From Nemertoderma westbladi (Eukaryota; Animalia; Xenacoelomorpha), in assembly GCA_032718475.1 (NCBI GenBank), contig JAUCBJ010006881.1, positions 59,795 to 123,794 on the forward strand: a stretch of 64,000 bases of DNA, in the 5' to 3' direction. Positions 1-64,000 of the stretch are shown here, piece after piece. The translations under genes and the position numbers were made by a program. Below the pieces are notes generated by a model. That model was not told the DNA's origin, did not search any database, and worked only from the letters and a program-made list of their open reading frames with translations. Each line of letters opens with the position of its first letter. The first letter of the stretch is position 1.

Positions 1-789
1 ATTAATACTTAATTATTTGTATTTAATTTTACTTTATTTATTTGTATTTAATTTTAAATTAATTATTCATTTGTACTTTATTTTAATTTAATTAATTGTA
101 TTACTTTTACTTTATACATTGATTTCTATTTTAAAATTAATTAGGTAACTAATTACTCTTATCTATATCCAGACAGCTTTATCGTTGACCTTTCACCCCC
201 AATTAGCTTTAACCAAGCAACAGCTTATAAATAATAGTTGTATCCAAGCGCCCCCCCCCCCCCCCCCCCCCCTCTCGTGATACCTCTGATTCCTAATTAC
301 TCTTACCTATATCCAGCCGTCTGCAGTTCCATAGTCTGCCGCTAGAGGGCATATTATCTGAAAATTAACATCTTCTCTAACTTTGTTATTTTCATTCCGA
401 ATAGGTTTAAACTCGGTAGGCATCCACTACGACATAGGCCATATCTTTTGCGGAGACATAGAGTAGTCTGAAGTTCCCCTGTCTGCCGCTAGAGGGCGTA
501 TTATTTGAAAATTAACATCTTCTCTAGCTTTGTTATTTACAATCCGCAAAACTATGAAGTTATATTGCTTAAGAGTTCTAAGGGGCGAGCCATGAGGCAA
601 GATGTTTGAGGCTTATTTAGATATATTATTACTTAGTTTTGACACCCCAATCGATATCTATTACAATATGGGCAATATATTTTGCAGAGTCACAGAGTAT
701 TCTGAAGTTCCCAGTCTGCCGCTAGAGGGCGAAATGTCTCAAAGTGAAAACCATATGGTAGCCATGAATTGGTTACTAGGCAATAATAC
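1..789. repeat. Left inverted-repeat arm (pairs with 3750-4527)
   Basis: 1-30 attaatacttaattatttgt is the reverse complement of sequence ending at 4527; identity continues to ggcaataatac (789) / gtattattgcc (3750). Confidence 0.95.
321..731 (+). promoter_or_regulatory. Three CTCF-like sites (cores 336-351, 483-498, 716-731), each with an upstream CTG(C/A)AGTTCC module
   Basis: CTGCCGCTAGAGGGC(G/A) matches the CTCF core consensus. Reverse-oriented copies lie at 3808-3823, 4041-4056, 4188-4203 and 34534-34549, 34766-34781, 34914-34929. Confidence 0.65.
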
Positions 790-793
790 GGCC

Positions 794-882
794 GTGAGGC
801 ATAGACTATGACTCACTGAGGCATAGACTATGCCTCACTGAGGCATAGACTATGCCTCACTGAGGCATAGACTATGACTCAT
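794..882. repeat. Short array of the 22-bp palindromic unit (tgaggcatagactatgcctcac)
   Basis: About 4 units; reverse complement of the large array at 2755-3568. Confidence 0.9.
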
Positions 883-1017
883 AAGGGTCTAAGGCCTTCA
901 AGCTGATCATTTGCTTAGTTTTCTAATTAGAAGGTCGTGAGTTCGAACCCTAGAAGAGCATTATTCTTTTTCCTAGCTCTTGGCTAACTCTAGCATACAC
1001 TAGCTTTGACTCTCCCG

Positions 1018-2298
1018 CTATAGTGATAGTATGCAACCTTGGCCTGCGCGGGCATATACTGAACGAGAGTTTTTTATCATAGGTCTTCGAAAATTAGTAA
1101 AAGCTGGTTGATTTTCTATACTTTCATCTTCCTCATTACCCAACTGTTTCTTAATTTTATTCAATTGTTCATTAATTTTCAGTAATTTACTTTTATTTCC
1201 CAGAACCTGTCTTAATATCTCTTCTCTATTTTCTTCATTTTCTTCCATTTGTTTAATAAATTTCCGCATTTGATTTTTGTTTCCTAATATTTGTCTCAAT
1301 ATCTCTTCTTTATTTTCATCATTCTCTTCTAAATGTTTAATAAATTTCTGTAATTTAATTTTACTTCCTAGAACTTGGGTCAATGTCGCCTCCTTATTTT
1401 CTTCATTTTCCTTCAAATGTTTAATAATTTTCCGCAATTGATTCTTATTTCCAAGTAATTGCCTCTTTATTTCCTCATTATCATCATTTTCACCCTCTTC
1501 TCCACTTTCCTGATCTTCACTTTCTTCATCATCTTCCCCGCCTTCACTTTCTTCACTCTCTTTCTGACCTTCACTTTCTTCATCCTCTTCCCCGCCTTCA
1601 CTTTCTTCATCCTCTTCCCCGCCTTCACTTTCTTCACTCTCTTTCTGACCTTCACTTTCTTCATCCTCTTCCCCGCCTTCACTTTCTTCATCCTCTTCCT
1701 GTTCTTCACTTTCTTCATCCTCTTCCTGTTCTTCACTTTCTTCATCCTCTTCCTGTTCTTCACTTTCTTCATCCTCTTCCTGTTCTTCACTTTCTTCATC
1801 CTCTTCCTGTTCTTCACTTTCTTCATCCTCTTCCTGTTCTTCACTTTCTTCATTCTCTTCCTGACCTTCGCTATCTTCACCCTCTTCTTGACCTTCACTT
1901 TCTTCATCCTCTTCCTGATCTTCACTTTCTTCGTTCTCAACTTCACTCTCTTCAACTTCATCCTGACCCTCACTATTTTCATTCTCCATCTCATCATCCT
2001 CTTCTTCTCCATCTTTCTCACTCAAATTTTCCTCATTTTCTAGGGGTAACTGTTTTTGTATCCCTTTCAAAATATTCATAACTTTATGAATTTATTTTCC
2101 ATTGTTTGTTTTATATTTAATATATCACGCTCATCTCTCTTTTTCTTTTCATCTTCACTAAAAATATCTTCGGATTTTTTAAATTTTTTTTCGTAACGGA
2201 GCCATTAGTTTTTCCTTTCTATGTGTTTCCATATGACGAGATAAATTGTCTTGTCTCATTTCTTTATTACAAACCAAACAACTTTCATGTCTATGCAT
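1018..2298 (-). CDS. C2H2 zinc-finger + Glu-rich repeat + coiled-coil protein (open 1018-2079; N-terminal ZnF part joined only via two compensating 1-nt indels)
   Basis: ATG at 2298 gives MHRHESCLVCNKEMRQDNLSRHMETH (C-x2-C-x11-H-x3-H), in the same frame as the 353-aa ORF at 2079 but with stops between. The ORF has (EEQEEDEES)n repeats and ~4 coiled-coil repeats (LRQILGNKNQ). Confidence 0.6.
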
Positions 2299-2409
2299 TA
2301 TATAGCAATGTCAATTGATATTATTGAATTTTAGCTAAATGATTTTACAAAAATTTAAATAAATAAAACTTTTATGAAAATAAATACAACTTTTTAATAT
2401 AAAACTTAG

Positions 2410-2580
2410 AGAATGACTGGGAATGCGTTGAACGGGGGCTATTATAGATGGAGGCTAGAATGGATTATCCAATCAGAGTGCGAGGGTGAGTTAGGCAGCC
2501 AATCAGGACTCGAGGGAGGAAAGTTAGACAGCCAATGAGAGAGCAGATGCGAGTACAGTGGTAAAGCGCCCGCCCATCCA
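2410..2580 (-). promoter_or_regulatory. Pol II promoter for the ZnF/acidic gene
   Basis: CCAAT boxes at 2469, 2499 and 2532 (30-33 bp spacing), GC box ~2568, TATAAT on the minus strand ~2442-2447, Inr-like CAGTCATT ~2412-2419, about 115 nt above the ATG at 2298. Confidence 0.55.
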
Positions 2581-2754
2581 TGGTGAGATAACGTCACACT
2601 AACTCTCAAGGATAGTTATACTCACCATTCAAATATCCCTCGCAAACCAGATTCCCCCCAGCATCTAAAGTATTCCACTTCAATGCAAAATATATAGAGC
2701 TTTAGTTGGATTTGAACCTGTGCTTGTAAACTCTTTTGTGCTCGTATATTGAAG

Positions 2755-3568
2755 TGAGGCATAGACTATGCCTCACTGAGGCATAGTCTATGCCTCAGTG
2801 CCTCAGTGAGGCATAGTCTATCCCTCAGTGAGGCAGAGTCTATGCCTCAGTGAGGCAGAGTCTATGCCTCAGTGCCTCAGTGAGGCACTGAGTGAGGCAT
2901 AGTCTATGCCTCAGTGAGTCGTAGTCTATGCCTCAGTGCCTCAGTGAGGCATAGTCTTATGCCTCAGTGAGTCATAGTCTCTGCCTCAGTGCCTCAGTGA
3001 GGCATAGTCTATGCCTCAGTGAGTCATAGTCTATGCCTCAGTGAGTCATAGTCTATGCCTCAGTGCCTCAGTGAGGCATAGTCTATGCCTCAGTGAGGCA
3101 TAGTCTATGCCTCAATGAGTCATAGTCTATGCCTCAGTGCCCCAAGTCTATGCCTCAGTGCCTCAGTGAGGCATAGTCTATGCCTCAGTGAGGCATAGTC
3201 TATGCCTCAGTGCCTCAGTGAGGCATAGTCTATGCCTCAGTGAGTCATAGTCTATGCCTCAGTGAGGCATAGTCTATGCATCAGTTAGGCATAGTCTATG
3301 CCTCAGTGAGTCATAGTCTATGCCTCAGTGCCTCAGTGAGGCATAGTCTATGCCTCAGTGCCTCAATGAGGCATAGTCTATGCCTCAGTGAGGCATAGTC
3401 TATGCATCAGTGCCTCAGTGAGGCATAGTCTATGCCTCAGTGCCTCAGTGAGGCATAGTCTGTGCCTCAGTGCCTCAGTGAGGCATAGTCTATGCCTCAG
3501 TGAGGCATAGTCTATGCCTCAGTAAGTCATAGTCTATGCCTCAGTGCCTCAGTGAGGCATAGTCTGTG
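2755..3568. repeat. Tandem array of 22/30-bp quasi-palindromic unit GCCTCAGTGAGGCATAGTCTAT
   Basis: About 30 units, each made of two odd palindromes (GCCTCA-G-TGAGGC, ATAG-T-CTAT), with no unique spacers. Confidence 0.95.
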
Positions 3569-3628
3569 TCAGGTCTTAAATGAGAGTCTTACAAATTCGA
3601 ACGGCAACGAACAAATTCGAAGGTTACT

Positions 3629-3702
3629 GTTCCACCTTGGTGTAGTGGTTGCATTGAATTCACATCTCCCGTATGTCATGGGTTCGATCCCCGCATGAAC
3701 CA
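3629..3702 (+). ncRNA. tRNA-like Pol III unit (A box TGGTGTAGTGG, B box GGTTCGATCCC), not a canonical tRNA
   Basis: A and B boxes at tRNA-like spacing, followed by TTTT at ~3709; paralogs at ~34354-34430 (+) and ~33213-33291 (-). Confidence 0.45.
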
Positions 3703-3749
3703 GGGCAGTTTTCGTTCGGTCAGCAATAGGCCTAACGTTGCAAAATGCA

Positions 3750-4702
3750 GTATTATTGCCTAGTAACCAATTCATGGCTACCATATGGTTTTCACTTTGA
3801 GACATTTCGCCCTCTAGCGGCAGACTGGGAACTTCAGAATACTCTGTGACTCTGCAAAAGATATAGCCCATATTGTAATAGATACCGATTGGGGGGTCAA
3901 AATTAAGTAATAATATATCTAAATAAGCCTCAAACATCTTGCCTCATGGCTCGCCCCTTAGAACTCTTAAGCAATATAACTTCATAGTTTTGCGGATTGT
4001 AAATAACAAAGCTAGAGAAGATGTTAATTTTCAAATAATACGCCCTCTAGCGGCAGACAGGGGAACTTCAGACTACTCTATGTCTCCGCAAAAGATATGG
4101 CCTATGCCGTAGTAGATGCCTACCGAGTTTAAACCTATTCGGAATGAAAATAACAAAGTTAGAGAAGATGTTAATTTTCAGATAATATGCCCTCTAGCGG
4201 CAGACTATGGAACTGCAGACGGCTGGATATAGGTAAGAGTAATTAGTAATCAGAGGTGTCACGAGAGGGGGGCGGGGCGCTTGGATACAACTATTATTAA
4301 TAAGCTGTTGCTTGGTTAAAGCTAATTGGGGGTCAAAGGTCAACGATAAAGCTGTCTGGATATAGATAAGAGTAATTAGTTACCTAATTAATTTTAAAAT
4401 AGAAATCAATGTATAAAGTAAAGGTAATACAATTACTTAAATTAAAATAAAGTACAAATGAATAATTAATTTAAAATTAAATACAAATAAATAAAGTAAA
4501 ATTAAATACAAATAATTAAGTATTAATGAATAAAAGAGCCGCGGTGTCACTTATGACACCCTCTTGAGCCGGCTTTGCGACAGTTGGACCTCACTGATGA
4601 CCCATTGTGTGTCAGTGCGCTAATCAGTCTGATTAATTAGGATAATCAATTAAACCCTAATTAGGAGTCGTAAGACACCTAATAGGTACACCTGTCAATT
4701 AG
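3750..4702. repeat. Right inverted-repeat arm, truncated at ~4702 relative to the copy at 34476-35601
   Basis: Colinear with ~34476-35460; similarity stops after cctgtcaattag. Confidence 0.9.
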
Positions 4703-4855
4703 ATTATTAAATGCCGTTCATTCTCGTGGCATATAAATGTGATGCACTTTTAAATGAAAATGGGATGTATTTGTGGCTTCTTTTTAATATAAAAAAATAT
4801 ATAAAACCAAAATGGTATTCTTTATAAAGAATAACAAATAAAAATAATACGTCTA

Positions 4856-4996
4856 CTCTGGAGTCCCGAATAGACGGGTCGACACGGCAATTAATTTTTG
4901 AAAAAAAAATCCACCCACAATTATCTTATTCCAGACACCCCGACTATTAGCATAATTAAATTTTTCCACCCACACCGTCTATTCGGGACTCCAGAG
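4856..4996. mobile_element. MITE, Tc1/mariner-pogo type (TA TSD)
   Basis: 22-bp TIR CTCTGGAGTCCCGAATAGACGG / CCGTCTATTCGGGACTCCAGAG flanked by TA on both sides. Confidence 0.85.
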
Positions 4997-7059
4997 TAAG
5001 TGCGCCAAAACAATGTCAAAATTGTTTTTTAACATTTTCCAAAAGATAAAAAACTAATTTTTAAATTAAATGTGATGATTTGTTGGTTCAATAGGCAGGT
5101 AAGTTTTTGAAGTTTTATATGAAAAATTGAAACAACTTTAATGGGTGTGCTCAAAAGCTTGCAAAATTGTTAGTTATTGTGTTCATTTTGAAAAAAATAA
5201 ACAATCTTTTTAATTAAAAGTGACGATTAGGGGGCTTCGATAAAAAAAAACTCAAAGTGATTTACAAAGAAGTTTAATAAAATTATAACAAACAATATTT
5301 TTAATTAAATTGGGCGGCTTCGATAGTATGTACTTATGAAAATAACAAGACACTAAAAAGGCACTTCAGTTAGTAAAAAATTCAAATTTAGTGTAGTTGA
5401 TCTATATACTATAGTTAATAACCTCGCAATAGTCAACGTTCGATAGATTCCTTAGATTCGTTCGTTCGATAAAGTATACAGATATTTGGAATATAACGGT
5501 CCCCAGGGCAATTAGAGCCTGAGAGCTGTAGAGCCTACCGGTAGACAACATGCTTATATTTATTTAATTTAGGTTTAAATTTCCCGCTTTTGTGAATATT
5601 GATTATAAGGATGGCAAAATGATTGGTCGATCGCCAAAAGTTGTGTTTTTTGGGATAAATCACCAATTTCATTGAAAGTATACAAGAATATGAAGGGAGG
5701 AGAGCCGCAAAGAAGTCACTGTCCGATGGAATGAGTTCTAGTTAAACATATAAACTGTAGTTCAACAAATTATTCTTGGAGCGTCCAGTTAACTTTTTCT
5801 GTATTATGTTTGTAAACTTTGAAAATAGGAAGTAAATTACTAATTATTATCAAAGGAAATGAAGTGAACGTCGAAACAAAGTAACTGTCAAAGCCACCAC
5901 AATTAAATCACTTACAGTACTAGAAATAGGTTTAACATTATCTACTATTTTAGACTTAAACTGCACTTAGAAAACATAAGAATTGGCAGCCACATCAATT
6001 CGAGCCACAAATTAATCACATGTTTCAAACTGTTGTAACTTCGTAAATACCTCACATTCTTTAAGAAAAACATTTTTTTAAATAGTAGAAAATTATTCGA
6101 TTTAATCTACATAGATACACGACAGAAAGGCAGCCACAATTTAATTTGACCTCGCAAAACATAACACCATCCAAATCGATAGAAAAAGCCTAAACAGAAG
6201 ATGCAGTAGAGCACCGTTATTTTTTAATGCTTTTATGGAATTAGGGCATAATAATTACACTTAAACTTCAGCACTTAGTTTATTCAATTGAAAAGAAATG
6301 TTTAGCCAATCAGTGATACCGTAGAATGAAGAATTGTAGAAGACAATAGAATCGTACTGTACATGTACGACCGTATCTACGGTAGCCTATGGGGTTTATT
6401 CTGTTATACATGGAAAACTCAGGTACGTTACGCACGGATTTTGAAATTTGTTATGCACAGAACATTTTCAAACATAAAATTTTCAGCACCGCCCCACAAA
6501 TTAAAAAACGATTTCAGTATTATTTATCGTTGTTATCAAAACTGACTCTTGACCGTGTTGATAATCAGCAAAACATTACTGCCAAGCTAAAATTTAAACT
6601 TTTCGATAAAAATGTTATGCACGGAAGGCGACGGGGTTATGATAAATCGACCAGTACTTTCAGAAACGAACAAAACAAACCAAAAAATTCGAAATCAGTA
6701 CCATCGAAAACGTCGGGTTCCAAGAAAATTACGATTCGAAATGGACATTTTAAAGTATAGAATTCGCTTTTCTAAAATATTTTAAAATTGACTCAAATTG
6801 CAATTATTTTTTGTTAATCAGTCGGCGCTTGCAAATCTTTTCAATAATGCCCAGTACCGTTGGAAAAGTTCTTATTTCATATCATTCAATAGTCATTTTG
6901 TAACATTTTTTTTCTCGTAACAAAATCATATATAGATGTAGTGCCCAAGCAGCACCTTACATACAGTACGGCCCAAACTCACAAAAAGTTTCGCACACGT
7001 TTCAACTTAATTTTAGAATAATATTTTTTTTAGAACCTTAAGTAATAAAGTTATATATA

Positions 7060-7250
7060 GAAAAGAACAAGTAGTGCGATTTGAAAAAAAACATAATTGT
7101 TTAGATTCGGAACGTTTCGTATATACGAATACATTCAATATATAAATAAATAAAGAATAAAAATAATATAAGATATATAAATACGATATATATACGAAAC
7201 GTTCTGGATCTAAACAATTAGTTTTTCAAATCGCAATACTTGTTATTTTC
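7060..7250. repeat. Foldback inverted repeat (MITE-like)
   Basis: gaaaagaacaagtagtgcgatttgaaaaa...gaacgtttcgtatat is inverted at ~7188-7250. Confidence 0.7.
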
Positions 7251-7494
7251 TGTTTCAAATTACGATATTCTCCTGGGATCACCATAACTTCAAAGTTATA
7301 TATAATTATGAAGATAATTTTATTGTATTCTGAGGGATTTATTTGGACATCTACTGATTGTAATTTTCAACAAGTTGTATCTCATTTTAAAGCTAAATAA
7401 TGGATGAAGGCAATGGAATACGGAAGCCCTGAGTGGCCAAGCTGTTATACATCCATGAACAAGTGGTGCGCGCGCGAATTTGGAATTATTTGGT

Positions 7495-7905
7495 GTATGT
7501 ACGACATGGGTGTATGTGTACACGACATGAGTATATGTACGCGCGACATGAGTATATGTGTGCGCGACATGAGCATATTTGCACGACATGAGTGAGTATG
7601 TGTGTGAGCGACATAACAACAGTATATCTGTGCACGACATGAGCATATTTATGCATGACATGACCATATGTATGCACGACATGAGTATATGTGTACGCGA
7701 CATGTGTATGTGTTCACGACATGAGTGAGTATATGTGTGTACGACATAACTACAGTATATCTATCTGTGCACGACATGAGCATTTGTATGCAAGGCATGA
7801 GCATATGTGTGAGCGACATGTATATGTGTGCACGACATGAGTATATGTGTGAGCGACATAACTACATCTGTGTACGACATGAGTATATGTATGCACGACA
7901 TGAGA
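7495..7905. repeat. ~22-bp minisatellite (gcacgacatgagtatatgtgt)
   Basis: About 18 degenerate units with a conserved CGACAT core. Confidence 0.9.
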
Positions 7906-8169
7906 TGTAGATTTGATGGAGGGAAATTCAAACAAACATATAATTCAAATATAGTTGTTGCAGTGTACTTATGCTGTGTACCGGTACTGACTGCTAGCGA
8001 TACACCACAGGCCTACCCTGCTGCCCTGCTACCTGTGGTACTATGTCGACTATCCCGTCTACCGGTACAATACCGGTTATTATCGAATATTTTAGAAGTG
8101 GATAAGCGAAGTTCATAATGACATCGAAGTTAGTGAACGAACCGTACGTAGGAAACTCAACCAGTTTGC

Positions 8170-8830
8170 AGTTAGGATTAGGTCTCTTTGGTCGAGGTGT
8201 TATTGTACTTTATTAACCCTGAAGCAAGTGCCCTGCGTAGAAGACACCGGTTATAACGGCGTCGTTATCATACATCGGGACCCAAAGCCGTGTTTCACAT
8301 CGATGGATATGACAAACTTAAACCATTTGGGTTCGCAATACACGGAGCTATCGATGGGTGGTCACGAAAAATATTATGGCAGTATGGTTAGAAGTGATGA
8401 GAAGCAACAACAATCCTAACGTTATTGGATATCTATTTCTCAAAGCGGTAGAAGAGCATGGATGTCCATTACGTTTAGAATCCGATCGTGGTACTGAGAA
8501 CACGCACTGCTGCTGCAGCGCAGGCTTTCTTTAGAGGAAACATAGACGCTCACAGTTACATTTCTTCACCAAGAAATCAGAGAATAGAATCGTGGTGGTC
8601 CATACTGCGTCGTACATAGAGTAAGTTTTGGATCAATTTTTTTAAAGATCTTGTTGTATGCGAAATGTACGATCCAGCTAACCAGATTCAGGCTGATGTG
8701 TAATGTGGTTCTGTTTTTTCGGATCTCATCCAGAATGAACTGAATGAAATCGTATGGCAGTGGAATAGCCACTACATCATGAAGTCAGATTTGAAACCAT
8801 TCCAGGGCGGCCAAACTACAATTTTTGTAA
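8170..8830 (+). pseudogene. Degenerate integrase-core (DDE) transposase, IS3EU-like
   Basis: Translation across frameshifts gives RRRYHTSGPKAVFHIDGYDKLKPFGFAIHGAIDGWSRK...SDRGTEN...NQRIESWWSILRR, with internal stops. Confidence 0.75.
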
Positions 8831-8953
8831 TCCTGCTTCAAAGGGAGGCCAGGCTAATTTAGGAATGTTTGTTTCTTGTCAAATGTTAACAGTAGTAAAG
8901 AGCGTAATTATTCTACTGAATTTCATAAATGATAATATTGAATACTGCATATA

Positions 8954-9034
8954 CTTACTACTACTACTAGGATCGGCATGCTACATTGCAGCGGATGTTC
9001 TAATGAGCTGAGGAGCCGTTGGGCTCCCTCTAGT
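8954..9034 (-). mobile_element. Internally deleted RTE-LINE fragment
   Basis: Fuses the (TAG)n 3' tail/3' UTR (as at 62560-62600) to the 5' breakpoint sequence seen at 63315-63353. Confidence 0.75.
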
Positions 9035-9219
9035 GATTCTGAGAGTACTCCTAAGTCAACAAAGATAACAGCCAGATAGATGCCTTATGTTTAGTGTGAC
9101 TATGTTCGGGGGTTACTGCTACGTGATAGCCCCCGAGTATCATTACGATACCATATATGGAGTCCCAGCAATAGAAACACTCGCTCCGCTATGGTATCTA
9201 GAGGACGCTACAATGGTCG

Positions 9220-9819
9220 ATGATGCGACGAAATACGCCCCTCTACCTGCTACCAGCAGGGCTGATATCGATAAGGACAATGGCGCCATTCGTCTTGGAG
9301 GTGCCACATCTACGCGGCACTTCTGTATCGTTCGCGGACTCTTGCGGTTGCGGATTTTGTGATGGACGCTATAAAGCCGCATGCCCGGCCTGCGAGAAGG
9401 CCAGGTCTGCAACACTAGTAGTGGAGCTGCGGCTTCCCCGCCGTATCTTCCAGGGTGTCGACGTCATGCCATATACGTCGGTCAATCTCGGCCGTTCTCT
9501 CTACAGCAATGTTATCATGGTGTCCCCAGCACCAAGCTATTCCCCGCTGCGTCTAATGGCGCAGCACCTACAAGCTGAGCTGGGGGCCCATGTCGGGGGT
9601 TTCCGTCTCTACGGGTGGTATAAACCCGGAGTGTTAGATGGTGAGGAATATATCACCCTCACCAAGGTCCACCTGTCGCTTGTAGAAGTGATGGGGCCAC
9701 CTCTTCGTAGATATACCGGAGACATCGAGGACAGAGCTGTTGTCCGGCCGCGGCCAGCTACACCTCCACAGAATAGTTTATTACTTGGACAGACTAGATT
9801 AGACACTTTTTTTCATTAG
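9220..9819 (+). CDS. Orphan 199-aa protein with Cys cluster and C-terminal PIP-box-like motif
   Basis: GC-rich island in AT-rich flanks; CGCGFC...CPAC; ends QTRLDTFFH; overlapped by a 91-aa ORF at 9087-9362. Confidence 0.4.
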   Translation: MMRRNTPLYLLPAGLISIRTMAPFVLEVPHLRGTSVSFADSCGCGFCDGRYKAACPACEKARSATLVVELRLPRRIFQGVDVMPYTSVNLGRSLYSNVIMVSPAPSYSPLRLMAQHLQAELGAHVGGFRLYGWYKPGVLDGEEYITLTKVHLSLVEVMGPPLRRYTGDIEDRAVVRPRPATPPQNSLLLGQTRLDTFFH

Positions 9820-10132
9820 GATGACATTCTAGACTAGAAGTAGAATACACTACCCTGTACTGCTGTACGTACAGCTGTACGTACAGCAGTACGTACACGT
9901 CGCTGTCTCTTCTGTTCTTTATTATTACTAAATCCAGAAATCCTAGAAACTTCAGAACTTTGTAGGCCTAATGCCAAATGCAGTACAGCAGTACATCACC
10001 CCCACTTCCATTTTATTGTACATACTAACTAACTGTAAATAACTATTTAGGTAGGGCTCTAAGTTTAATTTTATTATACTGTACATATAGATAGACAATT
10101 ACATTTACGTACATACTTTCATAATTACCGTG

Positions 10133-11414
10133 TGTAAAAGCTTCTGTGGGATATAACTGGCCCCTTTGCTTCGCAATCCAGTTTCCCCCCAGGCGCTGGA
10201 ATACTCTAAAAAGGTTCTCTAACTGTATAAATATTCCCCTCGCCCTCAAGGTACCGTTACAGGTGTTTTAACGGACATAAAAGTCATTCTGCTATATACG
10301 TGTTTTAGCGGACATGGTAAGACAAAAAACCTGCAATGCGACAAATACCTTTCATAGCTTAGCCGTGATGATTCATATTACGACATCTAACAGCTGGTTG
10401 CTGACATGGAAACAGCCATTGAACGCATGGTTCTTTGTTTGGCTTGAACCAATCAGAGCGATTTTTCCTGTCGATGTGTAGCTTTTCGGTCGATCATAGG
10501 GAGAGTGTTCAGTCTTACTGTTTTTTCTTGATACTTTGTTGTTATTGCTGTCTAGGCCAGGAACAACGGCTCTAGAGTCAATTCGTTTCATACTTTTATA
10601 AGAAACATTAGTAGGCTTAAATTATAGAGCGTATGACTGTTATGAATACACAGTCTATATCATAACACATCATATATCAATTTATATCAACTTGTTTCTA
10701 TTCTTGTATTATCGGTTCAATATACATTATTATACTGCTGTTTACTATTGTTTGGTGGAACATTATTTGGAGAACATATATAAAGAACCCAAATTTCCCA
10801 ATTTTCTTGATACACTACAGGTTAGAGAGACGGGTTATATATAGCGATTGCGACTTATATTGTTGTGGTTTGTAGTGAATTTAATGCTATTTAATAAGCA
10901 CTACATTGGTCCGTTGCTATTCCCTTTATATATGATAAAATTCATTGACGGTCGGCAAATTAGTGAGCAGTATTGTGTGTTACCGGTATTGTGCATGATT
11001 GTGATTGATAACTAAGCATTTCCTAAAGAATGCGCCTCATACGTGAATCTTAAGCCTTACCGACTTACCGTTGTGATTAGTATAAGTCATATCTCTGTTT
11101 ACTTAGATAGAGCGCCACGTCCTAAAGGAACTGTTAATATTTCCCGAAAGTAAATAATATTAGTCAGAAATTAATTATTAACGATCAATCGAATAATACA
11201 ATACAGTAAGCTTCACTGCAATAATAATTTAAGCCGACAGAATCCAGTCTCCCGGGATTATCCAGCGGGTGAATGGACGCGCACTAGGCTGGCTTCTGCT
11301 AATGTTGTGTTTATTGGTATAAAATATTTGTCTTCTTCTAAAGTATATTTATAAACCAAAAGACATATAAATTTTGGCAGGTTAAACTGCTAAAGGTCTT
11401 CAAAAGCGCGTACA
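10133..11414 (+). repeat. 5' LTR
   Basis: TGTAAAAGC...GCGCGTACA; same length as the 3' LTR. Only 2 substitutions noticed by eye (~10374, ~10475). Confidence 0.97.
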
Positions 11415-11425
11415 ATAACAGTCAT
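11415..11425 (+). promoter_or_regulatory. Primer-binding site position: ATAACAGTCAT, complementary to LTR 10633-10643 (putative self-priming PBS)
   Basis: No TGG/tRNA-3'-end complement follows the LTR; exact 11-nt reverse complement of ATGACTGTTAT in the LTR. Confidence 0.7.
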
Positions 11426-13572
11426 TGACTTTATTGCAGTAAGCAATAAAGTTGAAAGTACCGGTCAACCGGTAAACCTGAACCTGTACTTCTGTAGGTC
11501 TGTAGGCCCAACTGTACTAACCGGTACTTCCAGTATAAGTACATTAGTATTATTCGATTTTGATTATTGCATACCGGTAGGCTGTTCAAGAGATTAGGGA
11601 CTGTATACCCCTTGTTTCTTTTGGAGCTTACTTATTTCTGTCAGTTTTATTTACATGTAAGTTAATATTGAGCTGAAGACGTGTAAGTCTGCTCAGATTG
11701 TTCAGATAATTGTAGGCCGGACTGTTGTCAGATTGTTGTTGGGTTTGGAGAGATTACGGCGTGTGTGGAGTTTGTCCGATAGAGTGCCAGTTAGTAAGTT
11801 GGGGCAGCCATTGCTGTAAGGTCAATCCCCTCTTAAAGAATAAGTCGTACTACCGTGTTAGAACGTATACTAACTAACAATTTTGGAATCTGCACATACT
11901 GTAGTTTATTTAGGCTTGACAGTATTCTGCCAGCGTTTTGGCTTGTGTTTGTTTGTGTAGTCTGTTCAGGTACCGTAATCGTTATTACTCAGATATTTTG
12001 TAGGCTGGATTGTTGTCTAGCTATTATTAGGTCTGAAGAGATTGCTGCTTGTGTAGAGTTTGTCTGATAAAGTGCCAGTTAGTAAGTTGGGGCAGTCATA
12101 ACTGTAAGGTCAATCCCCTCTTAAAGAATAAGTCGTACTACCGTGTTAGAACGCATACTAACTAACCGTTTTGGAATCTGCACATACAGTAGTTTATTTA
12201 GGCTTGGTGGTAGTCTGCCAGCATTTGGTTTGTATTTTGTTTGAGTATTCTGTACGGGTAGCGTAATATTTATTATTCAGAGTTTATGCGATTATTCGCA
12301 ACATTCATGTCCCCAAGTTTATTCCTACAGTAATTGTGTTTGTTATACATACCGTTATAGTTAAATTAACCCCGGTACTACACGGGCTGCTTGGCGTAGG
12401 ACAAGACTGGTGATTTTGTGCACCGGTCACTCCAGCAGATGCCGTGGTTCTTTTAACTGTTCAAGTATATTTAACTACTGATTATTTGTTGTACCAGTAC
12501 TTGTACCTAATTTAGGGTTTAGTGTACAGTGCTTTCCGAAGTAATTAGTGTGTAGGCAGTATATTTGTGTTGTAAAGTGGTTAATAGGCACGCTGGATCT
12601 GGTAGTCCGCGGTAATTAACTTCTAGGTAGGAACACTCCGTGATACATAACGTAGTACCTATAGCGATACGGTTATAGGTCGTCAGGCGGTGGTATTTTC
12701 CTATCTGGACAGTGCAATATATTTACTACTACTTATTATTTTCAAATACCGTAGTACCCTGTCCGTTGTAATAACCAGAATTCTAACCCTTTGTTAGGCT
12801 GGTTTGTAGACTTCCTGTAAAATTACCCTAAAAATTTCGTACGTAATATTTTTGTTGTGTTTAATTAGAGATTTAATCTCACCCGTATCGTACGTAATTT
12901 GTAGTATTAAGTAACTTAGGTAAATTAGAATTATCTGTTTTAGTGTCCAATAAATAGCACTTCACTGAGAGCGCACAGCTTCTGTGTAGTGACCCCCAGA
13001 AATAATAACATTTATTTCAAATATTGACAAAACCCTTTTTAAACGGGTATATATATATCTATTATAAATCAACTCAAACGATTTATAAATAGTAGGCCTA
13101 CCATACAACAACTAGGTCTCAAAATCAGTTGGACTCCTGCTTAAATAACGGTAACAAAGTAAGTTAAAGTAACCAAGTAACCCTAAATATTCAGAAATTT
13201 AATTATTATAAAAATAATTGACATACCGGTATTTACCATAGGCTTATTATATTTATTCTATAAATTCGAGCTGAAATCATACCGGTATTCTGTAATAATT
13301 CTAGTTCATAATTATACTTATATATACTATAAGTGTAAGCTGTATACCGGTATTCACGATAGGCCTATTATATATTTATATATATTTGTGCTAAATTATA
13401 TACCGGTACTCTGTGACAAACCTAGTTTACAATACTTATATATGTTATAAGTGCATACCGGTATTCTAATATACGGCAATAAATTACCGGTACTAGGCCA
13501 ACGGTCATACTGAATTACTAGACTTGCTTTAACTGTAACTATAGCAGTAGGCATTCAACTGTATAGCTAAAC

Positions 13573-16500
13573 ATGTCTGACACTCAGCAAAACCTGTCAG
13601 ACAGTCTAATCGATACAACCATCTGTGACACAGATAGGAGTGTGGAGCGTTTAATTAAGAAAGGAGTTCAGCTCACCTCCTACTGAAAGAAAAGTCATCC
13701 CTCCAGTAGTGATATCGGACCCTAAGCTAATCCAACACCGTAGGTCCATCATCGGCACTCGGGCCCAAGTCAAACGGAACCAGGAAGCAGCTGTCCCACA
13801 GCAGCAACAGCCTAGTCAAGAAACTTGTTCCCAGCGATCAGATAGCTCCAGTAGTTCGGATACTGTCGAACTGACCCCCGAACGCGGATTGCAGATGACG
13901 ACTAAAGCCTACTCGGACCCCCTTCTCACCCTTCCTGCCGCAGTGCTAACAACTATATTGATTGCGGTGGAGGAACATCAAGCAGATTGGGCGAGAAATA
14001 AGCGAGCGACCCAAGATGATTATGCGGGATACGCCAGGGAAGAATTGATGTCTATTGTCGAGTCACAATGGAACTTTCCCGGACCCGGACTCCCGTTAGA
14101 TCTGTCCGAGGCTACTTGGGAAGATATACACAGGATGGGAGTGGCTAAAGATACGATGGATCCAGCTGTTTGGAAGAGGTCGGCAGCAGGATATGTGCAG
14201 GGATTCTTCGGCTCCTTAGAGAGATTAGAAGAACAACTGTTTCGACAACCCCAAGGACCTCAAGAGCAGGAAGAACTGCTATATCAAGTATGCGAAAGAA
14301 CCCTACGCATACGACTAATCCTATCGGCTTTTGAGGAAACTTCCAAAAGAAGACAGGACACGTCGCTGCAGGTTGCTGTCAAAACTTGGTTCCAGCGGGT
14401 AGGTCTCCAAGTGCAAGAAACAGACCAGTGGAAATCCCAGCTGTCTGAGAGACTAACTCATGAAGAACCAACTGATGCCACCCTTTCTCAAGTGGAAGGC
14501 GAAGAAACCTCAGAGAAACCACGAACGAGAGACGCCATCGACATTTATCTGTCCGACTATCAGCGATTCCTAGGAGACGAAGAGTTGAGGAGACGGCTGT
14601 CTGGACTTTCCCCCAATAGTGAAGGAACCCAGCGTGTGTTAGATTCAATCGATGCTGAAATGTTAGCTGCTAACCAAGCTGAGTTTGATGAGAAACTCCG
14701 ACTCACTAGAGTCCAAGAAGAACTAGTAAAGAAAAAACGGATAGAGGACCGAAAGGCAGCTGCAGTAACAGCGGCAATGGCCGAAGTGGAAGCAGAAAGA
14801 AAGGCAGCTGCAGTAACAGCGGCGGCAGAAGCAGCAGCAGAAAGAAAGGCAGCGGCGGCAGAAGCCGAAGCAGAAAGAAAAGCGACTGTGGCAGCAGCAA
14901 AGGCAGTGGCAGAAGCAGAACGGAGAGCCTCTGAGGAGACTGCCCAACTGGAGTTGGAAAATCTGCAAGAGACGCAAGACAACATAAATAAACAGTTAAC
15001 TGCTAGTCACATGCAGATGATGAGAAAATCTACTCCCAAACGCCAGGGATATACGTCATCGGAGGAAAGCGAAACCACCTATCCTGAAGGCGGAGGAAAT
15101 AGATCTCATCTAAGTAGGCGTAGAAAAACAACTTACCGTCACAAATTGCCTGATTTGCCCCCAGCTGTTAGAAGACAACTAGCTAGCACAGACTTAAGTA
15201 GTATAGAACCTACAGACCAAATTATCAAGGTCAAAAGACTCCCTACTATAGTTGATGAGCCTGAAATAATTAGGCCTGTCGTTCCCAAAGTCACTCCTGT
15301 GTTAGAGACCCCTGTACTTCCAGAGCATAACTCTAAATTCCCTTTACACAGTACTACACTGCCTGTGCCCGGTAGAACAGTCCAGGAGAATATCCCTGTC
15401 CTGGAAGCTGAGAGAGAAATCAAAGATTTGTCTCCCGTCATCCCACGTCAGCCCGCTACAATGTTGGCGACTCCCGCTTCGGCGGTCGAGTGGGTAGAGG
15501 AGGGACGGCGGGGGATGAATCTCCTGCTCGGACAGATGCAGGAGACTGTCCGCCAGCTTAAGGGAACAGTAAGAGAAAGTAGGGCCGAATTGCAAGAAGT
15601 GCAGCAAAGTATCGCGCTAGAACGCGACAAATTAGTCAACATACAAAAGGGCATACCAATACCCCCTGTAACATTGTGTCAACCTGTTAGGTCTGAAGTA
15701 TTACATGCGCAAGGTGTGGAGCCTACACGCATCTATACTGCTAGTGAAGTAGAAACTCCTATAGCAAACCCTATTAAGAGTGATTATAGACCTGTTATTA
15801 ATGATATTCCCTATAGACCTGATACTGATCCGAGAAATTTATATACCGATAATTCGATATTAAATAACACGATGGCCCAAGAAAGCTTTACGCGGCAGAT
15901 GGCTAGAACAGAAGCCCGCCAAGCGGTCAAAGTGGGAGAGATCGTCAAATTCAATGGAGATGAGATGAAATGGTTACCTTTCAACGAATATTACAAAGAC
16001 AGCATACAGAACTCTGTACTATCTAACGGAGAGAAACTTAGGTTCCTCATCAAGTGCTTGGAAGGACCTCCCAAGTTAATGGCGTTAAAGTCCAGAAGAC
16101 ATCCAGAAGGATTAAGACAAGTATGGGATACATTAAACATCAGGTATGGTAACAAGGATAACATAGCTAAGTATTTGTATGCAAAATTAGTAGCCCCCCG
16201 ACACTTCCTTAGTAGCGGGATTATAGAGTTTTCCGATGAAATTCAGGAGATCTGTAGACAATTGGACTGGTTAGGTAAGTCTCATGAATATCAGAGTTCA
16301 ATGGTTATTGGAGCCATAGTCTCTACTTTACCAAAGGGTGGAGTATGTACACGCTGGGACAAGAAAGTGTTGTACATGAATGAACAACAACGACGAAGTC
16401 CTACCATGGCTGATCTCATGTCCTTCTTGGATGGTGAGGTAAAACTACAACTCATCAAGCAGTCCAGAGAGAAAACATCGGAAAATAAGGTATGTGAGAA

Positions 16501-17461
16501 ACCCGCTTCTAGGAGAAGAATAACACCGGTGTGTTACACTGACGACGGCGAAAGCCAAGTTTCTCAAGAAGAGGACAGCGGGAAAAACACTGAGCGATCT
16601 TACTACGTTGACAAAACCTCAAAAGATGTAAGTAAATACAAGGCTCGAAACAACGATAGGAGAGAACAGGTTGCCAGGACCCCCCCTCAGTCTCCTAACA
16701 GAATGCACCGAAGAAAACCCGAAGAAAAAACGAGAGTGCATCAGGTTACCCAAGGTAAAGTGAGTAACATAAAACCTAACTGTGCGCTGTGCGACGGGAC
16801 CCACCGTTTGAGTGCGTGTGCTGAATTTCTAAAGAAATCCCTTGTAGACAGACGTGCAGTTGTGTGGGACAAGCGGTTATGCTATAATTGCCTCAGACCA
16901 GGACACCAACGGCGAACCTGTTACTCCGACATAAAGTGTGCAAAGTGTGGCGCGAAACATCACATCTTGTTACACAGTGAGTTCGAACGAGACAAACAGA
17001 GTCAGGTAAGTGAGCCCGAACTACATGTCCAATTCAGTGATGTAAACGACACTGATCAGGAGTCTGAGATGGAAGGATTCTATACTGACGAATTCTCCGA
17101 CGCCAACGAATCCTGTTATCTAATCAATACCGCAGTGTATCGAGCACTTACTTATGAAAAGGTCACCAACGATGAGTTTCCCCCAACTACTTTTGCCAAA
17201 CAACCATCTTGGAAAGCTCCAACTTCCAACGTAGGAATCAGAGAATTTCCTGTGGTGCAGGTAAGAGTTCATGGTCTTAATAAAAGTTACATAGTGAACG
17301 CCCTCCTTGACTCTGGCAGCACAGGAACATTCATCGATCAAGAATTAGCCGAAGATATCTTTGCTGGACAACCCAAATTCCGGACTAAATTGAATATGTC
17401 AGGAATTATGCAGGTTTGGAAATCTACCTTAACGGCAGATTACTATGTAGGTGTAAGTTAG
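13573..17461 (+). CDS. gag: BEL/Pao gag + aspartic protease (likely true start ATG 13573; +4 frameshift at 13651-13658; open from 13709)
   Basis: Capsid-like region; CALCDGTHRLSAC / CYNCLRPGHQRRTC / CAKCGAKHHILLH knuckles; LLDSGS protease motif. The N-terminus MSDT.QNLSDSL is contiguous with the rest in the second copy. Confidence 0.9.
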
Positions 17462-17503
17462 GAATAGGATAAGTTAGGAACACAAGGTATAAGGTCGGTA
17501 AAA

Positions 17504-20500
17504 ATGGTGGCTATAAAGAACTTCGCTACTACTCAAGCAGACCTTTATAATTGGGACGAGGATGAGAGCATCCAACATCTTGAGATACCTCGATTCCAGA
17601 CAGATTATCCTGGAGTGCAAATCCTCATCGGCCAGAACGCGCATGAGGCGCTCGAAACATTGGAGAAACGGCCTGCTCAACCACAGCCACTGCAAACCTA
17701 TGCGGTAAGAACTAGAGTAGGTTGGTACTTTACTGGCCCTTCCCACAGGACTCTCGAAGAGAGAATGCCACAAGAACACACATACCAAGTACACGATTGG
17801 GAAGTGGAGAGCAGTGAGGTGGACGAACTAACTGAGGGAACACCATACTCCTCAGATAATGACGACATCTACCAACTCTTCGATGAAGAGAACACAATCG
17901 ACCTACTTACAGAAAACCAAACTTGGAAAAGTCAGGTGAACCTTTGTCAACTGATTCACCCATCGGAACAAAACGCTTACAATGACGAACTAAACGATGA
18001 GATAGAGCGCTACAACGCTAGAACTCGGGACGAACTAGCTGTACGATTCTTTACTCAGGAACTGGTAGAGCCCAATTCATATGATAAGGCTCTATCGATA
18101 GAAGAAGAAAGAGCCAAGCAAATCCAGGAAACAACTACACGTTTTTTAAAGGACCAAGGTAGGTATGAAATCGGCCTACCATTTGGAAAACGAGAACCTA
18201 GATTTATAAATAACAGACCCTTGGCAGAGAAAAGAATCGCTCAATTATATCGACGCCTTACAGCTAATGCTTCAGCGAAAGAAATGTACCAAACTCAGCT
18301 GAAGAAATTTATAACAAAGGGATACGCGGAGCGAGTACCGGAAGGAACACCAGTGACTGAGAGAATGTATTACTTAACACATCATTACGTTCCCAAACCC
18401 GGTAAACCCCATGAAGTCCGAGTCGTATTCGATGGCTCTGCGCTATATATGGGCCAATCCCTCAATTCCGAGTTGTTACCAGGACCCAACTTACTCCAAT
18501 CTTTGTTGGGAATACTATTAAGATTAAGACAATATTCCATCGCGTTCGCCTCTGATATAGAAGGAATGTTCTTACAAGTCAAGGCGCTGGATAGAGATAG
18601 AGACAGCCTGAGATTTCTGTGGTGGCCTGAAGGAGACCTCAACCAGAAACCGGTAGAGTACTGGATGACCATCCAGGCTTTTGGGATCATATCAAGCCCT
18701 TCCAACGCCTGCTCCGTGGTGCGAACCACTGCTAATGATAACCGGGACTCCTTCTCCAAAGAAGTGATAGACAACATAAAACGCAATATATACATGGACG
18801 ACAATTTAAGGTCCCTTCCATCAGTAGAAGAAGCCATAGCTGTCGCGAAAGGAACGGTAGAGTGTTTGAAAAGAGGTGGATTTCGACTGACGAAATTCAC
18901 TAGCAACTCCCGTGAGTTTCTGGAAGCCATACCGGTAGAAGACCGCGGAGCGAAAGATCTAGACTTGATAAAGGACGATCTTCCTGAAACCAAGACGCTT
19001 GGCTTGAAGTGGGACACTGAAAGAGACATCCTGTTTTTTCAGTTAAAACAGCGAGATAATCCAGTTCGGACCAAACGGATTTGTTTAAGTATCCTGAGCA
19101 CTTATTTCGACCCATTGGGATTTATTAGCCCAGTTATATTGATTGCTCGGAGTTTAGTACAACAGATGTGGCTTGAAAACCACTCATGGGACGATCCGCT
19201 TAAGGGAGAATTGTTGAAGAAATGGATGAAATGGGAAGATTCTCTACCTGCCATCGAGAACTTTATAATTTCCCGTGCATATTTTGGCCATGTTCTTCCT
19301 ACGTATTCCTATCAACTCCATGTGTTTGGAGACGCCAGCGACATGGGAATAGGTATAGTAGCATATCTTCGAGTCGAAACTCCGGATGGAATCAAGGTCG
19401 CCTTGGTTACCTCTAAGGCATTGATTAACAACAAGTTAAAGGTTCCTCGAGCGGAGTTAAAGGCGGCTTTATACGCTACAGCCATCGGCCGGAACGTAAC
19501 GGAACAAATCGACTATACACTGGAGAAAACGGTTTATTGGACCGACGCTTTACTCGTGTTGGAGTATCTCACCAATGAAGTCTGTCAGTTTAGCGTTTTT
19601 GTTACTAACCGAGTAGCTATTATTCTTAGTCGCACAAAGATAGATCAATGGAGACATTGCCCTGGTACGATTAATCCAGCCGATATCGCCTCCAGGGGAG
19701 CAACTCCACAGGAACTGATAGATACTCCAGATTGGTTGGGTGGACCCGACTTCCTGAGCAAGGAAGAGGATGAATGGCCTCCTCACCTTACTACGGCAGA
19801 GATTAGACAAGCCAAGGGAGCGGAGACAGTCAAACCTAAAACCCGGGCGAGTAAATCGAAGTTATTTAAACCGACTATCGATCTATCCGTATTACACACT
19901 TCCGGGAATGATGTTTCGGATCCACAATCCCTCAACACAAATAAGTCTGTTGTGGAAATTAGAGATAGAGATTGGAAATCTGGAATACCAGACGTCTCGC
20001 AAGGAATCTCACCCATGCTGCAGAGAGCAATGCATCATTACAGTTCCTGGAATCGGCTCTGTAAAGCCGTCACATATTTAAGACGATGTTTTCATCATCA
20101 CTACTCCAGGACGAAGACCATTAGTGATCACGCTCCATTGACATCTGCACAAGTTCATGTTATTAAGAATTTACCCAAATATAAGATATCTGATCGTTTT
20201 CTAAAAGAGAAAATTAGTCACCAGGAGTATGAAGAAACAAATAAACAGATACTGAGACTCCTGCAATGCTATGAGGATTCCGAAAAGTACTTCCTGTTGT
20301 TGAGAAATCCACAGATGCGCTTAAGGGATCGATTCTCGAGCACAATGATAGATGGGTTAATACGTGTTGGAGGAAGACTCACCAACGCCCCCTTATCCTT
20401 TGACACCAAATTCCCCATACTTATTAGAAATCTTGAAGTACAAATCAAGATGATTGTAGACGTTCACAGTAAACTTTACCATGCTGGTAGAGAACGAATT

Positions 20501-21676
20501 CTTAGCGAAATTCGAACTCGCTATTATTTTGATAAACCCCGTAGAGCTCTGAACCAAGTTCTTAGGAACTGCATACCCTGTAGGAAAGCATTCAGTAGGC
20601 CTTTAACACAGCGAGAGGCAGAATTACCTAGGGAACGAGTAAGCTTCTATGAACCACCTTTTACTAATACTGGTGTAGATTTATTTGGCCCTATTGAAGT
20701 ATATCGTGCGAGGACTATAGTCAAGAGATGGTGTGTCATCTTCGTGTGCATGACCTGGAGAGCCATCCATCTCGATATGGTGAACGATCTATCTACTAAC
20801 AGCTTCGTCTTAAGTTTACGACGACAGATCGCTCGCTTCGGGACGAGTAATACCATGAGATCGGATAAAGGAACGAACTTCATAGGTGCCAACAACGAGA
20901 TACAGGCTTACGTGAAGGACTGGAACCAAAGACAGGTGGACGACCAGCTAAGGATAACAGCGTCTAGCTGGACCTTCAACGCTGCCGACGCCCCTTGGTG
21001 GGGAGGAAGTTGGGAGAGATTAATTCGAAGTGTCAAAACCGCATTTCACTTTATAGTGCCATGCCGCGCGTATCTCACCGACGAACTTTTGCGGACGTTA
21101 ATGGAGGAAATCGCTGCCTATCTCAACGAGAGACCGCTTATGCCAGTCTCATCGAGTCCCGATTCCCTGGAAGCGCTAACACCCGCGCACTTCCTACTGA
21201 AGAAACCCGTAGCCATGCTCCCACGATCGGAGATTGCCGACGGAGACGAATACTGCCGTCGAACTTGGCAACTTATGCAGTTGCTATCCCGTCGTTTCGC
21301 TGACCATTTCGAGAAACATTATCTGCCCACGCTACAACTTCGAACTAAGTGGTTTGCGCAGCAAGAAAACGTCAGCGCCGGAGATATGGTGCTTATTGTA
21401 GATCCAGACCTCCCACGTAAACGGTGGCAGACAGGTCGTATCATCGAGACACACATTTCAGATGATGGTTTAGTACGCTCAGTAGAACTCATCGTCATGC
21501 GGCGTAACTTCAAGAAACCAGGCATCATCTTTGAGACGCAACAACTCAATCGCCCAGTTGGTCGTTTATGTTTACTGGAAAGAGACAGGGAACTCTCTGG
21601 AAACTATGGAAGGCAAGACACTCTTCCCACGACCACCTCCCTAATTCCTCAAACATCTAGGGACTCCCTAACGTGA
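17504..21676 (+). CDS. pol: BEL/Pao pol (RT, RNase H, integrase)
   Basis: RT (SDIEGMF, YMDD), RNase H (HVFGDAS, WTDA), integrase HHCC plus GVDLFG / SDKGTNF / WERLIR. Same frame as gag, separated by TAG-GAA-TAG. Confidence 0.95.
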   Translation: MVAIKNFATTQADLYNWDEDESIQHLEIPRFQTDYPGVQILIGQNAHEALETLEKRPAQPQPLQTYAVRTRVGWYFTGPSHRTLEERMPQEHTYQVHDWEVESSEVDELTEGTPYSSDNDDIYQLFDEENTIDLLTENQTWKSQVNLCQLIHPSEQNAYNDELNDEIERYNARTRDELAVRFFTQELVEPNSYDKALSIEEERAKQIQETTTRFLKDQGRYEIGLPFGKREPRFINNRPLAEKRIAQLYRRLTANASAKEMYQTQLKKFITKGYAERVPEGTPVTERMYYLTHHYVPKPGKPHEVRVVFDGSALYMGQSLNSELLPGPNLLQSLLGILLRLRQYSIAFASDIEGMFLQVKALDRDRDSLRFLWWPEGDLNQKPVEYWMTIQAFGIISSPSNACSVVRTTANDNRDSFSKEVIDNIKRNIYMDDNLRSLPSVEEAIAVAKGTVECLKRGGFRLTKFTSNSREFLEAIPVEDRGAKDLDLIKDDLPETKTLGLKWDTERDILFFQLKQRDNPVRTKRICLSILSTYFDPLGFISPVILIARSLVQQMWLENHSWDDPLKGELLKKWMKWEDSLPAIENFIISRAYFGHVLPTYSYQLHVFGDASDMGIGIVAYLRVETPDGIKVALVTSKALINNKLKVPRAELKAALYATAIGRNVTEQIDYTLEKTVYWTDALLVLEYLTNEVCQFSVFVTNRVAIILSRTKIDQWRHCPGTINPADIASRGATPQELIDTPDWLGGPDFLSKEEDEWPPHLTTAEIRQAKGAETVKPKTRASKSKLFKPTIDLSVLHTSGNDVSDPQSLNTNKSVVEIRDRDWKSGIPDVSQGISPMLQRAMHHYSSWNRLCKAVTYLRRCFHHHYSRTKTISDHAPLTSAQVHVIKNLPKYKISDRFLKEKISHQEYEETNKQILRLLQCYEDSEKYFLLLRNPQMRLRDRFSSTMIDGLIRVGGRLTNAPLSFDTKFPILIRNLEVQIKMIVDVHSKLYHAGRERILSEIRTRYYFDKPRRALNQVLRNCIPCRKAFSRPLTQREAELPRERVSFYEPPFTNTGVDLFGPIEVYRARTIVKRWCVIFVCMTWRAIHLDMVNDLSTNSFVLSLRRQIARFGTSNTMRSDKGTNFIGANNEIQAYVKDWNQRQVDDQLRITASSWTFNAADAPWWGGSWERLIRSVKTAFHFIVPCRAYLTDELLRTLMEEIAAYLNERPLMPVSSSPDSLEALTPAHFLLKKPVAMLPRSEIADGDEYCRRTWQLMQLLSRRFADHFEKHYLPTLQLRTKWFAQQENVSAGDMVLIVDPDLPRKRWQTGRIIETHISDDGLVRSVELIVMRRNFKKPGIIFETQQLNRPVGRLCLLERDRELSGNYGRQDTLPTTTSLIPQTSRDSLT

Positions 21677-23103
21677 TACGTCTGGAGTGGGTGTATGACT
21701 ATATTGTTTCATCTATTTTATTATATTTTTATATGCGAACTTTATTATGTACTTTATTATAATCGTTTTTATTCAATTTTATTTAGTAGAATGTTATTTT
21801 AGTATTATTTAGTAGATTAGTGCAATATATTAGTGTTTATTACGTACGTAATTACTTATAATATATATTTAGTGCGACGGCGAGAAATAATTTTTTCTCT
21901 TTCCTTACTGTACGTATCATATTATAAATACGTGACTACAGTAAGATGAAATGTCCGTACTTCTTAAAGTACAATAAAGCCACTACTATATTCAAGTATT
22001 ATTGGTAGGCAGAGTATTAGGAATGCAAAGTTCAGATCCTCGTGTCTCGGCTAAGCCAAGCTCTGGGTAGACCTTGGAAACGACTTGCCTCTTCACACTG
22101 ACATTGCTTCGTGCGATATTGCTCTTCTACCTTATATATAATAATACATATAGTAGCGTGATGTCCCTATAACAGTAGCGTAAAACGCAAATAAATCTGT
22201 TAACCTTTTGACCATCTGTAATTCTAGTCGATTAAGATATCGCGGCACCCACCGATATACTTGAAAGACAAATTCTAGAATCAGTGGTTAACGTCCCCAG
22301 ACAAGTTCTGGAATAAATCGGTGCCCATCTTAAATATTAATTTAATATTTATTAAAATCTGTAAAATTCAGATCCTTTAAAATTTCTAGTCAATTAAGAT
22401 ATCGCAGCACTTACCGATACTCTTAAAAGACAATTTTATAGAATTAAAGATCCTATGTCCCCAGACCTGCTCTGGAATCAAATTGTGTCAATTTTAACAT
22501 CAAATAATAAAATTCACGGGAATAAATTTAAATTCATATTTTAAATGAATTTCATAAATTGTCATTTTGTACAATTTATAACATTCCCAAAATTCCATTA
22601 ATTAATAGATCATGGGAGCGGAGATTCATCCTATTGAGTGTATTAGAGTGCGAGAATCTCCAACATATAGTCAATAGCCGATAAAATTAACAAAATCATG
22701 CATAAAGAGGATATTGACAATTAAAGAATTATTATTAAATAGCATCCCAGATCTGTATGCATGAGAATTACCCTAATTCTACCGCTAGCATTCCATAATG
22801 TCACCATAGCAACACCCACGCTAGAATTAGAAGCAAGTTAAAAGAACAATAGAAAGCTTGTCCCATTGCATAGCATAGAGAACATAGCACACTGTTAGTA
22901 TCCAAGGATACACAGTAATAAAGTGACATTCTGGAAGGCACTGACTAACGGACAAATGGCCTGTGTGTGTGCAGTTGTTGACAGTTGTGTGGAATTTGTG
23001 CGTTTATAGGTGAATGTTACTGCTAAAGTATGTTTACAGTAGCTAGTCGCAATTGTAAAAATAGCCCAACTCTCCTATAGAAAGAACCTAAGTGGATCCA
23101 AGC

Positions 23104-23254
23104 CTTTGGGACGGACAGTGGAGTGACTTGTGCCGGTTATCGTTGTCGTGCTGTTGCTACATGTTGGCGTAAACACCGCGACGACGGTACATCGGCGCTG
23201 AGAATCCCACTGTCCGGGGGCAAAGAAAAGTAGGCAGCGACGCCCGCTCGCCTA
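23104..23254 (+). other. Long imperfect RNA hairpin plus small hairpin upstream of ORF3
   Basis: cggacagtgg/ccactgtccg, gtgccgg/tcggcgc and tatcgttgtcgtg/cgcgacgacggta pair with many G-U pairs; then taggcagcg/cgctcgccta. Confidence 0.6.
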
Positions 23255-23295
23255 AATACAAACTTATTTGATATTAATAAACTCAGATAGCAGAT

Positions 23296-26200
23296 ATGAC
23301 GGAGTTAATAGAAGATGATCTTGGTATTAGGGAGCGATATACTCTACCTTTGCAAGCATTTGTGGATAGCTTAATACGCGGTGAAGCCGATCCAACCATT
23401 ACGGAGGACGATGGTCGTTATATCGAACCGCCGATGTCCCAAGAGCAACTTGCGCGTGAATTGGACTATCGAAAATTCACCACTCGCTATACGAATCGTA
23501 ATGGTACGTATATGGACTTCCTAACGACCGGCCATCCTATCGACTTACATGATACGGACGATGTAGATACAGAAAGGGAAATGGTTCTATTTAAATATCA
23601 TACCCAGCAGAGTCGTAACGATAAACCGAGAATAGATCACGAAAATTCTATTCGTAATAGACTAGAAAGAGAAAACATTGAAGAACCGGATAAACGCATC
23701 GACTTCAACGAATACTTAGAGTTTTTGAGAGAAACCTATCTCAACGTCGCTAGTCAGCAGAACTTAGAGACTCGATATCCTCAAGGTATCCATCACGACC
23801 CTGTAGTCGAACTCAAACGGCTCTATTTCACTATGATGTATCTTACCGCCGATCGTCCACTACCTGTTATCCCGGATAGTTTTGAACAAATGGAAGAATA
23901 CTGCAAAACTGGAGAACGAACACCCGCGTTTCCTCTACAGGACGTACGTCTTTGGTATTATTGTGACGAATGTCCTAGACCTAACCAACAAACTGAAAGA
24001 CATAAACATCCGCAGAGACGTTGCGCTAAACATAGTTTTACGCGTTACACTTACGGGAGTTTCGAGCGAAACCTGTTCGACATACCACCCACGATCGCTC
24101 GTCTTAAACGATCACTGAATAAACCCATGATCAGAGTTCCGGAATACTCGGTCAGGCCTCCTCATTCCCTAGTGAGACCTCAAACTCTTGATCCTAACAG
24201 TATCACTGATCCTCCCGAACTATATTCCCTGTTCAAAGACTTAGTGTTACCCGAACAACTAATCGGTGGTGCTCCGGTAGTGGGTTCGTTAGACATCCGC
24301 CCATCCTACTTAGCCGGATTGGGACGCGGGCAGCTAATATCGCCCTTTGATCCTTACAATCGTCCAGGATTAAACCCAATACAACCCGCCACGGAAGTCG
24401 AGGAGAGTGTTATAAGAAACGCTTTAGACGCCATTCGACAGAAAATCGGAAAGGGAACACAATATTGTTTAGAGAAACGTAAATTACAACAACAAGTCCA
24501 ATCGGTGAAGGAGTTAGCCTTGCCACAATTCGATAGAGAAATCCAAAACCTCGAGGAAGACATCGAGCTTGGACGCACGTATTCTCTACAAGAATTTTTA
24601 GATGAACGCTTACAGAGACAAGCAGAAGAAAATCTAATCGAAGAGAAACACACGAAACTGGAAGAAAGAGAAGAAGCCGCTTTAGCCCAACCTGAAGCTC
24701 AAATCCTCATGACGGACCTCTACTCTAAAACCGTTCGTCATCCCTCTATGATTCCACATTTCGGAGACAAGCTCTTCGCGACGATACAACCTCAACCGGT
24801 TGATATCAGTACAGGATCGCAAAACCTTATCGCTGACGCCCCTATGTTACAGCGTCCGCCGATCGAGGCCGCTCGTGTTGACGGTATACTCGTTGAACCT
24901 CCGGACAATCGAGCGGATCTTGTCCGTCGTATGGTACACGATGTCAACATACGCGCTAGACCTTTACAGAACTCGTTTTACGGGATTAAAGACCACCCTT
25001 ATTACGTTAATCTGACTCAATATTATATGGTAAAACCAGAAGACCCGACACATGATTTAAAGTTTCTACCACTAATAAATCCTCTAGACATTGTCGAACT
25101 CGAACAATTGCAGAAACATCTGGATCAGTTTGTAAAGGTAAACTCATTTAGAAAACCATATAACATTTCTCGAATCGAGAAAGATATAGAACCTCCTTAT
25201 AACCTCGATGGATTTATTAAAACTCGATTAGTCCATTGGAATCTAGATGTATTATTTGAAGAAGAGAAAATACAAAGATTTGGAAATGTGGAGACGTATA
25301 CCACTCGGCATATGAAGTATAGTGACCTCCCTGACGCTAACCAATGCGCCACCTTGTGGCATCCAGTAGGGATGACCCTAGAGAACGCCACCAAGGAGTG
25401 GAATGAAACTCTTAATGTTATTGAGATGTATGGAGTTGTCACCTACGATAATGAAGGTAGCGTTCCGGTCGGAGAGCTAGGAACTACGCGCATGATCCAC
25501 ATCCGCGGATTAGCTGGTTCTACCCACGTGTTTACTCGAGCGTGTTCCGACTTGATTGATTATTCTTTTGAAACTCTCACCGAAACACAAAAGAATCTCC
25601 GACATGGACAATTCGAACTCGCGCAGCGTTACGTCATTGACACCGAACGCAAACCGGCCATGGGCATCGATGGATCGATGTTACCCCAGCCCGTACTCGA
25701 GATGTTGTTCAACGAAAGAATCCTTAAAATCGGCTCAGCTGTTTATGGAGATCTCCAAAACGACTTTCGAAATATGGAGGACATTCCATACCCTTTCGTT
25801 GATACTCAGCTGATTGCTCCCTGGGCAGAAGGTCGAGGTTTCTTCCGCACCATGTATGCTAATACGTCTAGCAACATTACCAAGGTGCAACGAACTTCCA
25901 TCGGACATCTTGCCTTTCAGGAATACGGATGGAATTTCAAAGTCGGAAATCCCATTAACTATCAACAGGTATACGGAGACCATTATTCTCGATTATACTT
26001 TGATGGACCATTGACCGCACCTGGCGCCGTGTATAGCTTCATGAGTGTTCCGCTCCGTCCCTCCTTAGCTATATACACGATCTTTGAAAACACCGCACTT
26101 GCCGGTTGGCTAGCCGATGTGTGCAGTCGTACTATACGCGCCCATCCATTAATACTTGGGACCAAACTCGCGAAACTAGATGAACATAATAAATTCATCC

Positions 26201-27549
26201 GTTTCGAATGTTTCCGGAGATTTTTAACCCCGTTTCGCAACGTGGATAGCCAATTTAAAGACTGCGCTTTGACCAAACTCAGCCTAAGAAACTCAGCTGC
26301 AGAGAAGTTGGATAGCGCTGGATTCGCCATTTTCCAAGAGATTTGTATATCGAACTTGCACTCCTCAGTTATACAAAGACCTCGAATCCCCACAGGTTAT
26401 TCTGTCGTGGAAATTCAGACGATAGGTCCACCTGAAGAGACAGACACGCCCACTTCAGCTATGCACTTGGAAGACGAACCAATATGTCTAGAATCTGAAG
26501 AGATTCAGCCTATCGCGCCCCGGACCAGCGACAACGATTACATCATAGAATGGTATCAAGGCCCACAGTGTCTCACTGCGTACGATTATCGACATGCCAA
26601 CTATGTTTCTAGGCAACATTGTCGGTTATGCGCATCGAGAGACCACGATACGCCCCTGGACACCAACGTCCGCTGTTCCTATTTCCGACTACAACCGACT
26701 ATGGAAATTTATTGCGCATATTGCAGACTCAATAACTTACATATCTTTGCAGTTTGCCCTCAATTTATGACTCAATGTCACCATTGTCAACTAAAGGGAC
26801 ATGCTAGTTTCGACTGCCCTTTTAATCACGATTTGGAAAGCGTAGATGAAATGATCACACTGCGTTACATCAGAGCTTGGGAAGCGAACGCTGATTTACA
26901 TTGTGATTCGCGCCATCGCTATTATCCCGGACGCGCTTACGAAGGAGTTTATGCGTTCCATCCTTATCTATTCGCTTCGGTTGAACAGAAATCACGCATA
27001 TCAAGTTACGAGCTACTGAAGCGCGTCGGAGAATGTATTTCAACCAAATTCGTACGCAAATTTCTCAGGAGTGTTAATCCTAGCGACCTTCATTCCTATA
27101 ACTTAATCAATTATATCCGTCAGGATCCGGACTATGGAGACTTGTTTGTTAACTCACATCCCGAGTTGCAGGAAGTACATCGAAGGCCTTACGAATACCG
27201 AGCCCGCGAACGCGAGTTGGAAAGGACCATTAAACCCCGGAAGTTTCTAACTGCCTATGGTCCACCCACGGCCCTCGTTCAGACCACTCGTAAAGGACCC
27301 GTAAGAGCGGCTGTCTTGAAACGAGCTCTCAAAGCCGTTAGACCCCTCTCACCTGACGTTGATGTCAATCAACCCGGTACTTCGACTGGCGGATACACCG
27401 ACCATAATCCTACACCCTCTGATGCAATCATATTGCACCCTTCACCCAGGAGTTATAGCCCTCCTTGTAAAGTGGCTCGCCCCAAAGAGAAAAGGACTCT
27501 TGCTAGCTTTAAAAAACTGCGTAAACGCCGTCCGCGCAAGAAAGACTAA
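23296..27549 (+). CDS. Retrotransposon accessory ORF3: DEDDy-like 3'-5' exonuclease fold + Zn knuckles + coiled coil + basic C-terminal NLS
   Basis: Intact 1417 aa inside the LTRs. Motifs VVTYDNEG (ExoI-like), LPQPVLEMLFNERILKIGSAVYGD (ExoII-like), FVDTQLIA, SIGHLA, IYTIFE (degenerate ExoIII); CRLC/CAYC/CHHCQLKGHASFDC; KKLRKRRPRKK. Confidence 0.8.
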   Translation: MTELIEDDLGIRERYTLPLQAFVDSLIRGEADPTITEDDGRYIEPPMSQEQLARELDYRKFTTRYTNRNGTYMDFLTTGHPIDLHDTDDVDTEREMVLFKYHTQQSRNDKPRIDHENSIRNRLERENIEEPDKRIDFNEYLEFLRETYLNVASQQNLETRYPQGIHHDPVVELKRLYFTMMYLTADRPLPVIPDSFEQMEEYCKTGERTPAFPLQDVRLWYYCDECPRPNQQTERHKHPQRRCAKHSFTRYTYGSFERNLFDIPPTIARLKRSLNKPMIRVPEYSVRPPHSLVRPQTLDPNSITDPPELYSLFKDLVLPEQLIGGAPVVGSLDIRPSYLAGLGRGQLISPFDPYNRPGLNPIQPATEVEESVIRNALDAIRQKIGKGTQYCLEKRKLQQQVQSVKELALPQFDREIQNLEEDIELGRTYSLQEFLDERLQRQAEENLIEEKHTKLEEREEAALAQPEAQILMTDLYSKTVRHPSMIPHFGDKLFATIQPQPVDISTGSQNLIADAPMLQRPPIEAARVDGILVEPPDNRADLVRRMVHDVNIRARPLQNSFYGIKDHPYYVNLTQYYMVKPEDPTHDLKFLPLINPLDIVELEQLQKHLDQFVKVNSFRKPYNISRIEKDIEPPYNLDGFIKTRLVHWNLDVLFEEEKIQRFGNVETYTTRHMKYSDLPDANQCATLWHPVGMTLENATKEWNETLNVIEMYGVVTYDNEGSVPVGELGTTRMIHIRGLAGSTHVFTRACSDLIDYSFETLTETQKNLRHGQFELAQRYVIDTERKPAMGIDGSMLPQPVLEMLFNERILKIGSAVYGDLQNDFRNMEDIPYPFVDTQLIAPWAEGRGFFRTMYANTSSNITKVQRTSIGHLAFQEYGWNFKVGNPINYQQVYGDHYSRLYFDGPLTAPGAVYSFMSVPLRPSLAIYTIFENTALAGWLADVCSRTIRAHPLILGTKLAKLDEHNKFIRFECFRRFLTPFRNVDSQFKDCALTKLSLRNSAAEKLDSAGFAIFQEICISNLHSSVIQRPRIPTGYSVVEIQTIGPPEETDTPTSAMHLEDEPICLESEEIQPIAPRTSDNDYIIEWYQGPQCLTAYDYRHANYVSRQHCRLCASRDHDTPLDTNVRCSYFRLQPTMEIYCAYCRLNNLHIFAVCPQFMTQCHHCQLKGHASFDCPFNHDLESVDEMITLRYIRAWEANADLHCDSRHRYYPGRAYEGVYAFHPYLFASVEQKSRISSYELLKRVGECISTKFVRKFLRSVNPSDLHSYNLINYIRQDPDYGDLFVNSHPELQEVHRRPYEYRARERELERTIKPRKFLTAYGPPTALVQTTRKGPVRAAVLKRALKAVRPLSPDVDVNQPGTSTGGYTDHNPTPSDAIILHPSPRSYSPPCKVARPKEKRTLASFKKLRKRRPRKKD

Positions 27550-27619
27550 CTGTTTAGAGTATTTACGTATATTAGAAACTGTGATTTTGTATATTTTATA
27601 GACTCAAATCCCATTTTCT

Positions 27620-27627
27620 GGGAGCGG
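27620..27627 (+). promoter_or_regulatory. Short purine-rich tract (GGGAGCGG, PPT) abutting the 3' LTR
   Basis: Lies directly before the TG of the 3' LTR. Confidence 0.6.
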
Positions 27628-28909
27628 TGTAAAAGCTTCTGTGGGATATAACTGGCCCCTTTGCTTCGCAATCCAGTTTCCCCCCAGGCGCTGGAATACT
27701 CTAAAAAGGTTCTCTAACTGTATAAATATTCCCCTCGCCCTCAAGGTACCGTTACAGGTGTTTTAACGGACATAAAAGTCATTCTGCTATATACGTGTTT
27801 TAGCGGACATGGTAAGACAAAAAACCTGCAATGCGACAAATACCTTTCATAGCTTAGCCGTGATGATTAATATTACGACATCTAACAGCTGGTTGCTGAC
27901 ATGGAAACAGCCATTGAACGCATGGTTCTTTGTTTGGCTTGAACCAATCAGAGCGATTTTTCCTGTCGACGTGTAGCTTTTCGGTCGATCATAGGGAGAG
28001 TGTTCAGTCTTACTGTTTTTTCTTGATACTTTGTTGTTATTGCTGTCTAGGCCAGGAACAACGGCTCTAGAGTCAATTCGTTTCATACTTTTATAAGAAA
28101 CATTAGTAGGCTTAAATTATAGAGCGTATGACTGTTATGAATACACAGTCTATATCATAACACATCATATATCAATTTATATCAACTTGTTTCTATTCTT
28201 GTATTATCGGTTCAATATACATTATTATACTGCTGTTTACTATTGTTTGGTGGAACATTATTTGGAGAACATATATAAAGAACCCAAATTTCCCAATTTT
28301 CTTGATACACTACAGGTTAGAGAGACGGGTTATATATAGCGATTGCGACTTATATTGTTGTGGTTTGTAGTGAATTTAATGCTATTTAATAAGCACTACA
28401 TTGGTCCGTTGCTATTCCCTTTATATATGATAAAATTCATTGACGGTCGGCAAATTAGTGAGCAGTATTGTGTGTTACCGGTATTGTGCATGATTGTGAT
28501 TGATAACTAAGCATTTCCTAAAGAATGCGCCTCATACGTGAATCTTAAGCCTTACCGACTTACCGTTGTGATTAGTATAAGTCATATCTCTGTTTACTTA
28601 GATAGAGCGCCACGTCCTAAAGGAACTGTTAATATTTCCCGAAAGTAAATAATATTAGTCAGAAATTAATTATTAACGATCAATCGAATAATACAATACA
28701 GTAAGCTTCACTGCAATAATAATTTAAGCCGACAGAATCCAGTCTCCCGGGATTATCCAGCGGGTGAATGGACGCGCACTAGGCTGGCTTCTGCTAATGT
28801 TGTGTTTATTGGTATAAAATATTTGTCTTCTTCTAAAGTATATTTATAAACCAAAAGACATATAAATTTTGGCAGGTTAAACTGCTAAAGGTCTTCAAAA
28901 GCGCGTACA
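27628..28909 (+). repeat. 3' LTR
   Basis: Near-identical to 10133-11414; followed by the CCGTG TSD. Confidence 0.97.
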
Positions 28910-29289
28910 CCGTGTTCTATTATTGATAAAGTTTAAGTTTATATATTTTATTCAATAAAACTCATAGTTAAATTAACACATGAGGCAGTCTATGTTTATA
29001 TTTGTAAAAATATATTTAGGCAAAATATTATCTTTGGGCAGATAATAATGGGATACTAGCTTTTTGTCTCAATTCTGTACCTGTTGTGTTCGTTATTTTT
29101 TGTCAAATATTAAGCGAAATGCATAATTTTGTACCTTTTCAAGTTTATACAGTATGTCCTTGTAACTAATTTTTGTTATTCATTTATAGTCTATAAATAA
29201 CAGCAATAAATTTTGATTGGCTAACGGGTATTGTACTGTAGCTCCAGTTAACATTTAATTCAAATTTCACATTTAATTCTAATGAAGAT

Positions 29290-29900
29290 TTATTAGAATC
29301 TCTTCATTTGATTCAGCAGTTTTGAGGAATCCCATCTCGTATAATCTATACGATAATTTTTCCCTGTTTATGGGAATTGAAGGAAGGCCTTGCTAAGATC
29401 CAAGAATGCAACAGCTACAGTACGTATCCCCCCTTATTTAACTTTTCTCTCCAGAATTCAGTCAAGTATGTTACGGCATCTACTGTAGAGTATCCTTTAC
29501 GGAAACCAAACTGTTTTTTTTGAAGATTTATGAAGTTGTGCATCTAAATGAGAATTGTGATTTATTGTTATTACGACTAATACAACTATAGATGCGTTTA
29601 CCTGTGCTATTTGTTGCGATATTGATATCCCACCATAAAATTTCACAATATTAATGTAAACTCATTTAATACGTCCGCCATCTGTTTAATACCTCCGCCA
29701 TCTGTTTACTGTCAGTAATATTTTCCCTAAGTGTTTTAAACTACAAATTAAATTTAGTTTTCCTTTTATATGTAAGATGTGATTTATCAGTTTCCATCCT
29801 TTATTATTGTAGTCCGTTGCTTGTTTAAATTTTTGCCTTATATCAGAATTTTTTAATTTGCTATTTAGATTGTTGTATTACATTATATAATTTATAATCT
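29290..29900 (-). pseudogene. Degenerate non-LTR (CR1/L2-like) RT fragment
   Basis: Minus strand reads QFGFRKGYSTVDAVTYLTEFWREKLNKG...AFLDLSKAF across frameshifts. Confidence 0.75.
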
Positions 29901-29934
29901 GCATCTAATTTAGTTTTTCTCCAATTTAATTTAA

Positions 29935-30207
29935 AAACATACTTACAGTGTTCTGTCCCTATTGTTGAGAACATACTTACCGTATTCTGTACATATTATT
30001 GGGAACATACTTACCGTGTTCTGGTCTATTATTGAGAACATACTTACCGTGTTCTGCACCTATTGTTGAGAACATAATTACCATGTTCAGCGCCTATTGT
30101 TGAGAACATACTTACCGTATTCTGCACATATTATTGAGAACATATTTACCGTGTTCTGGTCTATTATTGAGAACATATTTACCGTGTTCTGTGCCTATTA
30201 TTGAGAA
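29935..30207. repeat. ~34-bp minisatellite (gagaacatacttaccgtgttctgtgcctattatt)
   Basis: About 8 tandem units. Confidence 0.9.
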
Positions 30208-30795
30208 ATGAGATTGCTTCAAACACATGTAAAATTACATACAACATCTATTTACATACAAACACTTTAAGAAATGTTTAGTAGCGAAAAATTCAATTGA
30301 TTTCTCTCCATTAAATGGGAATCGCCTCTTGAATTATCTATAACGTTTAAACAAAACAAAACTGATAAACAAAACTTTACCTACATACTTTATATACAAA
30401 CAATAAGTGAGTGAAAATATTCTTAATTAATAATTAGTTGTAATTGATTAATTTAAAAAATGGTTGCTTCGTTAACATTGCACTGTGGATAATCTTTAAT
30501 AGAAATTGCACTTTTTATTGTTACCCCCGTCGTCCAACAGTTTATAAGACTACAAATTATTGACTGGTAACTACTGTATATACAATTTAACACAGTTTAT
30601 AAGAATATTAAGTTATAAAATTGATAACTATATACTATAGGCTATCTCTATGTTAGCTGCATTAAGCGATAATTCAGCGATAAGATTGGCGAAATAAATA
30701 GAACAAAGTTTTAACTTCAATTAATAACAAAAAGCACAAATATGTGAATATTACATCCGGGAACAGTTTGGACCCATTCTAATTATATATCTTAA

Positions 30796-31849
30796 CTATA
30801 ACTCGTTCTTAACTCGTTTGGAAAGAGACAAAACCAGGTCAGTTTTTTGAGCCACCCTTTTACAACCTGACATCGAATAAACCTCAGTTTCTTCTGGGAA
30901 ATATTGAAGTTTATATATAACTTTATTTACCAGAGTCTCGTCAGGCACCATACCTTTCAGTCTCATATAATCTCTTATACAATCCTTTACGTGGGAACGT
31001 TCCATCGGTAGGAACGGGATATAGGCGTCGACAAGGAATCCGATATAAGCGCAGAGTGTTGCAAACCGCCCGCGGAGTCATGACCTCCCGCCTGCAACAC
31101 CTTCTCTACGTCGGTGAGAGCCAGAGTCTTGCGATCCCGTCCCTCCTTCCAGTGGTTGTACGCCAGCTCTAGAATCTCCGACCCTCCGGTGTTACTAAGG
31201 AAGATAAATATCGCCTTCCGGAAGTCTAAACCCTTGATGGCCTCGTGGTAATCAGTAAACGGTATCAACGCATCCATAAGTCCGACTTCCATTTCGTGAA
31301 CCTCGTCGAATATAAACAGAGATCGCTCACAATTTCGAACAGCTGATGTTACATTTCGCACCAACTGATCTTTGTATTCGGCTGTATGGGAAGCGTGTGG
31401 GAAGTCTATCGGAGCTATAAAATGATGCACAAAGTTGCTTTTCATCCCGTAGAAATATAAACTGTCGCTAATTATAGTACTCACAAAGTTTTTCCCGGTT
31501 CCAGCCCATCCGTGGAACGATAGGACCAATGCCTTGTAGGGTTGGGATTATTAACGTGGTTATAGATGGTGCGGACTACTGTTTCCACTACAAGGTGCTG
31601 CCCATGGACTTTCTCCACGAGTTGGTGTTGAAGTCGCGTCACATTCGCAGGTATCCACGCGCATGTACAGCACTCTAATCTAAGGCAATATGGGTTCCAA
31701 CCAATCCCTTTCCCGAAGTTTCGTAGAGTAGATAAAGATAAGCCGAAATAGCTTTGCGTTGATAAGGTTTGAACTGCTTCAAAAATCATCAGGAAATATA
31801 TGAAATATTGTACCATAGCCGTAGGCTTAGGCCTACCTTTTGTCGTCAT
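30796..31849 (-). pseudogene. TOR1: Intronless Torsin-1-like AAA+ ATPase, two 1-nt frameshifts (probable retrocopy)
   Basis: Hydrophobic N-terminus, ECC, HGQHLV, LSFHGWAGTGKN (Walker A), FIFDE (Walker B), FIFLSN, GCKRV, C-terminal KNEL. Frameshifts at ~31535 and ~31033. Confidence 0.85.
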
Positions 31850-32116
31850 ATTTACAGATTTTTAGTTCAGGAGTACAGGGAATTCTGGAATTAATTACTC
31901 AATTAAAACAGTACCGGTACAGCAAAAGTACTGAGTACATTGAAATTTGAAACAGAATATCAAATAGGTTTTACAAATCTAGACCTATTTTATGAATTTT
32001 ATTAATTAAGAATTTAAATTACAGTAGATAGATATAACTACTGTAACTACACCATATACGTAAATCTGGTTTGGTGAAATGTTATCTTTCACTTAAGTGG
32101 AACGGGTACCTATATA

Positions 32117-33115
32117 GTCGAGTCAATCTAGCAAAAACCCCATAAGTATTTCGCAATCAATCCGAACCACATATTTTGGATTCTATATTACCTTATAAAT
32201 GACCAAAAAAAAGTCTATAAAATTTTATTTTGCGGATCATATGTTTATTCATGGAAATTCTGCGTAAATTTGCATAACACAAGCCAAACAAAAGGAACAA
32301 CAGTAGGGAAAAGTAAGTAGCAAATTGGTGATGTTCCAGAATAATTTAATTAATTTCACAATAAGCTGTGATTTATTGGGAATTTAGTAATATTTACACT
32401 GGCGTGTTACACATTAATTGCTATATCTCGGAAACTAGAAGTCGCATTAAATTTTTAAATATATCAAAAACTTCACGATATATTAAGGTAACTGTTGTAA
32501 AAAAGTTATACAATTCCACGGCAAGGAAATTTCATAATTTCTATTAATGTTAGCGAAGATTTTTCACAAACTTAAATTATGATTGCTCTATTGATTTTAG
32601 GTGTAATTTATTTATTTGTTTTAGTTTGAAAACCACAATAGTTTATCATATATCGAATAAATTTTTTTGGGGATAAGGGTTTTTGAGGTCGATAAATCTG
32701 ATGGGCGACGTTACATACACCCGTTTAGTAGAGAAGTTGTGTAAATAAGGTCCTTATATTGTACCAGCAAAATTTATATTAAAAATGGTTAAATTATTAG
32801 ACAAATATCCGTTGCTCTGGTAACTAAATTGGAAATTATATAGAAGTGCATACTTCTGTCAATCGATAGTCATGCGAGTAAAGTTTGTCTGTACCAAATT
32901 TGGAGACAATCCCACCAATAGACCCCTTGTTGCTATGTAAAATCCATGTTGCTAAGGAAAGAAACAGGAAATTGAAGGTGATCCGCATAATATATTTTTA
33001 TAGACTTTTTTGGGGGTATTAACAAGGTAATGTAGAATAAAAAAAAGTTGGTTTGTATGAATTGCGAATTTGTTATGGATGGCCGGACCCCTTTTTTCGG
33101 CTAGATTGACTCCCC
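32117..33115. mobile_element. ~1-kb TIR non-autonomous DNA element (TA-flanked)
   Basis: gagtcaatctagc / gctagattgactc termini, plus inner inverted blocks aaaaaagtctata / tatagacttttt and gcggatca / tgatccgc. Confidence 0.7.
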
Positions 33116-33139
33116 TAATATCATTTAATGTTGCAAGGC

Positions 33140-33360
33140 AGAGATGAGTCCTAACTAGTGGCTAGTCCCTTTAAAGCATTGGTTCCAAAACGATAACTAC
33201 TGCGCTACCCACCCATGGCGGGATCCAACCTAATACCTCCGGTGAAATGAGAATTCAAAGCAAAGGATTTAGCCACTACACCACGGTGGGACGTTATGGT
33301 GTCCGTGAAAGGTTTCGAACCAGTTGAAGCTCGAAGGTCGCTGAGAACCAAATCACTTTC
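33140..33360 (-). ncRNA. Cluster of degenerate tRNA-like Pol III units
   Basis: Minus strand: B box GGTTCGAAACC (~33311-33321); A box TGGTGTAGTGG with B-like GGTTGGATCCC (~33213-33291, homologous to 3629-3702); A-box-like TAGCGCAGTAGTTATCG (~33191-33207). Confidence 0.4.
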
Positions 33361-34089
33361 TATTTTGGAATTTATTTTACCTCATATTTTATATTTTGCC
33401 TCTATATAATTAATTATCTCACACTGAACTTCAAATCCGCTCTACAACACTAAATTTGTAAAACTTGTATACTACCGTATGTAAACAGACATCGCTTTGC
33501 ACTTTCGGAGAGTTGTCATTATCATACTGTAGTACGAGAAGGGGACCCTCTTAGATACAAAGTGCATTGCAATAATAACTATGTTTTTATTAATCTGGGT
33601 TTTTATTTAAATTTAGCCTGTACGTTTTTAATATTCTTATAGCAACGAATCAATCAAACCTGAATCTCACTAATTCGATTCTAAAATTGTCCTTTACATG
33701 GATCAAGTTATATCTACATGCAGGTTGACACAGCACATTTCCTTAGATTTCCTTAGAGGTTTTATGCAGTTTCCGTAGCAACAAATTTAATCATTATTGA
33801 GTACTGCCTGTTAGCGTTAGAATATGTAGTACGAAAAAATTCATCCGCGTGAAATATAGATTTATATTTTTTGTAATTAAACAACAATAAATTCCCTATA
33901 AATATTTTTGATTTTCATCTCCATACAGTATAACATGGGTTGGCGAACCACAGAGACTGTTAGTTCTAGAGTTAAAGTTACAGAAAATGTAGGACGAAAT
34001 ATTCATCCGCATGATATGTCGATTTATAATACCGGTAATTACCAGAATTGTATGCGTTTATACTGTATATTAATATACTAGTTAAACAT

Positions 34090-35601
34090 AGTCACACAGT
34101 CATAGTCTGTGCCTCAGTGAGGCATACATAGTACTGTATGTGCCTCAGTGAGGTATAGTCTGTGCCTCAGTGAGGCATAGTCTGTGCCTCAGTGAGGCGT
34201 ATTCTGTGCCTCAGTGCCTCAGTGAGGCATAGTCTGTGCCTCAGTGAGGCATAGTCTGTGCCTCAGACCTAAACTCGACACTTTAGGAGTGCCTCAGGTC
34301 TTAAATCAGAGTCTTACAAATTCGAACGTCAACGAACAAATTCGAACGTTACTGTTCCACCTTGGTGTAGTGGTTGCGTTGAATTCACATCTCCCTCAGG
34401 TCATGGGTTTGATCCCCCGCATGGACCAGGACAGTATTCGTTCGGTCAGCAATAGGCCTAACTATACAAAATGCAGTATTATTGCCTAGTAACCAATTCA
34501 TAGCTTCTGTATGGTTTTCACTTTGAGACATTTCGCCCCCTAGCGGCAGACTGGGGAACTTCAGACTACTCTGTGACTCTGCAAAAGATATGGCCTATAT
34601 TGTAATAGATACCGACTGGGGGGTCAAAATTAAGTAATAATATATCTAAATAAGTCTCAAACATCTTGTCTCATGACTCTCCCCTCAGAACTCATAAGCA
34701 ATATAGCTTCATAGTTTTGCGGATTGTAAATAACAGTTAGAGAAGAAGTTAATTTTCAAATAATACGCCCTCTAGCGGCAGACTGGGGAACTTAAAGACT
34801 ACTCTGCGACTCCGTAAAAGATATGGCCTATGCCGTAGTAGATGCCTACCGAGTTTAAACCTAATCGGAATGAAAATAACAAAGTTAGAGAAGATGTTAA
34901 TTTTCAGATAATACGCCCTCTAGCGGCAGACTATGGAACTGCAGATGGCTGGATATAGGTAAGAGTAATTAGTAATCAGGTGTCGCCGAAAAGGGGGCGG
35001 GGCGCTTGGATGCATCTATTATTAAAAACCTGTTGCTTGGTTAAAGCTAATTGGGGGTCAAAGGTCAACGATAAAGCTGTCTGGATATAGATAAGTGTAA
35101 TTAGTTGTCAGTAAGGGAGCTGTATACCCTAGGGCTAAGTATAACGAGATGAAAGTCAATGAGGTCATTTAGAAAGTAATATATAAAACTAATTATTGGT
35201 AAATCTAAAATTAAATACAATTAAATAAATTAAAATTAAATACAAATAAATAAGTATTAATAAATAAAAGAGCTGCCGTGTCACTTATGACACCCTCTTG
35301 GGCCTCTAGGCGACTGTTAGACAACACTGATGACCCATTGTGTGTCAGGGCGCTAATCAGTCTGATTAATTAGGATAATCAATTAAACCCAAACTAGGAG
35401 TCATAAGACACCTATTATGATTTAATTGTACTAATTAATTGATGATACCTGTCAATTAGGGTCTAAGTAGCCTAATTAGGAGGTGTCACCTAGACATTCT
35501 GGCGCCAATGACACCCATAGGGTGATAATAGGGTGTCATATGACACCCAATGGGTGTCAGTGTGGTCTAACTGTCGCCGAGCCGGCCAAGACTCTACTAC
35601 T
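34090..35601. mobile_element. Second, more complete terminal arm of the Polinton-like long-TIR element
   Basis: Contains the palindromic 22-bp array, tRNA-like unit, three CTCF-like sites, AT-rich block and subterminal inverted repeat (35296-35349 vs 35540-35591); terminus ...ACTCTACTACT. Confidence 0.7.
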
Positions 35602-35807
35602 TATACTGTGTGTTGTAGTTTTTCTAAGTTACTTATCAAGTATCTTAGCCTGTCAGTATTCCACACTGTATTAGTCCGGGTAGGATCAGTCAGGTTATGA
35701 AAATCAAGGCCAAGTGGGGAAACTGTGCGCGAAAGGTCATCTGGCAGAGATTTGGCCTATGAGGGGGTGAAATCTAATGGTCATACAGTAACAAGTCCTA
35801 AGTCCCG

Positions 35808-36180
35808 AAGTCCTAAGTCTACATTTTGTAGACTTGAACATTCAGGACATCACGAATTCTAATTACGTGATGTTGGGAGCTTTTTAATTCATTTATATGT
35901 TCAGAAATTATCACTGATGATAATATTTGCATCTCCATGTCACATTAGGCAACCTTTGTCCTAAAATTAGAGTTTAATTGACTCGTACTCTTTTTGCATA
36001 AATTCACTAAAATTGAGCTTTTGTCAGGTGTTCGTTGCGAACATGAGGGCTAAAATTTACATTAAATAGTACTCCCGTGCTTCTAAGTCTGATTTATAGT
36101 GCTAATACTAAATAAATTGGTACGGTTTTTAATTGAGAGTACCATATTGCATGGGTCTACAAATGTAGACATTAGGACTT
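35808..36180. mobile_element. Small TIR element (MITE)
   Basis: aagtcctaagtctacattttgtagac / gtctacaaatgtagacattaggactt inverted termini. Confidence 0.55.
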
Positions 36181-39100
36181 AACGGGATAAGCAGGCTGTT
36201 AAACTGGAAAACGCCTTTGAACTGGAAGGAAGCTCTTGGTAGATATAAATTTATCATTTATCAGCTCTACAGTATCCGAACTACTGGAGCTGTCGGGCCA
36301 CTAAGTTAAGTTAAGATAAGTTCGCGGCTCGGGTGTTGCTGCTGTTTAACAGCTGCTTCTTGGTCCCGCTTGACTTGAGCCCGAGTGCCTATGATAGACC
36401 TACGGTGTTGGACTAGCTTAGGGTCTGATACTACTACTGGAGGGATGATCTTTCTTACAGTAGGAGGTGAGTTGAACTTCGGTCTCAAGCGTTCAGCACT
36501 CCTATCTGGGTCACAGATGGTTGTATCTAGGAGACTGTCTGACAGGTTTTGCTTTGTGTCAGACATGTTTGTTTGTACAGTTGAATGCCTACTGCTATAT
36601 TACAGTTAAAGCAAATCTAGTAATTCAGTATCAACTGTTAGCCTAGTAATTAATTACCGATATCGTTACTCTATGTAACGTGATATATATATACAATATA
36701 TTAGAGTACCGGTATACACTTATAGTATATATATAAGTATTATTACAGACTAGGTTTGTCACAGAATACCGGTATATAATTTCAGCACAAATATATATAA
36801 ATATATAATAAGCCTATCGTGAATACCGGTATATAACTTACACTTATAGTATATAAGTATAATTATAGACTAGAATTAATTACAGAATACCGGTATATAA
36901 TTTCAGCTCAAATTTATAGAAATAAATATAATAAGCCTATTGTAAATACCGGTATGTCAATTATTTTAGAATAATTGAATTTCTGAATTTTAGGGTTACT
37001 TGGTTACTTTACTTTACTTTATTACCGTTATTTAAGCAGTAGTCCAACTGATATTAAGACCTAATTGTTGTATGACAGGCCTACTATTTTATAAATCGGT
37101 TTGAGTTGATTTATAATATATATATACCCTTTTAATGGGTTTTGTTACAATATTTGAAATAAATGTTATTATTTCTGGGAAGGAGTCACTACACAGAAGC
37201 TGTACGCTCTCAGTGGAGTGCTACCTATTGGACACTAAAACAAATAATTCTAATTTACTAAGTTACTTATTACTACAAATTATGTACAATTGCGGGGTGA
37301 GATTACAATCTCTAAATAAACACAAAAATTACAGGTACGAATTTTTAGGGTTAATTTTACAAGAAATCTACAAACCAGCCTAACAAGGAGTAATATCTGG
37401 TTATTACAAACGGACAGGATACTACGGTATTTGAAAATAATAAAGCAGTAGTAAATATATTGCGTTGTCTAGATAGGAAAAATACCACCGTCTGACGACT
37501 TATAGCCGTATCGCTATAAGTACTACGTTGTGTACCCGGAGTGTTCCTACCTAGAAGTTAATTACCGCAGCCTACTATAGCTAACGTGCCTATTAACCAC
37601 TTTACAACACAAATATATTGCCTACACACTAACTACTTTCGGAAAGCACTATACACTAAACCCTAAATTAGGTACAAGTACTTATACAACAAATAACCAG
37701 CAGTTAAAAATACTTGTACAGCTAAAAGAACCACGGTATCTGCCGGAGTGACCAGAGCATAAAATCACCAGTCTTTACCTACGCCAAACAGCCCTGATGT
37801 AGTACCGGGGTTAATTTAACTATAACGGTATGTATAACAAGCACAATTACTGTAGGAATAAACTTGGGGTATGTATGTTGCGAATAATCGCATAAACTCT
37901 GAATAATAAATATTACGCTACCCGTACAGACTACACAAACAAAATACAAACCAAATGCTGGCAGACTACTATCAAGCCTAAATAAACTACAGTATATGCA
38001 GACTCCGAAATGGTTAGTTAGTATGCGTTCTAACCGAGTAGTACGACTTATTCTTTCGGGGGGATTTACCTTACAGCACTGGATGCCCCCACGTTCCTAA
38101 CTATTACTTTATCGGACATACACTCTATACACACTGCAATCTCTTCAGACTTAACAACAGTCAGACAACAATCCAGCCTACAAATTATTTATATAATCTG
38201 AGCAGGCTTACACGCCTTCTGCTCAATATTAACTTACAAATAAATAAAACTGACAGAAATAAGTAAAATCCCAATAAAAAACCAGGGCTGCAGTCCCTGA
38301 TTAAATATCAAGACCTACCGGTATATAATTATCAAAATCGAATAATACTGCTATACCTGTACTGCTGTAAGTACCGGTTCGGGTGGTTAGGCAGTCAGGC
38401 CTACTGGTTACCGGTCGACAGGTACTTTTCGACTTTATTGCCTACGTTGCAATAAAGAAAGCAATAACTGTTATTGTTCTTACCAGAACAATAGACAACT
38501 ATATTTATTGCCTACACTGCAATCTGAAACAGATAACTGTTATTGTTTGCGCTTTTAGACCTTTAGCAGTTTAACCTGCCAAATTTAGGTGTCTTCTAGG
38601 TTATAAATCGACTTTAGCCTATAACAAGTATTTGATACACATAAAGCTACATTAGCCAAAGCCAGCCTATGCGCGATCATTCACCCACGGTTAAGGGAGA
38701 CTGGATTCGGATGCTCTGACCTTATTGCGGTGTAGGCCTACTGTACTATTCGATTGATCATTAATATATAATCTCTGACAAATATTATTCACTTTCGGGA
38801 AATATTAACAGTTCCTTTAGGACGTGGCGCTCTAAGTATGTAAACAGAGTTATGACTTACACTAAACACAACGGGATGGCTAATGATTTACGTATAAAGC
38901 GCATTCTTTAGGAAATGCTTTGTTATCTATCACACTCATGCACACTACCGCACACTGCTGCACACTGATCTGCCGACCTTCACTCATTTTGATCATATAT
39001 AAGGAGAACAGCAACTGACACATGTAGGGTCTATGAAATAGCATTCAATTCACTCCAAAACCACTATAATGTAAGTCGCAATTGCTATATGTAACCGGTC

Positions 39101-40034
39101 TCTCTAACCTTCAGTATATCAAGAAGATTGGGGTTTTATGATTATTTATCGATATTCTCCAAATATAACAATATTCCATCAACTGATACAATTAATAACC
39201 GACAGTAAATAGCAGTAAAATAATGCGGTGTTTGTATGTGATCAGGTTTGTGATAAGTTTGAGTATGTACTGATAACAGTTATACGTTTCTATGATCAAA
39301 GCCGTTCTAATGTTTTGCTAAAGTCTGAAACACAGAATAATTCCACAGCCGATGTTCTGGGCTCAGGAAAAAAGGTAAACAAAGACCATAATGCATTGCG
39401 CGATTTCCCGGAGGCTTCTGTGCAAATAAAATGAAAATCGCTCTGATTGGTCGAGCCGAACAAAGAAAAGCTCTACGTGGACATATCAGCTGATAGATGT
39501 CGTCATCTGAACTACACTGTATCAAGAGTATTTTGGCGTATTGCGGCATAAAATCGCTAGTTATGTCCACTAAAGTACACATACAGAAAAATGGCTTTTT
39601 ATGTCCACTAAAACACCTACACAGTAAGAAAACGGCTTTTTATGTCCGCTAAAACACCTACAGAGTACTTTGCGGGAAAAATGACTAGCTACAGTCCCAA
39701 TCCCAATAAACATTAACTTGGTCGTTTTGGCGGCCAAAATGACCAAAATCACCAAAAAATTGTAGTGTATTCCTATGGGCTACTTGGTCGTTTTGGCGAA
39801 GCGATTTAACTCGAATCAGCTCAATCCAGACAGTCTGTCTCCTTGGCCATCCATTTGGTGGATCTGACTAAATGTCGGCTCGCTTTCATTTTTATTATTG
39901 ACAGATTGTTAACTTACCCGGCGCTGAGCCTTGCAGTACTGGAGTCCGCCCACTGAGGCATTGATAGAGTACACACAGTCTTATAAAAGGAGTTGAATGG
40001 GGCTTCGTTAAAGGAGGAGTATGTATAATAATCT

Positions 40035-40280
40035 GAACGTCACGAAATTAATTTATGGACGTCCGAAATTAATTTATGGACGTCCCGAAATTAATTTATG
40101 GACGTCGCGAAATTAATTTATGGACGTCCCGAAATTAACTATACTATATGGACGTCCCGAAATTAACTATATGGACGTCCCGAAATTAACTTATGGACGT
40201 CCCGAAATTAATCTATCAACCAATCAGAATCGTAATGAAATAACTAATTAATGGACGTCCATAAATTAATTTCGGGATGT
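40035..40280. repeat. ~23-bp tandem repeat (ggacgtcccgaaattaatttat)
   Basis: About 7 units plus an inverted unit at ~40252-40280. Confidence 0.85.
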
Positions 40281-40364
40281 TAATTTCGGAAATTAATTTC
40301 AATAATATTTTTTTTTATAATAAAAATTTTTTTAAATATTTTTTTACAATGTATAATTCACGGA

Positions 40365-40785
40365 CACTGCGGGGTGACTACAAAACAAAGACCCAATTAT
40401 AAAGACCTGCATAATCTTGTTACATGTGTTAACTTTCGTTAATTGTTTTGAATCCCCCGTCACGCCTCTGTAACTTGCTCCTTTACTAACCTGCTCCTTT
40501 AAATAGCAATGGTGCATAACGCTCATTGTGACCTGTACAAAACAAAGAGGTAAAGTCGCGTTACGTCCCAAAGAGCGTTAGGTTCCAAACAGCTTTAGGT
40601 CCCATTGCCAGAGAGCGTGAGGTCACATTGTCATTTAAAGGAGCAGGTTAGTAAAGAAGCAGGTTACAGAGGCGTGTTGGGGAACCAAAACAATAAACGA
40701 AAGTTAACACATGTGTTTTGTATTTGTGCAGGTCTTTATTATTTGGGTCGTTGGTCTTTGTTTTGTAGTCACCCGACACTGCGGT
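40365..40785. repeat. Foldback MITE nested in the Tc1-type element
   Basis: ~150-bp inverted arms (40365-40512 / 40626-40785); related fragment at ~61810-61872. Confidence 0.7.
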
Positions 40786-43251
40786 GTTGCGTGGGGGCCA
40801 CCTATCCACCCACCCACACTCAACTCCCAACTTCCTGGACACTAGGATACTGAGTGAAAGCGTCTGAAACTACTACAGGAACTCCATGACAAGACTATGG
40901 GCTAGCGACTAGGGACTGGCGCCCTTGAACATGTAAACTGTAGGGGCCTAGTACCTACTTTACCACCTACCTTAAAGTGACCTGTGGGACCAGCCCATTA
41001 TTAGTGAGGTCGGCATTTCTCTTTATCCTGCCGCTCTCTTTGTATTACAATAGCATACAGCTAACCAATGGCAATGGTCTCCCCCCAGTGCGGGAAAGAC
41101 AAGCAGGCTACCATTGAAATGAATAGGGGAAGGATAATATGGTGTGTTCGTGTTCCCATCCTAATGTCTGTCGTCTTGGCTCAGCTAAGCTTAAACAGAG
41201 CCACAGCCTTACAATATAGCTTTACCTAAATACACTTCCAGTGAGCCAAGCAGTAGTGGCGGGTTAGCTCCAAAATGCCCATGTAGGATTTCTTCGAAAA
41301 AGGACCATCAATAATAGTCAACCCCATCTGCTTCAATTTGAAGAAAATAATTAGATAATAATACTCATAATTAAAACTATTACATAATTATTATAACTCT
41401 AGTAAACAAAACAATATATCATTCGGGGGATGGAATATATAGGTCATCTAATTAATTGTTTAAAGATTAGCAAACAATACAGTGTAATTGAATTGATGAA
41501 ATCCATAAATAAAACGTGGATACAAAATGTAAAATCGGGATGCAAAATATAAATTTCTGAGCTAAGAAAGGGAAATTGGATACTGTACAACTTGTCTGGA
41601 TACAAGCGGTCCGTTTACCTTACAAAATGAAAAATAAACGTGCGAAATATAAAACAGTACGGAACAGTCCGGGGGGGGGGGGGGGGGGGGGGGGTTGGGG
41701 AGGGAATGTCCGGAAATCGAAGCCTTTTTCTATCTGCCAACATCCTGGGCTTTACTTACACTCAGCCTCTATTCACTGGCTGTGATTGACAAGCCAACTT
41801 GCCTCAGAAGTTCCTTTCATGAATGCCGCAATTTATATTTGGCCATTTTGGTCGTTTTGGCCGCCAAAATGACCAAGTTAATGTTTATTGGGATTGGGAC
41901 TGTAGATCCGCAAAAGCCTTTACAATATTTTCATATTCAGCTATGATGTGGAACTGGTTGACAGACCTTGTGTGGTCACTAGTTAGATCACACCGGGTGA
42001 CGTCATACTGCTATGTGTAAGACCGGTCCCCCGGTGAGCAGCATCAGACTATCTGATTACCTGGCTCTGCACGCTTGCGGAGCTGTATCACCCTTACCCT
42101 GACTGCTGGATAGCAGACCTGCTCTGTTACCGTGATACTGATACGTTGTATGATAGTATGGTTACTGTAGCCATTTTACCCATATCATATGTAACTTTAT
42201 TACCCGGTATCACTAATCATTGATATATTAATATACCAGTTACCTACGTGTCCGCGACACTTGTTCTTTTTACCCTCTGGCGGGTAAAGGATACCATGCA
42301 CCATACCAAGTAGGCCTAACATAGGCCCAATTTAGGGAATTGGAAAGTCCCACGAAATTATATATAACCAGGGTGAGGAAACCTGTAATGAAAAATATAT
42401 CTTGTAAGAACGTATGCCCACTCACTGTTCTGTATCGAGCAATGGCGTGGCAATCCATGTAGGTTGATGGTGACATTGAAACTATTGAAGACGTTGAGTC
42501 AGATGGAGTGATGGATGCTGATGATTAGAGAAAATAAGTTAGAGATACCAGTGCAACTGGAGATAGAGGTGGGAGCGGGAAGGCAGAAGTTAGAGTAGAG
42601 AGGGGGAGCAGTTATAGAGGTGGGAGGGGAGCGGATAGAGATGCAAGGGGAGTAGTTGGAGGTGCGAGGGAAAAAGTAGAGGTGCATTGGGGGTTGTATT
42701 AGGAGGTGCGTAGTTAGGGGTTCGAGAGGAGGCAGAGTGAGAAGTACAGGAATATATGTGGAGGGTGGGGATGAAACTGATATACTATTTACAGGTTTTG
42801 GGTACTGCTCTGCTAATAGTGACACAACAGTTACAAACTCGTATCGTCATATTTTGCGAATTTTCTTATAAATAGTTAATTGTTGTCATTGTGACGCTTC
42901 CTTACAAACTCCCAGATCAGCAATATGCATTCTTGGTATAATAATGCGATACCCATGCAGACGCCCCTGGTAATTTCATTGGCAATTAATCACCTTTTCT
43001 GTATACCAGTAAGCATTTCTCCCACCATAATTATATCTAATCAATATTATTTTAATTTGTAATTTTAATTAATAGCACAATATAAAATACGGAACAATAA
43101 ATAGCACATAATCCTAACACCTTTAGTGACTATACTACAATACAATTCATTATAAAATGAAAGTCTTACTTATTTTAAATTAAACATATCGCTATCAATG
43201 ATTGAATGGCATCTTCCTTAGATCTCCACACAATCATATTGTGTCTATATT

Positions 43252-46200
43252 CTATGGTGTCATCCTTAGAGCGCCATCCAACCGTATTGTCTCCCCGTTT
43301 AACATCGGATTCTCTATAATGGATTGGACCAGATGGGCGTATTCACCAGCCTTCCCTAATCGCTCTGGGAACGGTATCTGGGAGGCGAGGATTACTTTCA
43401 CTTTCTCTGGTAGTTTGGCTAGGAGTTCGGTATCAAAAAGACCTAAATCAATGAATAAGTGGCTATATATTATTAACGAGGTTTATTGTTTGCAAACTAG
43501 ATACACATTCGTGGAGCCTTTGTGCACTGCACGAGACTACATATGTACCAAGTTTGGTTTAATTTAATCAATGATTGACTTCGGTTTTTATCAAAAGTCT
43601 GAAACTACTGGTACCGACTGGCAGACTGTCTGATTTTTGTCATAACTCAGATTCTTTGTAAACTTTTGACGGAGTACAGGGATTGGAGAGACAGGCAACT
43701 CGTTAATGGAACCCATTTGTTAAGGCTTCGCTCACTTCGTGGCTCGCCCCAGATACTAAATACAAGCTGTATTAAGCAGCACTCTTTGTAACACTATCTG
43801 ATGTTGTACTAAGTCTGTACCAAATACGTAATACGAGGTCCTATTCATTAGATATGTTCCCTCCTACCTGGGGCTATTGTATTCACACGTATTTTGTATG
43901 ACGCCACATCTCTTGCCAGACACAACGTCATACTGACTAGAGCCCCTTTACTAGCGGCGTAGGCCAGCTGGCCAACTTGCGCGTCGTAGGCCGCAATGCT
44001 CGCCGTGTTTATAATAACACCCCTCTCCCCATCGCAATCCTCTTGTTGATCTAACAGCCGCATTATCGGGATTGTGAAACGGCACATATTAAATGTTCCC
44101 GTCACATTCACCTAAAACAATAACAATATGTTGGAAGTCCAAACTTAACTGTTATCATATCAAGACTTACTCTACCACACAAAACCGTCGGTTTTAATTC
44201 AATATCATACAATATCATACAATACATTTGATAAATGTATTCTGTTCTTCCTTGTCCGTAACTCACATATATCTTTAAACTGTTCTACAACAAAATATAC
44301 ATGTTCTAGAACATTTCCAATAGATACAGACTTTCTGAATGACCTAACGCTGCGTTAAGAAGGGATGTGTTTTAATACAGGTCACCCCCCACCCCCTTCC
44401 CTCATTCAGGTTGTAATGGCGTTGACTTTAATTATAATGAGTATTATTTGTGCCTGAATTTACGACCTTATAAAGTCTAGAGCGTCATTAATGAAGGTTT
44501 TGACCTAACCACCGCAAATCCAAAGCCAAAACTCAAGAAAATAGCATTGCCCAGAACGTATAAGGGCCCATCAGATGAATACCAGACTTTCTGCTGTTAT
44601 ATTTCACTTTGCAGATTAGCCCAATGTGAAGAATACCAGGTTTTCACCAAAAACACACGTTTCGGAAGGGCTGATTCTAACCAAAACAATAAACTAATTA
44701 TTATATGTACAGGTTATAAGACAGAAATGAGCGCTATAAAACACTCAATTAAGGATAAATTTGGAGAAATACAAATTCTTCATATATAAAATTCCAGTAG
44801 AATTTCGACTGAAAAGTGAAAATCTGATATTCTTCACATGGGCATAGTGAACTCGTAAAATGGGGTGACATGCACATTTTTTTTAAATTATGTCAATAAA
44901 ATTCTATGCTGTCGCAGTAACATGATAATAGCCAATGGAGAGATTCCACATTGGTCAATATGCCATGCAGTATACGTACGGTGCGGTCATCAACTCTAGT
45001 TAGGCCTTTTTTTAAATATTGGTGTGCAAAGTCACCCCTGAGTTTGGGTGACTTTGCACAGTTTTTGCTTTTTCTTATCAAAATGTTGAATTTATAGAGC
45101 TCTGTGCATAGTAAACATCGAAATGGGGTGACATTGCAAACTAACCGAATTCTTAAAATATTTGGCTAGAAAAAAACAGAATAACAATAAAACAGCGAAA
45201 ATAACTCAATAATTCAAAAGTAATTTCAATTCCAAATCAAAATGTAAATTCATATTAATATTTCGTTATATATTATAATAATATTTATATTATTATTATA
45301 GGCCTTTATTAATTAGTTTCCTAGCAGTTCAGAACGGAGTTCTGAAACACAGTTCTAACACAGTTCTGAAACAGTTTCTGAAACACAGTTCTAACACAGT
45401 TCAGAAAGTTAAGGGTGCGCCTGGTTTAAAAAAAGATCGTTGCATGCCCTTATGGTCCCGATTGGTAGTTTGTGATACATTGTCTTACCAATGTAATGTA
45501 TCGAGGTGGGTGGAGGTGTCGCGCTTCTATTGGATCATACTTTAAGACCCCCTTCGTCACTCAAACGAGGAGCGAAGACATCCTCCCTGTTAGGGAACTT
45601 CCAAACATCATTTCTAGTCGAGTTGTTTCTTTCAAGGCAACTCACATTTACCATATCCTTGTCAAGTATCCCAATAACAATTCCAATGTGCCATCCTGCT
45701 GAATCCTGAGAAATGGTTGACTTATAATAAAGTACAACCCAACGTCCAACTATCGTTGAAATATCATCTACATTTAGGGGTTCAGTAAACGTTTCTTCAC
45801 TTCCATCTACTAGCGTGGTTTTCTTGGCAACTGGCGTTTTGTTCAGACGAAGTGCATTGACCCTCTTCTTTTGCAGACGTTTTAGTTTCTTGTTCCTTGC
45901 AGCATCATTGGTTTTTTTCGACGGTGGCAAGATCTCCTTGGTGAAATCTTCAGCACAAACAGATCGACCTGGTCCACGCTTCTTCCTTTTCTTCGTTGCC
46001 ACCAGTTCGTTTGTTGGATTCCGGTACCTCTGCGCTCCTGCAAGTGCTGAAGAACTGTTTCACTTACCAGGTCAGATGCGTTCGCCACGTTGTCCTCAGA
46101 ATCTGGCAACTTACGCAAAATCTTAAAGCGGTCAAGTGGCAAGATACCACAGGTTGAGAACCCCTTCTTCAAGTTCTCATTGTGTTTCATTCTCACATAA

Positions 46201-49200
46201 CTCCTTGAGCAATGGTGGAAATTCTTGCTTGGGAATCACACCCTGATGAGGATTTTTGAGCTTGAATTCGGTAAGCAGTTGTCTCCAAGCAGTCTTTAGA
46301 GGCTTGAAGAAGGTCACATCCAATGGTTGCGTTAGATGGGTGCTATTTTTAGGAAGGAAGACGAACCTAATATTGAGTTCAGCACATAAGGTAATGATAT
46401 CATGATTGGAAAGCGAGGAAAGGTTATCACCTATGACAAGCTTAGGTGAATTTGGCTCAACTCCCTTACAATAAGGAACAATCACTGTCTTAAACCAATC
46501 ATAAAACAGGTTCCATCGAACCAGCCTGAGCTAGAGCGGTTATAGCATACTTGGTAAACCATGCTCACACCAAGTGTTCCACATATTATCCGCCTTATAG
46601 ACTACATATAGTGGAAAAAGGTGACCTGTTGCAGTTCCAGCAAACAATAGTGAAGTACTTCCCTTGCTATGATTCTGGATAATCTCGGGGTATTTGCACC
46701 CCCGGTTAAAAATAGCTAGACGTTTGCCAGGGTCATCTCCAAGGTTGGTTTCATCGTAGTTAATGATGTTTGAGGGGGGGGGGGGGGGGGGGGGGGGGGA
46801 TCTTTAACTGACTGCGTGAGATTATCGAAATAAAGATTAATGTTGTCTCGGTTAATTTCAACACGTAATCGTTTGAAGTTAGCGGCCTTGCGAAGAGAAA
46901 TTTCAACCTAATGACGACCAACGAAGGACAAAGCCCAATCACTCCAGGGCAAGGGTTGTCAATAATTGATTGCAATTTAATTGCATGGCACCAATCAACT
47001 AATTGTAATTAGTTGAGCTGCCAATCAATTAATTGAATAATTAAGATTCTCAAAATCAATTATTCAATTAATTGCAATAAAAAAAATTCTGACTGTTTGA
47101 GCATAGTAGGTAGGTATGGTACCTACCTATGCCTACATATCATTTGTATACAGAAAGTACAGTACAAACTATCAATTTCATTATGCGTTATGGTACAGTA
47201 CCATAGTTGTATACAATAAGTACTGAAGTAAGTAAGTGCAATAATAGATAGGCGTTGCAGGCCATGCAAGGGCGGGCAGTTTAACAATACTTACATGATT
47301 TGGACCTATTATAGTTTACAGTACAATCGTCCAGCCAAGTTCTGACTGCTTTGATGCGTGGTATGTTGACTGGTGAGCTCAGCAGTGGATTCGGGTATTT
47401 ATTCTACTGTCATACTGCACAGTAGAGTACCGTATACTTTAAATAATCGGAGAGGCATTACGATGGGAAAGGGAGCGTTTACTCGAGAACGTTTCAAGTG
47501 CAATTAATTGCGTATAAAGTGCAATTAATTGATCTAATCAATCAATTTTTCAATTAATTGGACCAATCAATTATTAAATTATCAAAAAGTGATCAATTAA
47601 TTGGGATCAATTAATTGCAGCCCAATTAATTTTTGGCAACCTTTGCTCCAGGGAATGTTTTTCGATTCCGTGAATGCTGCTACCTTACGACCCTGAATGG
47701 TCAACATTTGATGGCCAATCATACGCAGTTCTAACACAGTAATAGGTTGACCCCACTCAGCGCACACTTTCAGGGAATTAATTAACGCTTTCTCTTCTTC
47801 TAAAGAAAATACAGTCTGACCACCTGCTTTATTCATATGAGCCCCATCCAATTTGTTTTGTATAGTACGGAATGGAATACCGTAATCATGTCCTGCTTGC
47901 CGTAGTGATGATCCTCCCTGAACTGCTGAAACTGCCTTGTCTTTTTCATGGTTTCCTTTGTGTATTCAGCATATCTTCTTGAGCCAAGTTTACGTTCATA
48001 GTCTCTAGTCATAGCTTACTAGGGATAATTTATAAATATTTCAATGAGTATATAAATTAATATATAAAGATATAAGCCTAAAGACCTACCACAGCTCAAG
48101 ATCATCCGAGGGAAACAGCCTAAATACAGCCTCAAAGCCATGCTGTAGGTAGGTACAGTACAGTGGTACACAGCCTAAATTATCTGACTTTATGTAGCCC
48201 TAAAGGTTATTTATTTATAAATATTTCAATGAGCAATATATAAAGATAAGCCTAGAGAGAGAGACATACCACAGCTCAAAATCAGCCGAGGGAAACAACC
48301 TAAATCCAGCTTTATAGCAATGCTGTATGTATACAGAGGTACCGGTACAAGACTGATAAGAGTAGATTATCTGACTTTACAGCCTTAGGTGGACTGTGTA
48401 CTATCTGGTTCGTTAATTTGAAATCCCCTCTATCATTGTGCAAAATCACCCCAGTGTAGAGTATGTGTGCAAAGTCACCCCAAAATTTGCAATTTAGTAG
48501 TAGGTAGGTCAAAAAAAATGAAATTATTTATTTATTAAAAATAATGGAGCTTAACAAGTTTAACAAACGCTGCTCTGTAAATCAGGGAATTTTCTGTACA
48601 AGAATGGGCGCTATACAATATTTAGAATAGGTTCATCTCTATTAAAGTTTATGGGTGTAATTTCCTACTAAAAAAAACAAATTTTTTTAAATGAATTATT
48701 TTCATCAAAGCCTTGATTTAGAATACGAAATCTAACAGCAAAGTGGCGGCTCATTGGTTCTATAAACATTCTATATCAGTTAAAAATCATATTAATTGCA
48801 TTATCCAATCATGAATTTGATTTCACATAAACTACATTTTTGAGCAAAGACACCCCACCCCGGCAGTGCAATGTCACCCCATTTTACGGAACTATATACC
48901 GGTACCAACAATAGACCACCAACCTTCATAACCCGTTCCCAACTCTCTAAGTCGTGCGGCGAATCTGTTTTCTTATCGTAAATGCGCTTAGCAACCCCGG
49001 TACCCGCGCAGTTGACCAGCACACGTGGCGCGCCCAGATTGGCTTGGATATCCGCCAGGGCGGTCTCTATCTCGGACGGTTTGGTCACATCGGCCGGTGT
49101 GAACAATGTATCCCCGAAGGATTCCAGCTCCGTGGCAATGTCTCGCCCCGCTGTCCCGGGGAGGTCCAATAATGCCACCTTGGCGCCCTGCTGGGAGAGC

Positions 49201-49513
49201 CTTGTAGCTGTCGCTCGGCCTAAACCCGACGAGGCGCCGGTAACTATAGCAACAAGTCCCTAAAACACCACGAAATAGTCAGATATCATTATTTAATTAA
49301 TTAAAAAAATATAATTTGCTTCTAATTTTAGTCATCTTTGAGCAGTTTTTTTTATTTGATTGTGTGAAGTCTTTACATAACAAGATGTCGATCTTTTCAT
49401 ATGTCCGATCCGATACCTAAACGTAAGTAAAAAACCGAAGGGTAGATGATGCATAAGGATACGACAAAGACATTGAAACTAAACAGACTAACCTTAACAG
49501 AACGTAACGCCAT
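43252..49513 (-). CDS. HSD17B10: 3-hydroxyacyl-CoA dehydrogenase type 2 (17beta-HSD10/scully), 4 exons: 49493-49513, 48924-49259, 43868-44111, 43252-43442; 263 aa
   Basis: MALRSVK|[14 protein letters not shown] (Rossmann), [30 protein letters not shown]|LFDT...RLDGALRM. All junctions are GT-AG and in phase. Confidence 0.95.
45535..48012 (-). pseudogene. Fragmented pogo-family transposase (HTH psq / CENP-B HTH / DDE_1)
   Basis: [14 protein letters not shown]..., [46 protein letters not shown]; multiple frameshifts and an insertion. Confidence 0.85.
46950..47645. mobile_element. hAT-type MITE inserted into the pogo transposase
   Basis: 8-bp TSD CTCCAGGG (46942-46949, 47646-47653); TIR CAAGGGTTGTCAA / TTGGCAACCTTTG. 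Confidence 0.88.
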
Positions 49514-49967
49514 ATTTTCTCCTTGAAATGTTCGTTAACTATTAGATAGATAATGTCAATTAATCAGCCAATGCAAGGATTGTCTTACAGATTTAAGTAA
49601 CTAGATAAGTAAATAAGTAAATGTTTAATTTTTAATAAGTAAATAGGTCCCAATCTGCCAATGGTACTTGTAGGCCTAATGTATGCTGTATGGCTTACTA
49701 CTTGCTTAACTCAAAACAGACTTATCGAGAGTCAGATTGTCATACAATGAATGCTGCAATGTTGTCATTTTGCAAGTTGAAAGGGCAATTTGGTGGAATA
49801 AATTTACATGAAAATCAGAAACATTTATCTCGTGGAGCCCGAGATATATGTATGTATAATCCTTTAATCTGGATGTGTATCGCTTAGGCCTATATTATTA
49901 GGTCCGCGTAGCGAGACCTCTAGTATTCAATCCGTTGTTGTTGATGTCTTAATTTTTCGCTAGCTTT

Positions 49968-50122
49968 TGGAATGGAATACGACTCCAGTAGCTCACTTGG
50001 TAGAGCGTGGAACTTGGAATGGAATGGAATACGACTCCAGTAGCTCACTTGGTAGAGCGTGGAACTTGGAATGGAATGGAATACGACTCCAGTAGCTCAC
50101 TTGGTAGAGCGTGGAACTTGGA
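49968..50122 (+). repeat. Triplicated tRNA-derived SINE-like 5' head (~54-bp unit)
   Basis: Three copies of tggaatggaatacgactccaGTAGCTCACTTGGTAGAGCgtggaact (A box); no B box. Confidence 0.7.
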
Positions 50123-52340
50123 ATCTCTAGGTTATTATTACTCTATAATAATAAAGGACTCCTCCGCACTCCGCCTGCACCAGCTGGCGGGTGCAGGAGC
50201 GGAGCAGGGTGTGTATGCATAGGGTATAGCAGCAGGGTGTATTACACCTTCAAATAAGAGTAGAGTGACTGAGTGATTAGTTCTCAAATTAGGCCTATTG
50301 TACGAAATGTCTGGACGGGTCAATATACTCATCAATTGGTAGACCTAGTCTTTCTGTCTTTACATTTTGTACAATAACTCAAGAACTACCATAATCACTC
50401 TTACCGTACCGTACTCTTATTTTGAAGGTATTGACATCTACTAAATCGATCATTACAGTGATTAGTCTATTATTGATGCCTTGGGATAATTAATTAATGT
50501 AGTATCATAATTAATTATCATCATTAGTACATTAGTATCATTTTCAGTGTATTTGTCTGTATCGCATCAATCAGAATCAAGGCGCCAATTTGACTTGTGC
50601 CGGACTTCACATTTTCTGCAATCGCTATTCGCATTAGGCCTACAGCATTATATTTGTTTTGAAGGTGTCTATACGGTACACTATACCCACTACAGCACTA
50701 AATCGGTCATTGCGGTTCTAATAAGAATAATAGCAAAGCAATATGAGTACTAGAAGTTGATCACCACAAAAATGGAGAATATGACTCACTTGCAGGTGAC
50801 AGGCAGGCAGACATGCGCTGATTAGAAAGAGGGGGGTCGGACTGTCCCGTCTAAATATCAGAATAACAAAAACCTGTAAAGTAGTACAGTACAGTCAGAC
50901 AGTAGAGTACAGACAGACAGAAGTAGGTAGCTGGTTATATTAAGCAGTTAATTATGAATTAGGCAGTTAGGATTGATGTCGCCACTACCTGACTACCAGA
51001 CTACTCCTAGCCTAACCAGCGAGTTTCAAGTATATCAGTATATTAGAAGTATAAAAATCGCAACCTTCTGACAGTCTGACCTTGAGGGCCAGGGCCATGA
51101 AACCGAACAGTAGCCTACATCACCTTGGTACAGACTGACAGAGGTAATTGTTGAAGTTGAAGTTTTTTATTGGACGCCAAATTATAGTAATAGTGCCTAC
51201 CGGTACTGTAACACGAACACAAAGCATATTAAAATTACGAAATATATTAAAATTGACAGCATGCATAGACATACTTAATGATCGGCCCTGCATAACATTC
51301 CAGCATTCTGACAACATTTACAACAAAATTAAAAATAACGTTAACCTGTATTGAAAAATAATATGGTGCACCTAGGATAGCCCCATGAGGTTATACCTCG
51401 TTTCCATGGGGGTCCTATTTAAAATTCATTCTATTAATTAGCGCTCATCAAATGCGGCATGAGAGTAAACATTTAACTAAATAAAATATATGAAAAGTGC
51501 AATACAATGTAAGATTTAATTAAAATATCTAAAAATAGTGATCTAGAAGTTATAGTTCATATCCGTACCTGTGGTATTTTTGTATTGCAAAAATAAGACT
51601 ATAAGTAAAGTATGAAATACCCTATGTTATTGAGATATTGTTTTGGTTAGAAAAGCCCACCACTGTAACCTGCTCCTTTCCGTTAATTAAGTAATGGAGA
51701 TTAGTTTATTGTTTTGGTTAGAAAACACCACCACTGTAACCTGCTTCTTTTGCCACAGGTACGCATATGAATGATAACCGATCTAGAAGCAGTAAAGAGA
51801 CTGAGTTTATTTGTAAATATTTACTATGATTGTTAATTATCTAAAAGTTTAAAAAAAAAAAAATAATAGTTTGATTTGTCGCCTGATAGTAGTTTAAAGA
51901 AGTAGTGACAACGGCGAAATTAAATACGAAACCGCACCTATCAGCCTATACGAAACCGCACCTGTACGAAACCGCACCTACTGCCTACAGTGACCTACAG
52001 ACCTAGATGAATAATGATTAAATTTTTTTTGTACAGTCTTCTTTTTGGGTAAATTTTTGTGTTTTTTTGTATTTTTGGGTAATTTTCTGTTTTTTTGGGT
52101 AATTCTGTAATTCGTAGGACCGGGCTGGGCAGCTGGGTGGGAACTTCTCAGCTGGACTGGTGGTATTCCTGTATTCAGCCTGGCAGTGTTGGTGTACAGT
52201 GTACTGGGCACTGCAGTACTGCCTGACTGCTGTACCGCTACGGTACTGCAGTATGCAGTACTGAACTGTTGTTTGACTGCAGACCGACGGGACTACTTAC
52301 CGACTTATAGACTGTAAACAGCTAGTATGTAGTAGAACAG

Positions 52341-53290
52341 ACAAGTCCCTAAAAGGTGCCACCCTGCTCCATAGCGCGGGAAATTCAAATGATTGAAAGA
52401 CATGTAATTTATACTGGAAAGGGTGACAGATCAGATCTACGATCTACCGGTACCACCTATATTTTGGCGGTAAATTAAAATCTGTTTTAACATAGCAGCA
52501 TAGAATACGTCTTATAAGACTAATGTAATTCATTGAATTCGAATAAATTATTTCTAATCGGTTTAATTCACTCATCCGTTATTCTGTTATTGTTGTTGTT
52601 TTATATCTATTCTGGGGCTTTGAGCAGCACGTGAACAACTAAACTGAACTGTTAAGGCCTACTGCACATTCAGTAGCAGTAGCTACTACAGTAAGAATCA
52701 GTATGAAGTATACTGCTCTAGTTCCTTGACCTTTTAGTACGTACCCATGTACATTATGCAGCACACTGTGTACAGTTTGTGATGGAAATACGATAATTCT
52801 GTAATTTGAATCAATCAGTCAATCGCCAAAATATATCAATTCACTGCGCCTTTCTATCTATCCACTTGAAATCTACTATTAATATATAGGTATAAGTGTA
52901 TAATTGTTATGATTATAATGTTCTATACTTTACGGTGATAGAAGTTAAGACAAATCCCCTGACCCCCCCCCCCCCCCCCCCCCCCATCAATTTTGCTCGA
53001 TGTCCCATTCTAGTTAACCAGTCAGCTTAGTTGTTCACGTGCTGCTCGAACAATAACAACAACAATAAGGGATGAGTGAATTAAACCGATAAGAAATAAT
53101 TTATTCTGATTCAATGAATTACATTAGTCTTACTCTATTCATGTATTCAATGTTAAAACAGATTTGAAATTACCGCCAAAATATTGGTGGCAGATCTGAT
53201 CTGCCACCCTCTCTAGTACAAATTACATATCTTTCAATCATTTGAATTTCCCGCGCTATGGAGCAGGGTGGCACCTTTTAGGGACTTTGT
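52341..53290. mobile_element. Foldback element with long TIRs and 9-bp TSD (MULE-like)
   Basis: TSD GTAGAACAG at 52332-52340 and 53291-53299; ~300-bp inverted arms. Confidence 0.85.
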
Positions 53291-53393
53291 GTAGAACAGT
53301 ATAAAGCAGAATAGTGTGATGGTACTGCTACTGCATTACTTTTAAAAATCCCTTCATTTATTAATCTCCTCACCATGTCCCAGAATTATATAG

Positions 53394-54219
53394 TGTCGTC
53401 ATTCAGTGACAACGCCCCCCCCCCCCCTCCCCCCTCCAAAAATCTTAAATGAGATTGCATGGAATTTGACAGAGAGATAGTTTAACTTCCTGAGCTTTCA
53501 ATCTTTAGCTACAAGCGTTTAAAAAAGTGTCTCCGGCGATATAAAGCTGGCCCTGCAAGGATTCCAAATCTTATGTAACACAAATTGAATTTTTTTGAAA
53601 AATAGAAAGATATGATTGAGATATGATATGATATGAGAGTTCAAATGTTGCATGGTTTGCGCCTGTGCAAGGGTATTTTATTCTATTTAATAAATACATC
53701 ATATTCTGGAACATTTTGTTAATGTATGAATAGCTACGTATGATAGTTTAAAGATGTAATGCATTGTTGCCCAGCTACGTTTTTGGATAAACAAAATGTT
53801 CCAGATGATGCATTCAGAACAAAATAGTCTTGCGCAAAAGCTCGGTGCAAAACCTGGCAACATTGAACGCTCATATCTCAGCTATTTTTGAACAAAATTC
53901 AATTTTTGTTACATACTGTATTTAGAATCCTTGCAGGGCCAGCTTTCCAGTATGGTACCAACAAACAGCTAAGGTAGAAGAATAAATGCGGTGGGATTGG
54001 TGTCATATCGCTGGAGACACTCTTTTTAAAAAATAAATATTAAAAATAAAAATAAATTATAAAAATTCTCACCCATTAAGTGGTCGCGAATTGAAACTAT
54101 GTATCTCAGTTTCAAATTTCAAGCAATCTCATTAATATAAGAATATAAGATTGGTAGAAAAAATAGGGGTTGGGGGGGGGGGGGGGGGGGGGGGGGGGGT
54201 GGTCACTGAATTACGACAT
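53394..54219. mobile_element. Foldback/MITE element
   Basis: Nested inverted blocks tgtcgtcattcagtgac / gtcactgaattacgaca and aaagctggccctgcaaggattc / gaatccttgcagggccagcttt. Confidence 0.7.
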
Positions 54220-56561
54220 GTTGTTAGGGGGGAGGTTAATTTACTCATTTATTCACAGCTGTAACACCTAACAGCCGGTCGTCCACGGACGTGTGTAGCG
54301 GAAATGTAACATGTTTTAAATGTTTTAAGTTAATAAATGAGTAAATTGGTTTTGGGTTTATAAAAAAGAAAGGCAATGCCCGATTTCAAATTTTCCGCCA
54401 CAAATCTGTATTTAGGACTGTATTAGAGTACAGCAGTACAGTAAGCCCACATTTAGGCTGGACTTTTTCCTTACCCAAAGCTGTTTTGTTGCGGAAGCCC
54501 ATTACGGCGACCATATTAATTAAATCGGTGTTTGAGATGTCAAAAACTTAAAAGTTCGTCTCACAGTCCGCTTTCCAAATGTACAGCATGATCGAAAGCA
54601 GGGCCGCTTTAACCTTTTCGAGGTTCTTAGGTTATTCACAAATGGGGGCCCCCTTAGGAAGTATTTTGTTCAATTTTAACGAAGATTCCTACCTTTTTTT
54701 TAAACTGTATATCATAATTGTCCCTTTATAGCCTTAACCAGGTTATAGGGCCTACTTTTAATTTGGTCCCACAAACTCATAGTGGTTTAATCTGATGCTC
54801 TGAATTCATATCTCTGGCTCCAGTGATCATAGGGTGATCGAGCACAGGTGAGCTTTTATTTCGAAATGAATGCATTAAATGAACTCATCTCTGAACTGAT
54901 TTGTTACGTAGAACGTAACCAACTAATATCAAAATAAATAACGAAAATATACAAATTAAAACTGAAACTAAATTTTAGGTATCTGGATTGATAACAAGTT
55001 GACGTGGAAAAATAATTGCGCATACTTTATAAAAAGTACGATAGGCCTATTTACAGTACAAAGATCAACAAACTTCATTGAATTTCGGTACTCAAGGCCA
55101 GGATTTGGATCGCTTTTCCTCTCTGACTGACTGACTTTCCCTCCCGCTGATTCCATTTCCGATGTCAGTGTTTATGTTTTGTTTATTAATCGGACAGTCA
55201 GACAGATGGTCTTTATACTGTATATAGTATACGTACCCTTTTATTTTTTTAGCAATACAGCAATATGTGAGAAAGCATATTATTATTGACTAATAAATTT
55301 CATAACAGATCATACAACATATAGTATAAACTATGAACGAATTGTTATTCATTCAAATTGATCTTTTATAAATGCGATAATGAAATATAAATTTATAACT
55401 AAATACTAAGTAGGCCTACATACAACATACTGTATCAAGTAGCAAATATCAATTAAGAAGGATTGAAGGAAGGAATATAAAGCAAAAAGGTACCGTACCG
55501 GTAAATAAATTATAGCATTTCCACATAATAATACCAATCAACAAAGATAATTTAGTGCTGGTTCACATTGTAACTTTAAGCGATAGGATAGATAGTTAGT
55601 AATTAAAAGTAAAGTAAAAGTAAATTATATTCGGCCGTTAGGCCAGGGATTACGCACAAAGTCTGACGACTGATTTCCAGTGCGGTCCCCCCAGAACTTC
55701 ACTCCCCATAGGAAACTCCAACCGCGAAGCCACGATTTACGAGATATGTGAATTCAATGCAACCACTACATCGAGGGACCTAAATTATAAGATAGTCGGT
55801 TAATTAGTAGGACATAAGAGACGGACAAAAAGGGATAAAAGATATGCGATAAGCGATAAGAGGATGATATAAGGAAAGCGATGGGGCTAAGGGATGCGAT
55901 AAGATTAAGTGGTAGAGGAGATAGGCGATAAACTACATTGCAAAACGTCAGTGCAGTTACGTTGCACGGTGCAGTGCAGTGTCAGTTAGTAGGACATTGC
56001 GCACTGGACTATTGCCCATCCATTATCGTTTGTGGGGCGAGCCATGAAGAGAGTGAAGCCATAGGGGTACCATAAACGAGTTGTCTGTCATTGTCGTCTG
56101 TCGTCGTCCAATTTTTGATCGCTTCAATTCTTGATTAAATTAAACCAAACTTAGTACGTATGTAGTCCTTAAAAAGTATAGAAAGAATCTTAAGTTTGGT
56201 AAAAAATGAGACAGTCTGTCAGTCGCGTCCGGTAGTTTCAATCTTTTGATAAAAGCCGAAAAACGTCGGCCAATCATTGATTAAATTAAACTAAATTTGG
56301 TAAACATGTTGTCTGGCAAAGGTTTAGAAAGATAATTCATGGCTGCGTATTGTAAATAAAAACAAGACTCGGATTACAGCTTCTAAGGTTGACTCATTCT
56401 CGTGCTGCGCGAAAGCCCCACCACGAACGTGTTTATTATTGCCTATATCATGTTTATTATTTTTTATTCCATTGTAAACTGGGTTTTATGAACTGCAGTT
56501 TTTCGTACTGTATTTCTAAGTCTATTTAGATGGGAGATGGATAGCATGTCGTCATATAGAC

Positions 56562-57677
56562 TTACTTTTTAGAGAATTTAATGGACTTTCTCAAGGCGTT
56601 AAGATGGCAGCTCATTTCTTTACTTTCTAGATGAGGTGGATTTTTATTAACTACGGCGGCCTTATCGACAGTGACTTCACTGCGTTGCTTATGTAATCTT
56701 TCTGTCGTCACGTGTATCATTTCGTTCCACATATCCCGTATTTTCTTCCACAACTTTCTACGTTTTTTTCTGTCATCCATAACATCTCCACTGCCCTTAC
56801 CAACACCATCCACAACATCTCCACTGACTCCATCCTCGTCATCCAACTCTGTTTTGTCTTTAGGGATAAGAAACGTGCTCTCTTCCAGCTTATCCGCTAT
56901 TCTAGCTACTAGATTTTGTACGTAAATCAAGATATGGCAGAAATCGGTTGAGGCCAACTTGTTGGCTAAATCATACTGGTAAATCACCCAGGCGAGGCCT
57001 TGTATATACCAAGAACCGTAATACTGACTCCTCAGAGATTGAAACCCTTCCATAGTCGAGTAGCCGATGAGAATATCTGACCTCGCCGGTATAGAACACT
57101 CGTTAGACAACGCATCATCTTCCTGCACGCCCTTCATTATCTCTTTACCTTTACACGCTTGCACTACGAATATTTTCGGTTTCCCAATTAAATCCGCGCA
57201 ATTACGCCCATCGAATAAACCAAGGATGGTTTTTAGATTTATCGTTTCCCCATCCCAACATAATATACCGTCGTTTTCCGTTCCGTGACTCATAATGACG
57301 CAAAAGAAACAATCGGATTTCTTGTACGATTTTCTGAGAACCTCAATATTATCTAATTCAGACTTAGTAAATCCACGACTCAGTAACTCCCCTTCGTCTT
57401 TCGGAGATAGATTCGAATACGCCTTCAATAATCCAAGAATTCGATCATGAGACCAATTAAGATAGACCATGATACGATTATCGTCGAATCCCAAAAGCTT
57501 TAACGCAACTTTCATTATCTCAACATCTTTATCAGAACCTTCCCGCACTGGTAATTTTTTAAACTTATAATTGTTAAAAATTAGGGCAACTCCTCGAGAT
57601 TCATGCTTCATATTGTAATCGAATAAAATTCCATCGTTAAAGTCTGTACCGGTACCGGTACTGGGTGAGACAGCCAT
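56562..57677 (-). CDS. Intronless short-prodomain caspase (caspase-3/6/7-like)
   Basis: RGVALIFNN, REGSDKD, CVIMSHG (catalytic His), KPKIFVVQACKG (catalytic Cys), SLRS..GSWYI, KEMS...LRKSIKF. Confidence 0.9.
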   Translation of the reverse strand: MAVSPSTGTGTDFNDGILFDYNMKHESRGVALIFNNYKFKKLPVREGSDKDVEIMKVALKLLGFDDNRIMVYLNWSHDRILGLLKAYSNLSPKDEGELLSRGFTKSELDNIEVLRKSYKKSDCFFCVIMSHGTENDGILCWDGETINLKTILGLFDGRNCADLIGKPKIFVVQACKGKEIMKGVQEDDALSNECSIPARSDILIGYSTMEGFQSLRSQYYGSWYIQGLAWVIYQYDLANKLASTDFCHILIYVQNLVARIADKLEESTFLIPKDKTELDDEDGVSGDVVDGVGKGSGDVMDDRKKRRKLWKKIRDMWNEMIHVTTERLHKQRSEVTVDKAAVVNKNPPHLESKEMSCHLNALRKSIKFSKK

Positions 57678-57759
57678 CTTTAATATGGACTGGAAATTAA
57701 GCTATAAATGACAAAATGAGAATAACTTTTGTTGGGCACAGCTTTGCAAAGTCGAGAGA

Positions 57760-60660
57760 GGGCTGTTGCGCTGTCAGTCAGAGAGGTAACAGCCTGTGGG
57801 GTAAGGATTTACCTCTGGCACCTGTATTAGACAAATTAGCAGTAGATGTGTAGGCCCACCAGTACTGTGCACGGTACAAGACCCGAAATTTAGCCTACAT
57901 CTGTAAATAATACACGTTTCGCGGTACAAGACCATATAAATTAGACCACCATCTGTAAAATGCTCGCGTGTTCAGGAGTTGCACAGATGTCAGGATGTGC
58001 TGATTCTATATCATGCACTAGGCCTAACGGATTCTGGTAGCCTGGAACTAGACCACCTGACCACTACAAAAACTGATGCGACAGAGCGAGGTGCCGTTAG
58101 CCTAACATTTCTCGGAGGCTGGTCCGATAACACTCAACGCATTGTTTGGTTGGAGATTGACATTACCGGTATTGCATTACACAGTTACAGTTTACATTAC
58201 TGCATTACTGCATTATTACATACGGATTTAGTATGGATTGAGAAATTGGATATATTTGACGTCAATGGAGGTTTGGGTTTGGTTTGAGAAATTAATACAG
58301 TAATATCACGTAGGCCTACCTAATCATATCTTTGCGTTAATTATTACTAGATCCACTGGCCACCAGCCACCTTCAACAAACCATCATTGCCGAAGGGCAC
58401 TCAGCTAAGGGGGCGGAGCGCATTAAAAACTCTAAGTATCGCGACCTAATGGACCGGGGCCATTTATTTCACCCGGTGGCCTTTGAGACCTTTGGTCGCC
58501 CTGGTCCAGAGACATCCACCTTCCTCCGGGAGATCGGGGCTCGTCTGCACAGTGCCACCCACGAACCGCGTTCACACCAGTTTCTGCTCCAACGCCTGGA
58601 TAAGGCAATTTTGGTTGGTAATGCAGCCTCAGTCATGGGGACAGCAACCACGCCAACCATCGGTCTATTCGGGGACTGAAGAGCCGAAACCAATCGAAAC
58701 TGTCGAAATGGTTGCCAATGCAGTCACCAACGGGATGACGGCCGAAGATATTCAATATTCAATACTCTATGCAATCTCAAATATTCAATGTTCGATCCCT
58801 AGATGGGGCAGTACTGTTTGGGCACAGTGCTTTAAATGCTGCAGCCTAGCCCAACCCCGGCTTACATCCTTCAGTGGTCGATTCGATTGGGAACCAAGGT
58901 AACTTGGGAAATAGAGTGGAAGGGTTTACTGTGGAAGATCACCCATGGTCGCATTCCTTGGCTTAACGAGCCTAAAAGATTCTCCCATTCAAATATTCAA
59001 TTCGGTACTGTACCTTCAATTAAATATTCAATCTTAGTATTATTTATGTGCTTCGTTATTTAATAATGTGATTAGATAAAAAAAATAAATTAATGAAATA
59101 TAATTCATCTGTTAATTATTACAAAAAAAAATCAACATTATATTAACATATATATAGTTTTGAATTAAATGTTTCGAAATCAACAGTCATTCAATGAACT
59201 TATACAGCAGTGTCATATATCGCGTATCCCTTGGCTGCTTGGTTTAATCACTATTCTTTATTCAAGTATAACTGAATCCTGGCCCAGCGCCTTCACCCTC
59301 CACTGATAATTTAAAATCGTAACTTATTCACTCTTTGACTAAATTATACCAAACTTGGTAAACATGTAATCTTGTCTATCGGCTAAAATAAACACAACTT
59401 GCTAAAGTTTCCCCTATAATGTTTTTTCCTATAGAACAGGATGCAGTTTTATTTTAGTAGTAAACAAGCTGTTATTTGCATCGATTTTCACCTGGAGAGG
59501 GAAGAATATTGAATGCCCCATGCCCCCCCCCCCCCCCCCCCCCCTGCAGTTAAGTAAGTGAAAATATTTCGGCACCATTTAATTTTATTATCACGGTCGC
59601 ACATCACTGTCAAAAGATACAATTCATTATAAACATAACAAAATTAATTATAATAATTCTAAAAATATAAGACAGATCTTCCTAAAGTTAGCTCTTTAGT
59701 CTTTAGCAATCTTATACATTGACAAGACTTATAAAATAATTGATGTTGAATAATTTATTATTAAGATTAAAATATATTATTAGGAATTCGAAGAAAGCAA
59801 ATTGTATTGAGTTAGTATTGGCAAGTTAATCTCACAAACCAGTCTAGTCTGTCTAACTTTAGAGTAGCCTTGTTCGCATTGTTCCAGGTTTAGGCCTATA
59901 GATTCCACCGTCTTCGTTCCAGGTTTATTTCTGTAATAGACTCCGTTATCCGTCTCGATCGCTTCGCTATGCACCATCTTACTGGGTTTAATAAACTCCA
60001 TCGCCTTCCTGTCGTTCTCTGTTTTGTAGATTAGGCCTACTTCGCCATCGTCTGATCGCTTTGGTTGCGTGTTTAATACTGTCAGACTGTAATAGACTCC
60101 GTTATCCGTCTCGATCGCTTCGCTATGCACATCTTACTGGGTTTAATAAACTCAGAAACTCCATCGCCTTCCTGTCGTTCTCTGTTTTGTAGATTACTTC
60201 GCCATCATCTGATCGCTTTGATTGCGTGTTTAATACTGCAATAGACTCCGCCGCCATCGTATCGTTCTGGATACTTTGAATAGACTCCATTGTCCATCGC
60301 GATCGTTTCATTGTTACGTTTAATTGACTCCGTCGCCTCCTCGTATTAGGAATCCGGCCGGGTTTCGTAGATTCCGCCATCGTTCAGCAGTTCAGTGTTT
60401 TTAATCAAAGCCGGAATTCCGGCACCGGCACCACGATCAACAATTTCGGAAGTAACAGACTCCGTCAACAACACTCGGTGCTCGGGGATTAAAAAATACA
60501 ACTATCGGCTGATTGGGCGACTTGTAACTGGGCGATCATCTATCTGATAGTTGAAAAAGACTGTCTGACAGTTGGTTTCAGACTATCTGATAGTTAGAGC
60601 CCCATGGGTAAATCCTTACCCCATGGGCTGTTACCTCTCTGACTGACAGCGCAACAGCCC
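57760..60660. mobile_element. ~2.9-kb TIR element (GGGC-starting TIRs, possibly PIF/Harbinger-like) with internal cargo
   Basis: ~54-bp inverted termini gggctgttgcgctgtcagtcagagaggtaacagcc...ggtaaggatttacc; no clear TSD. Confidence 0.7.
58340..58679 (+). pseudogene. C-terminal REL-endonuclease fragment of a CRE-like non-LTR retrotransposon
   Basis: AERIKNSKY...FHPVAFETFG...FLLQRLDKAILVGNAASVMGT. Confidence 0.75.
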
Positions 60661-62174
60661 CTATAGTTTCCTTGTGCTTTTACAAAAATCACACCCTGAC
60701 ATTCGATTCAGGGTACCTTATTGTTAACCCTTATTCAATTGTTTCTAGACCAACAATTTTTTCGCGCACCAACCCTTTTGTATTGTTGTTATTATTAAAC
60801 AAGGTGGGAGTAATTAAAAGTACAAAAGGCAGGCCACAAATAATACACTTTAATGGATACCGTCACAGTATTTGAAATAAACAAGTTAATAAAATATATT
60901 CGGAATGTGCTCAACGGGAATCTGCGGCATACCAACGCATTTACAGGAAGACATTTTGCTCCACAATAGTAACTGTTATGAACTATGGTACATTGTAACA
61001 ATAATGGAAGCAAGGAATAAACTTTTAATGTTGTCTTAAAGCCGATAATTTAAAACAAAATATTATTAAAATCTCAAAATATTCGGAAACTGACATATGT
61101 CATAGCTTGTCATATGCAACTGTCATATTGGGAAATTTACCGACCATACCAGATCTAGTTATTGGGGAAGTGACTCAAAGGGAAAGTGACTTAAGGTAAA
61201 TATTATTGGGGAAAAGTCTCATTGGGGAAAGGAGGTAAACGCTACACCTACACTACTTACACTATTAGCTTATTCAATCCCGCTAACACCCCATAAAGTT
61301 ATAAGCCGATAAGCAATATTGGGAGCCACGAGATTGGATAATTAACCAACTCGTGCCATCCCAATAAGAGTGGGAAGGAAGCACACAATAAAGGGTCAGG
61401 GGCCAAACCCCTAACCCAGAGAGAACAGATGGAGTGAACGGGAACACTCCACGGGGTGCCAACAAGGGTATCAACCAATCAGAGGGGGGCAAGGCATCGA
61501 TTAGGTAGTAATTAGGCCAACCGTGCAATATAACCAGTAACCCAATATCAGTAATTCAGTTATCTCAGTGCAGTAGTGCTAGCATAGGTTAATTAGTTTA
61601 GATAGGGGAGCACGGGACTTTTAGTTACCGTATCCCGCCTTCCATATACTATACAATATATCTATATCTTATACCTCTATTATTATACACCGAACTTCAG
61701 AACTCATTTTACTTTCATTCACTCTTTATACACGGCGGGGACGCGTGAACTAAATACCGGATAAATCGGGATCCCTCCTGGATCCCGTCACATACACCTA
61801 CAACTACTTGAAGGCAGGTTAGTAAAGAAACATGTTACAGAGGTGGGTTGAAAGAATCAAAACAATAAACAAGAGTGGTATGTATCGTACCGCGTGGTTA
61901 AGCAAACATAATAATGATAATAATAATAATCAGAGATATATATAAGAGCGCATTATTCAGATATTATTGCATGCCGAGAGGCATACACGTTCAACAATAA
62001 TGCAGTGGTGGGGGAGACCACTGTAATACACCATCAGATAGTGCAGTGTAATGTGGTGTAACATAACTGAAGTGTAAGTGTAGTGGAGTGTAGTGTACAC
62101 ATACTGTAAATGGTACTCAATAACCCCATGACTGTGAAAATAACCCCATGACTGTGAAAATAACCCCACCCCAA

Positions 62175-62343
62175 AAACGGTGAAATATTTAGGGTGTTTC
62201 TTGGATGCCAACATGTCAGGCGATTCAATGGCAGTAAAGGTTATAAAGAAATGCAACTCAACTCTACGATTCCTTTACCGACAGGGGTCTATATTCTATT
62301 ATTACACCAAAAGGTTACTTTGTAATGCTCTAATTCAACCGCA
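62175..62343 (+). pseudogene. CR1/L2-type LINE ORF2 3' fragment
   Basis: VKYLGCFLD...KKCNSTLRFLYR...LLCNALIQPH. Confidence 0.65.
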
Positions 62344-62556
62344 CAAGCAAAGGTCTACAGAACCAACTACAGGCACTCCAACGTACGTGCATACGATTCT
62401 ACCTGGGACTGCACCACCAGACACACATAACGCCAGACCACTATATTAAAATGTCATTTTGACACTCGTGTTGAGCAAAGCACATTATGTCACATGTATC
62501 GTATTAGTCGTGGCCTATCCCCACCATATCTCCAGAATTTAGTTATTTTCAACTCT

Positions 62557-63354
62557 ATTACTACTACTACTACTAGGATCGGCATGCTGCATTGCAGCTG
62601 CATTTTTAAGAATGCTGTGCCGGCTTATTGACAAAATTGCACCGCCACAACTCCCTATCACCCATGACATTTGCTAGATCATCCGCATCTTCAAGGCCAG
62701 TGTCCTTTAAGATGCGTCTCAAGAAAGTCATGGGCTGTCCACCATGCTTATTCACTCCATGAGGCTGCCAAAGTACAAGATTATGTAGAGGCTGGTCCTC
62801 ACGGCAAAAGCAATGTCCTGTAAAGCGGAGGTGACTTTGTTCTAGTGTCAAGCTTGGGGGAACCAATGAGACACCTCCAATGTTATATAGTGTCTGGTTG
62901 GAGATGTGTGTATTGTATTTGACACAATGAACCCGGCGTAGCATTCTTGTGAATGTGCCATCCAGAGATTTGCTGTCCTCAGCAGTTAGAGCCCAGCATG
63001 GACTCCCATAGAGGAGTACTGGAACTACTGCTGCTCTAAATAATCGGACCTTAAGTTTCCGATTAAATCTCGGTGACTTCCAAATCCTGGAAAGCCTATT
63101 CAAGGCTGCCCATGCCTTTCCCTTACGTATTCGAAGGTCCTCACCTGACTTCCGGATCCATGATCCCAGGTAACAGAAGTCATCCACATGCTCAAGCATA
63201 CCATCTTTTGAGCTTATGCTCATCCGATCAGAGACTTGCTGAGGACTTTCAAAGTTAACTGTCAAAATTTTGGTCTTTCTGGAGTTAATAAAAAGACCAA
63301 CACTAGAAGCAGCATGTTCTAATGAGCTGAGGAGCCGTTGGGCTCCCTCTAGTA
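62557..63354 (-). mobile_element. 5'-truncated RTE-clade LINE
   Basis: GLFINSRKTK, FCYLGS, KVRLFRAAVVPVLLYGS, LRFTGHCFCR; (TAG)n tail. Confidence 0.88.
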
Positions 63355-63688
63355 GTTTTCGAGTTATAGCACCATTTTTTAACCCTACTTTTGGCACTTT
63401 TTTTGAGACGTTTTTTGAAAATTACATTTCATTAAATATGAATTGTAACATCTTTTTTTTGGTATTAGCATCATATTTTAATATGATGCTAATACATATA
63501 CATAATTCATATATCATATTTTGGTGTTAGCAATTGGATGGAATTCATATAAATTGATTTAGAAATTTCAAACTTGTTTTTTTCCGCGGGTGCCAAATTT
63601 TGGTGCCACCACCAAATTTTGTAATATGTCAATTTTGTAAATTGATTGTTTGAAACTTGTTTTTACGCAATTGGGGATTTTTCGGGTT

Positions 63689-63995
63689 CTACTACTACTA
63701 CTACTAGGATCGGCATGCTGCATTGCAGCTGCATTTTTAAGAATGCTGTGCCAGCTTGTCAACAAAAATTGCACCGCCACAACTCCCCTATCACCCATGA
63801 CATTTGCTAGATCATCCGCATCTTTAAGGCCAGTGTCCTTTAAGATGCGTCTCAAGAAAGTCATGGGCTGTCCACCGTGCTTATTCACTCCATGAGGCTG
63901 CCAAAGTACAAGATTATGCACTGGCTGGTCCTCACGGCGAAAGCAATGTCCTGCAAAGCGGAGGCGATTTTGTTCTAGTATCAAGCTTGGGGGAT
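63689..63995 (-). mobile_element. Second RTE-clade LINE 3' end
   Basis: Near-identical to 62560-62860, with (TAG)n tail. Confidence 0.85.
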
Positions 63996-64000
63996 GTGAA

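Follow-up and report, generated by a model that had tools for sequence, protein, structure and literature searches.

The stretch of DNA analysed here (64 kb; hereafter the window) contains a BEL/Pao retrotransposon of about 18.8 kb which, instead of a tRNA-type primer-binding site (PBS), carries directly behind its 5′ LTR 11 nt that are exactly complementary to a segment of the LTR itself. The best reading of this arrangement, and in our judgement a probable one, is self-priming in a BEL/Pao lineage by a mechanism resembling that of Tf1. This reading is based on sequence comparison, namely on covariation of both partners between two copies of the family and on the recurrence of such matches in 13 of 16 scored relatives, as opposed to 4 of 302 swapped control pairs. 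Of the tRNA-independent self-priming proposed in the first-pass annotation, the sequence side is thus well supported, and the priming step is what we infer from it.

Overall architecture of the element

The element spans positions 10133–28909 of the forward strand (18,777 bp) and is organized as follows:

10128–10132 (+): left target-site duplication CCGTG; right copy at 28910–28914
10133–11414 (+): 5′ LTR of 1282 bp, TG...CA, with 2 positions that differ from the 3′ LTR
10597–10601 (+): TATAA, 36 nt upstream of the LTR 11-mer; absent in copy 2
10633–10643 (+): candidate 11-nt self-primer, with which the transcript is predicted to begin (folding is a prediction)
11361–11399 (+): predicted hairpin at the U5 end, common to both copies, without double-sided changes; holds an acceptor-like AG at 11380–11381
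11415–11425 (+): candidate PBS, abutting the terminal CA; no TGG
11429–11451 (+): leader hairpin of 9 bp just 3′ of the PBS; in copy 2 the stem is kept and the loop changed
13655–17461 (+): ORF1, measured from stop to stop; gag-like part with DUF1759 and zinc knuckles, plus start of the protease region
17468–21676 (+): ORF2, reverse transcriptase (RT; YMDD), RNase H (Peptidase_A17), integrase (H2C2, DUF5641)
23281–27549 (+): ORF3, 1422 aa, without Pfam match
27620–27627 (+): purine-rich tract abutting the 3′ LTR
27628–28909 (+): 3′ LTR

The start of the 5′ LTR at 10133 was set by the duplication CCGTG, and its end was fixed independently of the PBS, as the point where the 5′/3′ LTR pair diverges. 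Since the LTRs differ at only two positions and the CCGTG duplication is found on both flanks, the insertion appears to be young.

Its proteins place the element with BEL/Pao: DUF1759 in Gag and Peptidase_A17, Integrase_H2C2 and DUF5641 in Pol all score above the Pfam cut-off, and Peptidase_A17 (PF05380) comes first in 119 of 120 homologues among the matches listed. Gag and Pol domains in the order PR-RT-RH-IN, TG...CA LTRs, a target-site duplication and a polypurine tract are all present, in agreement with the superfamily named in the first-pass annotation. ORF2 further contains the acidic motifs of RT and RNase H. A Pfam search of the element gave no match to a chromodomain, and its Pol is not of the Ty3/gypsy chromovirus type that defines the Tf1/sushi group. 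The nearest proteins are only 37–42% identical; where a source is named, it is an echinoderm, a cnidarian, a mussel or a fish.

Two in-frame TAG codons, at 17459–17461 (the end of ORF1) and 17465–17467, break gag-pol in the protease region, so that the window copy may not be autonomous. The pair is directly preceded by a perfect GTAAGT donor-like site (17453–17467, +); damage, read-through and splicing are all possible. Long non-coding stretches are found in the 2.2-kb leader (11415–13654), which holds a 288-nt tandem duplication (11710–12285), and in the 1.6-kb spacer ahead of ORF3 (21677–23280).

ORF3 occupies the env position and yields no Pfam match at E≤5. Its middle part resembles 3′–5′ exonucleases in language-model features (0.91; PF01612 on 50% of the cluster; 157 shared features). 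Homology searches returned a single relative of ORF3, P0121 (E 5e-7), in which an exonuclease-like part is likewise followed by Cys/His clusters; the Pfam match of P0121 stays below cut-off (E 0.2), and further homologues of P0121 or longer ones of ORF3 were not detected. PDB support was confined to the zinc knuckles, and the AlphaFold models were unusable (pLDDT 34 and 31). An exonuclease-like domain accompanied by Cys/His clusters is therefore a possible assignment, to be taken as a lead only.

Elsewhere in the window, an open frame of 379 aa at 56562–57701 (−) contains a caspase domain (Peptidase_C14, E 1.6e-38). Long inverted repeats of 98% identity (1–792 and 3747–4527) surround tandem arrays and, with a third copy at 34294–35417, probably belong to a DNA transposon. 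At 62559–63994, a 1133-bp direct repeat extends over a frame of 271 aa, which matches DUF6451 weakly.

Complementarity between the PBS and the LTR

Positions 11415–11425, directly 3′ of the terminal CA (11413–11414), read ATAACAGTCAT. The reverse complement of this segment, ATGACTGTTAT, is found within the LTR at 10633–10643. The exact complementarity reported in the first-pass annotation was reproduced letter by letter and at the same coordinates, including the end of pairing at 11 nt on both sides. The reported lack of a tRNA-type site behind the 5′ LTR was likewise found, with no TGG within the first 9 nt. Where the ICTV description calls for an 18-nt PBS that pairs with the 3′ end of a tRNA, the window element has the 11-nt self-match. 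It thereby shows the arrangement of Tf1-type elements, in which a PBS next to the LTR pairs with some 11 nt of that LTR. ARAGORN detected 0 tRNA genes in the 64-kb window, and the one Rfam match was at chance level. The paired sequences are AT-rich and nearly palindromic; when 40,789 11-mers were taken from unrelated DNA of the window, 39 had their reverse complement in the LTR (0.00096).

Covariation in a second copy

A truncated relative of the element (copy 2), 73–86% identical, is located on the minus strand:

~36261–39660 (−): LTR, leader and first ~220 nt of ORF1; 5′ edge approximate
38464–38474 (−): extra copy of the PBS within a local duplication
38533–38543 (−): PBS, with the matched change
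39273–39283 (−): LTR 11-mer, with one change

Copy 2 has no pol and, within the window, no 3′ LTR. Its LTR 11-mer and PBS occupy the same alignment columns as those of copy 1 and each differ by one change, the two changes matching one another, which bears out the covariation noted in the first-pass annotation. When the PBS of one copy is crossed with the LTR of the other, only 8 nt pair. A rough drift estimate from the two-copy alignment, with both family copies compared in phase, gives 0.012 for perfect pairing to be kept and 0.0014 for a matched single change. In contigs of four sequencing runs the family is polymorphic; none of the 40 differences listed, out of 193, falls into either 11-mer, and the runs are uninformative on covariation and on the start site.

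Predicted folding and start of the transcript

The TATAA 36 nt upstream of the 11-mer in copy 1 is missing from copy 2, both as described in the first-pass annotation. Upstream of the 11-mer the two copies agree at 25 of 30 nt, downstream at 17 of 30. For the relative L026, a TATATAA begins 31 nt before the first paired base.

When the RNA of copy 1 is folded from 10633, the helix between 11-mer and PBS closes across 771 nt with a mean pair probability of 0.88. This value decreases to 0.49 if the RNA starts 6 nt further upstream and to 0 at −20, so in the folding model the helix is predicted to form if the RNA begins at, or within a few bases of, position 10633. For the transcription start at 10633 proposed in the first-pass annotation, this folding and the higher conservation upstream of the 11-mer provide indirect support. 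The corresponding helix of copy 2 is not robust: it is present with 11 nt of leader and absent with 60, moves to the second copy of the PBS with 120 (0.9) and is almost gone with 200 (0.12). The loop between primer and site, 771 nt in copy 1 and 729 nt in copy 2, compares with 45–219 nt in 13 relatives, the loop of copy 1 being 3.5 times the longest of these. Since neither LTR contains AATAAA or ATTAAA downstream of the 11-mer, R is undefined. The long loop, the fragile helix of copy 2, the TATAA at −36 in copy 1 only and the missing poly(A) signal weigh against the self-priming reading. An AATAAA is located in the leader at 11445–11450 (+), within the conserved hairpin that follows the PBS.

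Self-matches in related elements

A search with an RT alignment yielded 99 loci, which represent animal DNA in bacterial bins and metagenomes. Viral contigs gave no loci with this query, and neither viral nor metagenome contigs gave any with a single-protein query. Twenty of the loci (L001–L020) are animal BEL/Pao loci in GTDB bacterial bins, where they reflect contamination by host DNA or, in the case of L015, a Wolbachia record that includes insect DNA.

Scoring covered the 16 of 99 loci with a located LTR end, whose RT is 30–44% identical. Contiguous matches and matches across a GT-AG junction were accepted at offsets of 0–5 from the LTR end; the range had been enlarged from 0–3 after L005 and L092 were spotted by eye, and the control was recomputed identically. 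For L012, L022, L026, L067 and L095 the 3′ LTR was used, and the LTR end of L084 rests on a contig end. L036, L054, L059 and L061, which duplicate families already represented, were omitted, as was L063, in which a duplicated piece of pol makes up the repeat; apart from a second-tier set described below, the remaining loci have no usable LTR.

A perfect self-match of 10–15 nt is present in 13 of the 16 relatives (at least 11 nt in 12, exactly 11 in 7). In the control, which swaps LTRs and PBSs between elements, 10 nt were reached in 4 of 302 pairs and 11 nt in 1 of 302. All matches are perfect Watson-Crick with letters that differ from family to family, and in all 15 matches the offset from the LTR end is 0–4. 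Two of the 16 relatives have tRNA-type TGG sites, and their self-match scores are 3 and 4. L001 is a near miss, with a strict score of 8 and, by eye, 10 of 11 bases across a junction. Twelve further loci, in which the LTR end was not fixed, were scanned as a second tier without a control and left out of the counts; they gave four spliced matches of 11–12 nt with GTAAGT donors, four loci with contiguous matches of 10–13 nt that could not be attributed, and four with nothing.

Splice-built matches and descent

In 10 of the 13 matching relatives the match arises only after removal of a GT-AG intron from the LTR, and in 9 of these 10 the donor agrees with GTRAGT at 5–6 of 6 positions. The other three are contiguous, like the window element, whose match in DNA corresponds to the intron-free form without a canonical GT-AG intron. 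In the sister families L004 (1000–1790) and L008 (1000–1880), the three exon-1 bases before the shared GTGAGT donor change together with the PBS. The two are kin, and the LTR of L008 also scores 11 with the PBS of L004, via a poor donor.

L067 combines both forms. In its 5′ LTR the 11-mer contains an acceptor, and its 88%-identical 3′ LTR is contiguous there (145–326; 6694–7103). The donor lies beyond the start of the contig, and the two LTRs probably stem from different copies. Such a contrast is what would be expected after the loss of an intron.

In trees of 52 and 20 rows, calculated without the named superfamily references (Sinbad, Suzu, Tas, Pao, BEL, Dan, Flow), the three contiguous relatives are placed separately among the spliced ones. 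The window RT, with best identities of 42–44%, forms a long branch (1.82) beside spliced-type L026 and tRNA-type L095, in an order that the trees do not settle. Due to this placement, the evidence from the relatives does not transfer to the window element by proven descent.

Proposed mechanism and alternative explanations

In the proposed mechanism, bases 10633–10643 would likely constitute the capped 5′ end of the RNA and fold back onto the PBS. Cleavage of the duplex behind base 11, for which the RNase H of the element itself is the probable enzyme, would create a new 3′ end that could prime minus-strand DNA exactly at the end of the LTR without a tRNA, as in Tf1. Plus-strand synthesis may further copy the primer into a new PBS, which would account for the perfect Watson-Crick pairing and for the preponderance of 11-nt matches. 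For most relatives, assembly of the primer would require that an intron be spliced from the LTR, and the intron-free form of the window element could have arisen through intron loss. A wider scenario, towards which the balance tips with some reserve, is that self-priming is widespread within the aquatic BEL/Pao radiation, mostly via a spliceosome-stitched primer composed of a first exon of few bases and the start of a second exon within the LTR, and that families switch between tRNA-primed, spliced and intron-free states. The window element would then represent a deep intron-free branch, in which the primer bridges some 770 nt of folded RNA and a giant element carries an extra exonuclease-like gene.

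The pairing could alternatively be a structural helix between R and the leader, acting in packaging, in translation or as an end-joining switch, with priming left to a host tRNA fragment, a small RNA or the like. The flanking hairpins indicate that the region is structured, the ARAGORN search extended over the 64-kb window only and not over the host tRNA set, and half-tRNA priming is known in some Ty1/copia lineages, as stated in the available part of PMC6317226. However, the helix is placed precisely where a primer has to bind, with offsets of 0–4 in all 15 matches, the letters change from family to family while the pairing stays perfect Watson-Crick, and the relatives with a TGG site lack the self-match; moreover, no alternative primer site is evident. 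We regard this explanation as unlikely. Pure coincidence, inherited by two copies, might be invoked since the sequences are AT-rich and nearly palindromic and only two family copies were compared in phase, but a chance match has a frequency of about 0.001 per site and one of about 0.012 of outlasting the divergence, and 13 of 16 relatives with a match as opposed to 4 of 302 controls render it extremely improbable.

A different question is whether the primer of the window element is spliced as well. If an intron at 10639–11381 were removed, the junction would restore all but one of the 11 bases and the loop would shorten to about 30 nt; such a junction is possible in both copies (10 nt, offset 1), would abolish the unusually long loop and would fit the majority pattern of the relatives. 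Yet the donor agrees with GTRAGT at no more than 3 of 6 positions, compared with 5–6 for 9 of the 10 spliced relatives. The pyrimidine tract of the acceptor is weak, the acceptor itself falls inside the predicted hairpin common to both copies, and the resulting match is shorter than the unspliced one. In addition, each copy holds a second, equally good acceptor, from which it follows that 4-nt matches are common. Given the poor donor, the acceptor within a predicted hairpin and the longer contiguous match, splicing of the window primer is considered improbable, and self-priming from the contiguous 11-mer is the preferred reading.

Comparison with known systems

Tf1 of S. pombe, cited as precedent in the first-pass annotation, does prime with its first 11 bases, RNase H cutting between bases 11 and 12 (PMC7175516, available part). 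According to the accessible portions of PMC7175516, PMC4600332 and PMC5341516, Tf1/Tf2, Tj1 of S. japonicus and the Tf1/sushi and Tcn1 groups of Ty3/gypsy resemble the window element in having no tRNA site and a PBS complementary to a segment of the LTR; the length of 11 nt is shared with Tf1. Unlike these, the window element has BEL/Pao proteins (Peptidase_A17, DUF1759, DUF5641), no chromodomain match and a loop of 771 nt, and most of its relatives need splicing to form the match. Moreover, priming of Tf1 has been demonstrated experimentally, whereas the window element is known from its sequence alone. Outside Tf1/sushi, self-priming has also been predicted from sequence for the TAR lineage of plant Ty1/copia elements (Houba, Osr-1), which belongs to another superfamily and kingdom and for which the available part of PMC6317226 mentions no splice-built primer.

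BEL/Pao elements are described as tRNA-primed, as the first-pass annotation had stated: the ICTV account of Belpaoviridae gives replication as tRNA-primed and poorly understood (PMC8742986). The window element shares with this family the Gag-PR-RT-RH-IN order, TG...CA LTRs, the polypurine tract and the position of a third gene, but lacks a tRNA site in place of the 18-nt PBS for tRNA-Arg or tRNA-Gly. With 18,777 bp and an LTR of 1282 bp it falls outside the ranges of 4.2–10 kb and 0.2–1.2 kb, and its ORF3 has no env-type Pfam match where the third gene of Belpaoviridae is env-like (PMC8742986). A full-text literature search, the scope of which ended short of supplements, Repbase, GyDB and subscription journals, returned neither BEL/Pao self-priming nor a splice-built primer, and the terms PBS, tRNA and priming do not occur in the available main text of PMC3118150 or PMC554778.

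If the proposed mechanism holds true, pipelines that demand a tRNA PBS are predicted to miss such elements. A splice-built primer in the relatives would tie replication to host splicing. Self-priming would then be present in all three main superfamilies of LTR retrotransposons, which bears on whether it is ancestral or has arisen repeatedly.

Follow-up and report, generated by a model that had tools for sequence, protein, structure and literature searches.

An intact third reading frame with a predicted DEDDy-type exonuclease domain in the envelope position of a Nemertoderma westbladi BEL/Pao retrotransposon

The third open reading frame (ORF3) of an 18.8 kb BEL/Pao element, located in a 64,000-nucleotide stretch of Nemertoderma westbladi DNA (the window), is a conserved accessory gene which is present across the public contigs of this BEL/Pao family. 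The reading of its sequence that we favour, and to which we give a probability of about 40%, is that ORF3 would be a working DEDDy 3'-5' exoribonuclease that acts in trans, probably in the nucleus, and blunts host RNA silencing or surveillance. With this, ORF3s of the nuclease type, described for rotifer Ty3/gypsy and Athena elements, would reach a third reverse-transcriptase lineage that is distant from both, in a different architecture that joins the nuclease to nucleocapsid-like knuckles and is common to proteins only 24-29% identical; such repeated recruitment suggests that retroelements generally need a 3'-5' exonuclease. As the family is young and high in copy number, and offers an intact copy of the gene, derivatives with natural deletions and a primer structure that is defined, the anti-silencing, RNA-adaptor and primer-trimming models are directly testable.

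The BEL/Pao element and the position of ORF3

The element enclosing ORF3 is a BEL/Pao LTR retrotransposon, with TG..CA LTRs, a short target duplication and BEL/Pao-specific gag and pol domains (Table 1), and it is very large and belongs to a young, high-copy family; its LTRs are 99.84% identical, with 2 differences in 1282 nt. The catalytic motifs of pol are present in an order that fits PR-RT-RH-IN, and they read as those of RT, RNase H and integrase. Comparison with the sister copy placed a frameshift near 13650 in gag, and the protease region carries two in-frame stops. As originally predicted, ORF3 is uninterrupted inside the LTRs beside these lesions, and the chance of an open frame of such length is about 1e-33. 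The contrast between an intact ORF3 and a broken gag/pol was considered as proof of selection and rejected, since by chance alone three lesions would all spare ORF3 in 28% of cases. In the spacer, immediately 5' of ORF3, we noticed TATA/initiator-like spacing and acceptor-like AGs, signals which suggest that ORF3 may have its own promoter or a spliced mRNA.

ORF3 lies after pol and before the 3' LTR, the envelope position, and an envelope glycoprotein identity was rejected in agreement with the earlier reading: its peak hydropathy over 19 residues is 1.21, it begins with an acidic N-terminus, the hydropathy profile shows no evident signal peptide or membrane segment, and there is no Pfam env match. 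A duplication of gag as the source of the N-terminal half was likewise rejected (best E 0.12). The motifs quoted in the original prediction were all found at their places, CDEC at 23962, YDNE at 25444, FVDTQ at 25795, YTIFE at 26074 and the basic tail at 27511. Its three zinc knuckles, which lie at 26620, 26713 and 26776, are present in all three proteins compared (ORF3 and two homologues described below), and their profile matches the retroviral (HIV-1) nucleocapsid at E 5e-4; an ESM Atlas search with this region returned only leads under 0.9. The Cys/His cluster C223-H246 is absent from both homologues found. The proposed coiled coil fits in composition, its sole basis, with 66% E/Q/K/R/L/A and 1% Pro.

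Table 1. Features of the element, of ORF3 and of the sister copy, in window coordinates
Feature	Position	Strand	Basis
Target-site duplication, 5 bp, left copy	10128..10132	.	Identical 5 bases at 28910-28914
5' LTR, 1282 nt, TG...CA	10133..11414	+	Comparison with 3' LTR
Candidate self-primer; exact 11-nt complement of the bases that directly follow the LTR	10633..10643	+	Shuffles, sister copy
Primer-binding site; does not begin with TGG as a tRNA-type site would	11415..11425	+	Sequence
15-bp hairpin directly after primer site	11425..11459	+	z = -3.9, 0/200 shuffles as stable
Gag-protease, BEL/Pao type	13574..17461	+	Pfam DUF1759 E 7e-12
Remaining pol: RT, RNase H, integrase	17468..21676	+	Pfam Peptidase_A17 E 4e-36, DUF5641, Integrase_H2C2
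Non-coding spacer, 1.6 kb, with duplicated ~113-nt unit	21677..23295	+	Sequence
ORF3, 1417 aa, intact, soluble	23296..27549	+	ATG 23296 to stop 27549
Cys/His cluster C223, C226, H236/H238, C243, H246; possible Zn site	23962..24033	+	Sequence
Coiled-coil-like segment, aa 371-465	24406..24690	+	Composition only
Predicted DEDDy-type 3'-5' exonuclease domain (aa ~701-950): D718, E720, D819, Y927, E931	25396..26145	+	Sequence searches
Three CCHC knuckles (aa 1109-1174), then conserved segment to aa 1236	26620..27003	+	Common to P0002/P0003
Lys/Arg-rich C-terminus, candidate nuclear localisation signal	27466..27546	+	Sequence; function inferred
Short purine tract preceding 3' LTR	27620..27627	+	
3' LTR	27628..28909	+	LTR comparison
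Target-site duplication, 5 bp, right copy	28910..28914	.	Matches left copy
Sister copy, truncated: part of an LTR, the leader and the beginning of gag; nothing of ORF3	36261..39740 (right end approximate)	-	77-86% identical

The predicted nuclease domain and the presence of ORF3 across the family

The searches with the block at aa ~701-950 are weak but convergent and point to a DEDDy 3'-5' exonuclease fold. In the ESM Atlas, clusters of PF01612 made up 25 of the 30 matches; the score was 0.93, on 167 shared features, just below the tool's benchmark of 170, and shuffled sequences attain 0.9 in 4-10% of cases. The RNase D profile TIGR01388 matched ORF3 itself at E 0.003, PF01612 matched the homologue P0002 at E 0.035, and a three-sequence profile run against PDB gave only two matches at E<=10, Egalitarian (0.056) and EXD2 (0.2), in whose alignments ExoI, ExoII and ExoIII stand in register with ORF3. 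None of the profile matches of the domain is singly significant or reaches a curated cut-off, Pfam gave nothing on ORF3 at E<=1, and single-sequence PDB searches returned chance matches only. The DEDDy-like assignment of the original prediction stands on convergent searches and invariant ligands, and its structural part found no such backing: both AlphaFold models, from the sequence alone and from a 3-row alignment, had a pLDDT of 30.5, and a Foldseek search with this low-confidence model was uninformative, returning no match.

Two distant homologues, P0002 and P0003, which come from ENA contigs of 3-12 kb, are 24-29% identical and both hold the nuclease together with the three CCHC knuckles. 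D718, E720, D819 and Y927 belong to the 27 invariant columns among 185 aligned in the three proteins, so that the ExoI D-x-E, the ExoII D and the ExoIII Tyr are the same in 3/3; position 931 is Glu in ORF3 and P0002 and Asp in P0003, and ORF3 is without the upstream Trp of ExoIII found in both homologues. The earlier description of ExoIII as degenerate, and of the protein as a possible pseudo-nuclease, was overstated, as the Tyr and an acidic residue are kept and the other three ligands are invariant. These residues are consistent with a two-metal active site having Glu as the ExoIII ligand.

Furthermore, 4/4 public runs under two organism labels covered ORF3 in all bins, and the gene is not missing from other members of the family, an absence which would have made it a one-off capture. 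Among the 13 contig pieces listed in ORF3, which are 2-20% diverged, 10 are ungapped. When the best 40 of 4161 differences, chosen by support, were tallied, 9 of the 13 listed in ORF3 were silent against 28% expected (p 0.003), and 3 of the 11 listed in gag were silent, with no excess. Deep public contigs contain junctions that skip pol and junctions that skip the nuclease domain, and hence derivatives lacking pol or lacking the nuclease exist. No close cellular relative of ORF3 was found among 1.84 billion representatives; word-index searches and locus scans of metagenome, viral and prokaryote contigs for ORF3 homologues found nothing, and tblastn against plasmids gave one chance match only.

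Proposed role of ORF3 and competing explanations

ORF3 is not fused to gag/pol, has a 1.6-kb spacer upstream and ends in a basic tail, and we argue from these features that it would act outside the particle; action in trans is argued from the existence of derivatives without pol or without the nuclease domain. In the reading that we favour, ORF3 would be made from a separate mRNA, driven or spliced from the preceding spacer, and the basic tail would bring the protein into the nucleus. There the three nucleocapsid-like knuckles are predicted to bind RNA and the DEDDy domain, with its putative two-metal site and E931 as ExoIII ligand, would trim RNA 3' ends, at a guess most likely those of small RNAs or of the precursors to them, or else those of antisense transcripts against the element, and so act against host silencing or surveillance of the element.

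A rather unlikely alternative, yet one with several points in its favour, is that ORF3 is an RNA adaptor like Egalitarian or EXD1, in which the nuclease fold and knuckles bind structure in the element RNA, the coiled coil and the basic tail steer that RNA, either out of the nucleus, as CERV does for Cer1, or to the germ line, and catalysis is dispensable. Egalitarian is the best PDB match, though not a significant one, its putative catalytic residues are described as dispensable and it binds the I-factor localisation signal (PMC13186709); the kept residues of ORF3 are therefore not proof of activity. EXD1 is described as an inactive RNA adaptor (PMC4712191), CERV, a non-env protein in ORF3 position, as required for nuclear export (PMC10309623), and the 2.2-kb leader of the present element carries strong hairpins. 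However, EXD1 is without the acidic residues (SDLN/AELE; PMC4712191), and in ORF3 these ligands are kept across 24-29% identity.

The element also bears a strong self-priming signature. Published self-priming of the Tf1 type is recognized by a complement of the primer site of at least 10 bp inside the LTR (PMC6317226), and in both copies we found 11 nt; the pairing is retained in the sister copy through a compensatory change, and only 2 of 2000 dinucleotide shuffles attained 11 nt. It is distinctly unlikely that ORF3 finishes this primer, its exonuclease removing the 3' tail that stays unpaired, as far as the duplex, once the LTR-derived 11-mer has paired with the primer site. DEDDy enzymes are reported to trim single-stranded 3' tails (PMC5408684), and, as the LTR contains no AATAAA, sequence does not define the ends of the RNA. 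In Tf1, though, the cut is made by the RNase H of RT (PMC4600332), and RNase H motifs are present in our element, which consequently does not need ORF3 for self-priming; besides, a first internal cut is impossible for a 3'-5' exonuclease, and packaging of an ORF3 unfused to gag/pol is doubtful. We hold as unlikely, too, the more novel roles that the sequence might allow, either a dedicated primer maturation, in which an LTR-terminated RNA 3' end such as that of the ORF3 mRNA would pair via the 11-mer and ORF3 would chew the tail to the duplex with neither tRNA nor internal cut, or the first suppressor of piRNA silencing that is encoded by a retrotransposon and works by destroying small RNAs.

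The original prediction had offered anti-silencing, proofreading and primer processing as functions, and the last two are the weaker among them. That ORF3 proofreads the reverse transcription of an unusually long RNA genome of about 18 kb is very improbable: the element measures 18.8 kb and PF01612 takes in polymerase proofreading domains, but the named matches are RNase D, Egalitarian and EXD2 and not polymerase exonucleases, and ORF3 is a separate frame at a large distance from RT. The domains listed for the giant Burro elements, which are longer than 30 kb, include no nuclease (PMC6431247). There is an equally slight probability that the aa 700-950 block has no DEDD fold and matches by chance, as every match is singly sub-threshold and the pLDDT is 30.5; against this, the matches in four libraries agree on a single superfamily, and ExoI, II and III are where the invariant residues fall. 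Finally, it is extremely unlikely that ORF3 is a host gene of recent capture, or a passenger, that does nothing for the element, even though chance would leave the frame open in the present copy in 28% of cases, given its coverage in 4/4 runs, copies diverged up to 20%, mostly ungapped frames whose silent-change excess hints at a dN/dS well below 1, and the lack of a close relative among the cellular representatives searched.

Comparison with known systems

DEDDy ORF3s are carried by the bdelloid LTR elements Juno and Vesta, and also by Athena/Terminons (Rodriguez, Kenefick, Arkhipova 2017, PMC5408684), a direct precedent that the original prediction had missed. As described there, the Juno/Vesta proteins resemble the present ORF3 in being non-env, placed after pol and ahead of the 3' LTR, with a DEDDy domain like that of RNase D, a predicted one in ORF3, and no membrane segment, and in keeping the acidic residues with one D-to-E change; 3'-end processing or a mut-7-like role was already proposed by those authors (PMC5408684). 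Set beside the rotifer proteins by description, ORF3 has D-E-D-E in place of DEED, and its 1417 aa end in a basic tail and include a coiled-coil-like segment and three CCHC knuckles, whereas Juno/Vesta are described without coiled coils. Juno and Vesta are Ty3/gypsy-type, and the BEL/Pao element differs from them, as described, in its high copy number, its 18.8 kb and its self-priming signature. Our literature search, which covered sources other than subscription papers and Repbase entries, brought up no report of a BEL/Pao element with a DEDDy ORF.

Tf1, Tj1 and sushi share with our element a primer site complementary to their own LTR (PMC4600332, PMC6317226); in these accounts the self-primed elements are Ty3/gypsy chromoviruses and certain copia elements, and no accessory nuclease is involved. 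CERV of C. elegans Cer1 is similarly a non-env protein in the env position, has a leucine zipper, a Cys-rich part and an NLS, and regulates element RNA, but it is described with a G-protein-like domain, splicing to gag exons and no nuclease domain (PMC10309623). Roo and the BEL/Pao elements with Chuviridae-like/gB-like glycoproteins (Belpaoviridae) agree with the present element in gag/pol type and gene position (PMC13524379), and their ORF3 is env-like, in contrast to the soluble protein here with no evident signal peptide or membrane segment. ORF3 gave no match to HRDC, LOTUS or Mut7-C. With the PF01612 exonucleases EXD2, Egalitarian, RNase D, WRN-exo and Mut-7 it shares ExoI DxE, ExoII D and ExoIII Y-x3-acid in register and an LP..l..ll....ilKvG..i..D block, and it differs from them in being too diverged for a significant match, in its ExoIII Glu and in being borne by a mobile element.

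The nuclease-like block of ORF3

ORF3, which follows a 1.6 kb spacer, had been proposed to encode a DEDDy-like exonuclease with zinc knuckles and no membrane segment. Every motif quoted in that original prediction was found at its position, and no hydrophobic segment was found in ORF3 (hydropathy maximum 1.21). The whole frame gave no Pfam match at E<=1. HMMER search with aa 601-1250 against 1.84 billion representatives returned two distant homologues from ENA contigs: P0002, a protein of 648 aa (E 7e-8), and P0003, one of 575 aa (E 9e-4). Both keep the two ORF3 modules in order, a nuclease-like block and then three CCHC knuckles, with the conserved segment adjoining the knuckles C-terminally, and both are missing the first ~690 residues. 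The knuckles, searched as a profile, matched retroviral nucleocapsid (E 5e-4).

In the ESM Atlas, 25 of 30 matches to aa 680-960 were PF01612 clusters (score 0.93; 167 shared features), the best two being unnamed fungal clusters. NCBIfam gave RNase D for one of the three proteins, ORF3 itself (E 0.003 and 0.024), and Pfam gave PF01612 for another one, P0002 (E 0.035). With a three-row profile, the PDB yielded two matches at E<=10: Egalitarian, with E 0.056, and EXD2, with E 0.2; ExoI, ExoII and ExoIII stand in register in these alignments. Although no single search is decisive, all four agree on a DEDDy nuclease, and the block very probably has that fold; two structure predictions reached a pLDDT of 30.5 each, too weak for a fold search to be informative. 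Of the 185 columns in which all three proteins are aligned, 27 do not vary, D718, E720, D819 and Y927 among them (rough p 0.002, a value flattered since the same motifs anchor the alignment), and residue 931 is E in ORF3 and P0002 and D in P0003, so that the active site reads D-E-D-E with Tyr. Judged by these residues it looks more like a complete enzyme than like EXD1, whose ligands are described as lost (PMC4712191), and the earlier view of ExoIII as degenerate and of ORF3 as a possible pseudo-nuclease goes too far. Two points weigh the other way: ExoIII of ORF3 lacks the upstream Trp that both homologues have, and Egalitarian, the best PDB match, has putative catalytic residues described as dispensable (PMC13186709). 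The observation behind the original prediction is confirmed and its interpretation supported in part; catalytic activity of the predicted nuclease is slightly favoured.

The element, its copies and its derivatives

The element is assigned to BEL/Pao by its Pfam domains (DUF1759, E 7e-12; Peptidase_A17, E 4e-36; DUF5641; Integrase_H2C2), and in pol the motifs which we take to be those of RT, RNase H and integrase were all found, in order. It ends in TG..CA, is flanked by a 5-bp target duplication and its LTRs differ in self-comparison at 2 positions over 1282 nt; it is a very recent insertion of 18.8 kb. A gag frameshift near 13650, judged against a truncated sister copy, and two stop codons in frame within the protease region, taken with the near-identical LTRs, suggest that a helper acting in trans copied a defective RNA. 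These lesions and the uninterrupted ORF3 are both real, but the contrast drawn between them is uninformative alone (p 0.28). The non-coding leader holds most of the indels listed among copies.

Parts of ORF3 were present in six of seven listed public sequencing runs, under two organism labels, and all 30 element bins were covered in four of four runs, which shows ORF3 to be family-wide. The family is large and diverse, the contig records per run (133,727, 36,368, 1,377 and 851) being a measure of depth and not of copy number. The listing has 13 pieces within ORF3 that carry no joint and are 2-20% diverged; 10 of these are gap-free, and none of 12 listed indels (of 295) falls in ORF3. Forty of 4161 differences were listed, picked by support, and 31 lie inside ORFs; silent changes make up 9 of 13 in ORF3 (28% expected, p 0.003), 5 of 7 in pol and 3 of 11 in gag. 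Since the rows were support-picked and only one of those in ORF3 falls in the nuclease core, this excess is a hint of selection on ORF3 and not a dN/dS.

Contig joints skip 17865-19641, 19826-21539 and 23660-26465, one of them very deep in run X4; the last stretch is skipped in two of four runs and much of pol in up to four of four. Such joints mark non-autonomous deletion derivatives, and as these lack the nuclease or RT, both activities can be provided in trans. Immediately before ORF3, family sequences have a spacing like that of a TATA box and an initiator, though the window copy keeps it less perfectly, and acceptor-like AGs lie there too, which together make a separate ORF3 mRNA likely.

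Candidate roles of ORF3 and self-priming

ORF3 is soluble and separate from Gag-Pol, has three nucleocapsid-like knuckles predicted to bind RNA and a putative nuclease site conserved among distant homologues, and ends in a basic tail; these traits fit an accessory factor that would act on RNA outside the particle. Our leading reading (about 0.4) is that ORF3 is an active exoribonuclease which would trim or destroy RNAs that the host turns against the element, the substrate being a guess. DEDDy ORF3s themselves are known: Rodriguez, Kenefick and Arkhipova (2017) describe RNase D-like ones in rotifer Juno and Vesta and in Athena/Terminons, with motif DEED where ours has D-E-D-E, and already propose 3'-end processing and a mut-7-like role (PMC5408684), as two reviews restate (PMC5718144, PMC6431247). 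Published BEL/Pao ORF3s, as presented in PMC13524379, are fusion glycoproteins, whereas this one is soluble; a nuclease ORF in BEL/Pao was not found in the literature searched, Repbase and subscription papers lying outside it.

ORF3 could instead be an RNA adaptor, Egalitarian/CERV-like, given that Egalitarian's putative catalytic residues are described as dispensable (PMC13186709); we consider this unlikely, though the strongest competitor, as the ligands lost in EXD1 are kept here. Primer trimming is improbable. The 11 nt directly 3' of the 5' LTR (11415-11425) are an exact complement of LTR positions 10633-10643, a length reached by 2 of 2000 dinucleotide shuffles, and the sister copy, 77% identical, keeps the exact match through compensatory change on both sides. 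Such complementarity is the mark of self-priming used in PMC6317226, and the putative mechanism resembles that of Tf1/Tj1; in Tf1, according to a paper cited in PMC4600332, RNase H makes the cut, and since the element encodes RNase H its self-priming would be independent of ORF3. The 11-mer may be the RNA 5' end or lie near the RNA 3' end, and no AATAAA was found in the LTR. Proofreading by ORF3 and an erroneous DEDDy assignment, the latter against four agreeing searches, are both very improbable, and a mere passenger ORF3 is the least probable of all.

Other features of the window

The torsin gene is likely a processed pseudogene, and the caspase ORF is possibly a retrocopy.

Coordinates of the element, its parts and neighbouring features
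Feature	Positions	Strand	Detail
Inverted-arm element	1-4527		long inverted arms 1-792 and 3747-4527, 98%; encloses a 357-aa ORF of acidic tandem repeats and arrays of 22 nt
5' LTR	10133-11414	+	self-comparison; 1282 nt
Leader	11415-13573		2.2 kb, non-coding; 288-nt tandem duplication at 11702-12281, several hairpins
ORF3	23296-27549	+	open reading frame, 1417 aa
3' LTR	27628-28909	+	self-comparison; 1282 nt
Torsin gene	30796-31861	-	intron-less, frameshifted; Pfam Torsin E 1e-30
Related arm	34294-35304		related to arms of inverted-arm element
Sister copy	36261-39740	-	primer-site sequence repeated 69 nt further on (38474)
Sister-copy self-primer pair	39283-39273 / 38543-38533		counterpart of 10633-10643 / 11415-11425
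Pogo/Tigger-like DDE transposase pieces	45535-47965	-	decayed; DDE_1 E 3e-10
Short-chain dehydrogenase gene exon	48801-49259	-	adh_short E 1.5e-19
Caspase ORF	56562-57701	-	379 aa, intron-less; Peptidase_C14 E 2e-38
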